From Candidatus Woesearchaeota archaeon (GTDB lineage: Archaea; Nanobdellota; Nanobdellia; Pacearchaeales; GW2011-AR1), in contig CAYIGH010000003.1 in assembly GCA_964362915.1 (NCBI GenBank), positions 1,756-65,755 of the forward strand: a stretch of DNA of 64,000 nucleotides, read 5' to 3'. Position numbers and translations under genes: made by a program. Positions 1 to 64,000 of the stretch are shown here, piece by piece. The stretch's first letter is position 1; each line of letters begins with the position of its first letter. The notes under the pieces are model-generated. The model worked only from the letters and a program-made list of their open reading frames with translations, had not been told where the DNA came from and did no database searches.

Positions 1-281
1 CTCAATCCATATAAACCTTTTAAATAATCAAATAAAGGCATTTCAGCATAGCTATAATGTCCCCCAATAGCATGCAGCACCATAAAAACAAATATCAATG
101 TATAACTTGTATTTGAAAATTTAAACCATCTATAACTTATAACAAATAATATAATAAATAAAACAGGCATGATATTTTCATCCACCCACACACTTCTATA
201 TTTCGGCTCAATAGCTGCCCATATCCAAATAACCAAGTAAATAAAAAGCAATATTTTAGGATAATTTTTTTTAAATTCCAT
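1..281 (-). CDS. integral membrane protein, N-terminal part (gene continues beyond window start)
   Basis: Minus-strand reading frame from ATG (rc of 279-281) to the window edge. Translation is MEFKKNYPKILLFIYLVIWIWAAIEP... with hydrophobic TM segments. Not in ORF track because it is truncated. Confidence 0.4.
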   Translation of the reverse strand, partial: MEFKKNYPKILLFIYLVIWIWAAIEPKYRSVWVDENIMPVLFIILFVISYRWFKFSNTSYTLIFVFMVLHAIGGHYSYAEMPLFDYLKGLYGL

Positions 282-315
282 AAAATCAAAAATGAATCCT
301 GAAATTTAAATCTTC

Positions 316-606
316 CTAATCTCCAAAAGGAATAGAATTAACAATGACTTCTCTTTCATGTTCAATAGCCCTAATTATTCTTTGTTCTTTCAAAAATCTC
401 GGGCATTGATTATGCTCCTCTTGATTGCAAAATTCAAAATCCATAGGCAATCCATGAAGAACATCCCATTGATATTCCAAAGTACAATAATGATCGTAAT
501 AAGAGGATTTTAATATATCTTGACATAAAAATTTATAATAAGGGCAACTTCTATCATATTTGGCCTCTTCACTTCTAACTAAATAATCGCCTTTATCAAT
601 TGTCAT
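316..606 (-). CDS. small cysteine/histidine-rich protein (8 Cys), function unknown
   Basis: 96-aa ORF. Its ATG overlaps the radA TGA in an ATGA arrangement, consistent with translational coupling. Cys pairs CPYY..C, C..C, CNQ..H..CPRF suggest metal binding. Confidence 0.45.
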   Translation of the reverse strand: MTIDKGDYLVRSEEAKYDRSCPYYKFLCQDILKSSYYDHYCTLEYQWDVLHGLPMDFEFCNQEEHNQCPRFLKEQRIIRAIEHEREVIVNSIPFGD

Positions 607-3600
607 TCTTCAGCTGCCTCGTCCCTCACTCCAGCCAGAGTAACAAAAAACTGCGCCTCATTATCAGGCAGATTTGGAGAATCAATCAACTTTGCAACTC
701 TGCTCCCTTGCTTTCCACGACGCAAATACAGTCTGTATGTTGAATTATGAACGATAAATCCATTAGCAATATAATTTTCGCTTTTAGGAACAGAAAAGTC
801 GTATAATGCTTTTCCGTCATTCTCATTTATAGAAACGTCCCTAATTTTTTCAAAAACAACATCTCCCTCTAATAACTTGCCTATAAAATTTATTTTATTT
901 TTAATCTGCCTATCTTTAATTTCAGTATTCATTAAGACCCTAAAGGCTTTCTCTAATTCTTTTCTGCTAATCCATTTATAACTCGAAGCTCTGGGTTTAA
1001 CTATCGCAGAATATTTCAATCCACATTCCTCTAATAATTCCTTTAATTCTGCTCTTTTTATAGGCATAATCTCATAACTATAACTCTCTGCATGTTGCCT
1101 GATCTTCTCAACTAAGGTTTTCTGTTTATCAGAAGCGCTAAAACCGATCTGCAAATACTTTTGAACATCCCTATCTATAATTCTTAAAATATTCACACTC
1201 TGGCTGCCTATTCCAAATTTTATTGTAGATCTTATACCTACTCTTAATAAAAATAATTGTAGGTACCTAAGTATCCTTTCATCTTTCTGAACAACACTAA
1301 CATGGGCTCTTTCTTTGTTTATATGCCCTTCTGCATCAAAAAAACCTTTAATAAATCCTTTAATAACATCTATCCTAGACTTCCCTACCTCGCGTAAAAT
1401 ATCTGTGAACATCAATTCAAATAGATCTCGAATTTCTTTAGAGTTTATGTATAAGGTATAACAATTTTTATTTTTCATTTTGATTATCTTGCCATCTATA
1501 TTAAAGCTTTCCTTAAACAACCCTCTATAAACTTCCAATACTTCGCTTCTAGCATCTCTAAATCTTAATCCTCCTTCTTCAAAATTTCCATCTCCCCAGA
1601 AATATCCAAATATCTGTCCCAATTTCCAATCTAAAAATTCAGGAATTCTTAGCTCCCTATGTTTATTGCTAACGGCAGGCATTAACTGTAAAACCTGTTC
1701 GCCACTAAAATAATTTTGAAGATTATTTAATACATCCCATGAAGTAGAATACTCCTGATTTACAACCCTTCTAAACTGCCTAGGAGTTATTCCTATTTTT
1801 TTACATATTTCCTTTCTAGAGATATTTTTCTCAATTAATTTTTCCTTTACAAAACCTGCACTTCCTTTAGAAATTTTTCCTATTTTCTTGATCTTAAATT
1901 GAGGAATCCTTCTTTCTTCCCCACCTATTTCAATTTTCCCGACCTGGGCAACAAAATCTCCTATTTTTAGATCCCTGGCTTCTTTCTCTAAAATATCAAA
2001 ATTATCTACACTAAAAAATCTATGTAATGAAGAACATCTTATCTGGCAGTTTGTCTTTATATTATATATCCTATCAACATTAGGGTTAATGAAAACTTGC
2101 TCTGATTCAGCATTTTCGAATTTAGCTTTATCAAAATTACCGGATAAAACCTTATCCTGCTTCATCTCACTAATTTCAATAATACCTCCATCAGCTAATT
2201 GTATCAAAGAATCTCCAGTTAAGCACATATGTCCGAGTATATTGCCTCCAACAGGAGTAGTAGGGTCTCCAAACATCATGCCAGGATTAGCCATAACTTG
2301 ATTAGTAACAAAAACAGCAAGATTATGCTGCTCAGCCATTTTCATTAAATTATGCAAATATCTATTAAGCTTCTGCTGTCTGTCCGCCAATTGCCCTCTC
2401 CCTGCAAATTCTGCTCTAAAATGTGCTGTCAAAGAGTCAATAACTATTATTTTAATAGGCTCTCCTTCTTTAATCATTTCTCCAATTTTATCAATTAATA
2501 ATATTTGATGATCTGAATTGAAGGCACGGGCAACTAAGATATTCTTTAGTACTTTTTCAGGATTAGCTCCTATTCCTTCAGCAATCTGTTTAATTCTTTC
2601 AGGCCTAAAAGTTCCTTCAGTATCAATTATTACGGCCTTTCCATTAATGCCTCCTTGTTCTTTAGGCAATTGAACATTTACAACAAGCGTAAACCCTAAT
2701 TGGGAATTATGCATCATTGTAGGCATATTTCCTCCAATAAATGAATGTCCCTCAGGAACAACAAAATCATAAACAAAATCGTTATAATCTATAATTTCAG
2801 TAGAATCTACACTATCCCAATTAAAATGCTCAACATCTTCTATCAATCTCAAAACAAAATTAATCTTGTCTATCCTAATTATTAGTTCTTCTATAATTAA
2901 ATTTTTCAAAACATCTTTTTTTTCATCGGGAATATCTCTAAAGACATAATTCTGAATACTCTTCTTTCTGATACCTATTTTTTCAGCTAAAGAATTGAAT
3001 GCGAAGGGGAGTTTATAATAAATATCTTTTAATAATGCTAAAGATAAATTATTATTTTCCAATCTGCCAATACAATCGTTAAAAATAATTTTCTGTTGAG
3101 AAAATAGTTCCTTTATTCTCTTCAAAGTACTCAAATTGATAACCTCTTTATGAGAAAAATCCATTATCTGCTTATGAACTATTTTATTATTATGCTTCCC
3201 AACCAGCTTCCTTAATCTTCCTCTATTTCCTCCAATGCTTTCCTTATACAAATGCCTTATTAAAGAAATAATCTTAAATGGATAACCATGAGAACTATTC
3301 CTTATAGGGCAATTAAAATTCTTTAACTTGAATTTAATATTTCTAAGATAAATTCTATCTTCCCCGTTGACTCTAATAACTTTATATTTCTCATTTTTTA
3401 TTCCCGCAACCCTATCCTTAATAGTTGAAGAAATACCTAATCTCAACAATAAATAAGATAATTGCGTAGCAAGTCTTGGGCTCTTTGTTGTTGCAGAAAC
3501 ATCATAATCAGAAACTTCACCATCTCCATCAAGATATCCTCCTAAAAATGAGGAAATAATCTTCTCGCTGGAAAGAAAAATTCCTTCAGGAATAAATTTA

Positions 3601-4598
3601 TTGCTTGCGTTGCATCTATCCAGTCCGTCCATTATAATTCTCGTATTATTCCTCAACAATATAAGATAACATGGTAAATTCCCGTCTCTCGTTCTTTTCC
3701 TTACAGTCGGAACATAACCAAATCTCTTATTTATATATGTACAAATCCAATTTTTGATGCTTTCTTCGCTTATTGTAATAGAAAAAGGATTATGTGTTCC
3801 TTCAGCAGTAAAAATGCCTAAAAAGTAAGCATCATCTTCATCATACAAACTTTCAGCTACCAAATCAATCTTCTTAGGGTATGCAATAAAATCTCCATTC
3901 TGCAACAGACTAACTTTCTTCCAAACAACTCCATTATCAAAACTTAATAATTGATGCTTTCCAGTTACTTTGAGAATTCTTCCTCTCTTTGTTTTAATAA
4001 CAAAAAGTTTCTTTATTTTCTCTTTGTATAAATGACTCGCGTTTGTAACTTTCAGCTTTCCATCTATCCAAGCTAAAACCTTTACAGTTGTTAAAGGAAC
4101 TATAAATCCTTCTTCAAATTTTTGTTCATTGCTGTTATTTTTATATTTCTCGTAAGTTTTTTCAATAGTCTGAACATGCATCCTGGAATCATTAAAAAAA
4201 CAAACTTCAGTATCCTTGCCTACACATTTGCCAGATCCAAAAGCCCCATAAACCTCTGTCATCGCCTTAGTCTCAACGCCCTTTCCTCCTAGCAATTGAT
4301 TTAAATTCTGCGATCCTGTAGAAATATATCCAACATCTTCCCTTTTCTTAGCAAATTCAATGCCGTCCATAAAACCTAATTTCATCATTCCCCTGGCAGC
4401 TTGAATAGCTTTTCTAGCAACAGCCTCTCCAACACCTGCCATTTCACTTAATGCACTAGGACTCATTACAGCCAATCCCATTAAGTCATAAACACCTGCT
4501 GCCTCCAATTTAGCAGCAATGCCTGGCCCAATTCCAGGAACATCAGTTAATTTTACTTCGTCTTTAGAATCCGCTTCTTTTTCCTCTCCCTTTGCCAT
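603..4598 (-). CDS. radA: DNA repair and recombination protein RadA, interrupted by two inteins
   Basis: N-terminal HhH region (VPGIGPGIAAKLEAAG). Walker A GAFGSGK is followed by Cys. Extein segments 124+160+46 aa sum to 330 aa with the canonical RadA motifs VQLPKEQGGINGKAVIIDTEGTFRPERI and STYRLYLRRGKQGSRVAKLIDSPNLPDNEA. Confidence 0.9.
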   Translation of the reverse strand: MAKGEEKEADSKDEVKLTDVPGIGPGIAAKLEAAGVYDLMGLAVMSPSALSEMAGVGEAVARKAIQAARGMMKLGFMDGIEFAKKREDVGYISTGSQNLNQLLGGKGVETKAMTEVYGAFGSGKCVGKDTEVCFFNDSRMHVQTIEKTYEKYKNNSNEQKFEEGFIVPLTTVKVLAWIDGKLKVTNASHLYKEKIKKLFVIKTKRGRILKVTGKHQLLSFDNGVVWKKVSLLQNGDFIAYPKKIDLVAESLYDEDDAYFLGIFTAEGTHNPFSITISEESIKNWICTYINKRFGYVPTVRKRTRDGNLPCYLILLRNNTRIIMDGLDRCNASNKFIPEGIFLSSEKIISSFLGGYLDGDGEVSDYDVSATTKSPRLATQLSYLLLRLGISSTIKDRVAGIKNEKYKVIRVNGEDRIYLRNIKFKLKNFNCPIRNSSHGYPFKIISLIRHLYKESIGGNRGRLRKLVGKHNNKIVHKQIMDFSHKEVINLSTLKRIKELFSQQKIIFNDCIGRLENNNLSLALLKDIYYKLPFAFNSLAEKIGIRKKSIQNYVFRDIPDEKKDVLKNLIIEELIIRIDKINFVLRLIEDVEHFNWDSVDSTEIIDYNDFVYDFVVPEGHSFIGGNMPTMMHNSQLGFTLVVNVQLPKEQGGINGKAVIIDTEGTFRPERIKQIAEGIGANPEKVLKNILVARAFNSDHQILLIDKIGEMIKEGEPIKIIVIDSLTAHFRAEFAGRGQLADRQQKLNRYLHNLMKMAEQHNLAVFVTNQVMANPGMMFGDPTTPVGGNILGHMCLTGDSLIQLADGGIIEISEMKQDKVLSGNFDKAKFENAESEQVFINPNVDRIYNIKTNCQIRCSSLHRFFSVDNFDILEKEARDLKIGDFVAQVGKIEIGGEERRIPQFKIKKIGKISKGSAGFVKEKLIEKNISRKEICKKIGITPRQFRRVVNQEYSTSWDVLNNLQNYFSGEQVLQLMPAVSNKHRELRIPEFLDWKLGQIFGYFWGDGNFEEGGLRFRDARSEVLEVYRGLFKESFNIDGKIIKMKNKNCYTLYINSKEIRDLFELMFTDILREVGKSRIDVIKGFIKGFFDAEGHINKERAHVSVVQKDERILRYLQLFLLRVGIRSTIKFGIGSQSVNILRIIDRDVQKYLQIGFSASDKQKTLVEKIRQHAESYSYEIMPIKRAELKELLEECGLKYSAIVKPRASSYKWISRKELEKAFRVLMNTEIKDRQIKNKINFIGKLLEGDVVFEKIRDVSINENDGKALYDFSVPKSENYIANGFIVHNSTYRLYLRRGKQGSRVAKLIDSPNLPDNEAQFFVTLAGVRDEAAEE
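744..2225 (-). mobile_element. intein 2 near the RadA C-terminus (494 aa) with LAGLIDADG homing endonuclease
   Basis: Inserted between GGNILGHM and STYRLY. It starts CLTGDSL and ends FIVHN, followed by Ser. Internal blocks are GYFWGDGNFEE and GFFDAEGHIN. Confidence 0.75.
2706..4226 (-). mobile_element. intein 1 in the RadA P-loop (507 aa) with LAGLIDADG homing endonuclease
   Basis: Inserted after GSGK. It starts with Cys and ends ...MMHN, followed by extein Ser (SQLGF...). Internal LAGLIDADG-type blocks are LGIFTAEGTH and GGYLDGDGEV. Junction codons were checked on the nucleotide sequence. Confidence 0.75.
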
Positions 4599-4684
4599 TT
4601 AAATCATAAAAAGATTCAGTTTATAAATATATAACAAACTCAACAATATTAATTGTGAAAATATTACTACTTGAAAAAATAAAA

Positions 4685-5620
4685 TTAAACCACTTTCTCG
4701 AGTTCTTTTATCAGTGCCTGTGGATCAACATCTGTAATATTTTCTATATTCAGTTCAATATTATTATATAATAAATTGCTTCTAACGTTTCCTGAGAATA
4801 ATTTTTCTTCTCCTAAGATATCCCCTTTTCTCGCAGAAAATTGTTCTAAGGAAAAGATTTCATCATACAATCCAAGTTTAGTTATTTGCTCTCCAAATAA
4901 AGCGCCCCTCATGGTTTCAGTGCCGTCATCCAATACTATACTTAAAACAGCCCGCTTCTTGCTTTCAACATCGCCATGTACAGCACATTTCTTTTCCAAA
5001 ACTTTTTTACCGCATTCTGGGCAGACTTCAAAATATCTCGGATCAAAAATATGTACAATTACTGCTCTTGTAGCAAAACTCTCTCCAGACCTTACGTCTT
5101 TCAATTTTTTATAATTAAATACTCTTTCTTCTACAACATCTTTCAACTCTTCCTTGCTCTTTTTTATATCAGAAAAAGAGGATAAATGAATCTCCCCATT
5201 CCTAATGCTGGCATTGGATATCTCAATAATACTGCCCTTCTCTATTTTCCCTTCTTCTACTAAAGAAATGTGGTGATTATCCCATAAAACTGCCCTTGTA
5301 TTAGAGCTCTCGTCAGCCAATCTAAAACTGCAAACTTTTCCTGATCTGCCATTTTTATTATATTCTATTATTGGAAAAATATCAATGACTTTTCCAATAA
5401 CATTAACTTTTCTCATCCCGTGCACAAGCTCCTTAATCTTCAATCTTTCTTGATCAAAATTAAGTCCCAACTCAGCCGCAACAATTTGTGCTGCCCCCTC
5501 CCTGGAAACAAGCCCAGAAAGCTTTGCTCTTTTTGCCTCAATTTTTCGCTCAATGTCTTCTACGCTTAATTTTCCCGCTTCAGAAATTCTAGAAATTAAT
5601 TGAACATAATTATCACCCAT
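4685..5620 (-). CDS. rpa: replication protein A (ssDNA-binding, OB fold plus zinc ribbon)
   Basis: The N-terminal helix-rich region (LSGLVSREGAAQIVAAELGL) is typical of archaeal RPA. OB-fold-like middle region. Zinc ribbon CPECGKK...CAVHGD. Confidence 0.65.
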   Translation of the reverse strand: MGDNYVQLISRISEAGKLSVEDIERKIEAKRAKLSGLVSREGAAQIVAAELGLNFDQERLKIKELVHGMRKVNVIGKVIDIFPIIEYNKNGRSGKVCSFRLADESSNTRAVLWDNHHISLVEEGKIEKGSIIEISNASIRNGEIHLSSFSDIKKSKEELKDVVEERVFNYKKLKDVRSGESFATRAVIVHIFDPRYFEVCPECGKKVLEKKCAVHGDVESKKRAVLSIVLDDGTETMRGALFGEQITKLGLYDEIFSLEQFSARKGDILGEEKLFSGNVRSNLLYNNIELNIENITDVDPQALIKELEKVV

Positions 5621-5718
5621 TTCTTCCCATAGAAATTGCTATTTAAAAACATTATTATAAAATATATCCAATGGGAGTAAAGGCGAAAAAATATATAATG
5701 CTATAACGTCATAATCCC

Positions 5719-5886
5719 ATGACACTTGATTATAAAATAAGAGGGTTTGAAATTGAAGATTCTGAACAAGTTATTAAATTGCTTGATAAGTCTGGATTAT
5801 ATCATAAACCTTGGGACAATGAAAGAAATTATATGGAAAAGAAAAAAATATCAAAGTTTTTGGAAAAAGCAAGATTGGTACTTTGA
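5719..5886 (+). CDS. small ORF (55 aa), possible remnant of a GNAT-like N-terminus
   Basis: ATG..TGA frame translating to MTLDYKIRGFEIEDSEQVIKLLDKSG.... Below the ORF-track size cutoff. Weak call. Confidence 0.2.
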   Translation: MTLDYKIRGFEIEDSEQVIKLLDKSGLYHKPWDNERNYMEKKKISKFLEKARLVL

Positions 5887-5982
5887 TACAAAATGCTGGA
5901 CAATAGGACTAATAGTTCAGTAAACAATCTATTAATATAAAAGAGCAAATATCTTTTTAAACCTGTATTTCCACCTCAAATT

Positions 5983-6258
5983 ATGGCAGGCATAGTTGCA
6001 GTTATTATAAAAATTCTTCCAGACTCTCCGGAAGCAAATCTAAACAAAATAGAATCCGAAGCCAAAAAAACTCTAGAAAAAGAGGGCTCTAAAAATATTT
6101 CCTTTGAAGAAATTCCAATAGCATTCGGAATAAAATCAATAAAAATAAAATTTGCTTGGCCTGAAGAAAAAAGCACAGACATAATAGAAAATTCTTTGGC
6201 AAAGATTAAACACGTCTCCTCAGTCAAAATAGAGGATTATAGAAGGGCATTTGGCTAG
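5983..6258 (+). CDS. ef1b: translation elongation factor 1-beta (aEF-1beta)
   Basis: About 90 aa. Begins MAGIVAVIIKILPDSPEANL and ends KIKHVSSVKIE, typical of archaeal EF-1beta. Confidence 0.8.
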   Translation: MAGIVAVIIKILPDSPEANLNKIESEAKKTLEKEGSKNISFEEIPIAFGIKSIKIKFAWPEEKSTDIIENSLAKIKHVSSVKIEDYRRAFG

Positions 6259-6965
6259 AAGCCATATCTAAAAATTGAAAAAATAAAATAAGCAATAAGT
6301 AATCCAAATAATAAAACAGCAATAATAATAGGCACCAAAACCGCGATAACTGCTTTTCCTTTCACAATATTATGATAAGCTGATAAACCAAAAGTCATCA
6401 AAACAATTGAATAAATAATAGACAACCAACCAATATAAGGAATTGCAGTTATAATAAGAGCAGGAATAACACTATAAGTACAAGCATTATATGTGTCAAC
6501 ATAATCCCCTTCTCCTCCTAAACCCCTAATAACTAAATGAGAAATCCCAGCATAAGCAAACGTAAGCCCAACACTAATACCAAAAGCTACAAAGGGATAG
6601 AATAAACTAAATCCATAATAAAAAGAAGAAGAAATTCCATAAAAAATACCAATACTATATAAAAGCACACCTCCTAAAAAAGTAAATATTGGACCAATAA
6701 AAATATACATCAAAAGAGCATGTTTTATAGTTCCTTCCCTAACCAACTGAAAAAAAGAAATTGGACTTGAAAACAATAATTTAATCTTATCAAAAAAACC
6801 AATTTCATTATTAACTCTTCTAGTACCCCTTACAACTTTCTTTACTCCAAATGCCTCATCAATCTCATTTTTCTTATAGCCTTTATCTAACAACTCTTCA
6901 ACAATCTCACTCTTAGAAATCCCCTTATCCAAAGCCCTCTCAATAATCTCTTTTAGCCCCATCAA
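6255..6965 (-). CDS. Yip1-domain membrane protein
   Basis: Soluble N-terminal segment followed by 5 TM helices rich in G/Y/F, with Yip1-like topology. Confidence 0.5.
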   Translation of the reverse strand: MMGLKEIIERALDKGISKSEIVEELLDKGYKKNEIDEAFGVKKVVRGTRRVNNEIGFFDKIKLLFSSPISFFQLVREGTIKHALLMYIFIGPIFTFLGGVLLYSIGIFYGISSSFYYGFSLFYPFVAFGISVGLTFAYAGISHLVIRGLGGEGDYVDTYNACTYSVIPALIITAIPYIGWLSIIYSIVLMTFGLSAYHNIVKGKAVIAVLVPIIIAVLLFGLLIAYFIFSIFRYGF

Positions 6966-7064
6966 AACAATAAAATAAAACGCGTTAATAAATCTATTGA
7001 AAATAAAAAAGGGAGCTGTAAACTAAACTTCAGATAAATCGGTAAAAGAGATAATTTAAAAAGT

Positions 7065-7271
7065 ATGAGTAGCTATAAATTAATCATGGGAAAAAAGAGA
7101 GGTTTCAGAGATTTTTTAATTGTTATTCTTGCTGTTATTGGAACGCTATTAATTATTTTTAGTAATAGTTTAACTGGTGATGGCAATGGTAGAACTATCG
7201 TGGTTATTTGGGGCGTTATATTAATTATTGTTGCATTAATTATAAGCTTATCAAGATTTTTGATAAGATAA
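7065..7271 (+). CDS. small membrane protein
   Basis: 68 aa with two hydrophobic helices. Confidence 0.35.
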   Translation: MSSYKLIMGKKRGFRDFLIVILAVIGTLLIIFSNSLTGDGNGRTIVVIWGVILIIVALIISLSRFLIR

Positions 7272-7280
7272 TAGTCTACG

Positions 7281-7643
7281 ATGGAAACCTTAGCAGAAGT
7301 TCCGAAATACGTCAGATATGATTTTTTAATAACTTTTCTTGGTATCTTATCGCTTGGTTCTGTATGGTATTTTACTAATGTAACAAAAGTTAGTGTTACT
7401 GCAACTAATCTTTTATTGATACTCGGTGTTCCTTTAGTAATATGGGGTTTAGGAGAAATGTATAATAATTATAGAGAAGAAAGAGATTTAATACAGTTAC
7501 AAACAATTTTGGATAAGAAAAAGATGTTTGGAGAGATGGTTCAACAAAAAATACTTAATCAAGAAAAGAAGGATTTCTTGGTTAACTTATTAAAAGAAGA
7601 AATTGAGGATATAGTAGAAAAGAAGAAAGAAGAGAGAAAATAG
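7281..7643 (+). CDS. membrane protein with C-terminal charged/coiled-coil tail
   Basis: Two TM helices followed by a K/E-rich tail. Confidence 0.4.
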   Translation: METLAEVPKYVRYDFLITFLGILSLGSVWYFTNVTKVSVTATNLLLILGVPLVIWGLGEMYNNYREERDLIQLQTILDKKKMFGEMVQQKILNQEKKDFLVNLLKEEIEDIVEKKKEERK

Positions 7644-7666
7644 TTTCAAAAAGTAACATTTAAATA

Positions 7667-7864
7667 TTGCCATCAATTAATCCAATCATGAAACTACAAT
7701 ACCTATTTTACGTTCTAGGAATAATCTTCATATTTGCAACAGTCGCATATTTTTCCTATAACTACTTATTCAATCTTTCAGATTTAATTAAGACAATTAT
7801 TCTTATATTAGTAATGATAATATCCTTCTTTTTAGGAGAAATAATGTACGAAAAGGAAATCTAA
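7667..7864 (+). CDS. small membrane protein
   Basis: 65 aa, two TM helices. Confidence 0.3.
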   Translation: MPSINPIMKLQYLFYVLGIIFIFATVAYFSYNYLFNLSDLIKTIILILVMIISFFLGEIMYEKEI

Positions 7865-7865
7865 A

Positions 7866-8165
7866 ATGGTATACTCAATATGGCTAGCTCCATTTGGTTG
7901 GGGAATATTCTTCACGGGCCTAGTAGTTGCTATAATTCTCTTTGCAATAAAAAGAAAATTCTATCCTGTAATATATCTTGTCTCAATTGCCACTTACATA
8001 TTTACAATTGGATTTGTTATAGATGCATTTGATTTGTCAAAAAACTGGACTCTTTTTCTCTTAGCACTCTCAGCAATTATTTTTATTATTCTAGGTGTCT
8101 ACTTTGCAAAAAAATTCGAAGCAAGAAAATCAGAATTCAGAGAAACAATTCCAAAAAAACGCTAA
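7866..8165 (+). CDS. small membrane protein
   Basis: 99 aa, three TM helices. Adjacent to the preceding ORF with a 1-nt gap. Confidence 0.4.
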   Translation: MVYSIWLAPFGWGIFFTGLVVAIILFAIKRKFYPVIYLVSIATYIFTIGFVIDAFDLSKNWTLFLLALSAIIFIILGVYFAKKFEARKSEFRETIPKKR

Positions 8166-8172
8166 CTCTAAA

Positions 8173-8781
8173 ATGAAATTCAAAATTATCTTTGGAATAA
8201 TCATCCCTCTTTTGACCATTATCGTACTGGTCACTCTAGGAAGTCTTAATATAGGTTTCTCAGTAAAAAAAGATTTCGTAACAAAACTAACTCTAAAGGA
8301 CATATTTGAAGAATCACAACTAAGAAATTCCATAAAAATTGCAGATATAACACTAGAAAACGATTATTTTTTAGGCAAAAGATATGAACTTCCTCGCCTA
8401 GGTATTTGCCTTGACGACAAAGAAGGCAATCTGCAAAGAATAAATGCAGGAAATCTACAATACAGTGAAGGCGATTATGATTATGAAAGAGGAGACTTTG
8501 TTTATCAAACTAGCTATAAATCTTATCCTTACTACTATGGCGGATATAACGAAGCAAGAAACATCCAAATTAAAGCCAATGAAAAAAAGAGCATAAGAGT
8601 CTTCTTACAACCTTCTTATGAATTCGGTTACAAAAATTACACTCAATTACTAGAACAATACGGAGAATACGATGCATTACTTATCTTTGAAATAGGAAAT
8701 AAATACACATCTTATTATGATTGTTCTAATATTGACCAAGAAACACTAGACAAAGCAACTGCAATTCCAATTGGGAAATAA
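8173..8781 (+). CDS. secreted/anchored hypothetical protein
   Basis: A start at MKFKIIFGIIIPLLTIIVLV (signal anchor) is more plausible than the longer overlapping track ORF 8095..8781. Confidence 0.45.
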   Translation: MKFKIIFGIIIPLLTIIVLVTLGSLNIGFSVKKDFVTKLTLKDIFEESQLRNSIKIADITLENDYFLGKRYELPRLGICLDDKEGNLQRINAGNLQYSEGDYDYERGDFVYQTSYKSYPYYYGGYNEARNIQIKANEKKSIRVFLQPSYEFGYKNYTQLLEQYGEYDALLIFEIGNKYTSYYDCSNIDQETLDKATAIPIGK

Positions 8782-8797
8782 TCTAAAATTATTCCAA

Positions 8798-9622
8798 TCA
8801 GCCAAAAACCTCTCTCAACTCTTTCTCAATAAACCCATACATCGGCTTGCAATAACCATGTGAACATTCTGATTCTCCAAATTCAAAAAAACTCTTTGGT
8901 TCTTTAGCCAAAGAAAAAGTAGTTCTCGCATCAGAAATAGGAATAACACTATCATTAATAGCGTGCAACATTAATAATCTTCTAGGAGATATTCTCAAAA
9001 TATAACTATTCGGATTAATAAACGCAAGAAATTCATCTGTTTCCTTGCTGCCAAAACTTCCTGAATATCCTGCAGAAGAAATAATAATTGAAGTCTTTAT
9101 CCTTTCATCTAGTCCTGCTGCTATAATCGCATTTCTTCCTCCCATACTCTCGCCAATAACAGCAAAATCCCCCACTCCCCTAAAATTCTCTAAAAAATTA
9201 ATTGAGCTTATTACATCTTTAGCCATAAGAATCTGATATACTTCCTTCTTACTTAAAAAAGAATTGAAATCTTCCTGAAAAGAAGGGAAATAACCGTCTG
9301 TCTCTCCTATGCCCCTTTGATCTAAAACTAACGCACCGTATCCCATATCATTTAAAATCTCCCCATAAAATCTCCTAGATTCTTTAGTTCCAGCAGCCGC
9401 AGGCAAAACTATTATAACATCAAATTCTTTTTTAAAAGGTTTAAAAAACAAGGCATAAATGTCCTTCCCGTCATTTCCTTCAAAAATTAGTCTATATAAA
9501 TTAAAACTTTCATTTCTTTCTACAATTTTCTTTTCATCAAATGCTTTTCTATAATCTACAAAAGCAAAAAATGCAATTAAAAATATGACAAGCAAAAACA
9601 CTATAAAAGCAATCTTTTTCAT
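8798..9622 (-). CDS. alpha/beta-hydrolase (dienelactone hydrolase / S9-like), membrane-anchored
   Basis: N-terminal TM segment. Nucleophile elbow GESMGG. Candidate Asp and His in the C-terminal half. Confidence 0.6.
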   Translation of the reverse strand: MKKIAFIVFLLVIFLIAFFAFVDYRKAFDEKKIVERNESFNLYRLIFEGNDGKDIYALFFKPFKKEFDVIIVLPAAAGTKESRRFYGEILNDMGYGALVLDQRGIGETDGYFPSFQEDFNSFLSKKEVYQILMAKDVISSINFLENFRGVGDFAVIGESMGGRNAIIAAGLDERIKTSIIISSAGYSGSFGSKETDEFLAFINPNSYILRISPRRLLMLHAINDSVIPISDARTTFSLAKEPKSFFEFGESECSHGYCKPMYGFIEKELREVFG

Positions 9623-9697
9623 ATAATTATATGTACAATTAAAATTATAAACCTTTCAAAACCAAAATCTTATATAATATCTATTCCATAACAATAA

Positions 9698-10306
9698 ATG
9701 GCACTAACACAAGACCAAATTAAAGAACTTAAATCCCAATTAAAGGAGCAAATCAAGCATCTCCCGCCAGATAAAAAGAAACAGGCAGAAGAACAAGTAG
9801 AATCTCTTTCTCAAGAATCACTAGAACATATGCTCCAGGAACAATCTTCTAAACAAAAAACAATCTTCAGAATGATAGTGGACAAAGAAGTAGAATCAGT
9901 TTCAATAGCTGAAAACTCTGAAGCAATTGCGGTGCTGGAAATTAATCCTATATCAAAAGGCCACACAATAATAATCCCTAAATCCCCTATCAAAGAAGAA
10001 AAATCTATCTCAAAACAAATTCATGAATTATCAGAGCAAATATCAAAAAAACTTATTAGTTCGTTAAATGCAAAATCAACCTCTGTTGTTCCAGAAAAAA
10101 AATTTGGAGAAATCATTTTAAACATCATACCTATTTACAACAAATCTCTGAATCTCGATTCTCCGAGAAAAAAATCATCAGTAGAAGAACTGGAAAAATT
10201 AAAAACCTCAATTAATGTTGAAAAAATAGAGAAAAAGCCAGAGGTGATTAAAAAAGAAGAAAAGAAAGAAGCGGAAGTTTTAAAATTAAAAAGAAAAATA
10301 CCGTAA
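9698..10306 (+). CDS. HIT-like domain protein with degenerate histidine triad
   Basis: The first HIT half-motif is present (AENSEAIAVLEINPISKGHTIIIPK). The HxHxH position reads GEIILNIIPIY with no His. Coiled-coil N-terminus and K/E-rich C-terminus. Confidence 0.45.
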   Translation: MALTQDQIKELKSQLKEQIKHLPPDKKKQAEEQVESLSQESLEHMLQEQSSKQKTIFRMIVDKEVESVSIAENSEAIAVLEINPISKGHTIIIPKSPIKEEKSISKQIHELSEQISKKLISSLNAKSTSVVPEKKFGEIILNIIPIYNKSLNLDSPRKKSSVEELEKLKTSINVEKIEKKPEVIKKEEKKEAEVLKLKRKIP

Positions 10307-11081
10307 TCAACGCAAACAAAAATGCTGGCGTAAAAGGAATCCCTTCTTTAACATAAATCTCTCTATCAAACTTCTTTAATAATTTAATATCCTCCATATT
10401 CAAACCATGAACACTCTTTTTAATAACATTCTTGCCAATTCTAATATCTTTTACTAGCCAGTCTCCTTCACCAAGTTTATCTGCAGAAACTTTAATAATC
10501 ATGCATTTATCCAGGGCCTTAATATAAAAATATAAAAAAGAGACGAAAAATAAGGAAAAGAATAATAAAATACTATTAAAAAAACCAAAAAACATTAACA
10601 AAATAAATGCTCCTAAAGAAATAAATAATATCCAATAATCTCTCCTTATTCTTTTCCTTAATTCAGCAATAAATCTGTCTTTTCTTCTAATAACAATAAA
10701 GATACTATAAATTAAACTATAAACAGACCCTAATAAAAACAAGAAAAAAATAAAAATTATCCCAAAATTAATAAACTCTTTAAAATCGCTATAAGGTAAA
10801 ATAATGCCAAACCCCATCAATAGCTTAGCATCCCCTCCCGCAAAAACCCTTGAATAATAAAATGCATAGGCCAAAACAAAAAATACACCAAATCCTAAAA
10901 CTCCGAAAACAAAAAAGGAGATATTATCAGAAAATAAAGCATAAAAAGCCCGATATGCAAGAGCAAACCCTATCAAAGAAAAATTAAGCCAATTCGGCAC
11001 TTCTCTCTTTCTCATATCACAAACAATAGCAAATGCTGTCCACAAAAAAGCTAATCCAAAAAGAAAATAATACTCCTCCAT
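10248..11081 (-). CDS. pibD: type IV prepilin/preflagellin peptidase (A24 family, PibD/FlaK-like)
   Basis: Both catalytic Asp motifs are present (CDMRKREVPN and FAGGDAKLL), with multiple TM helices. Confidence 0.8.
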   Translation of the reverse strand: MEEYYFLFGLAFLWTAFAIVCDMRKREVPNWLNFSLIGFALAYRAFYALFSDNISFFVFGVLGFGVFFVLAYAFYYSRVFAGGDAKLLMGFGIILPYSDFKEFINFGIIFIFFLFLLGSVYSLIYSIFIVIRRKDRFIAELRKRIRRDYWILFISLGAFILLMFFGFFNSILLFFSLFFVSFLYFYIKALDKCMIIKVSADKLGEGDWLVKDIRIGKNVIKKSVHGLNMEDIKLLKKFDREIYVKEGIPFTPAFLFALITVFFFLILKLPLLSFLLF

Positions 11082-11106
11082 TTAAATAAAAAATCAAATG
11101 CCTTTA

Positions 11107-11235
11107 TTAACCTTCTCTATTAAATTTTACTAATACTCCTTCTCTATGCTTTCCGCCCTTCTTATAAACCCTGAATCTTCTCTTGGCTTTCTTATCTCCC
11201 TTAGTTTTCCTAAAACTTGGTATTGTATAATCCAT
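11107..11235 (-). CDS. very small basic protein (42 aa)
   Basis: MDYTIPSFRKTKGDKKAKRRFRVYKKGGKHREGVLVKFNREG. Lies between the major pilin gene and the peptidase gene. Below the track cutoff. Confidence 0.25.
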   Translation of the reverse strand: MDYTIPSFRKTKGDKKAKRRFRVYKKGGKHREGVLVKFNREG

Positions 11236-11275
11236 GATTAAATTAAAAAAATAAACTTTAAATTCTTATCTAAAA

Positions 11276-11614
11276 CTAAGGTGTGCAAGTGCTACACCCA
11301 TACTTTGTTGAAGCTGTCTTTAAATCATTATCATCCTTGGTAACTGAGCTATAGCCACAATTAACCTTTTCAACTTTGCCTTCTATCTTTACATTTTTAC
11401 ACTCGCAAAAGCTTGTCTTTGAATCAGAAGCTACAGCCACTTTACAAGAAGCAACCATTGCACTCAAGTCACTCCCAGAAGTTATGCCTATCTTGCTGAA
11501 TAAATTCTCCCATCCTATAGAAAAGCCTAATACTAACAAAACCAAAACTATAATTCCCAATACAATTAATATTAAAGTCCCAATAGATAACTCCTGTCCT
11601 CTTTTATTATTCAT
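11276..11614 (-). CDS. type IV pilin-like protein (likely major pilin), class III signal peptide
   Basis: MNNKRGQELSIGTLILIVLGIIVLVLL matches the class-III signal (KRGQ followed by a hydrophobic stretch). Short (112 aa). Has its own TATA-like element upstream. Confidence 0.7.
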   Translation of the reverse strand: MNNKRGQELSIGTLILIVLGIIVLVLLVLGFSIGWENLFSKIGITSGSDLSAMVASCKVAVASDSKTSFCECKNVKIEGKVEKVNCGYSSVTKDDNDLKTASTKYGCSTCTP

Positions 11615-11637
11615 ATATAAAATAAAACAAATTTACT

Positions 11638-11644
11638 TATAAAC
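11638..11644 (-). promoter_or_regulatory. TATA-like box (TTTATAA) about 25-30 nt upstream of the pilin ATG
   Basis: The minus-strand sequence is ...aaaggTTTATAAgtaaatttgttttattttatatATG. The spacing fits an archaeal leaderless promoter. Confidence 0.3.
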
Positions 11645-11676
11645 CTTTCTAAATCAATATTTTTCAATCCTATATT

Positions 11677-11716
11677 CGAGAGAACAAAAAGTTTGGTCAA
11701 TTATTTTGTTCTCTCG
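11677..11716. terminator. 13-bp perfect inverted repeat hairpin spanning the stop codon of the upstream pilin gene
   Basis: cgagagaacaaaa (11677-11689) pairs with ttttgttctctcg (11704-11716). The right arm encodes the last codons (AREQNN) of ORF 11697..12197. Confidence 0.35.
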
Positions 11717-12197
11717 CTATAATAACATCCCCGCTGTAATCAAATTCTATTCTAAAGTTAACATTCCTCTTGATATAATCTGCTCCGGCAGAAGCCTCTA
11801 AATTCAAATTCATCATTTCAAAAGTATATTTATCTGCATCTCTGGAAAAACTAAACTCTCTCCTCAAGATCTTTCCGAAATAATTCTCCATGCCCTTGAT
11901 TTCAGAATTTCTCTTGCTTGCCAACTCTCTGAACTTTTCTCTCAATCCCTCATCACTTCTTATTGCCCCTGCTTCTGAAATAATCTCTCTTGCAATAATT
12001 CCTGTTTCAGCAATAATATAATCCTCATAAAAAGCAATATCGCTCAATATTCTGGCTCTTCCCTCTGATCCCTTCTCAAAATTATCGTTAAAACTGACAA
12101 AGCTAAACAACGTCGCCCCATATAAAACCAAAGCTGCTACGATTAACAATAAAGTGGGTAAATCTCCTCTCCTGTTCATTGCCTCTCCTCCAAACAT
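11697..12197 (-). CDS. pilin-like protein (class III signal peptide)
   Basis: N-terminus MNRRGDLPTLLLIVAALVLYG. The internal Met at 12179 forms an ATGA overlap with the upstream stop. Confidence 0.55.
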   Translation of the reverse strand: MFGGEAMNRRGDLPTLLLIVAALVLYGATLFSFVSFNDNFEKGSEGRARILSDIAFYEDYIIAETGIIAREIISEAGAIRSDEGLREKFRELASKRNSEIKGMENYFGKILRREFSFSRDADKYTFEMMNLNLEASAGADYIKRNVNFRIEFDYSGDVIIAREQNN

Positions 12198-12745
12198 TTA
12201 CCGTAATAATACTGTATATATACTATTTTCCCTGTCTCCTTCAAATTCGAAAAAGAAATTTCTCTTAATAGCCCTTCTTTTTCATATTCTCCTAATGCTA
12301 ATGGCTTGTCTCCTGTACTTCTCTTAAACACATTTCCATCTTTAAATCCAATAAAAAAATCATTCAAAGAAGCTCCCCCAAGCAATCCAGCAGGCCCTTT
12401 CTCTAATCCCTGCGCAATTGCAAGACAATGGCTTTCTTTAGCGTCCCTATCAACAATCTCTTCTAAACCATCTTCCACTGAAATAATATCAATCTCTTCA
12501 TTCCAATATTTAACTAAAGCATCAAAAACAAGCATTTTATTATTCTTATTATTAATCTCAATATTAATATCCCTAACTAAAACACTATCAACCCACACTC
12601 CCTCAATTAAAGCCGGCACAATAGGCTTCTTAATAACAACTGCAAAAGCAGTCAAAATCAAAAATATTCCAGTTATAAAAACTATCAGTAAAAAAACAGG
12701 TAAAGTTGATAAGATTTTTCCTATTATCAGGCCTTTCTTATTCAT
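12176..12745 (-). CDS. pilin-like protein (class III signal peptide-like N-terminus)
   Basis: MNKKGLIIGKILSTLPVFLLIVFITG. Confidence 0.5.
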   Translation of the reverse strand: MNKKGLIIGKILSTLPVFLLIVFITGIFLILTAFAVVIKKPIVPALIEGVWVDSVLVRDINIEINNKNNKMLVFDALVKYWNEEIDIISVEDGLEEIVDRDAKESHCLAIAQGLEKGPAGLLGGASLNDFFIGFKDGNVFKRSTGDKPLALGEYEKEGLLREISFSNLKETGKIVYIQYYYGKCLEERQ

Positions 12746-13296
12746 TCTATGCTCCTCCTAGAAACCTGGTTGCTTCCTGTAATAATTATAAATTTTTTCC
12801 TGTCCTTATTAATCTCTCCAAAAGAACATTTAGGAAAAGCATCATCTTCAGCGCTTTTAATTTTGCAAATATTAAAATTACTTCCTAAAACAAGAAAGGG
12901 CTCATCAGATGTCGTACAATCATCTCCAAAACCATCACAAATCTTTACAATATTATTCTTCTCTAAAATCTCTTTATTTAAACTGCATGTCTCAAAAAAT
13001 TTCTCGCTCTTGAAAAATTCATCATTTATATCATTTTCCAAGATACATTGCCTGACTTTATAATTCAATAAATCTGCCTCAACCTGTCTATAATCATATC
13101 CCTTGCTATAAAAAATAGAAATCCCTAAAGCAATGCTTCCCCCAATAATCAAAATCAAAAATAGAAAATATATAATACTCAATTGTTCCCCAACAGCCCC
13201 CCTCTTATTCAAAATATTTCTTCTCATCTTAAACAGCTCCTCTCCTCTTATCAGCAAGATTAAAGCATAGCATATTAACAATTTCTCCTTTATCAT
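12742..13296 (-). CDS. pilin-like protein (class III signal peptide)
   Basis: Likely true start at MRRNILNKRGAVGEQLSIIYFLFLILIIG (Met codon at 13225-13227, directly after the upstream stop). Confidence 0.55.
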   Translation of the reverse strand: MIKEKLLICYALILLIRGEELFKMRRNILNKRGAVGEQLSIIYFLFLILIIGGSIALGISIFYSKGYDYRQVEADLLNYKVRQCILENDINDEFFKSEKFFETCSLNKEILEKNNIVKICDGFGDDCTTSDEPFLVLGSNFNICKIKSAEDDAFPKCSFGEINKDRKKFIIITGSNQVSRRSIE

Positions 13297-13681
13297 TTAC
13301 GCCTCCAGCTAATTTCAAATCCAAATTAACAATATCAACATCATTAAAATAATTAAAACATCTCTTAATGCCTCTGCTTAATTTTACACAAATCTCATTT
13401 TTTGCATTGTCAACTCCAAAAATCTCGCTGAAACTCACAACTTCATTTTCTTTAGCTATTTCACTCGCTTTATGCACATCTAAACATATATTATCCCCTG
13501 ATTTAGAAAAATCTATTACTTTAACAATCTCTTTAGTATAGTAATCTGCCCATAAATCTGCTCCCTCCCTCTGTCCATTAACCACAAATAACATACCTAC
13601 AATAAATACAATTAATAAAATCAAATAAACAAGATAACTCTTCAGTAAATCCTCAACCGCCCCTCTTTTATTTATGTTCAT
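13229..13681 (-). CDS. pilin-like protein (class III signal peptide)
   Basis: MNINKRGAVEDLLKSYLVYLILLIVFIVG. The N-terminus is paralogous to the downstream gene. Confidence 0.6.
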   Translation of the reverse strand: MNINKRGAVEDLLKSYLVYLILLIVFIVGMLFVVNGQREGADLWADYYTKEIVKVIDFSKSGDNICLDVHKASEIAKENEVVSFSEIFGVDNAKNEICVKLSRGIKRCFNYFNDVDIVNLDLKLAGGVNDKGEIVNMLCFNLADKRRGAV

Positions 13682-14361
13682 TTTTCACAAGCCGCTTCAA
13701 AACCAAGGTTGCTAAAATCAATATCCTTTATTCTAAAAATTGCAAGTTTTCTATCTTCCTTATAAACAAGAAACTTAAAAATATTATTTCCTGAAAAATA
13801 AGCGCACTCTGACAATAAATTAAAATTATAGCTCTTGTCAGACCATTGTCCGATTCCATAACTATCAAAATTATTTAAGTCTTTTATAACTTCTTCTTCT
13901 TTAAATTTCATCACGCCATCTTTTGCCTTATTAAAATCATATAATTTAACTTCCTCAAATTCCAACTCCTTGCAAATCCCTCCATCCTGACAAACTTTTC
14001 TGGCATCTCTTTTATTTCCCTTGCAGATGCAAATACAGCTATTAAAAAAACATTTATCCGTCCTGCCTGCCTCATTCTTACTCCATCCAACTAAAAACCA
14101 TTTTTCTAATCCCTCAATATTAAAACCCCCTACTTCTCTGTCATTAATCCTCTCTGTTCTTTTAACTATATTGTCAACAAGTTCTTCAGCACTTTCTCTC
14201 TCCTGATTCACTGCAATATCCCAAACTTTCCAAACAGCAAAAATTAATATTCCTGCTCCAATAACAAATAAAATAATTCCTAATGTTTCTTTCAATAAAT
14301 CTCCCTCTTCCGCTTTTCTATTCAAATAGCTCATGCCCTTCCCAAAATTCCCCCTTTGCAA
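13678..14361 (-). CDS. pilin-like protein
   Basis: Likely start at MSYLNRKAEEGDLLKETLGIILFVIGAGILIF (ATGA overlap at 14331-14334). Cys-rich extracellular domain. Confidence 0.5.
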   Translation of the reverse strand: MQRGNFGKGMSYLNRKAEEGDLLKETLGIILFVIGAGILIFAVWKVWDIAVNQERESAEELVDNIVKRTERINDREVGGFNIEGLEKWFLVGWSKNEAGRTDKCFFNSCICICKGNKRDARKVCQDGGICKELEFEEVKLYDFNKAKDGVMKFKEEEVIKDLNNFDSYGIGQWSDKSYNFNLLSECAYFSGNNIFKFLVYKEDRKLAIFRIKDIDFSNLGFEAACEK

Positions 14362-15401
14362 AGTTCATTAATCTTAGAACTATCGCTATAATCAACAGCA
14401 GTTACAACAGAGCATCCTTTCCTGTTTTTCTCACTGCTTGTAAACTCTCCGCAATAAGCAGCAGATATTGTCTGGTCATTGCTTGCTTTATAATAGGCAT
14501 AGGCAGCAATTCCTGAAGCAGCAGCAAGTTCTGCAATTTGAGCAACAAAAAATACTTTCCCTGCAACTGTAGAAAAGCCGCTTATAATCTTTCCAACTGG
14601 GCTTAGCGCACGATCTCCCACTAAAATAAATCCTCCGCCAACTAAAGCTACATCAATTGCCTTTTCAAAAGGATCTTCTTTTGTATTCATCTGTGCAAAT
14701 AAAACAGCAATTTCATTAGTTGCCTTTCCTTCATTCTTAGTCAGCTCATCCTTAAAAGCCCCATAAGATCTAATAGAATTATCTGTAAATAAGCTCAAAT
14801 AACTTTCTTTAGATTGAGGAGCAGTTTCTTCAGACAAGTATCTATTAACATCAACCTTGCTTATAACTTCCTCAAAATACTGATTTCTTTCCCCTGCTTT
14901 TTTATCTTTAAATTCAAAATCCTTATCTAAGGCGATCCTTGAGCATATAACACATGAAGCTGCCGCATCATCAGAAAAAATACTCTGTTGATTTCCCAAT
15001 AAATCTAATTTTCCTTCTCCCATCATTTTCCAGCAGGAAAGCATAGAATCTGCAACTGTCTTCTCAATTGTTCTTGCAGCTTCTTCAGAATTCTTTCCAA
15101 CTCTAATTCTATCATCATCTCCTAAAAACTGTTCCTCGCATTCTCCAAACAATTTATCAGTTATACAAACTTTTCTTGTCGTACATTTTAAAGGCACGTT
15201 AACAACATTCTTAGCAATATCAGGTGTAGTCGCCCTTGTCAAAACACTTAATCTGCAGGTTTCATCTAGGCCAAACCCCTTTATATCAACCCCTAATATA
15301 AAATATAAAAGAATAGCAAAACTAATTATTGCTACTATAATCGCAAATAAAAAAGATGCTACAAAACTCAACCCTCTTTTTTCCATATAAATATCAATCA
15401 A
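14331..15401 (-). CDS. large pilin-like / minor pilin or tip protein (class III signal peptide)
   Basis: MEKRGLSFVASFLFAIIVAIISFAILLYFIL, followed by a 320-aa extracellular domain. Confidence 0.55.
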   Translation of the reverse strand: MIDIYMEKRGLSFVASFLFAIIVAIISFAILLYFILGVDIKGFGLDETCRLSVLTRATTPDIAKNVVNVPLKCTTRKVCITDKLFGECEEQFLGDDDRIRVGKNSEEAARTIEKTVADSMLSCWKMMGEGKLDLLGNQQSIFSDDAAASCVICSRIALDKDFEFKDKKAGERNQYFEEVISKVDVNRYLSEETAPQSKESYLSLFTDNSIRSYGAFKDELTKNEGKATNEIAVLFAQMNTKEDPFEKAIDVALVGGGFILVGDRALSPVGKIISGFSTVAGKVFFVAQIAELAAASGIAAYAYYKASNDQTISAAYCGEFTSSEKNRKGCSVVTAVDYSDSSKINELCKGGILGRA

Positions 15402-15540
15402 ACTATATTTATAACAGTTGTGCCGCTATTAAACAAATAAATTCCTAATAAAAAAAATAACTATTACTAAAGCCAAAATAAAAAAAATAATCCATAAAAG
15501 CCAATTCAACAAACTGCTTCCAATACCTTTTCTAAACATT

Positions 15541-16527
15541 TTAGCACAAATCTCCCTCCCCAACCTCCTTATTCAATCTAACAATTAAATATCTATTATC
15601 AAAAAACTCAGCACAAACATATAAAGGCTGCAACGGAATAGCCATACTAATAGCAACTGGTTTCTTCAAAACACTTTCTTTCCATTTCAGCGCCTCTTCT
15701 CTAAAAAATAACTCATATATCCCATACTCCTCTGCCCTAAAACTAGTTCCATCTTCTTTATACAACTCGCCATTATATCCAACATAAAAAATTTCCCCAT
15801 GATAAGGCAAATCAATAAAACTAACTCCATAAGAATATTGCAAATTATCCCCTCCCCTTAAAATCAGAAGTCCTGCTGTTCTGCTCAATTCTCTAAGTTT
15901 TTTAATATCCTCGCAATTCCTCCCTCCTATGTCTCTATCTCCAACTTTACAAAGACTTGCTTCAATAGAATAACTATTTCTCCAATTAAACCTATTAAAT
16001 GACCATTCCCATCCAAAAGCAGGACTATCTGCTGTAATGTATCTAAAATATATTTCTGGCTCGTTAGGCCTCTTAATTAAAATAACGGAAAGCTCTCCAT
16101 TCTCTATCATTTTCTTAATCTCTTCTTTCTGACGCAATTTAATTTCAATACCATAATTGCGCCCCTCATTCCAAACTAGTTTAATCTCCCCATCATAAAT
16201 AACTAAAGAAATTTCATCTTTAACATAATCATCAAAACTAGCTTTGATATTATCATAATTTAGATTTCCTTCTCTTAATTTAATATCTTTCCCTGAAAAA
16301 TCCAAAAAATTATTTCCATCATAATATTCTACCTTTCCGTTATCAAGATCATACCTCAAAATATTAAATCCTTTTGTCGTCTCATTATCCTGTTTAAAAC
16401 TAAATTTAAAAAGCTCTATCTTTCCAGCAAGCCAGGGAAAAACACTTGTGAAAACAATAACTAGTAAAACTGCAACTATTACAATAACTATAATCGCACT
16501 AACACTTATATTGCCTTTTCTTTCCAT
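15541..16527 (-). CDS. large pilin-like protein (class III signal peptide)
   Basis: MERKGNISVSAIIVIVIVAVLLVIVF. Confidence 0.55.
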   Translation of the reverse strand: MERKGNISVSAIIVIVIVAVLLVIVFTSVFPWLAGKIELFKFSFKQDNETTKGFNILRYDLDNGKVEYYDGNNFLDFSGKDIKLREGNLNYDNIKASFDDYVKDEISLVIYDGEIKLVWNEGRNYGIEIKLRQKEEIKKMIENGELSVILIKRPNEPEIYFRYITADSPAFGWEWSFNRFNWRNSYSIEASLCKVGDRDIGGRNCEDIKKLRELSRTAGLLILRGGDNLQYSYGVSFIDLPYHGEIFYVGYNGELYKEDGTSFRAEEYGIYELFFREEALKWKESVLKKPVAISMAIPLQPLYVCAEFFDNRYLIVRLNKEVGEGDLC

Positions 16528-16689
16528 CTATCCTCCGAATCTAAAAAGCTCCTTTAAGTATCTCAAAGCATTTCCTATTGTATCTCCGGCAATTCCGCTA
16601 AAAACCAAATACAAAACCAATAATGCTAATAAAACAATAATAGGCACTAAAACAATCCATGGCAATTCTATCCCTCTTTTATTGAACAT
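16528..16689 (-). CDS. small pilin-like protein (53 aa, class III signal peptide)
   Basis: MFNKRGIELPWIVLVPIIVLLALLVLYLVF. Its stop directly abuts the next start. Not in track (<60 aa). Confidence 0.5.
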   Translation of the reverse strand: MFNKRGIELPWIVLVPIIVLLALLVLYLVFSGIAGDTIGNALRYLKELFRFGG

Positions 16690-16817
16690 ATTTCTAGTAA
16701 AACCCTTATATTATTAAACCTTATTCTAATGGTATCGCTCATCATAAACATAAAAACCGCACAATTTATAACATTCCTATTTCTTAATATTACAGCTAAA
16801 TAGCCAAAAAGAGGAAG

Positions 16818-18989
16818 ATGCCAACAACAAAACAAATCCTGGAAAAGTATTCCAGAAAATTGGAATCAGAAATCTATGATGCAGAAAAACCGTATCCAGA
16901 ACAATTTTCAGAAGAATACGCAAAATTCAGGCAGGAAATGATTCCAGAACTCTCAAAATATGAACGCTGGGCTAAATCTTTAGGAAATATAATCAAGATA
17001 AGAATTGCTGAAAAAGACAGGCAAAAAATACAAAACTATCTTGATAATGCTCGTTTAGGTGTCACTGCCTCAGAAGCAATAACCCTGGCATTAATCTCAA
17101 TGCTGGGTATTTTTTTCCTGGCAATATTGACAACAGTCTCTATCTATCTGATCTTTCCCCCGTCCAATCTTAATAATTTAGTCCTCCTATCTTTCTTAGG
17201 CATAATCACAAGTTTCTTTGTTTTTTACTATGTCTATTCCATGCCAAAACGTCTCTCTAATATCTATCGCTTGCAATCCTCATCTCAAATGGTGCCTGCA
17301 ATCCTCTATATTGTAGTTTATATGAAGCACACCTCAAATTTAGAAAGAGCGATTCATTTTGCCTCAGAACATTTAGAAGGCACTCTGGCTTTAGACTTCA
17401 AAAAGATTTTCTATGATGTTGAAATAGGAAAATCCTCTACAATAAAACAATCCCTTGATGTATACTTAGAAACATGGCGCGATTATGCCCCAGAATTTAT
17501 AGAATCCTTTCATTTGATAGAATCTTCTCTTTTTGAGCCATCAGAATCAAGAAGAATACAAATTTTAGAAAAAAGCCTTCAAATAATCTTAGATGGAGTT
17601 TATGAAAAAATGCTGAAATATTCAAGAGAAATTCGCTCACCATTAACAAACGTCTATATGCTTGGAATAATCCTGCCAACACTCGGGCTTGCCCTTCTTC
17701 CCCTGGCATCAACTCTCTTAGGAGGAATATTAAAATGGTATCATATAGCAGTTCTCTTCAATATAATAATTCCATTTCTGGTATTCTACCTTGTTTCAGA
17801 AGTTCTACTAAAACGTCCAGGTGGTTATGGCGAATCTGAGATTCTTGAATTAAACCCAAACTATCAAGAATTCAAATCAAAAAAACCGTGGTTCAAAGCA
17901 GCCCTAATTTCTCTGCCTCTATTTATTATTGGAATCGCCCCCTTCCTCCTCCAAATAAAAGAAATCAGTGCATTATTAGGCATAAAATCAGATTATACAT
18001 TCGCTGAATTAGGTATAACATTCCTAGCCAATACAAAAATCTTTGATTTTAAAACAATAGAAAACACAATAACAGGTCCATTTGGCCCTGTAGCACTAAT
18101 CCTGAGCTTATTTATACCTTTATCAATAGGTTTATTCTTCTCAATATCCTATAAACAAAAAACAAGCTCTATAATTCAAGCAAGAGAAGATACAAAAATC
18201 CTGGAAGAAGAATTCACAAATTCAATATTCCAATTAGGCAATCGCCTAGGAGATGGTGTTCCAGCTGAAATTGCATTTGCGCATGTTGCAGAATTAACTA
18301 AAACAGAAAAAACCCACGACTTTTTTGCATTAGTAAATCAAAATATCCAACAGGCAGGTATGTCCTTAGAATCTGCTATTTTCAACAAAAAAAGAGGAGC
18401 AATAATTTTCTTCCCCTCTCCTTTAATAGCAACTTCAATGAAGATTCTTGTTGAGTCTGTAAAAAAAGGCCTTCAAGTGGCAGCACGTTCTTTAATGGCA
18501 ATTTCAGAATATGTAAAAAATATCAACAAAATAAATCAGCGCCTTAAGGATCTCCTCGCAGAAATAATAACTGACATGAAATCAAATATGACGTTTTTGG
18601 CTCCATTATTAGCAGGCATAGTAGTCGGGCTGGCTGCGATGATAACCTCAATTCTAAACAAATTGCAGGCTTTCCAAGCAGAAATAAGTTCAGGAAGCGG
18701 CGCAGCAGGCGTCACAAATCTAGCTAATATAGCAAACCTGTTCCAAGTAGATAAAATGATTCCTCCATATTTCATACAGGCCTCTATCGGAATTTATATA
18801 ATACAGATAGTTTTCATCCTGACATCTGCTTTAATAACTGTTGAAGCAGGCCGCGATATCCTAAAAGAAAAATACGAGCTCTCCCATAATTTGTCAAAAA
18901 GCCTAACTCTTTATCTAATCACTGCCCTATTATCAATTCTGGCTTTGACTCTCCTTGCCTCAATAGCACTAGGTAACTTATCTGGCTAA
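16818..18989 (+). CDS. polytopic membrane protein, candidate pilus assembly platform (TadC/FlaJ/PilC-like)
   Basis: 723 aa with alternating cytoplasmic helical domains and TM bundles. Divergent from the pilin operon and in the same neighbourhood as the FlaI-like ATPase. Assignment is by context and topology only. Confidence 0.45.
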   Translation: MPTTKQILEKYSRKLESEIYDAEKPYPEQFSEEYAKFRQEMIPELSKYERWAKSLGNIIKIRIAEKDRQKIQNYLDNARLGVTASEAITLALISMLGIFFLAILTTVSIYLIFPPSNLNNLVLLSFLGIITSFFVFYYVYSMPKRLSNIYRLQSSSQMVPAILYIVVYMKHTSNLERAIHFASEHLEGTLALDFKKIFYDVEIGKSSTIKQSLDVYLETWRDYAPEFIESFHLIESSLFEPSESRRIQILEKSLQIILDGVYEKMLKYSREIRSPLTNVYMLGIILPTLGLALLPLASTLLGGILKWYHIAVLFNIIIPFLVFYLVSEVLLKRPGGYGESEILELNPNYQEFKSKKPWFKAALISLPLFIIGIAPFLLQIKEISALLGIKSDYTFAELGITFLANTKIFDFKTIENTITGPFGPVALILSLFIPLSIGLFFSISYKQKTSSIIQAREDTKILEEEFTNSIFQLGNRLGDGVPAEIAFAHVAELTKTEKTHDFFALVNQNIQQAGMSLESAIFNKKRGAIIFFPSPLIATSMKILVESVKKGLQVAARSLMAISEYVKNINKINQRLKDLLAEIITDMKSNMTFLAPLLAGIVVGLAAMITSILNKLQAFQAEISSGSGAAGVTNLANIANLFQVDKMIPPYFIQASIGIYIIQIVFILTSALITVEAGRDILKEKYELSHNLSKSLTLYLITALLSILALTLLASIALGNLSG

Positions 18990-18993
18990 AAAA

Positions 18994-19257
18994 TTAAGTA
19001 GTTAGAGCTCTTATTATGATATATCCCAAAATAATTATCGCTGCAATTTTAATTAAATCAGGCCAATTAGTTGTCTGTCCTCTTTTTTTCATTTTAAGAT
19101 ATTCAAAATATGCTTCTATTTTAGATAATCTCTCCGATGTATTTAAGTCTTTTTCTAATCTTTGAATATTAGATCTAACTAAATTTATATCTTCTTTATT
19201 CTGTTTAATTTCATTAATAGAGCTGATAATAAAAATTAAAACAATTGTTGCAATCAA
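18994..19257 (-). CDS. hypothetical small protein
   Basis: 87 aa with an N-terminal TM and a coiled coil. The C-terminal 32 aa read MKKRGQTTNWPDLIKIAAIIILGYIII, which resembles a class III signal. Confidence 0.3.
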   Translation of the reverse strand: MIATIVLIFIISSINEIKQNKEDINLVRSNIQRLEKDLNTSERLSKIEAYFEYLKMKKRGQTTNWPDLIKIAAIIILGYIIIRALTT

Positions 19258-19380
19258 AACAATCCAAGAGACTATTTCATTTTCCTTTTCAAGATTAATT
19301 AAATTAAATTAGAAATAGCCAATATATCAATAGAAAGAATAATAGTCATCAAAATTCCTATTGAAGTTTGTCTATTCATC

Positions 19381-19818
19381 TTAAACTTCTCTGATAACAT
19401 TCTGTTCTTCTCTAAGGACATATAAAACCTTATTTATTAAAATCTCTTTTCCCTTACTCGCCCAACGACCTAATCTCTTCAACCATCTTGGATAATTGCC
19501 GCTTTCTAAACTTCTAAATAAAGAATCAAAAGATCTTAGTCTTTCCATATAATATTTCTTCTCAACCTCATTTGTAATTCTATTGCTTAATCTTCTCGTA
19601 AATTCTTCTTGATCCCAAACAAATCTATTATTATAAACAATCTCAATCTCACAAGGATATCCATATGTTCTTCCATCTCCCTGTACACCAACACTTTTAA
19701 CATCATACATTCTTGTTCCTGAATAAGAATATTTTATATTAAACCTTTTCAATTCTTCCTTAAGAATCTTATCAGCATCTCTAGCAAAGCCAGCCAATAA
19801 TTCATCCAGATTTTCCAT
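19381..19818 (-). CDS. stand-alone GMP synthase C-terminal (dimerisation) domain
   Basis: KSVGVQGDGRTYGYPCEIEIV and RLSNRITNEV match the conserved GuaA C-terminal motifs (GVMGDGRTY and SNRIINEV). No ATP-PPase SGGxDS region is present. Confidence 0.55.
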   Translation of the reverse strand: MENLDELLAGFARDADKILKEELKRFNIKYSYSGTRMYDVKSVGVQGDGRTYGYPCEIEIVYNNRFVWDQEEFTRRLSNRITNEVEKKYYMERLRSFDSLFRSLESGNYPRWLKRLGRWASKGKEILINKVLYVLREEQNVIREV

Positions 19819-20161
19819 AAAAACTAAATAAAAACAAATTTTTAAACATTTATATCTCGGGAGCCCTGTTCTGCGTTTTTCTTTTGCACTATTTCACTAT
19901 TTGGTTTCCCTTACAATTTTAGCAAATTATTTTATTTTTCATATTAACATCTATCTCTAATAATATTAATATAAACTACTATATAAACCTTCCTATTATA
20001 TTAATGTTTTTACTTAAATTCATTAATAAAAGAAAAAATATATAACGTTTATGTAAACTATTTTTTCTCTTATTAATATAATAAACTAAATAAGTAAATA
20101 AAATCATACTTATTATCGTAAAAGTAGAAAAGTATAAATACTAATAAAATTTAAGAATATT

Positions 20162-21349
20162 ATGGACTTGCTTAAATTTAATGCTAAAGCTGGAAGATTA
20201 GTAAGGAGAAGTGCTACATTTGGAAGAGAGTTTATGGAGTTTGATTATTTCTTTCCAAACGAATTGCCTGATATGAGAGACATTTGTAATGATCTCTCTC
20301 TAATTGAAATATCTAATGAGGCAAATAGGGCAATAGGAGAATTACACGGGCTAATTAATAATATAGGTATGATAGGAACGTTAAAATTATTTGTTGAACC
20401 ATATTTAAGAAAAGAAGCAGTAGATAGTTCTGAAATTGAGGGAACAAAAGTTTCCTTAACAGATGTTTTTTTAAGTGAGGCTGGAAGTAAAAAACCAGAA
20501 ATTCTTAATCCAAATATTAAAGAAGTAGTTAATTTTGTTAGGGCGATAGATTATGCATTGATGGAATTAAAGGAAGGTAAGAAAATCAGTAAGGAATTGA
20601 TAAATAAAATACATCAGATTCTTCTTGAAGGAACGAGAGGAAAAGATAAAAAAATTGGAGATTATAGAAAACAACAAAATTGGATTGAAGGAAATGATGT
20701 ATTGGATGCAAGATTTGTCCCCCCGTCAGAAACGGAAGTAGAAAAACTAATGCAATATTTATTTGATTATATAAATAAAGAAGATGGATATATGAGATTA
20801 ATTAAAGCTGGGTTAATTCATTATTATTTTGAAACAATACATCCCTATGAAGATGGAAACGGGAGGGTTGGAAGAACATTAATTTTATTATATCTTCTTC
20901 AAACAAAAATTTTAAATGAGCCTATATTACATTTAAGCCCATATTTTAAACGATACAAAGAAAACTATTATGGCCTTCTAATGAATGTTAGAGAAACAGG
21001 CGATTATAACAGATGGATTAAATTCTTTTTGACTGGAGTAATCGAAGTAGCAATTAATACATCAAATAAAGTAAGAAAATTAGTGAAGTTATATAACTCT
21101 TATCGGAATTGTTTAATAAATGTTAAAGCTACATCTATTTCATTTAAACTATTAGATAAATTCTTTGAGCGACCTTACTATTTTATAACTCTCCTTGAAG
21201 AAGAATTAAAAGAGAATTATCCTAAAACAAAAAGAGGTTTAAATTATCTAATAAAATGTAATATTATAAAATTGTATACAAAATATAAAAGAAATAAGAT
21301 TTATCTCGCTCAAGAAGTTTTAAAAATCCTCGAAGAAGATTTGATTTAA
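20162..21349 (+). CDS. fic: Fic/DOC family protein (class II-like, N-terminal inhibitory motif)
   Basis: Fic motif HPYEDGNGRVGR. An upstream SxxxEG-type inhibitory motif (DSSEIEGTKV). Sits in an extremely AT-rich stretch. Confidence 0.8.
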   Translation: MDLLKFNAKAGRLVRRSATFGREFMEFDYFFPNELPDMRDICNDLSLIEISNEANRAIGELHGLINNIGMIGTLKLFVEPYLRKEAVDSSEIEGTKVSLTDVFLSEAGSKKPEILNPNIKEVVNFVRAIDYALMELKEGKKISKELINKIHQILLEGTRGKDKKIGDYRKQQNWIEGNDVLDARFVPPSETEVEKLMQYLFDYINKEDGYMRLIKAGLIHYYFETIHPYEDGNGRVGRTLILLYLLQTKILNEPILHLSPYFKRYKENYYGLLMNVRETGDYNRWIKFFLTGVIEVAINTSNKVRKLVKLYNSYRNCLINVKATSISFKLLDKFFERPYYFITLLEEELKENYPKTKRGLNYLIKCNIIKLYTKYKRNKIYLAQEVLKILEEDLI

Positions 21350-21433
21350 TTTTTTTAATTAGTTTACCAGCCGTTAAATTAACAATGCCATAAAACAGCA
21401 AAACTTAAATAATATACAACAAAATTATTTTCT

Positions 21434-21820
21434 ATGGAAGAAATAAAAGTCAGGCAAACCCTAAAGATAGAAGAACTGATAGATAAACGGCACTATTACA
21501 CAAGATTTTTAGCTGGTCTTGATACGAATCAGAAAGAACTAAATCTAGAAGTAACTGAAATAAAAACCAATCCAAGAGAATACAATTGGAGATTCACGGA
21601 TGCAAAAGGACAAGAAGTGAAACTCTTGCCATATGCAAGAAGTGCATTTAAGGAAAAAGCACATACACATTATCTAGCACATATAATAGAAGGAGAAAAA
21701 ATATTGCAAAAAGCAAAACAAAAACCCCTAATAACTCTAGAAAAATGGAAAAAAATTGAAGTTGAACAAACAACCTTCATTAACGAAGCATATATTAAAG
21801 AAATGCCATTCTCAAAGTGA
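21434..21820 (+). CDS. hypothetical protein
   Basis: 128 aa with no recognisable motif. Downstream of fic in the same AT-rich segment. Confidence 0.35.
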   Translation: MEEIKVRQTLKIEELIDKRHYYTRFLAGLDTNQKELNLEVTEIKTNPREYNWRFTDAKGQEVKLLPYARSAFKEKAHTHYLAHIIEGEKILQKAKQKPLITLEKWKKIEVEQTTFINEAYIKEMPFSK

Positions 21821-21852
21821 AGAAACTCATAAATCTTCTATGCTTCTTATCA

Positions 21853-24123
21853 TTACCACTTCTCTGCTTCCTTATAAAGCCATTCCTTCCATCTAGGAAA
21901 AACAAACTCTTCTAAAGGCAATCCATGCTCTTCTCTAGCCTCGTCGCTGATTCTATGAAAAACCTCATTAGATAAAGTATTAAATTCCGCTTCTAATAAT
22001 TCCGGCTTTCCAAGCTTCTCAGCTGCCTCAACAATTTCCTGCTTTACTTTGCCTCTCAAAATTATATTATCATAAACAGCATCCCAGTTCCCCGCCCATC
22101 CTTTAACATTTCCCGCAATATTCTTAATAATTTCAGATTCTCCATTGATTAATTCAGGCGTAGGTTCTAATTCATCCTTTTCAACATTATATCTTAATAA
22201 ATCAACAAATCCTTTCTCTGATAAAGGATCCTTATTCCAATGCTTTCTCACTTCTGTAACACTAACTATTCTTCTCGCAGAATGCAATCCGTCAGCTGTT
22301 CTGATCGGATTAGCTACAACAATAATATCTGTTGCCTTAAAGCTTGTAGGAGGAACATCTAAATCATTAACAACCCTGTCAAAAACCCCATAAGGAGAAT
22401 CACCGTGAATAGTCCCGGCAACTACATTAGCCAATGCCCCTATCCTCATTGCCTCATATAATGCCTTTGCCTCTTTGCTTCTAACTTCTCCAACAATTAA
22501 AGCAGAATCTCCTAGTCTCAAACTAGTTCTAATCCCTTCTGAAGCCTCAACCTCAGTCGTCCCCTTAACCAACGCCGATCTAACCTTCATTCGCATTATA
22601 TCATAACCTATGCGTCTCATAGAATCAGCAGGAATCTCTAAAGTATCCTCAATCAAAATAACCCTATATTTAGACATTATCTCAAGCATTAAACTTCCTA
22701 AAAAACTAGTTTTTCCTGAACTTCTTGTTCCAGCAATAAGCATTGTCCTTCCTCCTGCAATCAGAAAGCTAAGCAATCCTGCGCCAAAAGAATTTATCAT
22801 TTTATTCTTAATAAATAAAGGCAAAGTCCATGGTTCATCCCTATGCCTTCTAAAAGCATAAGCCAGGCCAGAAGGAGATAACGGCCTAGTAACCGCAGCA
22901 ACTCTCGCTCTGGCATTCTTAAAAATAAGGTCTGTATCCAAAACAGGATTTGCCTCATCTAATGGTCTGCCTGATTGCAGTCTTAATTTAGCAGCCCACG
23001 AATCAGCATCTTCATAACTAGGAAGAATGTTAGTCACGCATTCGTCATAATCAGAATGCCTAACAAAAACATTATTCAATCCTATGGGGGCGTTTAATAC
23101 AATATCTTGAAGCTTATTGTCCATAAGTAAAATCTCAATTAATCCAAAACCAATAGTATTTCTGACTAAAATCCTGGCAAGTTTATTCAATTCTCTATAA
23201 CTAAGCCCTATTCCTTTACTTCTAGCCAATTCCTGCAGCAAATCCTTGGAAACATTAAAAAAAACTTCTCTTGTTCTTTCAGGGTCCGTAAATTCCTCTG
23301 CCTTTGGCCTATGTTCAGTCAAAACATTTCTGGCTAAATTAACAAGCATATGGTGCTCTTCATTTAATTCATATTCAGGCGGCATAGTATGATAAAAATA
23401 TTTGGAATCATTCTCTCTTTTCATAATAGTTACGCTGATATTTTCATCCTCTCCAATTTTGTACTGGTCAATGAGTTCAGCATCTTTAGGAAGTTCAGCC
23501 ATTAATCTTGTAAAACTAAAATTAGGCAGAACATCTGGCCTGAAAATATCCGCATAAATATTTCTATTGCCAAAGCCATAGTCATCTACTAAACTTACAA
23601 CATTTTGTATAAGTTTAGTGCCTTCCAACAATCCCTGAAATCTCTCAAGCAACCGTATATAATTGACTAAATTCCCTCTCTTAACTGCCTCTCCGCTCTT
23701 TAAACTCTCTCTCAATCCTCTTATCCTATTTTTTAATTCAATATAGCATCCTACAGGATCTTGTCTTAATAACCCTAATAAATAACTCAAATCTCCATAT
23801 ATCTCAGAAGCATTTCCAAAAAATCTTAATTTAGCAGGGGACAATAGCTCTTCCTGTTTAACTAAAAAATTATAGAGCCTTGCAATCTCTGTCAATAAAC
23901 TGACTTGTTGAAAAGCATAATTATAATTCCTCTGCTGTACAAAAACTATTCTAGTAACATTAGGGTTATTAATCAAAGCGTCAATAGTTCTAGCCATAAC
24001 ATCTGCACTTTCAGCAATACTGGGAACATAATTAGCCAGGAGATAATTAACATATAAAATATCTTCTCCTTCATGCCTCTCAATTTCAACAGCGTAAAGT
24101 GGCGCACCTTCTTTGAAAATCAT
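21853..24123 (-). CDS. type II/IV secretion-family ATPase (FlaI/PilB/TadA-like) with extended N-terminal domain
   Basis: Walker A LIAGTRSSGKTSFL, Asp box VILIEDTLEI, His box GEVRSKEA...AGTIHGDS. 756 aa. Confidence 0.8.
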   Translation of the reverse strand: MIFKEGAPLYAVEIERHEGEDILYVNYLLANYVPSIAESADVMARTIDALINNPNVTRIVFVQQRNYNYAFQQVSLLTEIARLYNFLVKQEELLSPAKLRFFGNASEIYGDLSYLLGLLRQDPVGCYIELKNRIRGLRESLKSGEAVKRGNLVNYIRLLERFQGLLEGTKLIQNVVSLVDDYGFGNRNIYADIFRPDVLPNFSFTRLMAELPKDAELIDQYKIGEDENISVTIMKRENDSKYFYHTMPPEYELNEEHHMLVNLARNVLTEHRPKAEEFTDPERTREVFFNVSKDLLQELARSKGIGLSYRELNKLARILVRNTIGFGLIEILLMDNKLQDIVLNAPIGLNNVFVRHSDYDECVTNILPSYEDADSWAAKLRLQSGRPLDEANPVLDTDLIFKNARARVAAVTRPLSPSGLAYAFRRHRDEPWTLPLFIKNKMINSFGAGLLSFLIAGGRTMLIAGTRSSGKTSFLGSLMLEIMSKYRVILIEDTLEIPADSMRRIGYDIMRMKVRSALVKGTTEVEASEGIRTSLRLGDSALIVGEVRSKEAKALYEAMRIGALANVVAGTIHGDSPYGVFDRVVNDLDVPPTSFKATDIIVVANPIRTADGLHSARRIVSVTEVRKHWNKDPLSEKGFVDLLRYNVEKDELEPTPELINGESEIIKNIAGNVKGWAGNWDAVYDNIILRGKVKQEIVEAAEKLGKPELLEAEFNTLSNEVFHRISDEAREEHGLPLEEFVFPRWKEWLYKEAEKW

Positions 24124-24211
24124 ATATCTCCAAAAATATCAATAATTAAATATCTTTCGTAAAACAAAAACTAATCCAAAATAATATAAACCCTGCAATC
24201 CTAACAATAAC

Positions 24212-24517
24212 ATGGGCCCTCCGACAGAATATGCAGAACAGCAATATTCTTCTGACATGAACCTAAAAATAAGAGATATTGAAGATAAACTTAATTTGTT
24301 AAGAAATAGAGTCATGCTAATAGGCCAGTCTCATGTGGATGAAAGAGAGAAAAACTTTTCGCAAATTCAAGAAATGAAAAAACAGATTCTTCAAATGAAG
24401 GAGGAAAATATAAGAATCAGCGCGCTTTTACAAAGATTAACAGAACAACTCAACAACACTATAAGAAAAGAAGAACTTACAATACTTCAAAGACAATTTG
24501 ATTTATTCAGAAAATAA
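24212..24517 (+). CDS. coiled-coil protein
   Basis: 101 aa, heptad-rich. Confidence 0.4.
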   Translation: MGPPTEYAEQQYSSDMNLKIRDIEDKLNLLRNRVMLIGQSHVDEREKNFSQIQEMKKQILQMKEENIRISALLQRLTEQLNNTIRKEELTILQRQFDLFRK

Positions 24518-24962
24518 AATGGGAATAATAGAAGAAATAGGAAAAATGAGGCAGTTTGGAAAATCAGATCAGGAGATTGTAAAAACATTGCGGCAAAGAG
24601 GAATATCAGACAAAGAAATCTCAAATCTCCTATCTCAGTCACAAATTAAAGAAGCAGTAACATCTCCGTCACAAACATTATCTCCTATGCAAGATCCTCC
24701 TGATACATCTAATTATCAAACCCCTTACTTCGGTATGTCTCCAACAATAGAAGAGCTTGGCTCTATGCAGCCATCTCTTCTAAATCAGCAGCAAGCCTAT
24801 CAAGAGCCAATACCATCCACCCCTGCGCCGCTCCAAGAAGCACAGTATCCTGAAGAACAACTCTATCCACAAGAATCATATCCTGAAACTTACCCGCAGC
24901 AATACCTGAACAAACTTATGACTATAACTATCAATATCCGCAATACACACAATCATCAATAA
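24498..24962 (+). CDS. Q/P/Y-rich low-complexity protein (5' part of a frameshifted gene?)
   Basis: The YPQESYPETYPQQY low-complexity run continues in another frame (PEQTYDYNYQYPQYTQ) into ORF 24998..25348. Confidence 0.4.
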   Translation: MIYSENKMGIIEEIGKMRQFGKSDQEIVKTLRQRGISDKEISNLLSQSQIKEAVTSPSQTLSPMQDPPDTSNYQTPYFGMSPTIEELGSMQPSLLNQQQAYQEPIPSTPAPLQEAQYPEEQLYPQESYPETYPQQYLNKLMTITINIRNTHNHQ

Positions 24963-24997
24963 GTTCAGATACAATATCAGAAATAGCAGAGCAAGTC

Positions 24998-25348
24998 GTG
25001 GCAGAAAAATTATCAAAAATCAGAGATAGGCTGGAAAAAAATATAGATTTAAAAACAATATTTGAAACAAAACTTTCGAATGTTGATGAAAGGCTCCAAA
25101 GAATAGAAAAAATCATAGATCGTTTACAGCTCTCAATCTTGCAAAGAGTTGGTGAATACGTAACAAATGTCTCTGATTTAAAGAAGGAATTAGTTGAAAC
25201 CCAAAAATCTTTTAATACATTAGCCCATCATTCTCATTCGTCAGCACATTCAGCCCATCCACATCCAAACCATTCACATCAAACTCACCCAAATTCTCAT
25301 ATATCCCATACGCATTCAAAACACAAAAAAACCAAGCATCATCCTTAA
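24998..25348 (+). CDS. coiled-coil protein with His-rich C-terminal tail (3' part of the same gene?)
   Basis: Its frame is open upstream to about 24894. The C-terminus is HSHSSAHSAHPHPNHSHQTHPNSHISHTHSKHKKTKHHP. Confidence 0.4.
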   Translation: MAEKLSKIRDRLEKNIDLKTIFETKLSNVDERLQRIEKIIDRLQLSILQRVGEYVTNVSDLKKELVETQKSFNTLAHHSHSSAHSAHPHPNHSHQTHPNSHISHTHSKHKKTKHHP

Positions 25349-25370
25349 TAATAAAAATATTTAAATAAAA

Positions 25371-25919
25371 TCAATCTTTCTTCTTTTCAGCAACACTTCT
25401 TATCATAAGCCATCCTGCTCCTGCTCCAATCACAAGTAGCAATATTGCCCCAAAGGCTCTTGTGTTATAAATCTCCCTGCTTAATCTAAACAAGTTAGGA
25501 TCTGCCCCTGCCCCGCTGCTTCCAGGAAGATAAGGCGCAATAACCTCAGAAAAAACAATAAACCCAGAAATTAAGAATATAATAATCAAAACAAGAATAA
25601 ATGCAACTCCCACTCCCTTGTGCATAAACTCAGCAGGTTTCCCAACAAATCCCAAAATAAATAAAATAAAAAACAAGCTAATAATTAACATTCCAAACCA
25701 TGGAGTTATAGTCAAAACATATTCTCTAACCCCGGCAGCAGAAACAAAAATAGTCGCAATAACAAAAGAAATAAAGAATTGCACAAAAAGGCTCTCTCCC
25801 AATAATTTTGTCTTATTCAGCAAAGCAAATAAAATAGCAAGCACTATTAAAAATGCCAATATTGGTCCAAAATAACTTAATCCTGTAATATCCACTGCCA
25901 TTTTTTTAAGCGGGTTCAA
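25371..25919 (-). CDS. membrane protein, paralog 1 of 3
   Basis: 4-5 TM helices. The N-terminal region shares a conserved pattern with the next two ORFs (PFL..LA.LFA.L.KTK.LGE). Confidence 0.5.
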   Translation of the reverse strand: MNPLKKMAVDITGLSYFGPILAFLIVLAILFALLNKTKLLGESLFVQFFISFVIATIFVSAAGVREYVLTITPWFGMLIISLFFILFILGFVGKPAEFMHKGVGVAFILVLIIIFLISGFIVFSEVIAPYLPGSSGAGADPNLFRLSREIYNTRAFGAILLLVIGAGAGWLMIRSVAEKKKD

Positions 25920-26451
25920 AAAACCCCTTCATAAGAGCCTTACCAAAGTTACTCGCCGGAGTAGTCTGCCTATCCCCTCCACCAGAAGTAGCAACTGCAA
26001 TAATAATAGCTAAGAACAAAACACCAAGGATAATCCATCCTACAGCCTCGCCTCCAAAACCATATATTCCCCATCCAAGATTCAAAAAGGTCTGATAAAT
26101 AACAATAATACCGATAATAACTGCAATGCCAGCCAAGCCCCACCCCCAATATCTTCTTTCATCTTCAGGAATAAATAATCCGACTAAAATCAAAACAGCT
26201 AATAAAGTTACTACCCCTATACCTAATCTAGGAAACAACTCTGCATAAAATTGATTAAACCAGCCAAATCGAATAGCCATAAAACCAACAACGAGAGCAA
26301 TAATAACATTAACTCCCTTGTTATTTCCAAATATTTTCATAAAGCTCAATATGCCAAAAACAACAGCAAATATTAATAGAAAGGGCAGGGCATAATCAAA
26401 AACCCCATAACTTTCCCACAAATACAAAAGATCCTGAATACTGTAAACCAT
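25906..26451 (-). CDS. membrane protein, paralog 2 of 3
   Basis: Same architecture and a similar N-terminal module. 14-nt overlap with paralog 1. Confidence 0.5.
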   Translation of the reverse strand: MVYSIQDLLYLWESYGVFDYALPFLLIFAVVFGILSFMKIFGNNKGVNVIIALVVGFMAIRFGWFNQFYAELFPRLGIGVVTLLAVLILVGLFIPEDERRYWGWGLAGIAVIIGIIVIYQTFLNLGWGIYGFGGEAVGWIILGVLFLAIIIAVATSGGGDRQTTPASNFGKALMKGFFEPA

Positions 26452-26532
26452 CTTTATTTAAATGAAAAATGCTTTAAATATCTTTCGTGAAAGACTTAGT
26501 TCTTTCAATTCTTAGATATATTTCGTATACGT

Positions 26533-27048
26533 CTACTTATTTCCCTTGATTTCTCCGCCGCTATTATTGCTCTTTCCCCCCCAGACTACAGCAGCAATAG
26601 CTCCAATAATAATCACAATCAAAATCCCATTAATAAATAATCCTGTATTGGCCCCATAAATAAAATTAACAACGAAATCCAATCCTCCTGTCAAAATTAA
26701 AACCATTGCAATAACTAAAATTCCTGCGAGAATCCCGACAGTAATTCTTAACCCACTGGGCATTTCAAATCCCTCCCCTCTATGTACAAACCCAAATAAA
26801 AGCATGAAGATTAAAATTACAACTAAAGCAACTCCTAAAATAGGAATCATTCTAACCACAACATCTGTCGCAGACCCAAATGAAACAAAAACCAGTGCAA
26901 TAACTAAAGAAATAATAGCATCAATCTGCCTTTTTCCATCGCCTAAAATCTTTGTCTTTTCTAAAACAGCAAAAACCAAAGTAAACATTAACAAAAATGG
27001 CAGTATAGTTTCAACAAAAAGAGGGTTAGTAAATATTGTTTCAACCAT
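26533..27048 (-). CDS. membrane protein, paralog 3 of 3
   Basis: MVETIFTNPLFVETILPFLLMFTLVFAVLEKTKILGDGK..., same family. Confidence 0.5.
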   Translation of the reverse strand: MVETIFTNPLFVETILPFLLMFTLVFAVLEKTKILGDGKRQIDAIISLVIALVFVSFGSATDVVVRMIPILGVALVVILIFMLLFGFVHRGEGFEMPSGLRITVGILAGILVIAMVLILTGGLDFVVNFIYGANTGLFINGILIVIIIGAIAAVVWGGKSNNSGGEIKGNK

Positions 27049-27095
27049 AATTAAAATTAAACTTTAATATATATAAACCTTCTCACAGAATCGTA

Positions 27096-27347
27096 TTGTT
27101 GCGTCTACGGGTGTTAAAAGCGATTAATTTATATACTGAAAAATACAATTATTTATTAATGAAAAAGGTTATAGTAGTTATGGCAAGTAAGCGTATTTCT
27201 AAAGATGCTGAATTGAAAAAACTTTTAGAGGAAAGTGAGAATATAATAAACGTAAGCGGAGCCAACATAATCTATATTAAGAAAGAAATGGAAAGAATAG
27301 ATAAAAAGAGTCAAGAAGTTGAAAGAAAAATTTCATTACTTCTTTAA
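27096..27347 (+). CDS. hypothetical small protein
   Basis: 83 aa, K/E-rich. Confidence 0.3.
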   Translation: MLRLRVLKAINLYTEKYNYLLMKKVIVVMASKRISKDAELKKLLEESENIINVSGANIIYIKKEMERIDKKSQEVERKISLLL

Positions 27348-27704
27348 TTTCCGAGACATATAATTTGTTAATTTTTGTTGCATATTCTTTAATTCTTCAT
27401 TTTCATTTATTAAATCTAAATTGTAATTTCTTATCTCTTTAAACAGATGCTTGGAAATAGCATATAATTCTCTTAATTCTCTATCTCTGCTGTCCATAGT
27501 TAGTTTTTGTAATGCAGATGTAGTTACTACTATCAATGCAAATAAACTAACCAATAAAACTATTCTATTTGGAATGTACTCTAAAAGTAAAATGAGAACG
27601 AATTGCTCTACAAAATAAGCTATAATAAATGAAACATCAAAAAATGAATAATTGTTATGGAAAAAATCTCTTATAAATCTCCATAACATTCCTATAATAA
27701 TCAA
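27336..27704 (-). CDS. membrane protein with coiled-coil C-terminus
   Basis: Two TM helices followed by a charged helix. Confidence 0.4.
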   Translation of the reverse strand: MIIIGMLWRFIRDFFHNNYSFFDVSFIIAYFVEQFVLILLLEYIPNRIVLLVSLFALIVVTTSALQKLTMDSRDRELRELYAISKHLFKEIRNYNLDLINENEELKNMQQKLTNYMSRKLKK

Positions 27705-27801
27705 GATGGATAATATGTGTTATTTAAAATAGGATAATAAAACCTTTCTAAGATTGACAAATTTTAAGTTTACAATGTAACAATACAACCCAAAACTTCC
27801 T

Positions 27802-28098
27802 TTAAACCCCAGTCAAACTCTCTGCCTCAGCGCCCTCTAAAGCAAAACTGCCTTCTTTTTCAGGCAAAGAAGCCTTATTAATTATAAAAACATCTCCGAT
27901 AGCCTTAACGAACTGATGCGGCACTACAACTCCTCTTGCCCCTCCAAACATACTCAAAAAACTATTTCCAATTCTTATTTTCCATCCATCAATTTTATTA
28001 TCAGCCAAATTAACCTCTTCTATCTGTCCAAAATAATCTCCATCAGAAGTATAAACATGTTTTCCAAGTATTTCACTGATATTCTTTATCCTCAGCAT
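27802..28098 (-). CDS. PRC-barrel domain protein
   Basis: 98 aa. GKHVYTSDGDYFGQIEEVNLADNKIDGWKI is PRC-barrel-like. Confidence 0.5.
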   Translation of the reverse strand: MLRIKNISEILGKHVYTSDGDYFGQIEEVNLADNKIDGWKIRIGNSFLSMFGGARGVVVPHQFVKAIGDVFIINKASLPEKEGSFALEGAEAESLTGV

Positions 28099-28208
28099 GA
28101 ATTTCTTTGTCTTGTAGGGTATTTATAGTTTTTGTTTGCAAAATATATAAATTAAACAATAAACTAAAAAGCAACAAGGTTTATATAAATGCTTATCTCT
28201 CCTTAAAA

Positions 28209-28853
28209 ATGAAGCCTGCTGAAATTGGTAATATTTTCATAGCAATTATCCTTCTTACAATTGTTTCAGGCCTCGCATTCGTAATTAATTCACAATGGGA
28301 AGATCTCTCTCTAGCATTTGCCTTTTCTGCAATAATAATCTTTATAGCAGTCCTATCAAAAAAATTAACAGCATATCTCTTAGATGCAGATGTAGAGCAT
28401 GAAATATGGGAAATAACCCGCTTAGGCCTCAAAAAATCAGATCATTTCAAAAAACCATTTCCTGCAGGCATACTCCTTCCTCTTATAATCTCAATAATAA
28501 CTTTAGGAACAATAAAATTCTCAGCATTTTTAACATTTGAAGCAAGGGCATTAAAATATCGTGCTTCAAAACGTTTTGGTTTTTATAGCTATACTGAAAT
28601 GACAGATTGGCACAATGCTTTAATAGGAGCCTCAAGCGCAATAGCCCTCTTTCTAGTTGCGATAATCGCATATTTCCTTCCGATAGCAGATCTAGAATCC
28701 CTCTCTAAAATGTCAATCTACTATATCTTTTGGAATCTTCTGCCCATATCAAAACTAGACGGTACGCAAATATTCTTCGGCTCAAGAATTCTCTGGGCAG
28801 TTCTTGCCACTATAACTTTAATAGCAACAATGATGGCAATAATCACTATATAA
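28209..28853 (+). CDS. site-2-protease (M50)-like membrane protein with degenerate zinc motif
   Basis: The M50-type NLLPISKLDG motif is present, but the HExxH position reads HEIWE. Several TM helices. Start chosen at MKPAEIG (28209) rather than the track start. Confidence 0.35.
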   Translation: MKPAEIGNIFIAIILLTIVSGLAFVINSQWEDLSLAFAFSAIIIFIAVLSKKLTAYLLDADVEHEIWEITRLGLKKSDHFKKPFPAGILLPLIISIITLGTIKFSAFLTFEARALKYRASKRFGFYSYTEMTDWHNALIGASSAIALFLVAIIAYFLPIADLESLSKMSIYYIFWNLLPISKLDGTQIFFGSRILWAVLATITLIATMMAIITI

Positions 28854-28887
28854 GAAGGCCTAAATATTAAATTCGCTAAATAAAAAA

Positions 28888-31335
28888 ATGAAAGAGGCCA
28901 AGTTTATGAAAATTGCTTTTTTATCAATAATCCTTCTATTTCTAATAACGAATTTTGTCACTGCTGCAATAGAGCCCCGTAATATAGACCAATATTGGCA
29001 GAGAGGTGACGCAAATGATGATGGAAAGCTTGACTTAAGCGATGCTGTCTATGGGCTTAAATATTTATTTTCAGGAGGCGGTCCTATCAGATGCCTGGAA
29101 TTAGGCGACTTAGACAATGATGGAAAAATAGCTCTTAATGATCCTATCTATCTTCTAAATCATTTATTCCAAGGAGGACATCCTCCAGCAACTCCGGAAA
29201 ATATTGAGGAGCAAGATGGAAATGATAGACCATTAGAAATTGGTTTCCTCTATTTTGATTATGCTCAAGAAATTCCAGAAATTGAACTGGAAATTCCAAT
29301 AACTCTATCATTAGCGAGCGAGCAAGGAATAATGAAATATTGCAAAATATCTGCATATCTTGACGCTGACAAAAATAATCCTAAAATAGAAATTCTAGAA
29401 GTTGGCCACCCGGATTTTATTGGAAATCTGCCTAATCCATTAGAATTTATTGTTGGAGACGAAATAGGCGAAAATAGTATGTCGCTTGATAAAACCTATC
29501 TTCTTGAAGCATTGTGTAAAGATGATAAGGGCACTGAAGCAACTACTGCTATAAAAATAAAAACAATTGCCCAAAAAAAACCCCGTGATTGTACCATTGG
29601 AGATATATGTTGCTCAAAAACTGATGGCGCTAAAATTTGCATTTATGGAGATGGTCCACATTCAGAAAAAGCATGCAATGACATTCCCTCTATTGATCCT
29701 AATGATGATTTTCTTCAAGGACAATGGAATGAAGAAGAAACCCCAGAAACCTGTAATATACAAGAAAATCTCCTAGCAAATAACAAAGAAAAAAATCAAA
29801 TTGAATTATTAGGGTCGCCTCCGGATATTCCTGGAAATAATCCTCCAATATCAACCTTAACAGCATGTTGCGAAGTGACTTGCTCTAATGGAGAAAAAAC
29901 CTGCGCACAAACTGTAGAAGACTCCTGCGATAGTTTAATTGAAAACTGGATACCCTATGGATATGCATCTCCTTCAGACTTATGTGATAAAAAATTTCCA
30001 GGCACTTCAGCAACATTAGTAGAATATCGCCCAAGTAAAACCTGCGATACAACACTGGCAATTCCTAAATGCGACTCAAAAAATGGATGTGAAGTAGAAT
30101 CAATAAAAATTCTTAGAAGATTAGATCAATGGGGAGAAATTCCAAGAAGTTTTAGAATGCCTAGGCCTTACATGACAGAAGTTGAAATAATAAATAAAAA
30201 TAAAGAAATCAAAGATGCTGCTGAAGAAATAGGAATATCTGGAACAGCAATGCAAATACCTAAAGCACTTGATGCTAATCATAATCATAATCAACTTCTA
30301 GGATTTGGCGAAGGATGGGTAAAAGGCACGGACGTTAAATTTGAGAAAATAACTAAAAATAGACAACAAAGAATAAATATTCAATTCCTCGGAGATTATA
30401 AGATGGAATATTCATTTGTAGTAAAAGGAGAGTTAAAAGCGACTAGTGACCCAAAAGAATGTGAAAAATATCAATTCACAAAAATCACTGCAAAACGGAT
30501 AGAAAATGGAGTAGGAAAAGAATTTTCTAAATATATTGGAGTAACAGAAAATAAAGATCAACAAGGAAACATAATTAGTACGGAGTTCTTGCTTCCTATA
30601 AATCAGTATCTGTTTTCCTCAGAGGAGCTAAAAAAAGAAAAAAGTCTGCACGAAATGGAAGGAAAACTGCCAAATACAAAAACCCTTCTTGACAAAACTA
30701 CACATATTCCTATAAATGCTTTAAATTCTATACAAGAATCACGTAATGAATTTAAAAATCTTGCTTTATGCTCATATGACTCAGATTCATATTGCGCTGA
30801 TGATTATAGAGAAGAAAGATCGTCAAAATTAGGCGATATAAGAAAAGACCTAGATGCTTTAATCAGTTGGCCAATAATAATGGAAGGATATTTTGAAACG
30901 TCCCCTGTAGTAATCAGAAATCCTATGATAATATGGCACGATAGTCCGGGCTTAATTAATAATCTCAAATATTTTGCGCTTCTGCCTTCACGAACCCGTT
31001 CATATCCTCTACTTCGAGAAACACTTAATTTCCATGAGGAATATCAAGCGTCTTTTATTATGATTATTGAAGATGAAAAACCGCGCCCGTATTCTGAAAA
31101 TGTCAATGGGCAACTACAAACACAATCTGCTCTCCACAGATGGTTATGTGAATTAGAAGATATACATATAAAATCAACAGGGGGCTCTCCAAAAAGATAT
31201 GAGTTAATAGATGAACCAACATGCAAATGCTACCCTCAAAGAAAAAAATCTCCTCAAGATAACTGGGAAAGAATTAAAGGCAAAGAAGGTGATCCCATAA
31301 ATTCAGAAACAGGTTTTATTGAAAAAATCTGCTGA
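28888..31335 (+). CDS. large secreted Cys-rich protein with N-terminal dockerin-like repeat pair (family member P1)
   Basis: Signal peptide. GDANDDGKLDLSDAVYGLKYLF followed by GDLDNDGKIALNDPIYLLNHLF (EF-hand-like dockerin repeats). Cys-rich modules (ACCEVTCSNGEKTCAQTV). Conserved C-terminal module RWLCELEDIHIKS...CKCYPQRKKS. Confidence 0.7.
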   Translation: MKEAKFMKIAFLSIILLFLITNFVTAAIEPRNIDQYWQRGDANDDGKLDLSDAVYGLKYLFSGGGPIRCLELGDLDNDGKIALNDPIYLLNHLFQGGHPPATPENIEEQDGNDRPLEIGFLYFDYAQEIPEIELEIPITLSLASEQGIMKYCKISAYLDADKNNPKIEILEVGHPDFIGNLPNPLEFIVGDEIGENSMSLDKTYLLEALCKDDKGTEATTAIKIKTIAQKKPRDCTIGDICCSKTDGAKICIYGDGPHSEKACNDIPSIDPNDDFLQGQWNEEETPETCNIQENLLANNKEKNQIELLGSPPDIPGNNPPISTLTACCEVTCSNGEKTCAQTVEDSCDSLIENWIPYGYASPSDLCDKKFPGTSATLVEYRPSKTCDTTLAIPKCDSKNGCEVESIKILRRLDQWGEIPRSFRMPRPYMTEVEIINKNKEIKDAAEEIGISGTAMQIPKALDANHNHNQLLGFGEGWVKGTDVKFEKITKNRQQRINIQFLGDYKMEYSFVVKGELKATSDPKECEKYQFTKITAKRIENGVGKEFSKYIGVTENKDQQGNIISTEFLLPINQYLFSSEELKKEKSLHEMEGKLPNTKTLLDKTTHIPINALNSIQESRNEFKNLALCSYDSDSYCADDYREERSSKLGDIRKDLDALISWPIIMEGYFETSPVVIRNPMIIWHDSPGLINNLKYFALLPSRTRSYPLLRETLNFHEEYQASFIMIIEDEKPRPYSENVNGQLQTQSALHRWLCELEDIHIKSTGGSPKRYELIDEPTCKCYPQRKKSPQDNWERIKGKEGDPINSETGFIEKIC

Positions 31336-31370
31336 GAAATATTTATAAACTGCATACATTTAGTCAAATT

Positions 31371-31628
31371 ATGAAAACATTAACAAAATGTCTCCTAACA
31401 GAATGCGCATTAACTCTAGTTAGTATAACTGGAAAATTCGCACTGCAGAAAGAATTTGAAACTCCTAAAGAAGTTATCTTGGACAAATATCTCGGAAGCA
31501 CGCCCCTTGGATTATATAGGGAAGAAAATGTTCTAGACCTAAAGAAAATAAGAATTTATGACCCTGAAAAAAAAGAATATATCTATCCTTTCAGAGATTC
31601 TCCTCAAGAACAAAAAAACAACAAATAA
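31371..31628 (+). CDS. hypothetical protein
   Basis: 85 aa. Confidence 0.3.
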   Translation: MKTLTKCLLTECALTLVSITGKFALQKEFETPKEVILDKYLGSTPLGLYREENVLDLKKIRIYDPEKKEYIYPFRDSPQEQKNNK

Positions 31629-31664
31629 CCAAAACTATATATAAAAACAATTCTCTGAAAAACT

Positions 31665-33218
31665 ATGTTAAATCTGTCTCCTAGAGAATATCAAAAAGCA
31701 ATTTTTGAAACAGCAAAAAACAATAACACGTTAGTCGTGCTCCCCACAGGCCTTGGAAAAACTTTAATATCTCTCCTTTTGGCAGTTGACAGAATACAAA
31801 AATATCCTGCGAAAAAAATTCTCATGCTCGCGCCTACAAGACCTTTAGTAGAACAGCATTTCAATACATTTAAATCCCAGCTCCCGGAATTATATGCTGA
31901 TCTGCAGCTATTTATGGGCTCAATACATCCAAATAAAAGAAAATCAATATTCCAAACAGCAGATATAATCTTCTCAACACCGCAATGCATTGCTAATGAT
32001 CTAAAAAACGACTTATATAATTTAGAAGACGTTTCTCTTTTAATAATGGATGAAGCCCATCGTTGTCTGAAAAACTACGATTATACAGCAGTTGTTAATT
32101 ACTATAAGCAGCAGGCAAAAGCTCAAAGAATCCTGGGCTTAACCGCCTCTCCTGGTTCGGATTCATCAAAAATCAAGGAAATTTGCTCTCATCTCGATAT
32201 AGAAGAAATAGAAGTCCGTACAAGAGATTCAGAAGATGTTAAACCCTATCTAAAAGAAAGAGAATTTCAAAAAGTAGAAGTGCCATTCCCACTAGAATTC
32301 CAAGAAATAAAGGTTCTTCTAAAAAGAATCTATGATGAAAAAGTAGAGCGATTAAAATCAAGAAAACTTCTATTCGGCCCAATAAATAAAATAACTCTCC
32401 TTCAGCTCCAAAATCGTCTTGCAGCCAGAATTCCAATAAGAGACTTTAATGCGATGATAGGGATGTCTTTGACTGCTCAAGCAATAAAAATATCTCATGC
32501 AATGGAGTTGTTAGAAACCCAGACACTTTCAGGCCTAAATGAATATCTTATGAGTTTAATAAAACAAGCACAAGAAAAAAAGAGTCGGGCAGTACAATCT
32601 TTAGTTAAAACTCCTGAATTTAATGCGGTACTGATCTCCCTAAGAAATCTTCAGGCAAAAAAAATAGAGCATCCAAAAATAGAAGAACTTGCAGTACTAG
32701 CAGAAAACCAGTTTAAAGAAAATCAAAATGCTAAAATTATTGTATTTGCACAATTCAGAGAAACAGCCCAAACAATAGTAGATAGATTAAAGCAAATTCC
32801 AGAGATAAAAGCATCTATTTTCATAGGTCAGGCAAAAAAATCAAACTCCAGAGGCACTTCTGGCTTAAATCAAAAAGAACAGAAACAAATAATAGAAAAA
32901 TTCCGTTCGGGAGAAATAAATACCATAGTGGCAACTGCAATAGGAGAAGAAGGACTTGATATTCCGGAAGTTAGCGCAGTAATATTTTATGAGCCAATCC
33001 CTTCAGCAATAAGGAAAATCCAAAGAGCAGGAAGAACCGCCCGCCTCTCTCCAGGAAAATTAATCATCTTGATGACTAAAGACACCCGCGATATAGCATT
33101 CCATTATGCCTCATCAGCAAAAGAAAGAAAAATGTATAAAACTCTGGATGTTGTAAAACAAGAATTGAAAGAAAAGCAAAAAGATAATTCTCCGGCTCTT
33201 TCAGATTTTAAAACTTAA
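31665..33218 (+). CDS. hef: Hef-like DEAH-box helicase (helicase half only)
   Basis: Motifs PREYQKAIF, LPTGLGKT (Walker A), MDEAHR (DEAH), QRAGRTAR (motif VI). No nuclease domain in this ORF. Confidence 0.8.
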   Translation: MLNLSPREYQKAIFETAKNNNTLVVLPTGLGKTLISLLLAVDRIQKYPAKKILMLAPTRPLVEQHFNTFKSQLPELYADLQLFMGSIHPNKRKSIFQTADIIFSTPQCIANDLKNDLYNLEDVSLLIMDEAHRCLKNYDYTAVVNYYKQQAKAQRILGLTASPGSDSSKIKEICSHLDIEEIEVRTRDSEDVKPYLKEREFQKVEVPFPLEFQEIKVLLKRIYDEKVERLKSRKLLFGPINKITLLQLQNRLAARIPIRDFNAMIGMSLTAQAIKISHAMELLETQTLSGLNEYLMSLIKQAQEKKSRAVQSLVKTPEFNAVLISLRNLQAKKIEHPKIEELAVLAENQFKENQNAKIIVFAQFRETAQTIVDRLKQIPEIKASIFIGQAKKSNSRGTSGLNQKEQKQIIEKFRSGEINTIVATAIGEEGLDIPEVSAVIFYEPIPSAIRKIQRAGRTARLSPGKLIILMTKDTRDIAFHYASSAKERKMYKTLDVVKQELKEKQKDNSPALSDFKT

Positions 33219-33219
33219 A

Positions 33220-33447
33220 ATGAAAAATATACGGCTAAAACCCTGCCTAAAAAACTTAGAAAAGAAAAAAATAATTTCAAAAAGACCGCATCCTATAATT
33301 CCATTCATTATAACTGCTATAATCCCTCTCCTCTTCTTTATCAAAACATCTAATTATATATTAACAATCTCAATATACATATTATTCATCTTCTCATTAA
33401 TATTCTCAATTATCCATCTAATAATCTACAAACTCCTCCCTGCCTAA
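33220..33447 (+). CDS. small membrane protein
   Basis: 75 aa, two TM helices. Confidence 0.3.
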   Translation: MKNIRLKPCLKNLEKKKIISKRPHPIIPFIITAIIPLLFFIKTSNYILTISIYILFIFSLIFSIIHLIIYKLLPA

Positions 33448-33511
33448 AATGTTCCACAGCCTTTCAACAAAAACCCAAAACATTTATATATACATATACG
33501 TATACATATAT

Positions 33512-33724
33512 ATGTCAAAACTAATTAATATCTCAAATGAAATTTACAAAAAGCTTTCTACTATAAAAGGAAAAGAAAGCTTCTCTATAATAATTGAAAA
33601 TTTGTTGGAAAAAAAAACAAATAAAGATGCCATTTTAGCATGTGCCGGAAAAGGAGGCTTAAACGAAGATGCGTTAAAATCTCTTCGCAAAGACTGGAAA
33701 AAATGGTCAGACAAATATGCTTAG
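33512..33724 (+). CDS. vapB: VapB-like antitoxin
   Basis: Start at MSKLINISNEIYKKLSTIKGKESFSIIIENLL (archaeal VapB-type pattern). Overlaps the downstream PIN gene. Confidence 0.5.
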   Translation: MSKLINISNEIYKKLSTIKGKESFSIIIENLLEKKTNKDAILACAGKGGLNEDALKSLRKDWKKWSDKYA

Positions 33725-34083
33725 ATTCTGATGTTCTCATTGATCTGGTTCTGGGAAAAGAAGAAATAATAAATTTCATACAACAAACAGAAGCAGAATG
33801 GTTTACAACCACTATAAACATTTTCGAAATTTTGTCAGAGAGCAACGAAAAACAAAAAAATATTGAGAATTTAATCATAGGACTCAAAAAAATAGATTGG
33901 GATGAAAAATCAGCATTAAAAGCAGGAGAAATAAGAAAGGCCCTGAAAGAGAAAGGAGATATCATAGAAATAAGAGATATTTTTATAGGAGCGGCATGTA
34001 TTGAAAATAAACTCGAACTTTTAACAAATAATAAAAAACATTTTGAAAGAATGAAACAATTTGGATTAAAATTAATAGAATAA
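33703..34083 (+). CDS. vapC: PIN-domain toxin VapC
   Basis: MVRQICLDSDVLIDL (first acidic residue) and IFIGAACIENKLELLTNNKKHFE. Overlaps vapB by 22 nt. Confidence 0.65.
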   Translation: MVRQICLDSDVLIDLVLGKEEIINFIQQTEAEWFTTTINIFEILSESNEKQKNIENLIIGLKKIDWDEKSALKAGEIRKALKEKGDIIEIRDIFIGAACIENKLELLTNNKKHFERMKQFGLKLIE

Positions 34084-34124
34084 AAACAACTAAAATTTAA
34101 ATAATTCTATCGTCCTATTATATC

Positions 34125-34799
34125 ATGGTCTTTCACAACATCTTCTCAAAAAAATCAATTAAAGAAAAAACCTCTCAAATAATTATAATAGACAATAGAG
34201 AGAAAAATTCTCTCGTCATCTCGGAATTAATATCATTAAATGCAAAAATTGAATTAAAGCAATTAGAAGTTGCAGACTATATTATAGGCAATACAGCAAT
34301 CGAAAGAAAAACAATTTCTGATTTAATCTCTTCCATGCTTAATAAAAGACTTTTTCCGCAATTAGAAAACCTAAAACAATATGAAAACTGTCTTTTAATC
34401 ATCGAAAACTATCAAAACCTGGATTTAAAAGAAACAAAACTAAATGAAAATGCAATACGAGGCCTTCTCCTCTCAATCTCCTTAGATTATAAAATTCCAA
34501 TAATATTTACAAAAGACGAAAAAGATACAGCAATGTTTCTTAGCCTTATAGCAAAAAAGAAAAAAACAGAAATCTCGCTAAGAGCAAAACTCAAAATAAA
34601 GGACTCTCAAAGATTGCAATTTATTTTAGAAGGTTTCCCAAACATAGGCCCAAAAACAGCTAAAAAACTGCTAAAAAAATATAAAACAATAAAATCAATT
34701 ATAAATGCGCAGAAAGAAGAAATAAAATTCTTAATAGGAAAAAAAGCAGATAAATTTATAGAATTGATAAATAAAAAATATAAAGAAAAACTACCCTAG
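34125..34799 (+). CDS. xpf: XPF/ERCC4-family nuclease with C-terminal HhH2 (nuclease half of Hef)
   Basis: ERCC4 motif VADYIIGNTAIERKTISDLISS (ERK..D). HhH GFPNIGPKTAKKLLKKY. Confidence 0.8.
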   Translation: MVFHNIFSKKSIKEKTSQIIIIDNREKNSLVISELISLNAKIELKQLEVADYIIGNTAIERKTISDLISSMLNKRLFPQLENLKQYENCLLIIENYQNLDLKETKLNENAIRGLLLSISLDYKIPIIFTKDEKDTAMFLSLIAKKKKTEISLRAKLKIKDSQRLQFILEGFPNIGPKTAKKLLKKYKTIKSIINAQKEEIKFLIGKKADKFIELINKKYKEKLP

Positions 34800-35351
34800 T
34801 CTATAAACTTCCAAATCCTTGTAAACTGGCCCTAATTCTCTAAGTTCACTTTCCTTCAGCTTAAATTCATTAACTTTAAATCTCACATCTCGCAATTTCA
34901 ATCCAGAAACATAATCCATAAAATCTTTTTTATCTTTGACATATTTTACGCGGGCAATTGTCATGTGACTCATAAATCTCTCCTCTTCCTTGAATCCACA
35001 TTCTTTCAAAATCATATCCACTTTTTTCTGCAGCTCAAATATTCCTTTTCCAGCAACTTTTATCCAGACAATTCTTGGCATGCCATGAAAATTAAAAGTT
35101 CCTGCTTTCTCCAATCTCGCCTCAAATTTCTCAAATTTAACCTCCCTCAGCTTCTGCATAACTTCCTCCAATTTCAAATCATCAATTTCCCCAAGAAACT
35201 TAAGTGTTAAGTGTGCATTTTCTAATTCAGTTAATTTCCCGGTAAATTTTCTCTTTCCCAAAATATTCTGCACACGAGCCACTTCTTTTATAACATTATC
35301 AGGAAGCTCAATAGCTATAAAAGTCCTATGTACTCTTTCATTTTCTTCCAT
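34791..35351 (-). CDS. thpR: RNA 2',3'-cyclic phosphodiesterase / 2'-5' RNA ligase (2H family, LigT/ThpR)
   Basis: Two H-x-T-x motifs (AHLTLKFLG and SHMTIARV). Confidence 0.75.
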   Translation of the reverse strand: MEENERVHRTFIAIELPDNVIKEVARVQNILGKRKFTGKLTELENAHLTLKFLGEIDDLKLEEVMQKLREVKFEKFEARLEKAGTFNFHGMPRIVWIKVAGKGIFELQKKVDMILKECGFKEEERFMSHMTIARVKYVKDKKDFMDYVSGLKLRDVRFKVNEFKLKESELRELGPVYKDLEVYRLG

Positions 35352-35580
35352 ATTTCATTTCAACAAAATTCTCAATTTTCTCTTTATTATAAATAAAAGG
35401 AATATGCTTCTTTTTTTCAAAATAATCAGAAGTTTTCCTAATTTTTTCAATAGCCCTTTCTCTTTTTGACATAGAATAATATGCCTTTTCCCTATTAAAA
35501 CAATAAAACACGCCTAAAATAATTCCGCAAGAAAACATTGCATATCCAAGTAATACCAAACTCTCCAGTCTTCTTTCCAT
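35338..35580 (-). CDS. small membrane protein
   Basis: 80 aa, one TM helix. Confidence 0.35.
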   Translation of the reverse strand: MERRLESLVLLGYAMFSCGIILGVFYCFNREKAYYSMSKRERAIEKIRKTSDYFEKKKHIPFIYNKEKIENFVEMKYGRK

Positions 35581-35610
35581 AAAATGAACACTCTAATTGA
35601 ATATTTAAAT

Positions 35611-35725
35611 TTTTTACCTTTTTAACATTTCCAAGAGGATTGAAATTATATACCTCAAGTTAAAAAGCTTCATCACATTCAACAAAGTTCAGGGCAATAT
35701 AAAAGTGTACAAGAAATCATCTCTT
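35611..35725. repeat. intergenic repeat family copy R1 (core plus 3' module)
   Basis: Core ttttacctttttaacatttccaagaggattgaaattatatacctcaag. 3' module ttcaacaaagttcagggcaatataaaagtgtacaagaaatcatctctt, about 88% identical to 38654-38705. Confidence 0.6.
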
Positions 35726-36003
35726 CCATTTCCCTATCAAGAATTCATTGTTGAAAGCTCAGAGTATCAAGGAGAATTTTTCGTAGCGACAATTGATAGA
35801 CCAATGTAGGTTCTCGGAAAACCTTGCCCATCAGAAAGAAGCGATCTTTTTGGCCCTATCAACAACTACGGCTTAGACCCAGCAATAGGGGCCGCCCACT
35901 GTAAAATATTTAAATACGATATTCCAAAAATAAGATAAAGAGGACAAAAAATGAGCAAAACACTTAAAGAGTCAGGTTCTCTAAGAATAGAATAAAAAGA
36001 AAA

Positions 36004-37323
36004 ATGAGCAAAACACTTCAAATCAGCAAGATCGCAATGTGTGGTGTATGCCTTATCTTCAGCATTGCAACAGTCTTCGCAGCATACGCAGAAATAACCG
36101 CTCCCCAACAAAATGAGTATGTAAATGATGAGGAAATCTCTATTGAAGGAATTGCAATTGCTGATGAGGGCTCTACGTTTACTAAATGGGTACTTGAGCT
36201 CGGAGCCTTTGATCAAGGAATCTTTAATCCAACAAGAACACTCACTTCATCAACAGAGCAAAAAAGAGGCAGTGTAGATGAAGAAGAATTAATAGAAGAA
36301 GATGAAGAAAGATTAATAAGGGGTGTCCCTCTTTATACTCTTGATCTTTCCAGCCTCCCTATAGGAGAGCACGCACTCCGTCTTACAGCAATAGACACGA
36401 AAGGAGTAGATACATTTACCGCCGCTTTCTATAAAACTCAGAGCATTAAACTCAATCTCAGGCATCATCTCAACAAAGAATTCTATCAAGTCATTATCTT
36501 CTTTTATGGAGAGATAATAACATTCTTTACTGTTGAGTCAGACCCTTTATATGCAAAAGTTCTGGGTAATGGGAATCCAGATCCAGAGCAAGGCCCTATC
36601 ACAGACTGTCTCTCTGCCTGCGACCTTACTATAGATCTCTTCTCTATAGAAGAAAAAGCACAGGAAGAAGGAGATATCCAAGTCATCGCAGAAGATACTG
36701 ATGGAACATTCTACTCCTTTTACAAAAAATTTGATGCAAGAAATGGCATCAAAGAATTCACGTTTGATACTTCAACGACAAGAGAAATAAAAGCAATTGA
36801 AAGAGCAAAAGCCCGCCTTCCGTCATCGGCAGAGTATGTTCTTGCATATTCTCCAGAATATCCCTTTTATTTTATGCCAACTGATGAAACCGACTCTCTC
36901 AAAATACAAGTAGACACCAGAGAAGAAAACAATCTTCGCTACAATGATTATGAGCTCACAATCCGCTTTGACCTCATCCAAGGAGAGAACATCGTCTACG
37001 CCGAAGTTCCTCTTTTCTACCCTTTTGAAGAAAGCCAGGAAGAAAAAGATTTTATCAGAGGAGATGTTGACGGGAGTGGCAGAGTGGATATCAGCGATGC
37101 TATTTTCATCCTAAACTACTTATTTGCAGGAGGTGCTTCTCCAAGATGTGAAGACGCAGCAGATGCAAATGACGACGGAAAAATCGAAATAGCAGATGCA
37201 ATCAACATCCTTTCTTTCCTGTTCACAGGGGGAAAACCACTCCCTCCACCCGACATAAATACACCAGCAGGTTTTCGTTTTGATACAACCTCTGACAGAT
37301 TCATCTGTATACAGGAGATTTAA
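36004..37323 (+). CDS. secreted protein with C-terminal dockerin-like repeat pair (P5)
   Basis: Signal peptide. C-terminal GDVDGSGRVDISDAIFILNYLFAGGASPRC followed by ADANDDGKIEIADAINILSFLFTGG. Confidence 0.6.
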   Translation: MSKTLQISKIAMCGVCLIFSIATVFAAYAEITAPQQNEYVNDEEISIEGIAIADEGSTFTKWVLELGAFDQGIFNPTRTLTSSTEQKRGSVDEEELIEEDEERLIRGVPLYTLDLSSLPIGEHALRLTAIDTKGVDTFTAAFYKTQSIKLNLRHHLNKEFYQVIIFFYGEIITFFTVESDPLYAKVLGNGNPDPEQGPITDCLSACDLTIDLFSIEEKAQEEGDIQVIAEDTDGTFYSFYKKFDARNGIKEFTFDTSTTREIKAIERAKARLPSSAEYVLAYSPEYPFYFMPTDETDSLKIQVDTREENNLRYNDYELTIRFDLIQGENIVYAEVPLFYPFEESQEEKDFIRGDVDGSGRVDISDAIFILNYLFAGGASPRCEDAADANDDGKIEIADAINILSFLFTGGKPLPPPDINTPAGFRFDTTSDRFICIQEI

Positions 37324-37324
37324 A

Positions 37325-38437
37325 ATGCAAAGATATATTATCAAAAAACAACTGTTCGTTTTAGGAGCCTTTTTCATAATCATACTCATCTCTTCAGCAT
37401 CTGCTGTTGAAAGAGTTAAATACACACCACCAAAAGAACGACCGATAATTGCTAATGGTTTGTGGTTAATCAATGAAAAACCAGGAACAGCGGAAGGAGG
37501 ACTTACCCCAACAGGTCGAGACCATACAGGTCGACAAGAATATCGATACAGCCCAGAAGCAAAACTTGATGGAACAGCTGCCCCTGACAGAGTAAAAGTA
37601 AAAAATGGATTTATCTATATTGAATCATGGGTTGGTCCTGTATATAATTACGAGGGGCATCCAAACGACGGAGAAGCTATAGTGGGGTCACAGGCACTTA
37701 CTCCAGAAGGGAAAAAAATACCAATAAAGGAAGAGGGTGATTGGATACCTTCTATAGGAAGAAACGAAAAAAAGGGCCAGGTAAAGTGCGAAGAAATCAG
37801 TGAAATTATCCTTGACCTAAAGGGTGGAGATGATATAGCTGTTGAATTACCAGCATGTGACACGACAAATAAAGAAACATGGGGGGGCGTACATGCTATC
37901 GATGGATCAAAAATTATGCGATCTGTTGAGCCTAAGAAATTTATAACGGCTGACCTCGGACGTGGAGATGATAAAATCCTTACAGGTCGTGGAAAAGGTC
38001 ATACAGTAAAGGGAATAGGAGGCAATGATAACATCATAATGCAAGGAAAGGGATCGAATCATGTAGCTGGAGGAGATAATGATGACACGATTTTTGGGAG
38101 CTATTACAGTAAAAGTGAAAACTCCATTTGCGGTGGCAAAGACAAGGATACGATTACAGCAAGAGGCGGCACAAACAAAATACGAGGAGCAGACGGAACT
38201 GATACAATAACAATAATGAAAGGAAAAGGAAAGGGGCAGGGTGATGAGCCAAAAGAAGAAGATGGTATGAAAAAAGATGAAATGATTTGTGATGAGGATA
38301 GCTCAGATATAAAATGTGATCCCGATACCCTCGAAGAACCAATAATCTTTGTGGATCCTGACCTCGCAGCAGATTGTCCTAAAAATCAAGAATCAGATAA
38401 TCCCACACCTCCTCCAGAACCCCCGATCTCACATTAG
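37325..38437 (+). CDS. secreted protein with RTX/hemolysin-type Ca-binding nonapeptide-like repeats
   Basis: Start at MQRYIIKK (signal peptide) right after the P5 stop. Repeats GGNDNIIMQ, GGDNDDTIFG, GGKDKDTITARGG, GADGTDTITI. Pro-rich C-terminus. Confidence 0.55.
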   Translation: MQRYIIKKQLFVLGAFFIIILISSASAVERVKYTPPKERPIIANGLWLINEKPGTAEGGLTPTGRDHTGRQEYRYSPEAKLDGTAAPDRVKVKNGFIYIESWVGPVYNYEGHPNDGEAIVGSQALTPEGKKIPIKEEGDWIPSIGRNEKKGQVKCEEISEIILDLKGGDDIAVELPACDTTNKETWGGVHAIDGSKIMRSVEPKKFITADLGRGDDKILTGRGKGHTVKGIGGNDNIIMQGKGSNHVAGGDNDDTIFGSYYSKSENSICGGKDKDTITARGGTNKIRGADGTDTITIMKGKGKGQGDEPKEEDGMKKDEMICDEDSSDIKCDPDTLEEPIIFVDPDLAADCPKNQESDNPTPPPEPPISH

Positions 38438-38496
38438 TAGATGACTTTTCCAGGTAAAATAAGTTCTTCTATTCGTGTTAATCAAAATTACTATCA

Positions 38497-38707
38497 TTAA
38501 TTCCCAAGCAATTGAAATGATATACATCGAGTTAAATTTTACCTCTTTTTAATTCCCAGGGTATTGAAATTATGTACAACGAGCTGATTTCATAACCTCC
38601 TTATCAATAAATAGAGCAATATAAATAATAGTAGTTCAAGTCAAAACTCTTCACCTCCTTCAACAAAGTTTAGGACCACATAAAAGTGCACAAGAAATCA
38701 TCTCTTT
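38497..38707. repeat. intergenic repeat family copies R2a and R2b (tandem cores plus 3' module)
   Basis: Two tandem core units (taattcccaagcaattgaaatgatatacatcgagttaaa, then ttttacctctttttaattcccagggtattgaaattatgtacaacgag), followed by the conserved 3' module ending at the stop of gene 38698..39741. Confidence 0.6.
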
Positions 38708-39741
38708 AAAAATTCCTCAAGCCACTCGCCATGTTTTCTCAAGCTTCTTAAAACATACTCTTCCCGTTCAGGAATCTCTTCATAAGGCTCTTGAAGAACT
38801 TCTCTTGCCATAAACCACTCCCTTCCATCAAGAGCAGCCTTCCGCATAGCTTCTTCAAGGCGAAAAAGCGAAAAAAAAGATGGAAGAGTTTGAAGAAAGC
38901 AGACAAGCGAGCCAATTCTCACTCTTGGATGTTGATAAGGAGAAGTATGAAGAATGATTTCAGTCAATGCAATTCTCTTCTGCATATCAGGCTGATGCAA
39001 AACCCCTTCCTGCAAAGCCCTGTCATACAAACATCCTCTGCCTCCCAGAATGCTTGAACCCTGTAAAAGATACTTCTTCTCCTCATAAGTAAAATCTCTC
39101 ATCATCACTTGAGAAACAACATGTTCAATCCTCTCTGTATGCGAAGCAGGATTCTCACGAGATAGAAAAAACTTACCAAAAGAATCTGCCTCTCCCTTAT
39201 GTAAAAATTCCTCAGCATGAACCAAATCCTTAAAAGCGTATTTCCTCTCCAGAACGAAATTAGGAGAATCGCTATAAAAAAAACCTTTTCCGGAATTCAA
39301 TATCTCTTCAGCATGAAAAACATCAAACCGAGCTTGAGAATCAGCTCCTTTCAAATAATGAACCAAAAATCTACGATAATCAAAATCCAGAAAAAGATAC
39401 TCCCTCACATTCTTCTGAACAGCAAAATCAGGAGTATCTTCAAAAACATGTTGAATCACTGCGCTCTTATGCCTTCTTCCAGTCTTTAAGGTATCGCGAT
39501 CCAAAACATATCTAACTTCCTCTTGTATAACCTCTCTCACAACCTCGCATAGCTGAGCAAGTTCTCTTAAAGAAAAACAGGGATTCCTCTGCTCCTTCAC
39601 ATACTCCCTAAGAAAATCTCGAAGTTCATGATACTGTTCCTGTCTCCTCAAATAAAAGAAAGCATCAGCAGATCCTACATGATACTCTTCTCTAAGAAAA
39701 TGAATATCTCTTAATTTTTCTATTAAATGCAGTTGATTCAT
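38698..39741 (-). CDS. hypothetical protein, compositionally atypical (higher GC, R/E/H/F/Y-rich)
   Basis: 347 aa with no motif I can name. Codon and GC usage differ from neighbouring genes. Confidence 0.45.
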   Translation of the reverse strand: MNQLHLIEKLRDIHFLREEYHVGSADAFFYLRRQEQYHELRDFLREYVKEQRNPCFSLRELAQLCEVVREVIQEEVRYVLDRDTLKTGRRHKSAVIQHVFEDTPDFAVQKNVREYLFLDFDYRRFLVHYLKGADSQARFDVFHAEEILNSGKGFFYSDSPNFVLERKYAFKDLVHAEEFLHKGEADSFGKFFLSRENPASHTERIEHVVSQVMMRDFTYEEKKYLLQGSSILGGRGCLYDRALQEGVLHQPDMQKRIALTEIILHTSPYQHPRVRIGSLVCFLQTLPSFFSLFRLEEAMRKAALDGREWFMAREVLQEPYEEIPEREEYVLRSLRKHGEWLEEFLKR

Positions 39742-39907
39742 ACAATATCCAGTTATCTGCTATTTATAAAATTTACTACTTAAAAAAGGATACAAAAATC
39801 CAGGAGATAAGCCGAAAATGAAAATTCGCAAGCATGATCACCCATTCCTGCCAGGATTCCCACCCGGGAAAGAATTTATTATAATATTTCATGGTGATTA
39901 GGCAAGT

Positions 39908-39965
39908 TAATTTTTACCTTCATCAATTCCCAATCATATAGATTATGTACTATCAATTACGGACT
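39908..39965. repeat. intergenic repeat family copy R3 (diverged core)
   Basis: tttttaccttcatcaattcccaatcatatagattatgtactatcaattacgg aligns with the R1/R2 core (TTTTACCT..TTCCCAA..ATTGAAAT/ATAGATTAT..TAC). Confidence 0.45.
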
Positions 39966-40294
39966 AACTTTTTTGATTTTCAGCTTTTATAACCCTTAAT
40001 ACACCAATAAACAACGATTTTAAATTGCAAGTAATATCTATAGAAAATTGTGTTAATGAGTCTATATTTTCTAGCAATTTTCTGTCTATTGAATTAAAAT
40101 TTTACTTTCAACATTTTATTGGTATAGTTTATGCACTAATAATTACCTAATTTTGTATAATAATCAAAGCAATTATCTATAATAAGTATTTTATCATAAA
40201 TTATCGTCGTTATTATAGAATAATTGGGCTATTTTTTGGTCCGGAAAGTACTCAATCACCTATTTCAAACAGGAAAACAGATAAAAAGACTATC

Positions 40295-40419
40295 AAAAAA
40301 ACAAGAGCCACCACGCCTTAAAAGGTGTGGTTTGTGAAAGGCTCTTGTTTTTAGGATGATCAGAATTGAAAACCCTAAAGCTACTACCACACACTAAAGT
40401 GTGTGGTTTTCAATTCTGA
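40295..40419. terminator. two tandem long hairpins plus T-tract immediately 3' of gene 40433..43321
   Basis: Hairpin 1 has arms aaaaaacaagagcc/ggctcttgttttt with an inner ccacgcc-ttaaaa-ggtgtgg stem. Hairpin 2 has a perfect 15-bp stem tcagaattgaaaacc/ggttttcaattctga with an inner ccacacac-taaa-gtgtgtgg stem. On the minus strand hairpin 1 is followed by TTTTTTTGATAGTCTTTTTATCTGTTTTCC. Confidence 0.5.
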
Positions 40420-40432
40420 CATAAAATTTTCA

Positions 40433-43321
40433 TCAAGGAATAGGCCATGTATCGCAAAGCGAGCATCCGCACCCGCACGTGTAATAGGTAGTGACAACAC
40501 ATGCGGATTCGACAATGGCAAATTCATCAGTAGGATCAGCATCTCCAACTCCCTGTTCTTTGGTCTCATGACGCAGGTAAGGAAGCGCTCTGCAATACTG
40601 ATCATTTCCTTCATCACGCTCGCAATTAGTCTGCTGACAGGATGCTCTTGGATTACATGGACCAAAAGTCCCTTCTGCTGCACGCTTAGGACATTCTACA
40701 TTCACAAGATAGGCCTCATTACTCTTTTTTCCAGCCTCAAAACATGGTTCACCATGATCTAGTGGAAAGAGTCTCCAAGGAACTGCTACTTCAACAGCAT
40801 CTACACTTGTCCTTCTTCTATCATCGCAAACACTATCATCACTACTCATCGGAGGTCGAGGGTCTTGAGGCGGCGGATCATCATCATCATCACCTGGCGG
40901 CGTATAAGGAATTTGCTTTGGTGGTACCCTGAAGTCTCCACCACTCTTACTCCCCCATTTCTGTATTTCACTATCACTTTTAAGACCAACTTCAAATCTT
41001 GGCGGACCATCTGGAGAACCACCAGGAAAAAAATCCTCAGGACTAAACTTTCCTCTTCCAAATTGCTTTAGTACAGCCTTGAACCCTTCTTCGTCTTTTT
41101 TCCACAAAAGATTTTCAAGAATCGCATTTGCCCCCCCAATAGTGAGATCATTTTCACCTAATCTTTTTCTGAGATAATCAAGAATCTCACCACTGACTGC
41201 AGGATCAGGACTATTAAGAGCCTTCCGCATATTCCAAAACACTGTTTTAAGATTGCTAGTAACATCCACGCCATATTCTTTATTGAATTTCTCCGCAATT
41301 TCCAACATAAGATCACCGGTATGTGCCTGTGCCATGGTAAGTGCCTTATTAGCGGCCCTTTCAACAGCACCCTGCATGTCGGAAAGTTGTTTTGTTCTTT
41401 GAGCAAGGTCTGTCTGAACCCCAACTAAAGAATTAACTGCTTCACTCAATTTCTCTCCCAAATCTCTAGGAGGGGGATTGGGATTCTCCAGAGATTTCTC
41501 CAAGTTCTCCAGCAATGACTTGTAAGTGTTAATCTCTTCTATTTTAGTTTTCAGAGTTTCTTCCATCCTACTCAGAAGTTCTTTTGCTTCAGGCAAAGTA
41601 CTATATTCACCAGGTCCAACAGGTTTATTAATAGACTCTACTATAAAACTTTTGGCATCTTCAAGGTGTTCAAGTGCCTCAGGAATATGCTCATGAACAG
41701 CTGTGCTTACAGCCGCCTTTGCAGCTTCAGTATTTCCTGCTCCTACAAAAGCATCAGCATCAGTGACACTTACAGCAGCATTTCCAAGACTCACGAGTCC
41801 ATCGCGCACCGAACCTAGAGTATTCCCTACAGGATGATACGTTGCTTCTAAAGTTCCAAGCGCTGCCGCCAGTTGCTTCAGAACCTGCTGTTCCTCAGGA
41901 GTAAACTTATTCGGATCCCTATAAAAATCCTCCACGAGAGCCTTTGCTTTCTTAAACACCTCCTGCGCACTGCGTCTAAGCCCCTCACTACCAATGCTTG
42001 AGGCAAGAACAAGACTGTTTGCAGTTAATGTTGCCGTAGTCATATGCGTAATAGTCTCGACAAAAGCAAAATCATAAACGGGCTTTGCCAGAAGTCCTGC
42101 AAGAGCAAGCTCCCCAATAACAGCCACTGTTATTGCCAGAGGTGAAGTCAATATAATCGCTCCTGTTGTAATAAGTTCTTTGATTAAAGTAGCATCACCG
42201 ACAATAACAGCCACACCCCCCTCACTTTTCAATACAATAACCCCAGCTACTGCGCCTGCCGCAAGCGCAGGATCTCTTACAGGCAGTGAAATGCCAGATT
42301 CTGTAACAAAAGTCCCAATATCTTGTGGTTTCTCAGCAGGTCTCCATTCAGGAACCCACCCTGCTCTTTGCCCGAAATCCGTGTCTTCTTGATCCTTAAG
42401 CGGCCCATCATAAACATTCCCTATTTTCTTTGTACCATCATGAGACAGAATATCGCCATTTTTTGCAATACTTCCGTCAGGATTACGGAAATTGCAATTC
42501 AATATCCCAGGACACTCCCAAACACTAACAAATCCCTGAAAAAGTCTGACATGATACCCAGGAAACGTTCTATCAAGATCATGATACGCCTTCAAATACT
42601 CCTGCATAACAAAAATAGAAAAGGCCTCCAGACTAAGATCATTAAAAACAGAATCCCGAGGAAAAGAATCAGCAGGAGCATTAGCTAAAAACTGAATTCC
42701 TCGAAGAGCATCAGGATCATTCACAATGTCTTGAAGAGCATCAGGATCATTCACAATATAAGCAATCTCTATCTCGCCCTCTTGAGATTCAGGAATAAAG
42801 CATTGAACAGGAGGCTGCCCTCTGCCATGAGTTGTTTCATCATTATCATTAGCATCAGAACATTTAGGATCATCTAAATCAATTAAGCCATTATTATCAT
42901 TATCATGAGTATCAGAACATTCAGGAGGAGTAAAATCAGGATCAATAACCTTGGGATCAGGAGGAGCAGGACCTCCCTGAAATAAATATCTCAGAAGAGA
43001 AACACCATCAGTTATATCTATTTTATTGTCACTATTAACATCAGCTGTCCTTGGACATTGAAGCCTCTTCCCATCCTGATTATTAAATAAATACTGGAGA
43101 ATAAACACCGCATCACTAATATCCATTCTTTCATCATCATTCACATCTCCTCGTATATAAGGCCGGGTCAATTTCGTAAGAAATCTTTCTATTTCATCAT
43201 CAGTAAGAGGAACAATATCCTCTTCTTCATCATCAGCAGCAACTCTCGGAATCTCTGAAAAGACCAGCAAAACTACAAAAAATACAAAATAACATTTAAT
43301 AAACATCGCCTTCTTTTTCAT
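40433..43321 (-). CDS. large secreted protein (P6) with N-terminal dockerin-like pair, helical central region and Cys-rich C-terminus
   Basis: Signal peptide. GDVNDDERMDISDAVFILQYLF and ADVNSDNKIDITDGVSLLRYLF. Long alpha-helical middle, hydrophobic stretch, C-terminal Cys cluster (TCGCGCSLC). Higher GC than the genome background. Confidence 0.6.
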   Translation of the reverse strand: MKKKAMFIKCYFVFFVVLLVFSEIPRVAADDEEEDIVPLTDDEIERFLTKLTRPYIRGDVNDDERMDISDAVFILQYLFNNQDGKRLQCPRTADVNSDNKIDITDGVSLLRYLFQGGPAPPDPKVIDPDFTPPECSDTHDNDNNGLIDLDDPKCSDANDNDETTHGRGQPPVQCFIPESQEGEIEIAYIVNDPDALQDIVNDPDALRGIQFLANAPADSFPRDSVFNDLSLEAFSIFVMQEYLKAYHDLDRTFPGYHVRLFQGFVSVWECPGILNCNFRNPDGSIAKNGDILSHDGTKKIGNVYDGPLKDQEDTDFGQRAGWVPEWRPAEKPQDIGTFVTESGISLPVRDPALAAGAVAGVIVLKSEGGVAVIVGDATLIKELITTGAIILTSPLAITVAVIGELALAGLLAKPVYDFAFVETITHMTTATLTANSLVLASSIGSEGLRRSAQEVFKKAKALVEDFYRDPNKFTPEEQQVLKQLAAALGTLEATYHPVGNTLGSVRDGLVSLGNAAVSVTDADAFVGAGNTEAAKAAVSTAVHEHIPEALEHLEDAKSFIVESINKPVGPGEYSTLPEAKELLSRMEETLKTKIEEINTYKSLLENLEKSLENPNPPPRDLGEKLSEAVNSLVGVQTDLAQRTKQLSDMQGAVERAANKALTMAQAHTGDLMLEIAEKFNKEYGVDVTSNLKTVFWNMRKALNSPDPAVSGEILDYLRKRLGENDLTIGGANAILENLLWKKDEEGFKAVLKQFGRGKFSPEDFFPGGSPDGPPRFEVGLKSDSEIQKWGSKSGGDFRVPPKQIPYTPPGDDDDDPPPQDPRPPMSSDDSVCDDRRRTSVDAVEVAVPWRLFPLDHGEPCFEAGKKSNEAYLVNVECPKRAAEGTFGPCNPRASCQQTNCERDEGNDQYCRALPYLRHETKEQGVGDADPTDEFAIVESACVVTTYYTCGCGCSLCDTWPIP

Positions 43322-43373
43322 TCATTTAACAACAAATCTATTATTTTAAACATTTCGCATGTCCTTAAATAAT

Positions 43374-44579
43374 CTATTTCGGCACAATAGCAGCACTGCT
43401 ATATTCTTTAATCAACTTAGAAGCTAATTTCTTAACGTTCTCTAGTTTAACTTCTCTTATTTTCTCCTCGTGCTCGTAATAATCCTCTGCTTTCCCTGAC
43501 AATTCAGAAAAAACAAGCTGATTCATAACATTTATACTCTCCTCGCTTACTACTTTCTTTAATCCTATCACTCTCTCCTTAGCTTGTTCCAAATCTTTTT
43601 CTTTCATGTTCTTCACATTATCAAACTCTTCCAAAATCAGTCTTTTAACCTCTCCAACTTTATCTTTCATAGTTCCAACATAAATTGTATAAAAAGAATA
43701 ACTTTTCTCGCAGTCTATAGAACTCGTTACTGCATAAGCCAAGCCTCTTTTTTCTCTTATCTCTAAAAACACTCTTGAACTCATTCCATTTGCCAAATAA
43801 GCATCTAAAACCTCCAAGTCAAAAGAATCCTTTTCACTTGGCAATGGCGCATGCATGGCAAAAATAAAATGGGCTTGATCAATGCCGTCTCGTTCCTCTA
43901 TGCTCTCTCCATTTCTCCTTTTAATATTAAATCCTCCCATCTTTCTTCCCTTTTTCTGAAATTTTCTTTCAAGATAATCACAAATCTCATTAAAATCTGC
44001 ATTTCCTACAATTGTAACAATATAATTTTCAGGATTATACATATTATCAAAATAATCAGCAACAAAATCCCTATTTAAAGAAGAAACTGTCTTGCTATTT
44101 CCTATTACTAATTCTCCGAAGGGCTTTTCAAACAAATTCTTTTCAATCTGCTCAAAAACAGCTCTTTTAGGATCATCATGATACATCTTTATCTCTTCTA
44201 AAATAACTTTCTTTTCTTTTTCAAATTTTTCTTTTTCAAATTTAGGATTGTTTAACATATCACATAAAATATCCAATCCTGCAAAAATATGCTCACTTGG
44301 CAATTTAAACCAATAGCTTGTTATTTCATGAGATGTGAAAGCATTCAATATTCCTCCTTTTTTTTCTATTTCCTTAGAAATGTCTTCATGGGTTCTCGTT
44401 TTAGTCCCTGTAAATAAAAGATGTTCAATAACATGTGCTATGCCCTTTATCTCGCTCTTTTCATGAGCTGCTCCAAACTTATTCGTAATACTTAAGCTGA
44501 CAATTCCCAAATCTCTCTTTTCCATCAAAACAGTCATCCCGTTCTTTAATTTCTTCTTAAAAAAGTTCTTCATGTACAA
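43374..44579 (-). CDS. M16-family zinc peptidase (pitrilysin-like)
   Basis: Inverted zincin motif HVIEHLLF...E, about 400 aa. Confidence 0.8.
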   Translation of the reverse strand: MYMKNFFKKKLKNGMTVLMEKRDLGIVSLSITNKFGAAHEKSEIKGIAHVIEHLLFTGTKTRTHEDISKEIEKKGGILNAFTSHEITSYWFKLPSEHIFAGLDILCDMLNNPKFEKEKFEKEKKVILEEIKMYHDDPKRAVFEQIEKNLFEKPFGELVIGNSKTVSSLNRDFVADYFDNMYNPENYIVTIVGNADFNEICDYLERKFQKKGRKMGGFNIKRRNGESIEERDGIDQAHFIFAMHAPLPSEKDSFDLEVLDAYLANGMSSRVFLEIREKRGLAYAVTSSIDCEKSYSFYTIYVGTMKDKVGEVKRLILEEFDNVKNMKEKDLEQAKERVIGLKKVVSEESINVMNQLVFSELSGKAEDYYEHEEKIREVKLENVKKLASKLIKEYSSAAIVPK

Positions 44580-44803
44580 AATAAAAAAATAGGAGCCTTA
44601 ATAAACTTTATCCAACATAAGTTATGATGCCTAAACAAAGAATTTCTAAGTTAGAAATAGTTGGTTGGATAATTGGCCTTATAGCTATTGCCGTATTAAT
44701 TTTTGGCATAATTAGAGAATTATTCTTAAAATAAAAAATAAAAATTAGTAACCAAAATCTAAGGGGGGAATAAATTTTTAACTATCTGACTCTAAACTAA
44801 TTC

Positions 44804-45712
44804 ATGCCAATCAATGCAAGCTACGAATATTTCAATGCGGAAAAGATATACTTACAAGCTAAGACCATAGAAGATAAAATAATCGCTCTAGAAGAAATGA
44901 TTAAAGCATCGCCCAAACATAAAGGAAGCGAAAATCTTCTGGCAGAATTAAAAACAAGATTAAAAAAATTAAAAGAAAAACAAGAAAAAGCCAAAAAATC
45001 AGGAAAAACAACTAAAAAGTCAATAAGAAAAGAACATTTTCAATGTGTTCTTCTAGGACTGCCAAATTCAGGTAAATCCTCTTTACTCGCTAAACTAACA
45101 AATGCTCAGCCAAAAATCTCTCCTTATCCATTCACGACTTCAAAGCCAGAATTAGGAACTATGGATTACCAAAAAGTAAAAGCACAGATAGTAGATCTCC
45201 CTTCTATAGGGTCAGCAGCTCTCGATCAAGGTCTTATAAACACGGCAGACTGCATTATCATAGTAATAGAAACCCTCTCAGACCTAGAAAAAATCTCCCC
45301 ATATTTAAAAAAAGCACAGGGCTCGCAGATTATAGTAATAAACAAATCAGACCTTCTTTCAAATGAAGAGCAAAGAAAACTAGAAGCAACAATAAAAAGC
45401 AAAAAATTAAACGCAATATTAATCTCCTCAATTACAAATTATAACATAGAACAATTAAAAGAAAAAATCTTTCAGCAAATGCATGTTATACGCATATACA
45501 CAAAAGAGCCAAGAAAATCTCCGACAAATGACCCTATTGTTCTAAAAGAAAATTCAACAGTAAAAGATATAGCAGAATCGATTCTAAAGGGCTTTTCAAA
45601 TAAAATAAAAGAAACCAGTATTACTGGCCCATCCTCAAAATTTCCAAACCAAAAAGTCGGCCTCTCTCATATCCTCAAAGACAAAGATATTGTAGAATTC
45701 CACACCAGATAA
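44804..45712 (+). CDS. Obg/DRG-family GTPase with C-terminal TGS domain
   Basis: G1 GLPNSGKSSL, G3 DLPS, G4 NKSD. TGS-like C-terminus (IRIYTKEPRKSPTNDPIVLKENSTVKDIAE). Confidence 0.7.
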   Translation: MPINASYEYFNAEKIYLQAKTIEDKIIALEEMIKASPKHKGSENLLAELKTRLKKLKEKQEKAKKSGKTTKKSIRKEHFQCVLLGLPNSGKSSLLAKLTNAQPKISPYPFTTSKPELGTMDYQKVKAQIVDLPSIGSAALDQGLINTADCIIIVIETLSDLEKISPYLKKAQGSQIIVINKSDLLSNEEQRKLEATIKSKKLNAILISSITNYNIEQLKEKIFQQMHVIRIYTKEPRKSPTNDPIVLKENSTVKDIAESILKGFSNKIKETSITGPSSKFPNQKVGLSHILKDKDIVEFHTR

Positions 45713-45777
45713 AAAAGTATTTAAAAATATACTTACAAAATAGAAATATTTAAATAATCCTAAAATGTAAATATATA

Positions 45778-46023
45778 ATGGCAGGCACAACAATTACAAT
45801 AAATATCGAAACAGAAGTGCTAAATAAATTAAGAGAATTAGCTCTTGCTAAAAAACAAAAAAAAGGATTTTTGGGAAAAGTGATTAGTGAAGCAACAAAA
45901 GAATATTTAAAAGAAAAAGAGCAGGAAGAAATAGCGAAAAGGCAGCTGGAAAAAATGGAAACTGGATATAAAATGGGTAAAATATTAATAAAACATCGAG
46001 ATGAGCTGTATGACAGAAAATAA
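45778..46023 (+). CDS. putative antitoxin (RHH/VapB-like) paired with PIN toxin
   Basis: 81 aa charged protein. The N-terminal TTITINIETEVLNKLRELA is beta-strand/helix-like. Overlaps the downstream PIN gene by 23 nt. Confidence 0.45.
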   Translation: MAGTTITINIETEVLNKLRELALAKKQKKGFLGKVISEATKEYLKEKEQEEIAKRQLEKMETGYKMGKILIKHRDELYDRK

Positions 46024-46453
46024 AGAAATTGAATTATTAGATAGCAATATTCTTATTTATGCTTACGATTCTAGCGAAAAAGAAAAACATGCCATCTCTA
46101 AAAACTTACTTGCTAATTGTTGGAAAAGAAAAAAAAGTTACGCCCTCTCTGTACAAAATCTTTCTGAATTATTTGTAGTAACAACAAAAAAAATTACTTC
46201 TCCGGTCAAACCAGATGAAATGAAAAAGAACATTCAAGATATTACTTCTTTTTCTAATTTCACTATTTTAACAATAAATAAAAATAATATTTTAAGTGCT
46301 ATAGAAATTTCTTCAGAGCATAACATTTCTTATTGGGATGCGCTTATCGCTTCTGTTATGAAAGAAAACCATGTTTATAGTATTATTACAGAAAATGATA
46401 AAGACTTTAAGAAAATTCCTTGGTTAAAAGTTACTAATCCTTTTATTAAATAA
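46001..46453 (+). CDS. vapC: PIN-domain toxin VapC
   Basis: ELLDSNILIYAYD plus ITENDKDFKKI (conserved acidic residues of the PIN fold). Confidence 0.65.
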   Translation: MSCMTENKEIELLDSNILIYAYDSSEKEKHAISKNLLANCWKRKKSYALSVQNLSELFVVTTKKITSPVKPDEMKKNIQDITSFSNFTILTINKNNILSAIEISSEHNISYWDALIASVMKENHVYSIITENDKDFKKIPWLKVTNPFIK

Positions 46454-46470
46454 AAATTAAATAGCCAATA

Positions 46471-48645
46471 TCAGCAAATTACCTCTATATATCCCTCGCT
46501 ATTTACCCTTCCATTTTGTCCATCTTGAGCATTGCCCTTAACTCGCTCCCATAATTGTTCTATAGATTTTTTTCTCTGTGGATAGCATTTGCATTTAGGC
46601 TCACCAATAAGTTTTACTCTTTCGGGATTTACTATTTCAGAAGGATCACTTTCACCTTGACTCTTAATATGAATTCCCTCCAATTCGCATACCCATCGAT
46701 TTAAAGCCACTTGTAATTGCGGATTTGTCTGGCCAACATCTACTTCAATAACTCTAGAATGAGCATCCTCAACAACAGCAAAAATAGACGCTTTATATTC
46801 ATCTAAACTAGAAGGAGGAATCCCGCTCTGAAACCCTCCTGGAAACCCTCCTACAGGAGGAATTAAAAATGCTTTTAAAGGGATATGCTTCCCGGGATGA
46901 GTAAACCAAACAATCTTCGGACTTCCTATATTCTCCTCTCCTTCTACTAAATATTTCTTAATATCAAAACTCCCTTTGCCCCCAGACATAGGAAGGTTTT
47001 TTTGTTCTTTGCGATTATTCTGGCAAAATTTATCTTTTTCATACCAACATGACACAAAGCCAGAGAGCTGAGGGAATCGCGGATCATTACGAATCTTCTC
47101 CTCAGTATTCTCATCTACCGTTCTCGATCTTGATAAAAGGGAATTATAATCAAGCAGCTCCATCTGGCGAAGACTTTTTTCTTGCTTAACCTCACTTTCC
47201 TTATGCATATAACTATCAAAATTCTCTAAATCAACCATATCTTCATCCGAACTATCCTTTACAAAACCAACATATCTGCTTTCTTTAATATCAATAAGGA
47301 GGGCATCCCCGCCGGCATTTTCTTTTCTAATTTTAGAAGTAGATGTCCTCTTAATAAACTCAAACTCCTTACATTCTTCAGGATTGCTGTTTTTTTCAAG
47401 CTCAGCTACAATAAATGCCCCATAAGTAACAAAATAAGAACCATCGGGTTTAGTCTCCTCTTCTTTAAAGCTAACATCTGTTCCCTTGCTCCATCCCTGG
47501 ACTAATCCAAGGGGCTTATTCATATTATGAAATTTATCTTTTGCAGAAGGTATTGCAAAATTTCCTTTACCAATACTTATTAATCTCTGATTCCGTATAC
47601 TAAGTTGCGCTTCTGTTAAAAAAAGCTCTGGTTTATCAAAACCCTTAGGAATCTTATCATCTTTCCCCCTTAAGATTTTCATAGAGACAACATTACAAGG
47701 GCTTTTCCCTTTGCACATAGGGGGCGTTACAGAATTATCACATACTTCATTTTCTTTCCATTCAATATCTGTAGCTTTATGTCCTACATAATATTTCGCA
47801 CATGTACCATCATACTTGACCAAATCATCACTTTCACATTCGCTTTTGACCGTTTGTGCGCATGTTGTTTCCCCATTAGAGCAGGTTATTGAACAACATG
47901 CACTCGGCACTTGTGATATGCCACTATCTCCATCTCCTGGCGGAAATAAACCTAAAAGATGCATAGAATTCGCAATAGTTACTTTCAAAAAACTTTCAGC
48001 CTTGGTCCCAATTCCATCCTCACACATTGCCTTTAGCAAATAGTCTCTTCCAACCTGTAATCCAAATGATTCATCAATAACAACCCCATAAGGATTAAGA
48101 AGAAATACTTCAGAATTAACGCTTCCAGCTTCACTAAGAATAATCTCTTCTCCTCCATTCAATAAAAAGGCAGAAAGCTTACAATGCTTCATACTTCCTG
48201 CTCTTGCTCCAATAAAAATATTTGCAGGAATCTCCAAACTCATCTCAGGCCGTTCAATATTTTCTCCCTTTTCATTAACATAATCAACATATAAAAATGC
48301 AATCTCTAAAGGATTTTCCGAAATAGGTTTATCTTCCCAAGAATAAAATCCTCTAGGCGCATCACCTCCTCTAAACAAATAATTCAATAAAAAAATAGCA
48401 TCTGTAATATCTAATCTCTTATTATCGTCCAAATCTCCCCTCTCAAGACAACTGATATCTCCCGCCCATTTAAACAAATAATTCAATAAAAAAATAGCAT
48501 CTGTAATGTCTGTTCTTTCATCTCCATTAACATCTCCTCTTCGCCACGCCTCTCTATTAGAACAGGATTCCAGTGCAAAGACAAATATACTAAAATATAT
48601 TATTAAAAAAATAATTGTTAAACTAAACAAAACCCCTTTTTTCAT
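46471..48645 (-). CDS. large secreted Cys-rich dockerin-like protein (P2, paralog of P1)
   Basis: Likely start MKKGVLFSLTIIFLIIYFSIFVFA (48645) rather than the track start at 48723. RGDVNGDERTDITDAIFLLNYLF and GDLDDNKRLDITDAIFLLNYLF. ACCSITCSNGETTCAQTV. C-terminus RWVCELEGIHIKS...CKCYPQRKKS. Confidence 0.65.
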   Translation of the reverse strand: MKKGVLFSLTIIFLIIYFSIFVFALESCSNREAWRRGDVNGDERTDITDAIFLLNYLFKWAGDISCLERGDLDDNKRLDITDAIFLLNYLFRGGDAPRGFYSWEDKPISENPLEIAFLYVDYVNEKGENIERPEMSLEIPANIFIGARAGSMKHCKLSAFLLNGGEEIILSEAGSVNSEVFLLNPYGVVIDESFGLQVGRDYLLKAMCEDGIGTKAESFLKVTIANSMHLLGLFPPGDGDSGISQVPSACCSITCSNGETTCAQTVKSECESDDLVKYDGTCAKYYVGHKATDIEWKENEVCDNSVTPPMCKGKSPCNVVSMKILRGKDDKIPKGFDKPELFLTEAQLSIRNQRLISIGKGNFAIPSAKDKFHNMNKPLGLVQGWSKGTDVSFKEEETKPDGSYFVTYGAFIVAELEKNSNPEECKEFEFIKRTSTSKIRKENAGGDALLIDIKESRYVGFVKDSSDEDMVDLENFDSYMHKESEVKQEKSLRQMELLDYNSLLSRSRTVDENTEEKIRNDPRFPQLSGFVSCWYEKDKFCQNNRKEQKNLPMSGGKGSFDIKKYLVEGEENIGSPKIVWFTHPGKHIPLKAFLIPPVGGFPGGFQSGIPPSSLDEYKASIFAVVEDAHSRVIEVDVGQTNPQLQVALNRWVCELEGIHIKSQGESDPSEIVNPERVKLIGEPKCKCYPQRKKSIEQLWERVKGNAQDGQNGRVNSEGYIEVIC

Positions 48646-48688
48646 GAAAAAACTTCGTTGATAAATTATATAAATCTTTAGAAAAGTG

Positions 48689-48904
48689 CTAAAAGAGTCT
48701 ATATGATCTGCCGTTATTATCAATTATCCTGACCTTTTTGATATCTAGTTTCCTCAAGGGTTCAGGAAAAATATATTTTTCTTCCCTAGAAGAATAATAT
48801 CTCTCAGCAAATTCCAATCCAGCAAATCCTGCCACTCCTAAAGCCGCCAACCCCAACCCTAAAACAATCCAATTCCTAACATATTCTCTCATGAATAAAT
48901 ACAA
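48689..48904 (-). CDS. small single-TM protein, cassette partner A
   Basis: MYLFMREYVRNWIVLGLGLAALGVAGFAG.... The N-terminus and 70 nt of upstream DNA are about 95% identical to 53380..53691. Confidence 0.5.
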   Translation of the reverse strand: MYLFMREYVRNWIVLGLGLAALGVAGFAGLEFAERYYSSREEKYIFPEPLRKLDIKKVRIIDNNGRSYRLF

Positions 48905-48968
48905 AAATCAAGCCATATAAACTTTACTCCAAAATTTTAGAAACATAAAAAGCCTTAAATAAGCCTGG
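48867..48968. promoter_or_regulatory. conserved 5' module (promoter plus first codons) of cassette A
   Basis: About 100 nt, about 95% identical to 53660..53758. On the minus strand it contains TTTATAT about 27 nt upstream of the ATG. Confidence 0.5.
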
Positions 48969-49005
48969 CTTCTAATAATAAATATAAAAATAATAAAAAG
49001 AGAAA

Positions 49006-51585
49006 ATGTCAAAATTAAAAGTAAAACTTCTATTTATAGCAATATCTTTAATCTCTTTCATGCTCCTGTATCAAACACAAATAACTTCTGCGCAGGCAGA
49101 GGAGCAGCAGGAAAGATTTCTCGATATAGACAATGATGGAATTTCTGATTGCATCACTGAAGATGACGAAACGTGCAAAATCTGTTTATATGGAGTATAT
49201 GAGGAAGGAGGATGTGTAGGAAGCAAACGAAAAGACGAAGATAAAAATGGGGATGGAAAAATTGACTACTGTGATAAAAATTATAAAGAAGATAAAACAG
49301 CAGGGCCAGTTTTTATAAGAGGTGATGCAGATGGAAATAAAAACATTGAAATAACAGATGCAATAAAAACTTTAAAATATCTCTTCCAAAACCAAGAAGG
49401 AGAAATTCCACTCTGCCAAGATGCCTCCGATATTAATGATGATGGAAGACTTGATCTATCAGATGCAATTTATACATTAAACTATTTATTCCTGGGAGGC
49501 AAACTCCCTGTAGTATTCCCAAATCGCCATTTTGACTGTAAAAACGATGATGAGTCAGAAAAATGCCCATCTAAAACATTTTCAGAACAATGCAATGACA
49601 ACTTTGAATGTGAGTGGTCTGGAGGCATTTGTGCATACAACGACGGGGGCGCATGTCGTTTAAGATCAGAAGAAGAATGTACAGATGACTGCAAATGGAT
49701 AAATGAAATTTGCATATTTAATGACTACAATAACGAATGCTCTCTTTGGAAAGGTAAAAAAACATGCAACAATGATTTTAAATGTAATTGGATTGAAATA
49801 TACACAGAAACAACTTCAGAAGATCCGTTATGTAACTGCTACTGGTCAGATGGAATAAGCGGAGAAAAAAGAAGATTATTCCAAAAATCTTTTGAGCCAT
49901 CATGTGATATTTATCCAACAACTGCATACGACTCAAATAACGACGGGGATCTAAACGACCCAAACGATGAAAGAATGTTTGATTCATTAACTTGTAAAAA
50001 CTATCCTATGCCGTCCTCCTATATTACACAGGATAATTGCGACTTCCAAAGAAAAGACGAAGATAGAGACGGTCTAAGAAATGAGAATTGTCCTGATTTA
50101 GTTCCGCAACCAATTCTTCTTGCCCCTCCCCTAATAGATATATTTTCTCCGCATCCTCTAGGAATAAAAATAGCAGAAATCTCAAATGAAAGAGATTTCG
50201 CCCCCCCTGTCGGAAGAGGAGGGATCAAAGTATTATTAATAAATGAAGAAAATCAAGAAATAAATATTCTTCAATTTACAGATGGAAGAGGCAATAGGCT
50301 ATTTATACGAGAGCCAAGTCTTGACGAATTAAATCTCAATGGAATAACATCTGCAAGCCTTACAGGCCTTCCTCATGTTTGGGAAGAATTTAATAGGCAA
50401 CATGGAGCTCAATTTCCTCCAGATACAGCCCACAAATTAAAAATAATGCTTAGAGACGCATCAAACCAAGAAGGTATAAGCGCAGAAGAAATCAAACTCA
50501 GATATAAAATTTTCAATCCAGAAAATACTCCTGATTCTCCACAACAAATGATTCCTAGAGATCAAATAGTAGATGGAAGCGGCTCTCCTAATGCAATTCC
50601 TGATGTTGCTCTAACAGAATCGTGTTCATGCGAAGATATTAAAATTTATTATGCTCCTACACAGTGTATTAAAAGAGCAGACCCCGAAGATATAGATTGT
50701 ACAAAATCCCGTCCTCCTTTCTCCATGCCTTCAGAAGGATTTCTTGTTGAAAGCGGATATGACACAGACACGAATAATGAATTTTATTTTTATCTCTTGC
50801 GAGTTAAAGGAGCAATGGAAACACTTGGAAAACGTGATCCCTCTCTCCCATTAGGCCCTCCTCTTTTCTCCAGCTCACAAAACAGACCTGATAAATTAGG
50901 ACAAGTAGCAGGCATTATTCCTATAAAAACAGAACAAATTCCACAAGGTTTTGGCAGTGATATCCGTAATATCCATGGTCTTCCTTACAGCGGATTCCAT
51001 TACCAAGTTGAAGCAAAAACAAAAGGTAATTGCCAAGGATTTGAATCAATCCAAAGTAGTATCCTAGAAGAATCAGAAAGAAATGCGTTAGAAGGATCTT
51101 TAACATGTCTAGATTGGTATTTAAATACAGGGCCTTCCATAGACGTTTCCGATTACCTCCTTAGTTCAAAACTAGAATACTATGGTATGACAGGAGGCAT
51201 ACATGCTGGCTTTATAGCTCCTGCATACGCATGTCCTCTATTTTCTCCTGTTGACGAATATAAACCTTCGTTTGGCCATACATTTAAAGATGGCAAACCT
51301 TTAGAAGTTTATTTCGAAAATCTTGTAAAAGAAAAAACAGCTGATAAAACAGTTTGGCAAAATAGTCTATTAAGACTGCGCAATCAAGACCCTGATAAAA
51401 ATAAAAAAGCAATTTATAGAATAACATCTATTATTGCGGCTCCCTCTGTAAATATTGAAGAAGAAACCACAATAGCAAAATGCGGCTGTGAAACAGAAAT
51501 TATTGTCAATGCAAACGGCGACTATACTCTTATAAAAGGCCCTGAATGTGAAGTCTTTCCAGATACTGTTCCAATAAGAGTATAA
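49006..51585 (+). CDS. large secreted Cys-rich dockerin-like protein (P4)
   Basis: Signal peptide. RGDADGNKNIEITDAIKTLKYLF and SDINDDGRLDLSDAIYTLNYLF. Multiple Cys-rich modules (CNDNFECEWSGGICAY, CTDDCKWINEIC). Confidence 0.65.
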   Translation: MSKLKVKLLFIAISLISFMLLYQTQITSAQAEEQQERFLDIDNDGISDCITEDDETCKICLYGVYEEGGCVGSKRKDEDKNGDGKIDYCDKNYKEDKTAGPVFIRGDADGNKNIEITDAIKTLKYLFQNQEGEIPLCQDASDINDDGRLDLSDAIYTLNYLFLGGKLPVVFPNRHFDCKNDDESEKCPSKTFSEQCNDNFECEWSGGICAYNDGGACRLRSEEECTDDCKWINEICIFNDYNNECSLWKGKKTCNNDFKCNWIEIYTETTSEDPLCNCYWSDGISGEKRRLFQKSFEPSCDIYPTTAYDSNNDGDLNDPNDERMFDSLTCKNYPMPSSYITQDNCDFQRKDEDRDGLRNENCPDLVPQPILLAPPLIDIFSPHPLGIKIAEISNERDFAPPVGRGGIKVLLINEENQEINILQFTDGRGNRLFIREPSLDELNLNGITSASLTGLPHVWEEFNRQHGAQFPPDTAHKLKIMLRDASNQEGISAEEIKLRYKIFNPENTPDSPQQMIPRDQIVDGSGSPNAIPDVALTESCSCEDIKIYYAPTQCIKRADPEDIDCTKSRPPFSMPSEGFLVESGYDTDTNNEFYFYLLRVKGAMETLGKRDPSLPLGPPLFSSSQNRPDKLGQVAGIIPIKTEQIPQGFGSDIRNIHGLPYSGFHYQVEAKTKGNCQGFESIQSSILEESERNALEGSLTCLDWYLNTGPSIDVSDYLLSSKLEYYGMTGGIHAGFIAPAYACPLFSPVDEYKPSFGHTFKDGKPLEVYFENLVKEKTADKTVWQNSLLRLRNQDPDKNKKAIYRITSIIAAPSVNIEEETTIAKCGCETEIIVNANGDYTLIKGPECEVFPDTVPIRV

Positions 51586-51635
51586 ACAGCTATATAAAAA
51601 ATATACCAGTCAAAAAAGGATCTAAAAATAAGCAT

Positions 51636-53342
51636 TTAACTGATAGCCCCGCAATAATGTTTTGTTTCTATTTTATCTTTCCATTGCTGGTTTGTTTGGT
51701 CATATTCTTGTTGAAAACATAAGCATCCTGGCTCTTGCACTAATTGCATCTTTTTTGTATGTGTTGCTTTTTCAGGCTCATTCTTAAAATGAATTGGGCC
51801 AAGTTTGCATACCCATCTATTTAAACCATCACTATCTTCAATTATAGAAACTATTTCTTTTAAATCTTCAGTAATACCTGCTGGAGAAATAGCCCCGGTA
51901 TTTCCTCCATTTATCCTTCCTATCACTTCAGAAATAGTAGTAGGTGTAAATATGACATCAGGAAAGATATATCCCATCCCTAATTCTGTCCCTGGAAAAT
52001 CAAACCATATAATTTTAGGAATTTCTCCAGATATATGCTTTTTGTATTTATAAGTTATCCCATAATCATCATCACATTTAATCTCATCTGTTTTAGCATC
52101 GCAGGTTGTAGGTGAAATGTCAATCTTTTTTTTAATAGTGCCTATAATACGCCTTTCTGTAAGTTTTCTCCTTGCTGCTAGCTCCATAAGACGTTCTTTG
52201 TTTAGTAAGTCATTCGTCTTGTGCATGAAACCTGGGACAATCCAAGATTTTTTCTCAGGAACGCGCCCACCTGGAACATAGGACTCTGGATAGAAAGTAA
52301 CGTCTTCAATTCTAACAGAAGCAAATTGATGCTCAAAGCAGTCTTCAGGATTGCTTCCTTTTTTAAGAAGAGCATAAACATAAAATTCATATCCATAATT
52401 ATAACTAAGCACGCGGCTTTCTCCAACTCGATAAAGCATATATCCTTCTCTATGTCCAAGGCCCTCGCGATTATGGGCTGGAAGATCCGACGTTAATTGG
52501 TTAACAGACGAGAAAGGCATCTCATCAGGAGCACTATCACCTGCTTTAAGAATAGTCATCTTTTTTACTTTACAGCCATACACAACTTCATCAGAATTAT
52601 CTCCATCTGGAATTGAAATTCCGCCCCCTCTGCCAAAATTCTGAGTTTCACTATTTTCCACATTTAAAAAGAAAGTTAATTCGTCTTCATTACCTTTAGT
52701 ATCCTGACAAATAACACTAATCTCATAACGCTCCCCTTCCAAGAAATTAAATTCATCAATAAAAATCTCCATGTCCTGCCTTTTTAGATCATTTCCTTTA
52801 AAATCTTCATCAATGTTTCCTTCCTCATCCAAATGCCAGAGTGTCGTAAAAAATTCTTCTTTCTCTCCTCCAGGAGAGCCTTTGTACGCAACACATTTTT
52901 CAACTTCTTGAAAAAATAAGTCATCGCTTAAGTCTTTTATATGGATACTATCCCTAATTTTAGCATTTAGTTCAATAGTTTCTGAAGGATTCTCTATCTC
53001 TTCTAAGGAAAAAGGAACTCTTACACCAATTTCAATTGGCTTGTCTAAGTTTATTGGGGCAGGGCCCCCCCTAAAAAGCCAAGATAAAAGATAAATGGCA
53101 TCAGTGATATCTATTTTATTGTTGTTATCGCTGTCTGCTCCGGGATAGCATGGCTTTCCTCCGCCAAGAAAGAGAAAGTTGAGAATTTTTATAGGGTCCG
53201 AAATATCAACAATTCCCTCTCCTGTTGCATCACCGGCAAGATAATTACAATCTGGAATATCGTTAGGAACATCAATTTGCGCAGAAACTATATTTAGAAT
53301 AATAAATATGAAATAGCAAAAAATAAAATATTTTTTAAGCAT
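51636..53342 (-). CDS. secreted dockerin-like protein (P3, paralog of P1/P2)
   Basis: Signal peptide. GDATGEGIVDISDPIKILNFLF and SDNNNKIDITDAIYLLSWLF. C-terminus RWVCKLGPIHFKN...CLCFQQ. Confidence 0.65.
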   Translation of the reverse strand: MLKKYFIFCYFIFIILNIVSAQIDVPNDIPDCNYLAGDATGEGIVDISDPIKILNFLFLGGGKPCYPGADSDNNNKIDITDAIYLLSWLFRGGPAPINLDKPIEIGVRVPFSLEEIENPSETIELNAKIRDSIHIKDLSDDLFFQEVEKCVAYKGSPGGEKEEFFTTLWHLDEEGNIDEDFKGNDLKRQDMEIFIDEFNFLEGERYEISVICQDTKGNEDELTFFLNVENSETQNFGRGGGISIPDGDNSDEVVYGCKVKKMTILKAGDSAPDEMPFSSVNQLTSDLPAHNREGLGHREGYMLYRVGESRVLSYNYGYEFYVYALLKKGSNPEDCFEHQFASVRIEDVTFYPESYVPGGRVPEKKSWIVPGFMHKTNDLLNKERLMELAARRKLTERRIIGTIKKKIDISPTTCDAKTDEIKCDDDYGITYKYKKHISGEIPKIIWFDFPGTELGMGYIFPDVIFTPTTISEVIGRINGGNTGAISPAGITEDLKEIVSIIEDSDGLNRWVCKLGPIHFKNEPEKATHTKKMQLVQEPGCLCFQQEYDQTNQQWKDKIETKHYCGAIS

Positions 53343-53379
53343 TTGCTAATGAGAATATATTGCTTAATAAATATATTCT

Positions 53380-53691
53380 TCACCGTTTAATTACAATCCT
53401 GCTATCTTCAAGAGAGGTTATGTGATTTATCTCCATAAATTCCTTTAAACTAGAATAAATTACAGCTCTCTCTTCATCCCTATGATGATAAATCTGCATC
53501 TCGTCAGCTCTGCGATAAAAGGACGACTTCCTCCAAACAGGAGAATAATTCATATCTATAATTATCTTATTTTTTGAAAGATAATGCCTCTCCATCAAAC
53601 CAAAGCCAGTAAATCCTATCATACCAAGAGCGGCTAAACCCAACCCACTTACAATCCAAACCCTAACATATTCTCTCATGAATAAATACAA
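53380..53691 (-). CDS. small single-TM protein, cassette partner B
   Basis: MYLFMREYVRVWIVSGLGLAALGMIGFTG.... Paralog of 48689..48904. Confidence 0.5.
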   Translation of the reverse strand: MYLFMREYVRVWIVSGLGLAALGMIGFTGFGLMERHYLSKNKIIIDMNYSPVWRKSSFYRRADEMQIYHHRDEERAVIYSSLKEFMEINHITSLEDSRIVIKR

Positions 53692-53758
53692 AAATCAAGC
53701 CATATAAACCTTACTCCAAATTTTAAAAACACAAAAAGCCTTAAATAGGCATAAATTC
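53660..53758. promoter_or_regulatory. conserved 5' module of cassette B
   Basis: Matches 48867..48968. Confidence 0.5.
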
Positions 53759-53776
53759 TAAAGCTATCACAAAATC

Positions 53777-54049
53777 ATGGCAAGCTCAAGACAATTAATC
53801 TATCTAGCAACACCAATACTAGCAGGAGCTATTTATAGCTGTAATGCAATAGAATCAAAAAAGGAAGATGGAATAGAAGCAAAAATAAATGGACTTTCAG
53901 TGATAATCTATAAAGGCACAGCTGAAAATCCGCAAATCTATCAAATAAAAAATTCTGACAACCCTGTTATATACGCGAATAAAGAAGATTTCTTCCTTGA
54001 TATAAAATCAAAAAATCCAAGAGCATCTAAAGCCCTAGTTTTTAGATAA
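53777..54049 (+). CDS. small secreted protein
   Basis: 90 aa with an N-terminal signal-like segment. Confidence 0.35.
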   Translation: MASSRQLIYLATPILAGAIYSCNAIESKKEDGIEAKINGLSVIIYKGTAENPQIYQIKNSDNPVIYANKEDFFLDIKSKNPRASKALVFR

Positions 54050-54051
54050 AA

Positions 54052-55122
54052 TTAAGGCGAGGCGCTAGCTGACGGCGATGGCAAAGGTGCTCCTCCAGGT
54101 GGTGGCTGACCATCTTCTCCAGACGGAGGCTCAAGAGAATCATCTCCTATAGGTGGTGGTTCAGGTCCTCCTCCTTCAGTAATTGGCGGAAACACATTTG
54201 CTCTAATAATTTTTTCTGTCTCCTCAAACTTTGCTGAAGAAGTAATTAATATACACTCGGGTAAAACTTTTACCTCCTGACGCTTACCATCTACAATTGT
54301 GTGTAAAAAGTCAACATTACACCTATCTCCTGCCTGATTATCACAACCTACAATTTTATCTTGCCTCGGGTCTGTTCCTGGAAGATTTGTAGGTTTACCT
54401 CCTAGTGCAATATCAATTCCAGTACCAACATTAATTGTATCAGTATCATCGCCGCCATCAATCTTGTCATCCCGCTCGTAACTGTAAATATTATCTTTTC
54501 CTTCGTTCCCGCATATCACATCGTAATAATTGCTTCCCTCAATCTCATCATCGCCTTTGCCACCATAGATTCTATTCGGATCTTCTCCAGTTGCTCTTGC
54601 ATTAATATTAATTGATATATAATCGCCTGGCCCTTCCTCATTCCCCCCGTGAATAACAGCTGGCTTGTTGCAATTTCGAATCCTGATAGTGTCTCTACCG
54701 CCTCTAGTTGATATTTTTATCTTCTTAATATTATTACAATAAGTGATAGGATTTCCTACCCCTGGAACTACTATAACACCACTTTTCTTAACCTGAAAAT
54801 AATATTTGCCCACATTATCCTTCACTAAAGTAACTTCCTCTATCTCATCTGTACCAACACACACAAAATCCCCCGCATTTGTACGACACTCAATATTGTT
54901 TAACACCTGCGGCCCTCCTTCTACCGGCCTTTCGTAATTTGGCAGTAAAGTAGGACTAAATCCTATATCTCCTCCAAGAAACATTCCAATAACCATAAAT
55001 AAAATCAACCAGCAAATAACAATAGAAATAAAAACAGCCCAAAAATTCTTCCTATTGTAAAAAGCATTAAATAATTTTACATCTGTTTCGCCTCTTCTCT
55101 TATCCATAAAATTCAAAAGCAT
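54052..55122 (-). CDS. membrane-anchored protein with RTX-type Ca-binding repeats (paralog of 37325..38437)
   Basis: N-terminal KRRGE plus TM. Repeats GGKGDDEIEG, GNEGKDNIY, GGDDTDTINVGTG. Pro-rich C-terminus. Shares a CNKPAVIHGG-type segment with the other RTX-like protein. Confidence 0.55.
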   Translation of the reverse strand: MLLNFMDKRRGETDVKLFNAFYNRKNFWAVFISIVICWLILFMVIGMFLGGDIGFSPTLLPNYERPVEGGPQVLNNIECRTNAGDFVCVGTDEIEEVTLVKDNVGKYYFQVKKSGVIVVPGVGNPITYCNNIKKIKISTRGGRDTIRIRNCNKPAVIHGGNEEGPGDYISININARATGEDPNRIYGGKGDDEIEGSNYYDVICGNEGKDNIYSYERDDKIDGGDDTDTINVGTGIDIALGGKPTNLPGTDPRQDKIVGCDNQAGDRCNVDFLHTIVDGKRQEVKVLPECILITSSAKFEETEKIIRANVFPPITEGGGPEPPPIGDDSLEPPSGEDGQPPPGGAPLPSPSASASP

Positions 55123-55233
55123 TCATGATTTATAAACTTTCATACCTTTGCTATATGGCCTCCTCCATGCCCTAAAGGCCAGGCATCCTTTTGTTTTACG
55201 CGTGGTGCATCTCTTAATTTTTGATATAATCGT

Positions 55234-56148
55234 ATGTTCTCAAATAATCGCTATTATCAACACAACATATTTAAAACTATGAAAAGACATAATAAAAAGA
55301 TGGAAAAGACAAATCATAAAATAGTATTTGGAGATAGTGCAAAAGTGTTAAAGACATTCCCAAATAATACTTTTCAATTAATGGTTACTTCTCCACCTTA
55401 TTGGAATGTTAGAGATTACGGACATGAAAAACAAATAGGGCTTAAAGATACATTACAGGAATATCTTGATAGATTAAATAAGGTTTGGAAAGAAGTTGTT
55501 AGAACATTAATGCCAGATGGGAAAATAGCCCTTGACATAGGAAATATTTATTACTCTGAACCAGACGAAAATAGAAGAACAACAGCAAATTTATCTTATC
55601 TTTTATGGAAACAATTAAATGATTTTAAAGAATTAAGATATATGGGAACTATCTATTGGAGAAAAACAACATCAAGAAGCGGAGCGGTTTTATTTGGCAG
55701 TTATCCTTATCCTTCTAACTTTATGATTTCTTCAGCAGTTGAGCCAATTCATGTTTTTAGGAAAGTTGGAAAAAGAGAAGTGCCACAAGATATTAAAGAA
55801 AAATCAAAAATAACTCTAAAAGAATTTAGAGAGTTTAGAGATGCAATATGGGATATTAATGGGGTAAATGATAAACATGTTGCGGCTTATCCAATAGAGT
55901 TGCCGGCAAGATTTATTAAAATGTTTACTTTTGTTGGAGACTTAGTTTTAGACCCTTTTGTTGGAAGTGGCTCAACAACAAAAGCCGCTTTGGATTCGGG
56001 TAGAAATTCTGTTGGTATTGACATCAACCCAGAATTTATAAAGATTATAGAAGAAAAAGTCGGAATGAAGCAGAGTAAATTAGATAAAGAAATAAAATTT
56101 GAAGTTCTGCATTTAGATGAGAAAAACAATAAATTAGTATCTAAATAA
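55234..56148 (+). CDS. DNA methyltransferase, N4-cytosine/N6-adenine (beta-class; motif IV before motif I)
   Basis: Motif IV TSPPYW. Motif I DPFVGSGSTTKAA. Probable real start MEKTNHK at about 55300. Confidence 0.8.
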   Translation: MFSNNRYYQHNIFKTMKRHNKKMEKTNHKIVFGDSAKVLKTFPNNTFQLMVTSPPYWNVRDYGHEKQIGLKDTLQEYLDRLNKVWKEVVRTLMPDGKIALDIGNIYYSEPDENRRTTANLSYLLWKQLNDFKELRYMGTIYWRKTTSRSGAVLFGSYPYPSNFMISSAVEPIHVFRKVGKREVPQDIKEKSKITLKEFREFRDAIWDINGVNDKHVAAYPIELPARFIKMFTFVGDLVLDPFVGSGSTTKAALDSGRNSVGIDINPEFIKIIEEKVGMKQSKLDKEIKFEVLHLDEKNNKLVSK

Positions 56149-56922
56149 ATCACATGGGCGAATTTTAAACTGCAACATATTTCCTGTTTCTCTACCACCA
56201 TCTCCTCCCTTTCTTTGTAGTGTTATCCTACCAATAGATATACTGCCTCTTGGACTTATCTTAACATCGCCTTCACCAAAAATGCTCATGGCTTTATTAA
56301 TATCTGCTAAAACCCATGTTGTTTCGTCTTTCTTTCTATCATATTTTGTTACTAACATCCAATCAGCCGCAAATTGTCCTCTGCCTTTTATTATATCAGT
56401 CAGAACTAATATTTTATTTTTCTTGAAAAAATCTACTATTGCTTTTTTATGCTTATTCTCAAATTCATCCATAAAAAATCTTCTTTTATCTCTTAACTTT
56501 TTATATTTCTCCTTAGTTATTTTTCTTTCTTTAAACAATTGTTTTGGAGAGATTTTACCACAAAAAATCTCTAAAAGTATTATTATATTTTCTGGAATAT
56601 TCCACATTTCAACATAATTCCTTACCCATCTTTTATCTATTTGGTTATAATCTGCGTCATTATTTGCCTTCTTCACAGATAGGTTTTGGATTGAAATAGC
56701 TTCTTTAATAGTAATCGTGACTTTTATTTGCACATCGGTTTTATAACCATGTAAAACAACTGCTTCAACTTTCTCTATTTCGCTCAAATCATAGTCCATA
56801 ATCTTAAGCCACCTTTGAGCTTCTTTGTCTTTTTTCCAATTCTTAAATTTCTTTGTTATGAACTTTTCATTGGCAAACCCGCCTTTGGCTGTTTCAGAGC
56901 CAATCCTTATCAAATCATTCAT
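56134..56922 (-). CDS. putative type II restriction endonuclease (convergent partner of the MTase)
   Basis: 262 aa, overlapping the MTase 3' end by 15 nt. The C-terminal ...KGGDGGRETGNMLQFKI tail is reminiscent of MspI/HinP1I-family C-termini (from memory only). Confidence 0.35.
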   Translation of the reverse strand: MNDLIRIGSETAKGGFANEKFITKKFKNWKKDKEAQRWLKIMDYDLSEIEKVEAVVLHGYKTDVQIKVTITIKEAISIQNLSVKKANNDADYNQIDKRWVRNYVEMWNIPENIIILLEIFCGKISPKQLFKERKITKEKYKKLRDKRRFFMDEFENKHKKAIVDFFKKNKILVLTDIIKGRGQFAADWMLVTKYDRKKDETTWVLADINKAMSIFGEGDVKISPRGSISIGRITLQRKGGDGGRETGNMLQFKIRPCDLFRY

Positions 56923-57304
56923 AAAAATTTTAAGAGAAAGAACCCCTTAAATCTTTCCAAAAGGCGCCGCTAACTTAACAGATCGAGATTCCAAATATCC
57001 TTATAAGTAGAAAAGATTGCCGCAATTCAACTATGTTTAATCCCTATTTTCTCTAAAATACTCGGCAAATAAGATAATTATTTCAGGTTTCTAATTTTTT
57101 TAGAAATGCTTTTTAATTTCTCGTTAACTATGTTGTAAGAAATATAACTAAAGAAGAATGCCATAAATAATATCATAGACATTTTATTAGTTAGACGCAA
57201 TTAATCCTATACCTAAAGCTATACAAAAAATACCTCCTAAAACAAATACTATATCTTCTTTAAACTCAAAAACCAAATATAATCCATAAAATCAGGCTTC
57301 ATCT

Positions 57305-58294
57305 TCACTTAAAATTCTTCCTTATCGGAGCAATAATTTTCTCCAAAGCATCAGCAACTGCATTTTTCAAATCTAAAGGATGTAAATTCCCAGAAGAATA
57401 AATCTCTTCAAGTTCTTTATATCCTTTAATTGCCAAATTCCCTCCAAATTTTTCAGGCCTTTGAATTTTCAAACTTCCAGCTAAAGGTAAAATAATATAT
57501 TTACAAATCTGCAAAATAGGATTCTCCTCAACTATCTTCTCAGGGCAATACGCTGATTTTATTATCCTAACAATCTGTTCCTTAGAATCAACAACTGAAA
57601 TCCAAGAGCCCTCTATAGATTTAGACATTTTCTGTCCAGGTCCTTTCAAAGAAGTTATTAAAGGAGTATGAAAAGCAATAAATTTATGTCCCAAAATACT
57701 TTCCATATCTTTTCCAATCATATGAACTTTTCTCTGTTCCATTCCTCCTAGCGCAACATCAACTCCTAAATGTTTTATATCAGCAACCTGCATCAAAGGA
57801 TACCATAATTGTGAAATAGTCGCATTTTCAGCATCTCTGGCAATTTCCTGCATACTTCTTAATCCTCTATTTATAGTAGAATGCTGGGCCAGTCTCATTA
57901 CATCAATCTGGTATTCTTTCTTAAACTGAAAATCACTTCCTAATACCACTTCTGCCTTCATCCCGATTGCTCTAATAGTTTTCTTCCATGCCGCAGCTTC
58001 TTTCTCAATATCCCTCTCGCTTCCTTTCCTATTTAATAAAGCGTGAATATCTGCCAGCAATATTTTAACATGAAATCCTGCGTTAGCAAGCTCCATCAAT
58101 TTCAATAGCGTAACAAAATGGCCAAGATGTAAGGGCCCTGAAGTTTCGTAACCGCAATAAACAATTGGCTTTTTCTTTTTCTCAAGTAATTTTTTCAATT
58201 CTTCAACTGTAACAATTTCCGCACTATTTCGCAAAATTAGTTCTAATCTCTCATCAACGCTCAATTCTCTCTTCATCCCTAAACAAAAAATCAA
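57305..58294 (-). CDS. tyrS: tyrosyl-tRNA synthetase (archaeal type)
   Basis: HIGH-like PLHLGH, KMSKS. Strong blocks LMQVADIKHLGVDVALGGMEQRKVHM, RPEKFGG, LHPLDLKNAVA, as in archaeal TyrRS. Confidence 0.85.
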   Translation of the reverse strand: MIFCLGMKRELSVDERLELILRNSAEIVTVEELKKLLEKKKKPIVYCGYETSGPLHLGHFVTLLKLMELANAGFHVKILLADIHALLNRKGSERDIEKEAAAWKKTIRAIGMKAEVVLGSDFQFKKEYQIDVMRLAQHSTINRGLRSMQEIARDAENATISQLWYPLMQVADIKHLGVDVALGGMEQRKVHMIGKDMESILGHKFIAFHTPLITSLKGPGQKMSKSIEGSWISVVDSKEQIVRIIKSAYCPEKIVEENPILQICKYIILPLAGSLKIQRPEKFGGNLAIKGYKELEEIYSSGNLHPLDLKNAVADALEKIIAPIRKNFK

Positions 58295-58395
58295 TTTAAT
58301 TTAAACCTTTCTAAAAATTAACTCTGGCATTATGGATAACTGCGTTGTTTAGATTACACAATTAACGCAGTTCTCTATATTATCTAAAAATAGAA

Positions 58396-60672
58396 TCAAC
58401 CCCAATAATAATAATCAAAAAATCTATTATCAGTTGCTATTACACTGCCAGTAATCGTTCCACCACTAGTTTCTCCACTGCTCGTCCCTGTACTTCCGCT
58501 CGTGCCACTGCTTTCTGTAGTTGTAGTACTGCTTCCCTCGCTAGTTCCACTCGTCCCAGAACTTTCAGTTGTTGTAGTTGTTCCGCTCTCTGTTGTAGTC
58601 GTAGTACTTGGCACTGTTTCCCCTTCAGGCGGCACGAATCCCTCTGGCGGAACAAATCCTTCAGGTGGAATGAAACCTTCCGGAGGTCTGAATTCACCCT
58701 CAGGAGGTCTAAATTCTTCAGGCGACCTAAATTCCCCTTCTGGAGGTCTAAATTCCCTATATCTATTCTCATACTCTTCTCTATAACTTCTCTCCTCTCG
58801 CTCTCTTCTAAACTTTTCTTCTTCATCAAAAAAGCATCTACAAGGTTCTCCAGGAGTTACATCTCCAAAACTACAATCCCACCTGCCTCCTTTTGCCCTG
58901 CATTCTCCGGCAAAATTCTCTTCATATCTCTTAGTTTCAGCAAATCTCTTTTTAGAGGAATCTATCATAATTTTCTCACAGCTCTCTCTTGTAAATGCCT
59001 TTGCTTCTTCACATGGCGGAGGCCAATGTCCTCTTCCTTCTCTTCCACCAAAACCAGCAGGCCCTCCAGGCCCTATGCCTTCCAAAGCACCATCATAACA
59101 CTTTAGTCTCTCTTCAGAATTTTGTATTCCTCTACAATCAGGCCCAAATCCAGGCCCTCTTGGACCTCCACCTTCAGGACCTTCTCCAAACTGCTCTCTC
59201 ATTAATCTCTCACACTTTCTAGGATCATCTCTATGCTCTCCAGTTAATCCTGCTTCTATACATTCTTGAGGTGCATTCTGCTTAAACATAAAAACTCCGC
59301 ATTCTTTAGGATTCCTTAATCCTGCTTCTATACATTCTTGAGGTGCATGCTCCTCAAACATAATTTTCTCGCAAGCTTCTCTTGCCTCTCTTTCATTCTC
59401 AAAACTAATCTCTCCCCTATCCAAGGCATTAAGACATGGTCCTGGTACATTTCTCCTAAACATTACTTCAATGCATGCCTTAGGAGTCTTTGCCCTTTCT
59501 TCCCTACATTCTATCGGCATATGGAATTCAAACTGATCTTCAGAAACGCCTTCTTCTAATTCCTCAAAAACATCCTGCAAATAATCTGGCAATAATTCTT
59601 CTATGCCTTCGGTTGCATCGTCCATCGCCTCACATGCACTTTCATCCCCTGCTTCACACTTAGAAGCCAAGGGCGCAACTATGCTGCATCTGTCAGCAAA
59701 TGGCTTATTTATCTCCTCTAATTCAGAACACTGGCATTCCCTTCCCTGCGTTCTAAAGCATTGGCCCATTACTTCAGCGAATTTTCTAGCTGCCTCTCTC
59801 TGTTCTTCAGTTAAATCATCATCAAGTTCTCTCTGCCATCTGGGAGAATCGTCTTTTGTCCTGCAAACCCTAGCATACTCATTAGGATCTAATTTAGATA
59901 ATTGTTCACATAGCTCTTTAATCTTTGAAGCAATTTCAGCAGCCGCCTCAATTTTCTTCTCCTTGTCTATCACACCTCTAAATTCATCCCTCTCACTATT
60001 AGGAATCTCTTTGTCCATCTCTCTAATCGCTCTTCTTATAACCCTAGAACTTCTCTTAACATCGTCCTTCTCTTCAGGACTTACTTCCTTTTCAACCTCT
60101 CTAGCGCATTCTTCGTATTTCCTCAAAGCATCCTTAGCCTCCTCTATCTTTCCTATCTTCACCATTTCTTTAACTTCAGCAATCTTCTCCTTCCTATTAT
60201 CAATACAATTACCAAACCTGTCAAAAAATTCATCTATGAAGTAAAATGTGCTGTCAGGCGTTATTCCAGCTCCTCCCAGCTCCTCATCAACATTTCCCTC
60301 AAATTCTTCTTCACATTCCCCTTCATAATCTCCATGAGCAATATGGCTTTCCAAAGCACTTCTTGCTATTTCAATAGTATTTGCCTTGCCTTCATCCCCA
60401 GCAGGAATATGGCATACTTTCACTTTTTCCTCTCTATCCTCATCTTCTATTTCGCCTTCCTCTTCCCCTTCATTAGGAGTAGGCGTAGCCTCAGGTGTAG
60501 CTTCAGGTGTTGGTGTTGTCTCTAGGGTTGCCTCTGGCGTTGGAGTAGTTTCAGGAGTTGGTGTAGGCGTAGCCTCGCCCTCTTGAGCAATACCTATTCC
60601 ACTAAATAATAAGATAATAAAAACTAAATAAATAGCCAGAATTCCAAACCCTCTTTTTAACATATATATCAT
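58396..60672 (-). CDS. large secreted surface protein: PT-rich linker, acidic Cys-containing repeat modules, PPEGF repeats and Thr/Ser-rich stalk
   Basis: Signal peptide. TPTPTPETTPTPEATLETTPTPEATPEATPTP. Repeated APQECIEAGL modules. Six PPEG(E)F(R/I/V) repeats. TTTTTESGTTTTTESSGTSG. C-terminus RFFDYYYWG. Confidence 0.5.
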   Translation of the reverse strand: MIYMLKRGFGILAIYLVFIILLFSGIGIAQEGEATPTPTPETTPTPEATLETTPTPEATPEATPTPNEGEEEGEIEDEDREEKVKVCHIPAGDEGKANTIEIARSALESHIAHGDYEGECEEEFEGNVDEELGGAGITPDSTFYFIDEFFDRFGNCIDNRKEKIAEVKEMVKIGKIEEAKDALRKYEECAREVEKEVSPEEKDDVKRSSRVIRRAIREMDKEIPNSERDEFRGVIDKEKKIEAAAEIASKIKELCEQLSKLDPNEYARVCRTKDDSPRWQRELDDDLTEEQREAARKFAEVMGQCFRTQGRECQCSELEEINKPFADRCSIVAPLASKCEAGDESACEAMDDATEGIEELLPDYLQDVFEELEEGVSEDQFEFHMPIECREERAKTPKACIEVMFRRNVPGPCLNALDRGEISFENEREAREACEKIMFEEHAPQECIEAGLRNPKECGVFMFKQNAPQECIEAGLTGEHRDDPRKCERLMREQFGEGPEGGGPRGPGFGPDCRGIQNSEERLKCYDGALEGIGPGGPAGFGGREGRGHWPPPCEEAKAFTRESCEKIMIDSSKKRFAETKRYEENFAGECRAKGGRWDCSFGDVTPGEPCRCFFDEEEKFRREREERSYREEYENRYREFRPPEGEFRSPEEFRPPEGEFRPPEGFIPPEGFVPPEGFVPPEGETVPSTTTTTESGTTTTTESSGTSGTSEGSSTTTTESSGTSGSTGTSSGETSGGTITGSVIATDNRFFDYYYWG

Positions 60673-60916
60673 AAAATCCCAAACTTTTTAAACCTAACTA
60701 AAAACAGATATTGTCAACTTATCGAGAGATAGGCAAATTATCCTCTGCTTTATAGCTTCTTGTGTTTTAATTATATTTTATAAAAATATCCAAAAGTATT
60801 TTATCTTCGGACATTAGATAATAAATAGATTGCAAAAGGATAAAAAATATTGTTTTCATAAAGCGTAGGTATTAATTTCAGGCATATCACGTTATCTTGA
60901 CAGTATCCTAAAAACA

Positions 60917-61714
60917 CTAAAATCCGTACTTTCTATTATAAACCCTGACACTCTCTTCTATATTCTTCCTTGCACTCCCGCTTAAATCTTTACTTATCTC
61001 CGCAATCCCCTTATTAACTAACTTTTCTCCAACAGAATGAACAGCAATGCGAAAAAACCCTCTCTTGCAAAAACTGTGAATCTTTTCAGGCACAAATTGA
61101 ACATTTCCAAAATATTGTATCTCTCCTCTGCTATCATAATAAAAGTTAATTCCCATGCAAGTCAAACCCTCTATTTTGCCCGCAGTTCCTCCAATACTTT
61201 CATTTGCAAGAAGATAATGCATGTGCCCTCTCCCTTTTTCATTCATTAATCTAAGATTATGTAAAATAATCTTGTCATCATTCCTTTCTTTAGAAATCCT
61301 CTTTGAATAATAATTTTCCCAAATCTCTTCAAAAAACCCAATGGGATCAAAATGCTCTCCTAAACAATCAATAACCTTCTCGCCTATTTCTCTATGTGCA
61401 TAAACTCTTCCAATAGGAATATCAAATGCTTCGCATTTTTCCGCAGCAAGCTCTGCTAATCTGTCCAACTGTGCTCGCTGAGGTCCTTGCTCATAAAAAC
61501 TATTCCTAATACGAACATCTAACGAGGTTTTGTCCCATCTGGATTCTACAAAAACAGGAAGATCCTCAAATACTCTGCCTTCAGCATCAATAGTATAATG
61601 AAATCTCTGTAAATTATGTTTTATACTATAAAAAATCGAATACATGGGCCTATCTTCAAATCTAGCCTTATTCCCATGTAAAATTATCTTGTCAATTTCT
61701 CTCATAAAGCCCAC
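60917..61714 (-). CDS. hypothetical protein
   Basis: 265 aa with no confidently recognisable motif. Confidence 0.35.
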   Translation of the reverse strand: MGFMREIDKIILHGNKARFEDRPMYSIFYSIKHNLQRFHYTIDAEGRVFEDLPVFVESRWDKTSLDVRIRNSFYEQGPQRAQLDRLAELAAEKCEAFDIPIGRVYAHREIGEKVIDCLGEHFDPIGFFEEIWENYYSKRISKERNDDKIILHNLRLMNEKGRGHMHYLLANESIGGTAGKIEGLTCMGINFYYDSRGEIQYFGNVQFVPEKIHSFCKRGFFRIAVHSVGEKLVNKGIAEISKDLSGSARKNIEESVRVYNRKYGF

Positions 61715-61810
61715 ACATATTGTGCTTATTTAAATCTTCTTGATGCAATTACTCGCAAGTAATCCAAGAATCATGCAAAGTAATATTATCTTTGCAAACT
61801 TTAAAAAAGC

Positions 61811-62134
61811 ATGAAAAAAATAGCATTTGTATTAGCACTTTTAGGTTTATTCACCCTTCTAATCCTGGCTTTCTCTCTTCCGCCTAAAAAATTATCTTCA
61901 AAAGAGCATCTCTCAGATTTCCAGCCAAATCAGAAATTAATCATAGAAGGAAAAGTCATAAAAGAAACATATAATAAAAATCAAAAAGTTTTGCATCTGG
62001 ATAATAATTTAAATCTTCAATGTCCGAATCCTTGTCCTTCTTTATTAAATAAAAATATTAAGGCAATAATAAGATTAGAATCTTATAATAATAAATACTA
62101 TCTAAAAATTCTAAAATTAAATTATGATAATTAA
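61811..62134 (+). CDS. small secreted protein
   Basis: Signal peptide MKKIAFVLALLGLFTLLILAFS. Confidence 0.4.
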   Translation: MKKIAFVLALLGLFTLLILAFSLPPKKLSSKEHLSDFQPNQKLIIEGKVIKETYNKNQKVLHLDNNLNLQCPNPCPSLLNKNIKAIIRLESYNNKYYLKILKLNYDN

Positions 62135-62160
62135 ATAGCTCTGTTTTATTAAAATAGGCC

Positions 62161-63006
62161 TCAAATTCCCGAAGCCATAAACGCCCACCACGGCCTTCTA
62201 ACTTTTATTACCTCTCCAGTTTCCGCATCTACTTCTACCGCAACCTTTCCTTTCACCTTAAATAATCCAAACATTTTTCCTTCCTTCTCTGCACTAAACT
62301 CATATGCAACCCTATCATTTCCTACTTCCTTTAAAACAATATTGAACCCTAACTCGCCCAACCTTTCAATAGCCTTCTGAGAAGCGGTTTCAGGCATAAT
62401 TTTTATTTCTGCATTTCGGCCATTAGAAAGATGAAAAGTTTTATTTTCTTCTGGATTCAAAGCCTTTTCACATTGCGTTTTACTCTCAAATGTCTGTAAT
62501 CCTTGATACATATATAATCCACAAAACTCCTTCTGCTCACACGCCCTGTTTGAGTTATCAAACCAGTATAAGTTCTTACAGTCATTATTCTCCGAAGCAC
62601 AGGCCTTGCTTCCAACAGCACATTTTCCATTTACACAACTATAGAATGTGCCGCATTTCTGAGGAACAAATCCATCTGGATAACAATCCTCTTTATCTGT
62701 GCAGGTTTTATTCACATCAAAATCTCTACTTCTTTCTTTTCCAACACAAACATTATTTTCACATTCGCAAATATTAACAGCGGCTATGCCAGGACAAGGG
62801 CTAATAGACGAGCAGTTTACTTCTTTTGGGATTTCGTTTATATGATAACAACTTTTATAATATTCAATTTTATCTCCACAACAATAAGGCTTATTTTTTA
62901 AAACGCAATCAGAATCCTCTGTGCAAGAATCAGAATTTATAGCAGAAACCACTCCAATAACTCCAATTAAAAAAACAAACAAAATAATAAAGGCATATTT
63001 TCCCAT
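62161..63006 (-). CDS. secreted Cys-rich protein with C-terminal PepSY-like domain
   Basis: Signal peptide. About 30 Cys in the central region. The C-terminal VAYEFSAEKEGKMFGLFKVKGKVAVEVDAETGEVIKV matches the PepSY pattern (YEV...VDA.TG.V). Confidence 0.45.
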   Translation of the reverse strand: MGKYAFIILFVFLIGVIGVVSAINSDSCTEDSDCVLKNKPYCCGDKIEYYKSCYHINEIPKEVNCSSISPCPGIAAVNICECENNVCVGKERSRDFDVNKTCTDKEDCYPDGFVPQKCGTFYSCVNGKCAVGSKACASENNDCKNLYWFDNSNRACEQKEFCGLYMYQGLQTFESKTQCEKALNPEENKTFHLSNGRNAEIKIMPETASQKAIERLGELGFNIVLKEVGNDRVAYEFSAEKEGKMFGLFKVKGKVAVEVDAETGEVIKVRRPWWAFMASGI

Positions 63007-63202
63007 ATATTCATTAATAAATCGTTATTTATAAACAATACGCTTGCCTCAACCTTCCTTGCACCCTTAGCAGTCTTTAAACATCAATTAATCTCAACAA
63101 TTCAAACTCAAATTTAGAAAAGTAATGAAAATCTCTATATATATCCTTTTCCCAAATAAAAGTAGTAAACAAGATTAAAAAACTGCATTACTCTTTCAAT
63201 AA

Positions 63203-64000
63203 ATGCTCATCGAAATCCTCGCGCTTCTTCTAGGCCTCGTTGCAGGCACAATCACAGGCCTCTTCCCAGGCATTCATGTGAATCTTGTCTCTGTCTTCCT
63301 AGTTTCCATATCGCCAACGCTTTTAAATTATACTTCTCCAATTTCCTTAGTTGTCTTCATAACCTCAATGGCAGTTACTCACTCTTTTCTTGATTTTATA
63401 CCTTCAATTTTTTTAGGCGCCCCTGACGAAGATTCTTTTCTTTCAATTCTCCCTGGCCATGAGCTCCTCAAAAAAGGCCTTGGCCATGAAGCCTTTGTCC
63501 TGACATTATACGGCTCTTTTGTGGCATTATTTATCATATTAATATTTATTCCAATTTTTATTTTTATTCTCCCAAGCGTCCATGAATCAATAACTTACTT
63601 AATTCCTTATCTTCTTATCTTTATTTCGCTCTATCTAATCTTCCAAGAAGAAAATTTCTTAAATTCATTAATAATCTTCTCTCTCGCAGGTCTTCTGGGC
63701 ATTATAACATTCAATCTTCCAGTCAAAGAGCCCCTGCTTCCGCTCTTAACTGGCCTATTTGGCTCATCCGCTTTAATAGTCAGTCTAAAAAATACTTCTT
63801 CTGCGTTAGCAAAGCAAAAAATCTCTCCTCTAAAAAAAATAAAACTGCCAAAAAAACAATTAATTAAATCAGTAATTGCCGCTTCGATTTCAGCTCCCCT
63901 TTGTTCCTTTCTCCCGGGAATCGGCTCAGGACATGCTGCAACAATCGGCTCAGAAATATTCAAGCAAGACAAACGTCAATTTCTTTTCCTAGTTGGCTCA
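63203..64000 (+). CDS. TctA/DUF112-like polytopic membrane protein (partial, continues past window end)
   Basis: MLIEILALLLGLVAGTITGLFPGIHVNL..., GAPDEDSFLSILPGHEL..., LPGIGSGHAA. Not in track because it is open-ended. Confidence 0.4.
   Translation, partial: MLIEILALLLGLVAGTITGLFPGIHVNLVSVFLVSISPTLLNYTSPISLVVFITSMAVTHSFLDFIPSIFLGAPDEDSFLSILPGHELLKKGLGHEAFVLTLYGSFVALFIILIFIPIFIFILPSVHESITYLIPYLLIFISLYLIFQEENFLNSLIIFSLAGLLGIITFNLPVKEPLLPLLTGLFGSSALIVSLKNTSSALAKQKISPLKKIKLPKKQLIKSVIAASISAPLCSFLPGIGSGHAATIGSEIFKQDKRQFLFLVGS

Follow-up and report, generated by a model that had tools for sequence, protein, structure and literature searches.

Otherwise unrelated surface genes at the vpma and vsp loci of Mycoplasma share a conserved 5' untranslated region and N-terminal region, and positions -1 to -72 serve as a recombination site (PMC2268961). 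The products of these loci are bacterial lipoproteins. A single promoter is moved by inversions that depend on a neighbouring Xer-type recombinase, and the silent copies are promoterless.

Archaeal repressors, such as MDR1, LrpA, Phr and TrmB, typically bind between the TATA box and about position +18. Among archaeal surface proteins, the adhesion pilins PilA1-6 of Haloferax volcanii, a subject of work by Esquivel and colleagues in 2013, reportedly have an identical N-terminal hydrophobic domain. Attachment to host cells is the presumed way of life of DPANN archaea. To our knowledge, almost nothing is known of the regulation or variation of their surface proteins, and most lack a genetic system.

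The locus considered here lies in a 64-kb stretch of DNA, which was analysed as a whole and is referred to as the window. The DNA is archaeal, with genes for an intein-containing RadA, Hef, a FlaI-like ATPase and aEF-1beta, and its source is Hainich groundwater (0.1 µm-filtered). Two gene pairs in the window, A and B, share a short module at the 5' end of a small gene.

Two cassettes of small membrane proteins and dockerin proteins

Each cassette consists of a small gene and, downstream on the same strand, a dockerin gene, an arrangement that the earlier note had described and that holds in both copies. Small gene A (48689..48892, minus strand) encodes 67 aa, with a single membrane helix at the N-terminus (WIVLGLGLAALGVAGFAGL) and only a short tail at the other end. 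Small gene B (53380..53679, minus strand) encodes 99 aa, with the same N-terminal helix followed, at the C-terminus, by about 55 aa that form a beta-rich domain (motif IY..VIY..EF). The AlphaFold model of small protein B is of low confidence (pLDDT 49.6) and has a helix at residues 3-33, then strands. Their respective neighbours are P1 (46471..48645, minus strand), a secreted protein of 724 aa with a signal peptide, a type I dockerin and a Cys-containing C-terminal domain, and its paralog P3 (51636..53342, minus strand), which has 568 aa, a dockerin and the same C-terminal domain (NRWVC.L..IH.K...EP.C.C).

Both gene pairs had been described as diverged to about 30% protein identity outside the module. 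Over the first 42 residues, which include the membrane segment, the small proteins have 67% identity, and the remainder is at background; only their C-terminal parts are strongly diverged. In the dockerin, P1 and P3 have 40% identity, as against 24% across about 300 C-terminal residues. A further dockerin protein, P2 (49006..51585, plus strand, 859 aa), does lie between the cassettes on the opposite strand and shares only the dockerin with P1 and P3; the window, however, contains six dockerin genes rather than the three previously counted. The closest full-length paralog of P1 is Y (28888..31335, plus strand; 33-37% identity). It is followed by ORF85 (31371..31628, plus strand), with a TATA box of its own at -29 and a product that weakly matches small protein A at the C-terminus. 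Y and ORF85 could possibly represent a third cassette (28888..31628, plus strand); no MREYVR gene was found upstream of Y.

P1, P3 and Y carry a type I dockerin, a domain that profiles can recognise by its tandem pair of Ca-binding loop-helix repeats, each about 22 residues long. Their common profile matches the solved type I dockerins 1daq, 2mte, 2y3n and 3ul4 (E 4e-4 to 3e-3, positions 39-94), and the internal duplication of the dockerin is visible in the DNA (repeat family D2). With Pfam Dockerin_1, P1 scores 22.9 bits, which equals the curated cutoff, P2 scores below it, and P3 alone gives nothing. The AlphaFold model of P3 is poor (pLDDT 35.5). Beyond the window, searches with P3 returned dockerin-level matches only, and two of the loci found in this way (L014 and L015) had neither small gene nor module. 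Among the scanned ORFs of the 64-kb window, none matched Pfam cohesin. A cohesin domain has about 150 aa, and the extracellular parts of the small proteins, at about 35-70 aa, are well below this size. The small proteins may be membrane-anchored partners of the surface proteins; the earlier note had suggested chaperones, anchors or immunity partners.

The small-protein family has three representatives among 1.84 billion protein cluster representatives. Searches recovered only the two window proteins (small protein A as a near-identical strain variant) and P0012, to which small protein B is homologous (profile E 2.3e-8). Divergently transcribed from small gene B is ORF90 (53777..54049, plus strand), which encodes a small membrane protein and is annotated as a gene in the assemblies. 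Through its C-terminal domain, it is a paralog of the small proteins, matching P0012 (BLASTP pairwise E 5e-11) and having a short C-terminal motif in common with small protein B (pairwise E 2e-4); its N-terminus is different, and the gene has no core module. Small gene A is called as a 67-aa gene in five assemblies, and an apparent 89-aa variant of it (P0014) is best explained by read-end errors in a contig of 2x coverage.

Two other interpretations of the small proteins were set aside. In a pilin-type (class III) signal peptide, a short, charged N-terminal stretch closes with [KR][GA] immediately ahead of the hydrophobic segment. The sequence of the small proteins is MREYVR-[N/V/T]-WIV, without a [KR]G cleavage motif, and the putative pilins beside the prepilin peptidase of the window read KRG, KKG, RRG or RKG. 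The idea that small gene A is a chimera of a B-type 5' half and an ORF85-type 3' half was rejected because the match to ORF85 is too weak (pairwise E 4e-4); the tail of small protein A aligns to small protein B about as poorly as to ORF85.

The shared module and its promoter

An exact block of 48 nt is common to small genes A and B, from -30 to +18 relative to the ATG, and over a core extending from -33 to +18 the copies are identical at 50 of 51 positions. A 59-nt pattern across the module has exactly two matches in the window, at 48875-48933 and 53662-53720, both on the minus strand, and none was expected in 100 shuffles. Together with the alignment, these matches bear out the two cassettes and the shared 5' module that had been proposed. 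In a global alignment of 46400-49005 against 51590-53776, analysed in 50-nt windows, identity is 92-98% over about 48955-48881, declines to about 66-70% over the membrane-segment codons (48880-48784), and is mostly 35-60% elsewhere. Upstream of the core it is about 90%, measured over -34 to -75, and the similarity reaches about -88. The alignment that the earlier note had called for thus has a sharp peak at the module, and the similarity is neither uniform along the cassette nor a set of chance matches. The modules are direct repeats 4787 nt apart, and their mismatches are mixed (A/G, T/C and one indel).

The core of module A (48875..48925, minus strand) comprises a BRE-like AAAG, the TATA box TTTATATG at 48914-48921, a 21-nt spacer at 48893-48913, the ATG at 48892 and codons 1-6 (MREYVR). 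The core of module B (53662..53712, minus strand) has the same layout, with a BRE-like AAGG, the TATA box at 53701-53708, the spacer at 53680-53700, the ATG at 53679 and codons 1-6. In both copies, the TATA box occupies -29 to -22 and directly follows the BRE-like tetranucleotide. The small proteins had been read from a listed TTG (MYLFMREYVR). The true starts are almost certainly the two ATGs (MREYVR) four codons further downstream, since the gene callers of the source assemblies give products of 67 and 99 aa and the TATA box lies at -29 from the ATG.

In archaea, the start of transcription lies about 23 bp past the TATA box (PMC4247193), and a TATA box at -29 therefore places the predicted start site at the ATG itself. 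This position is typical of the genome: among window genes with a good match to TTTAWATA, the box begins at -29 in 12 of 29 and at -27 to -30 in 19 of 29, which points to leaderless mRNAs. The module accordingly has the features of an archaeal BRE/TATA promoter of a leaderless mRNA, that is, a TATA box about 23 bp upstream of the start, a BRE before it and a start site, as predicted from this geometry, no more than 8 nt from the start codon. The dockerin genes have TATA boxes of their own. That of P1 is perfect (8/8), lies at -29 (48667-48674) and begins 15 nt past the stop codon of small gene A; that of P3 is weaker (6/8) and also at -29. Hence, the small and large genes need not be co-transcribed.

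Upstream of the core, the extension of module A (48926..48980, minus strand) covers about -34 to -88, and that of module B (53713..53767, minus strand) takes up nearly all of the divergent intergenic region to ORF90 (ATG 53777). Both contain a plus-strand CTTAAATA box, at -37 to -30 from ORF90 in copy B and at -62 to -55 from the start of P2 in copy A. The box is likely to be the promoter of ORF90. Because its distance from the gene differs between ORF90 and P2, selection on the box in copy A is unlikely; P2 has a TATA-like box in A-specific DNA, at about 48977-48987.

Between the TATA box and the start codon, the spacer (-21 to -1) is identical in A and B at 21 of 21 positions. By the same measure, other promoters of the window agree at 7.3 +/- 2.2 of 21 positions, with a maximum of 13 (190 pairs), and the paralogous promoters of P1, P3 and Y at 3-8. 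The module spacer is unique in the window.

A third copy of the core was found in a distant homolog, L004. This copy is identical to A at 49 of 51 positions, 50 of 51 being its highest figure, and its spacer agrees with that of A or B at 20 of 21. L004 (ERZ27284378) was recovered from another sample and has an upstream flank that cannot be aligned. Its protein, 39% identical to small protein B, is a singleton in the protein collection without a closer relative there. The upstream extension has no counterpart in L004. No start of a dockerin gene was found in the 230 nt downstream on the L004 contig. Shared non-coding elements that are 72-82% identical suggest that its organism is a relative of that of the window. 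L004 is one contig of 631 bp, and the case for selection depends on this single extra homolog.

The search for further copies that the earlier note had proposed yielded the L004 core and no others in any collection searched. Neither the peptide pattern MREYVR[VNT]W nor a promoter pattern of 27 nt matched any of the GTDB species genomes, a 23-nt core pattern matched nothing in metagenome contigs except one contig identical to L005, and the viral collection yielded nothing.

Just past the core, over codons 7-23, only 8-12 of 17 third-codon positions are identical, and half of the codons for the same amino acid in A and B differ. Symmetry in the core is limited to a 5-bp dyad (TATTC-N6-GAATA) with the start codon at its centre, which supports an operator only weakly, and no regulator gene was identified near the cassettes.

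Selection, gene conversion and alternative explanations

The repeat occurs with the same flanks in nine independent contigs from six assemblies of Hainich H51 groundwater (0.1 µm-filtered; coverage 2-4.7x). Metatranscriptomes exist for the same wells (PMC12960796). Just two sites vary among the contigs, six of copy A and three of copy B: codon 7 of A (AAT to GTT at 48872-48874, in L005) and position -31 of B (G to A at 53710, in L002). The assemblies concerned are ERZ1292623 and ERZ1292627. Both variants adjoin the exact block, and in each case the variant equals the base or bases of the paralog. Variants in the state of the paralog at block edges point to short-tract gene conversion, with tracts of at most about 59 nt, though the two contigs concerned have 2-4x coverage and a sister contig of the same depth has obvious read-end errors.

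We give about even chances to the explanation that the 51-nt core is a family-specific promoter/operator block under selection, from which gene conversion spreads identity outward between A and B. An ancient duplication in a DPANN-type archaeon would have produced the two cassettes, each with a small single-pass membrane protein and a secreted dockerin protein. The module would be the expression start of the small gene, with its BRE/TATA, 21-nt spacer and first six codons, and transcription would begin at or next to the ATG. The nucleotide sequence of the core would be under purifying selection, including that of the spacer, which ordinary promoters in this genome do not conserve. Most likely, the spacer and start region would act as the operator of a dedicated regulator, or as another promoter-proximal DNA signal, that co-regulates MREYVR-type genes; this putative operator function is proposed from sequence conservation. 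Short-tract conversion between A and B, seeded in the identical core, would carry identity outward and thereby account for the roughly 90% identical extension that L004 lacks. The earlier note had offered selection on a shared promoter or 5' element and gene conversion as alternatives. Both seem to act, given the core kept in L004 and the paralog-state variants at the edges.

Concerted evolution might also suffice without selection on the core, if an ordinary promoter block were homogenised by repeated short conversions and L004 were either a close relative or had undergone its own conversion. This is a serious alternative, though clearly the less probable one. The variants at both block edges are what it predicts, identity declines stepwise to either side of the core in the manner expected of nested conversion tracts, the extension has no obvious function in copy A, and RadA is encoded in the window. 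However, conversion does not act between organisms, and L004, from another sample and with 39% protein identity, still keeps the core. Moreover, conservation sets in at the BRE and extends over a spacer that is kept by no other pair of promoters. The block could alternatively be a recombination handle, a homologous or site-specific crossover site at which downstream variable cassettes are exchanged, deleted or switched. We regard this as unlikely, even though variable surface genes lie downstream of the block, recombination is visible within it, and the shared 5' block of vpma/vsp surface genes includes a recombination site (PMC2268961). Each copy has a complete promoter, which leaves no silent copy to activate, and a crossover between direct repeats would delete 4.8 kb rather than cause an inversion. 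No recombinase, integrase or reverse transcriptase was found among the scanned ORFs of at least 90 aa in the window, and none of eight junction-spanning population contigs is an A/B recombinant, although low coverage would miss rare variants.

Conservation at the nucleotide level that includes non-coding DNA would equally be expected of an RNA element, that is, a structured 5' leader, a small RNA or the target of an antisense RNA. The block also contains a two-codon mini-ORF (ATG GCY TGA) after GGAG/GAGG, in which the single L004 substitution is synonymous, one substitution being without statistical weight. Such an element is nevertheless very improbable: a TATA box at -29 predicts a transcript that takes in just 18 nt of the block, the gene strand folds no better than shuffled sequence (z +0.5 and +0.7), and the first 18 nt or so of the mRNA are unpaired in two of three copies, with no fold common to all three. 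Rfam 15 gave no match at E <= 1 in 44000-56000 and none at the gathering score across the window. A collapsed or chimeric repeat is scarcely credible. Contigs of the source assemblies do often break within the block (L003 and L009) and coverage is only 2-4.7x, but both loci recur with their distinct flanks in six independent assemblies, and the agreement of nine independent contigs argues that the module is not an assembly artefact. A diversity-generating retroelement was likewise rejected. Such elements have a reverse transcriptase close by, a repeat that forms the 3' end of their target and mismatches only at adenines; here, no reverse transcriptase was found among the scanned ORFs, the repeat is at the 5' end, and the mismatches are not confined to adenines.

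Significance and comparison with described systems

The TATA-to-start spacer of the core, invariant amid diverging surroundings, is a clean and synthesisable candidate operator, which could be used to fish for a regulator and to define a small surface-cassette regulon. For an uncultivated archaeon, the locus also illustrates very short gene-conversion tracts at the level of a population. Should the block be only a by-product of conversion, it would represent ordinary concerted evolution. A bolder proposal, which we consider doubtful, is that a dedicated regulator or recombination system recognises the core and thereby coordinates or switches the expression of alternative cassettes of a membrane anchor and a dockerin adhesin. 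If true, bacterial surface-variation loci would have an equivalent, based on a leaderless promoter, in a DPANN archaeon that is ultra-small and probably attached to a host.

The resemblance to vpma/vsp, and also to vsa and vlp, lies in clustered genes for surface proteins that share a conserved 5' non-coding block with N-terminal membrane-anchor codons, a diverged remainder and recombination inside the block. In contrast to those loci, the present one is archaeal, has a BRE/TATA for each copy and is arranged as direct repeats, with no recombinase found in 64 kb, and the block belongs to the small companion gene rather than to the large surface protein. A phase-variable locus of the vpma/vsp type was rejected, since both promoters are complete, no recombinase or integrase domain was found among the scanned ORFs of at least 90 aa, and all eight spanning contigs have parental flanks. 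The paralogous small archaeal surface proteins also recall PilA1-6 in their conserved N-terminal membrane segment and divergent C-terminal parts. PilA1-6, however, are type IV pilins with class III signal peptides and are conserved at the protein level, whereas the strongest conservation here is in non-coding DNA.

In its peak of identity between diverged flanks, and in tract-edge variants that have the state of the paralog, the locus resembles interlocus gene conversion. Unlike the outcome of conversion alone, the same 51 nt are kept in a distant homolog from another sample. Archaeal leaderless promoters with start-site operators are similar in having the TATA box about 23 bp upstream of the predicted start and a purine-rich BRE before it. 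Although about 40 bp of conservation past the TATA box is long for one operator and the dyad symmetry is weak, the module is like archaeal start-overlapping operators in that a family-specific sequence is conserved from the TATA box to about +18.

The two cassettes and their genomic setting

Two cassettes lie in the region 46.4-54.1 kb of the window, each pairing a small gene for a membrane protein that begins with MREYVR (small A and small B) with a dockerin-protein gene. In the order of minus-strand transcription, module B (the shared 5' block of small gene B) comes first, followed by small gene B (53380..53679) and the dockerin-protein gene P3 (51636..53342). A further dockerin-protein gene, P2 (49006..51585), is on the opposite strand, and beyond it module A, small gene A (48689..48892) and P1 (46471..48645) again occupy the minus strand.

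The sharply bounded similarity between cassettes that the earlier note had reported, around a conserved 5' module of 100 nt, is borne out by alignment and pattern count, being neither uniform nor confined to chance matches. A global alignment of the cassettes in 50-nt windows gives 92-98% identity over about 48955-48881, about 66-70% in the membrane-segment codons and mostly 35-60% in the rest. A 59-nt pattern spanning the module has two exact matches in the window versus zero expected. The exact block covers 48 nt (-30..+18, counted from the ATG). The core (-33..+18) is identical at 50 of 51 positions, and upstream to about -88 the copies are about 90% similar, with one divergent patch. Small A and small B share 67% identity over their first 42 residues, and P1 and P3 share 40% in the dockerin and 24% over some 300 C-terminal residues. 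Based on this peaked profile, the pattern matches and the protein identities, the shared block is a real, sharply bounded and non-random feature.

Exact-protein look-ups placed both cassettes on contigs of six assemblies from well H51 of the Hainich groundwater observatory (0.1 and 0.2 µm filter fractions; coverage 2-4.7x). The window has 34% G+C and encodes an intein-containing RadA, Hef, a FlaI-type ATPase, a DRG-type GTPase and aEF-1beta. Its source is an archaeon, whose occurrence in the small filter fraction suggests a DPANN-type cell. The RadA gene (603-4598, minus; 1331 aa) has N- and C-terminal splicing motifs and therefore carries one or more inteins. Hef is apparently split: the helicase part (31665..33218) matches positions 15-517 of the 781-position Hef model, and an ERCC4 nuclease gene (34125..34799) is parted from it by a VapB/PIN toxin-antitoxin pair (33449..34083). 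A restriction-modification pair adjoins cassette B, comprising an N4/N6 DNA methyltransferase (55234..56148) and an R.HinP1I-family endonuclease (56134..56922).

P1, P3 and another dockerin protein, Y (28888..31335), belong to one lineage-restricted family, whose members have four parts: a signal peptide, a type I dockerin (profile matches to solved dockerins, E 4e-4), a variable beta-rich middle and a Cys-containing C-terminal domain. Outside the window, relatives were found by the dockerin only. Among full-length paralogs, Y (815 aa) is nearest to P1 (33-37% identity). The small proteins consist of one Gly/Ala-rich membrane helix and a short beta-rich domain, the latter common to ORF90 (53777..54049), a divergent membrane-protein gene beside module B, and to P0012, a homolog on contig L004 (pairwise E 5e-11). 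An 85-aa membrane-protein gene (ORF85), with its own TATA box at -29, lies just downstream of Y rather than before it, and its weak match to the small A C-terminus (LDxKKxRIxD) may reflect a C-terminal motif common to the small proteins. The stretch 28888-31628 may thus represent a third, rearranged cassette. Both ORF90 and ORF85 lack the MREYVR start and the core. A role of the small proteins as anchors or partners of the dockerin proteins is a guess from adjacency alone.

Secreted proteins without relatives are unusually numerous in the window. Further predicted surface proteins (regions 36004-38437, 40433-43321, 54052-55122 and 58396-60672) include two more dockerin proteins, P5 (C-terminal dockerin) and P4 (962 aa), a 758-aa protein with Thr/Pro-rich linkers, and a pair of proteins related via a repeat region, of which the one at 54052..55122 matches Pfam RTX Ca-binding repeats. 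A type IV pilus-like locus (10248-16527 and 21853-24123) encodes a prepilin peptidase (A24) and seven putative pilins, which Pfam does not match and whose class III signals read KRG, KKG or RKG; a FlaI/TadA-type ATPase gene is 5 kb away. A pilin-type signal in the small proteins was rejected, as they lack the KRG/KKG motifs of these putative pilins.

The core as predicted promoter and gene start

A search for TTTAWATA in the 60 nt upstream of 46 long window ORFs gave 29 good matches. The box begins between -27 and -30 relative to the ATG in 19 of these, including 12 at exactly -29, and it usually follows AAGG or AAAG. In archaea the transcription start lies some 23 bp past the TATA box, and mRNAs with a 5' UTR of 8 nt or less are classed as leaderless (PMC4247193). 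Together, these distances imply that the genome would make mostly leaderless mRNAs. In the module, AA(A/G)G-TTTATATG is located at exactly -33..-22 from the ATG of MREYVR, which the gene callers of the source assemblies choose over a TTG four codons upstream, and this ATG is almost certainly the true start as predicted. The position of the box relative to it makes the 51-nt core a predicted promoter and gene start, consisting of BRE, TATA box, 21-nt spacer and codons 1-6. P1 carries a separate, perfect TATA box at -29 (48667-48674), beginning 15 nt past the small gene A stop, and P3 has a weaker one. Co-transcription with the small genes is therefore possible, but not needed.

The BRE and TATA box are explained by an ordinary promoter, and protein constraint with codon bias may account for much of the identity in codons 1-6. 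Neither accounts for the spacer, which is identical between A and B at 21/21 positions. Other window promoters share 7.3 +/- 2.2 of 21 (maximum 13; 190 pairs), and those of the large-gene paralogs P1, P3 and Y share 3-8. The sole internal symmetry of the core, TATTC-N6-GAATA centred on the ATG, is a suggestive but weak sign of a candidate operator. Immediately past the core, over codons 7-23, third positions agree at only 8-12 of 17, and half of the same-amino-acid codons differ between A and B; these differences indicate that the duplication is old.

A third homolog and probable exchange between the copies

The family has three members among 1.84 billion protein cluster representatives searched exhaustively by profile. 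Besides small B and a strain variant of small A, these include P0012 (103 aa, E 2.3e-8; 39% identical to small B). No closer relative of P0012 was found in 5.8 billion clusters. It is encoded on the 631-bp contig L004 from a different sample (ERZ27284378), whose DNA matches the core at 50/51 positions, with a single T->C at -19, is unalignable upstream of about -34 and diverges directly after codon 6. Two short non-coding elements downstream of P0012 recur near 40 kb of the window at 72-82% identity, which suggests that L004 derives from a relative of the window's organism and not from the same population. Since intragenomic conversion does not homogenise across organisms, the core, including the spacer, would most simply be under purifying selection at the nucleotide level.

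The recurring elements, W1 (40146-40094) and W2 (39959-39903), are paralogous and lie with two GC-rich terminator-like hairpins in 690 nt without a gene (39742-40432, minus), downstream of P4. Each has a TATA-like box and, some 12-20 nt on, ATG/TTG-TT[GT]AAAGTRAAAWTT. Their counterparts (L004 398-531; 82% and 72% identity) closely follow the third small-protein gene, in swapped order. W1 and W2 may represent small RNA genes or remnants of gene 5' ends.

Over a 265-nt population alignment (six A contigs, three B contigs), the copies vary at two places only. In the A copy of contig L005, codon 7 reads GTT for AAT; this two-base change to the B state adjoins the 3' end of the exact block. In the B copy of L002, -31 is A for G, the A state, directly 5' of it. 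Neighbouring diagnostic sites are parental, which limits each presumed gene-conversion tract to some 59 nt at most. That mutation would independently recreate the paralog's state is very unlikely, and a de Bruijn path chimera is unlikely because only 9 nt are shared beyond codon 7. These variants are to be read with caution, given the low coverage and the plain read-end errors in L011, another 2x contig. There, several T->A changes near the contig end (468-544, copying window 48620-48690), most likely read-end errors, give rise to P0014, an 89-aa 'variant' of small A, a warning for any variant call in these assemblies. The contigs L003 and L009 start within the exact block, at 26 and 45 nt before the ATG; short-read assemblies are broken up here by the repeat.

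L004 lacks the upstream extension of about 90% similarity. In B, this extension coincides with the likely ORF90 promoter (CTTAAATA at -37..-30). The same box in A is 55-62 nt from P2, whose own TATA-like box is in A-specific DNA. Conversion seeded in the identical core would also explain this extension.

Possible explanations for the conserved block

That the block is conserved as an RNA element is highly improbable. Rfam gave no match, shuffled sequence folds at least as well as the gene strand (z +0.5 and +0.7), and no fold is common to the three mRNA 5' ends. In mycoplasma vpma/vsp loci, recombination takes place at conserved 5' UTRs and N-terminal regions (PMC2268961), and by analogy the modules might form a recombination switch. 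This too is improbable, however, as both copies have promoters and the modules form a direct repeat. A scan of window ORFs of at least 90 aa revealed neither a recombinase nor a reverse transcriptase, and the population contigs showed no A/B recombinant junction. The best explanation, with about an even chance of being right, would be a family-specific promoter/operator block under selection, combined with ongoing short-tract gene conversion between A and B. The module is a fresh instance of a known phenomenon, in a poorly known lineage.
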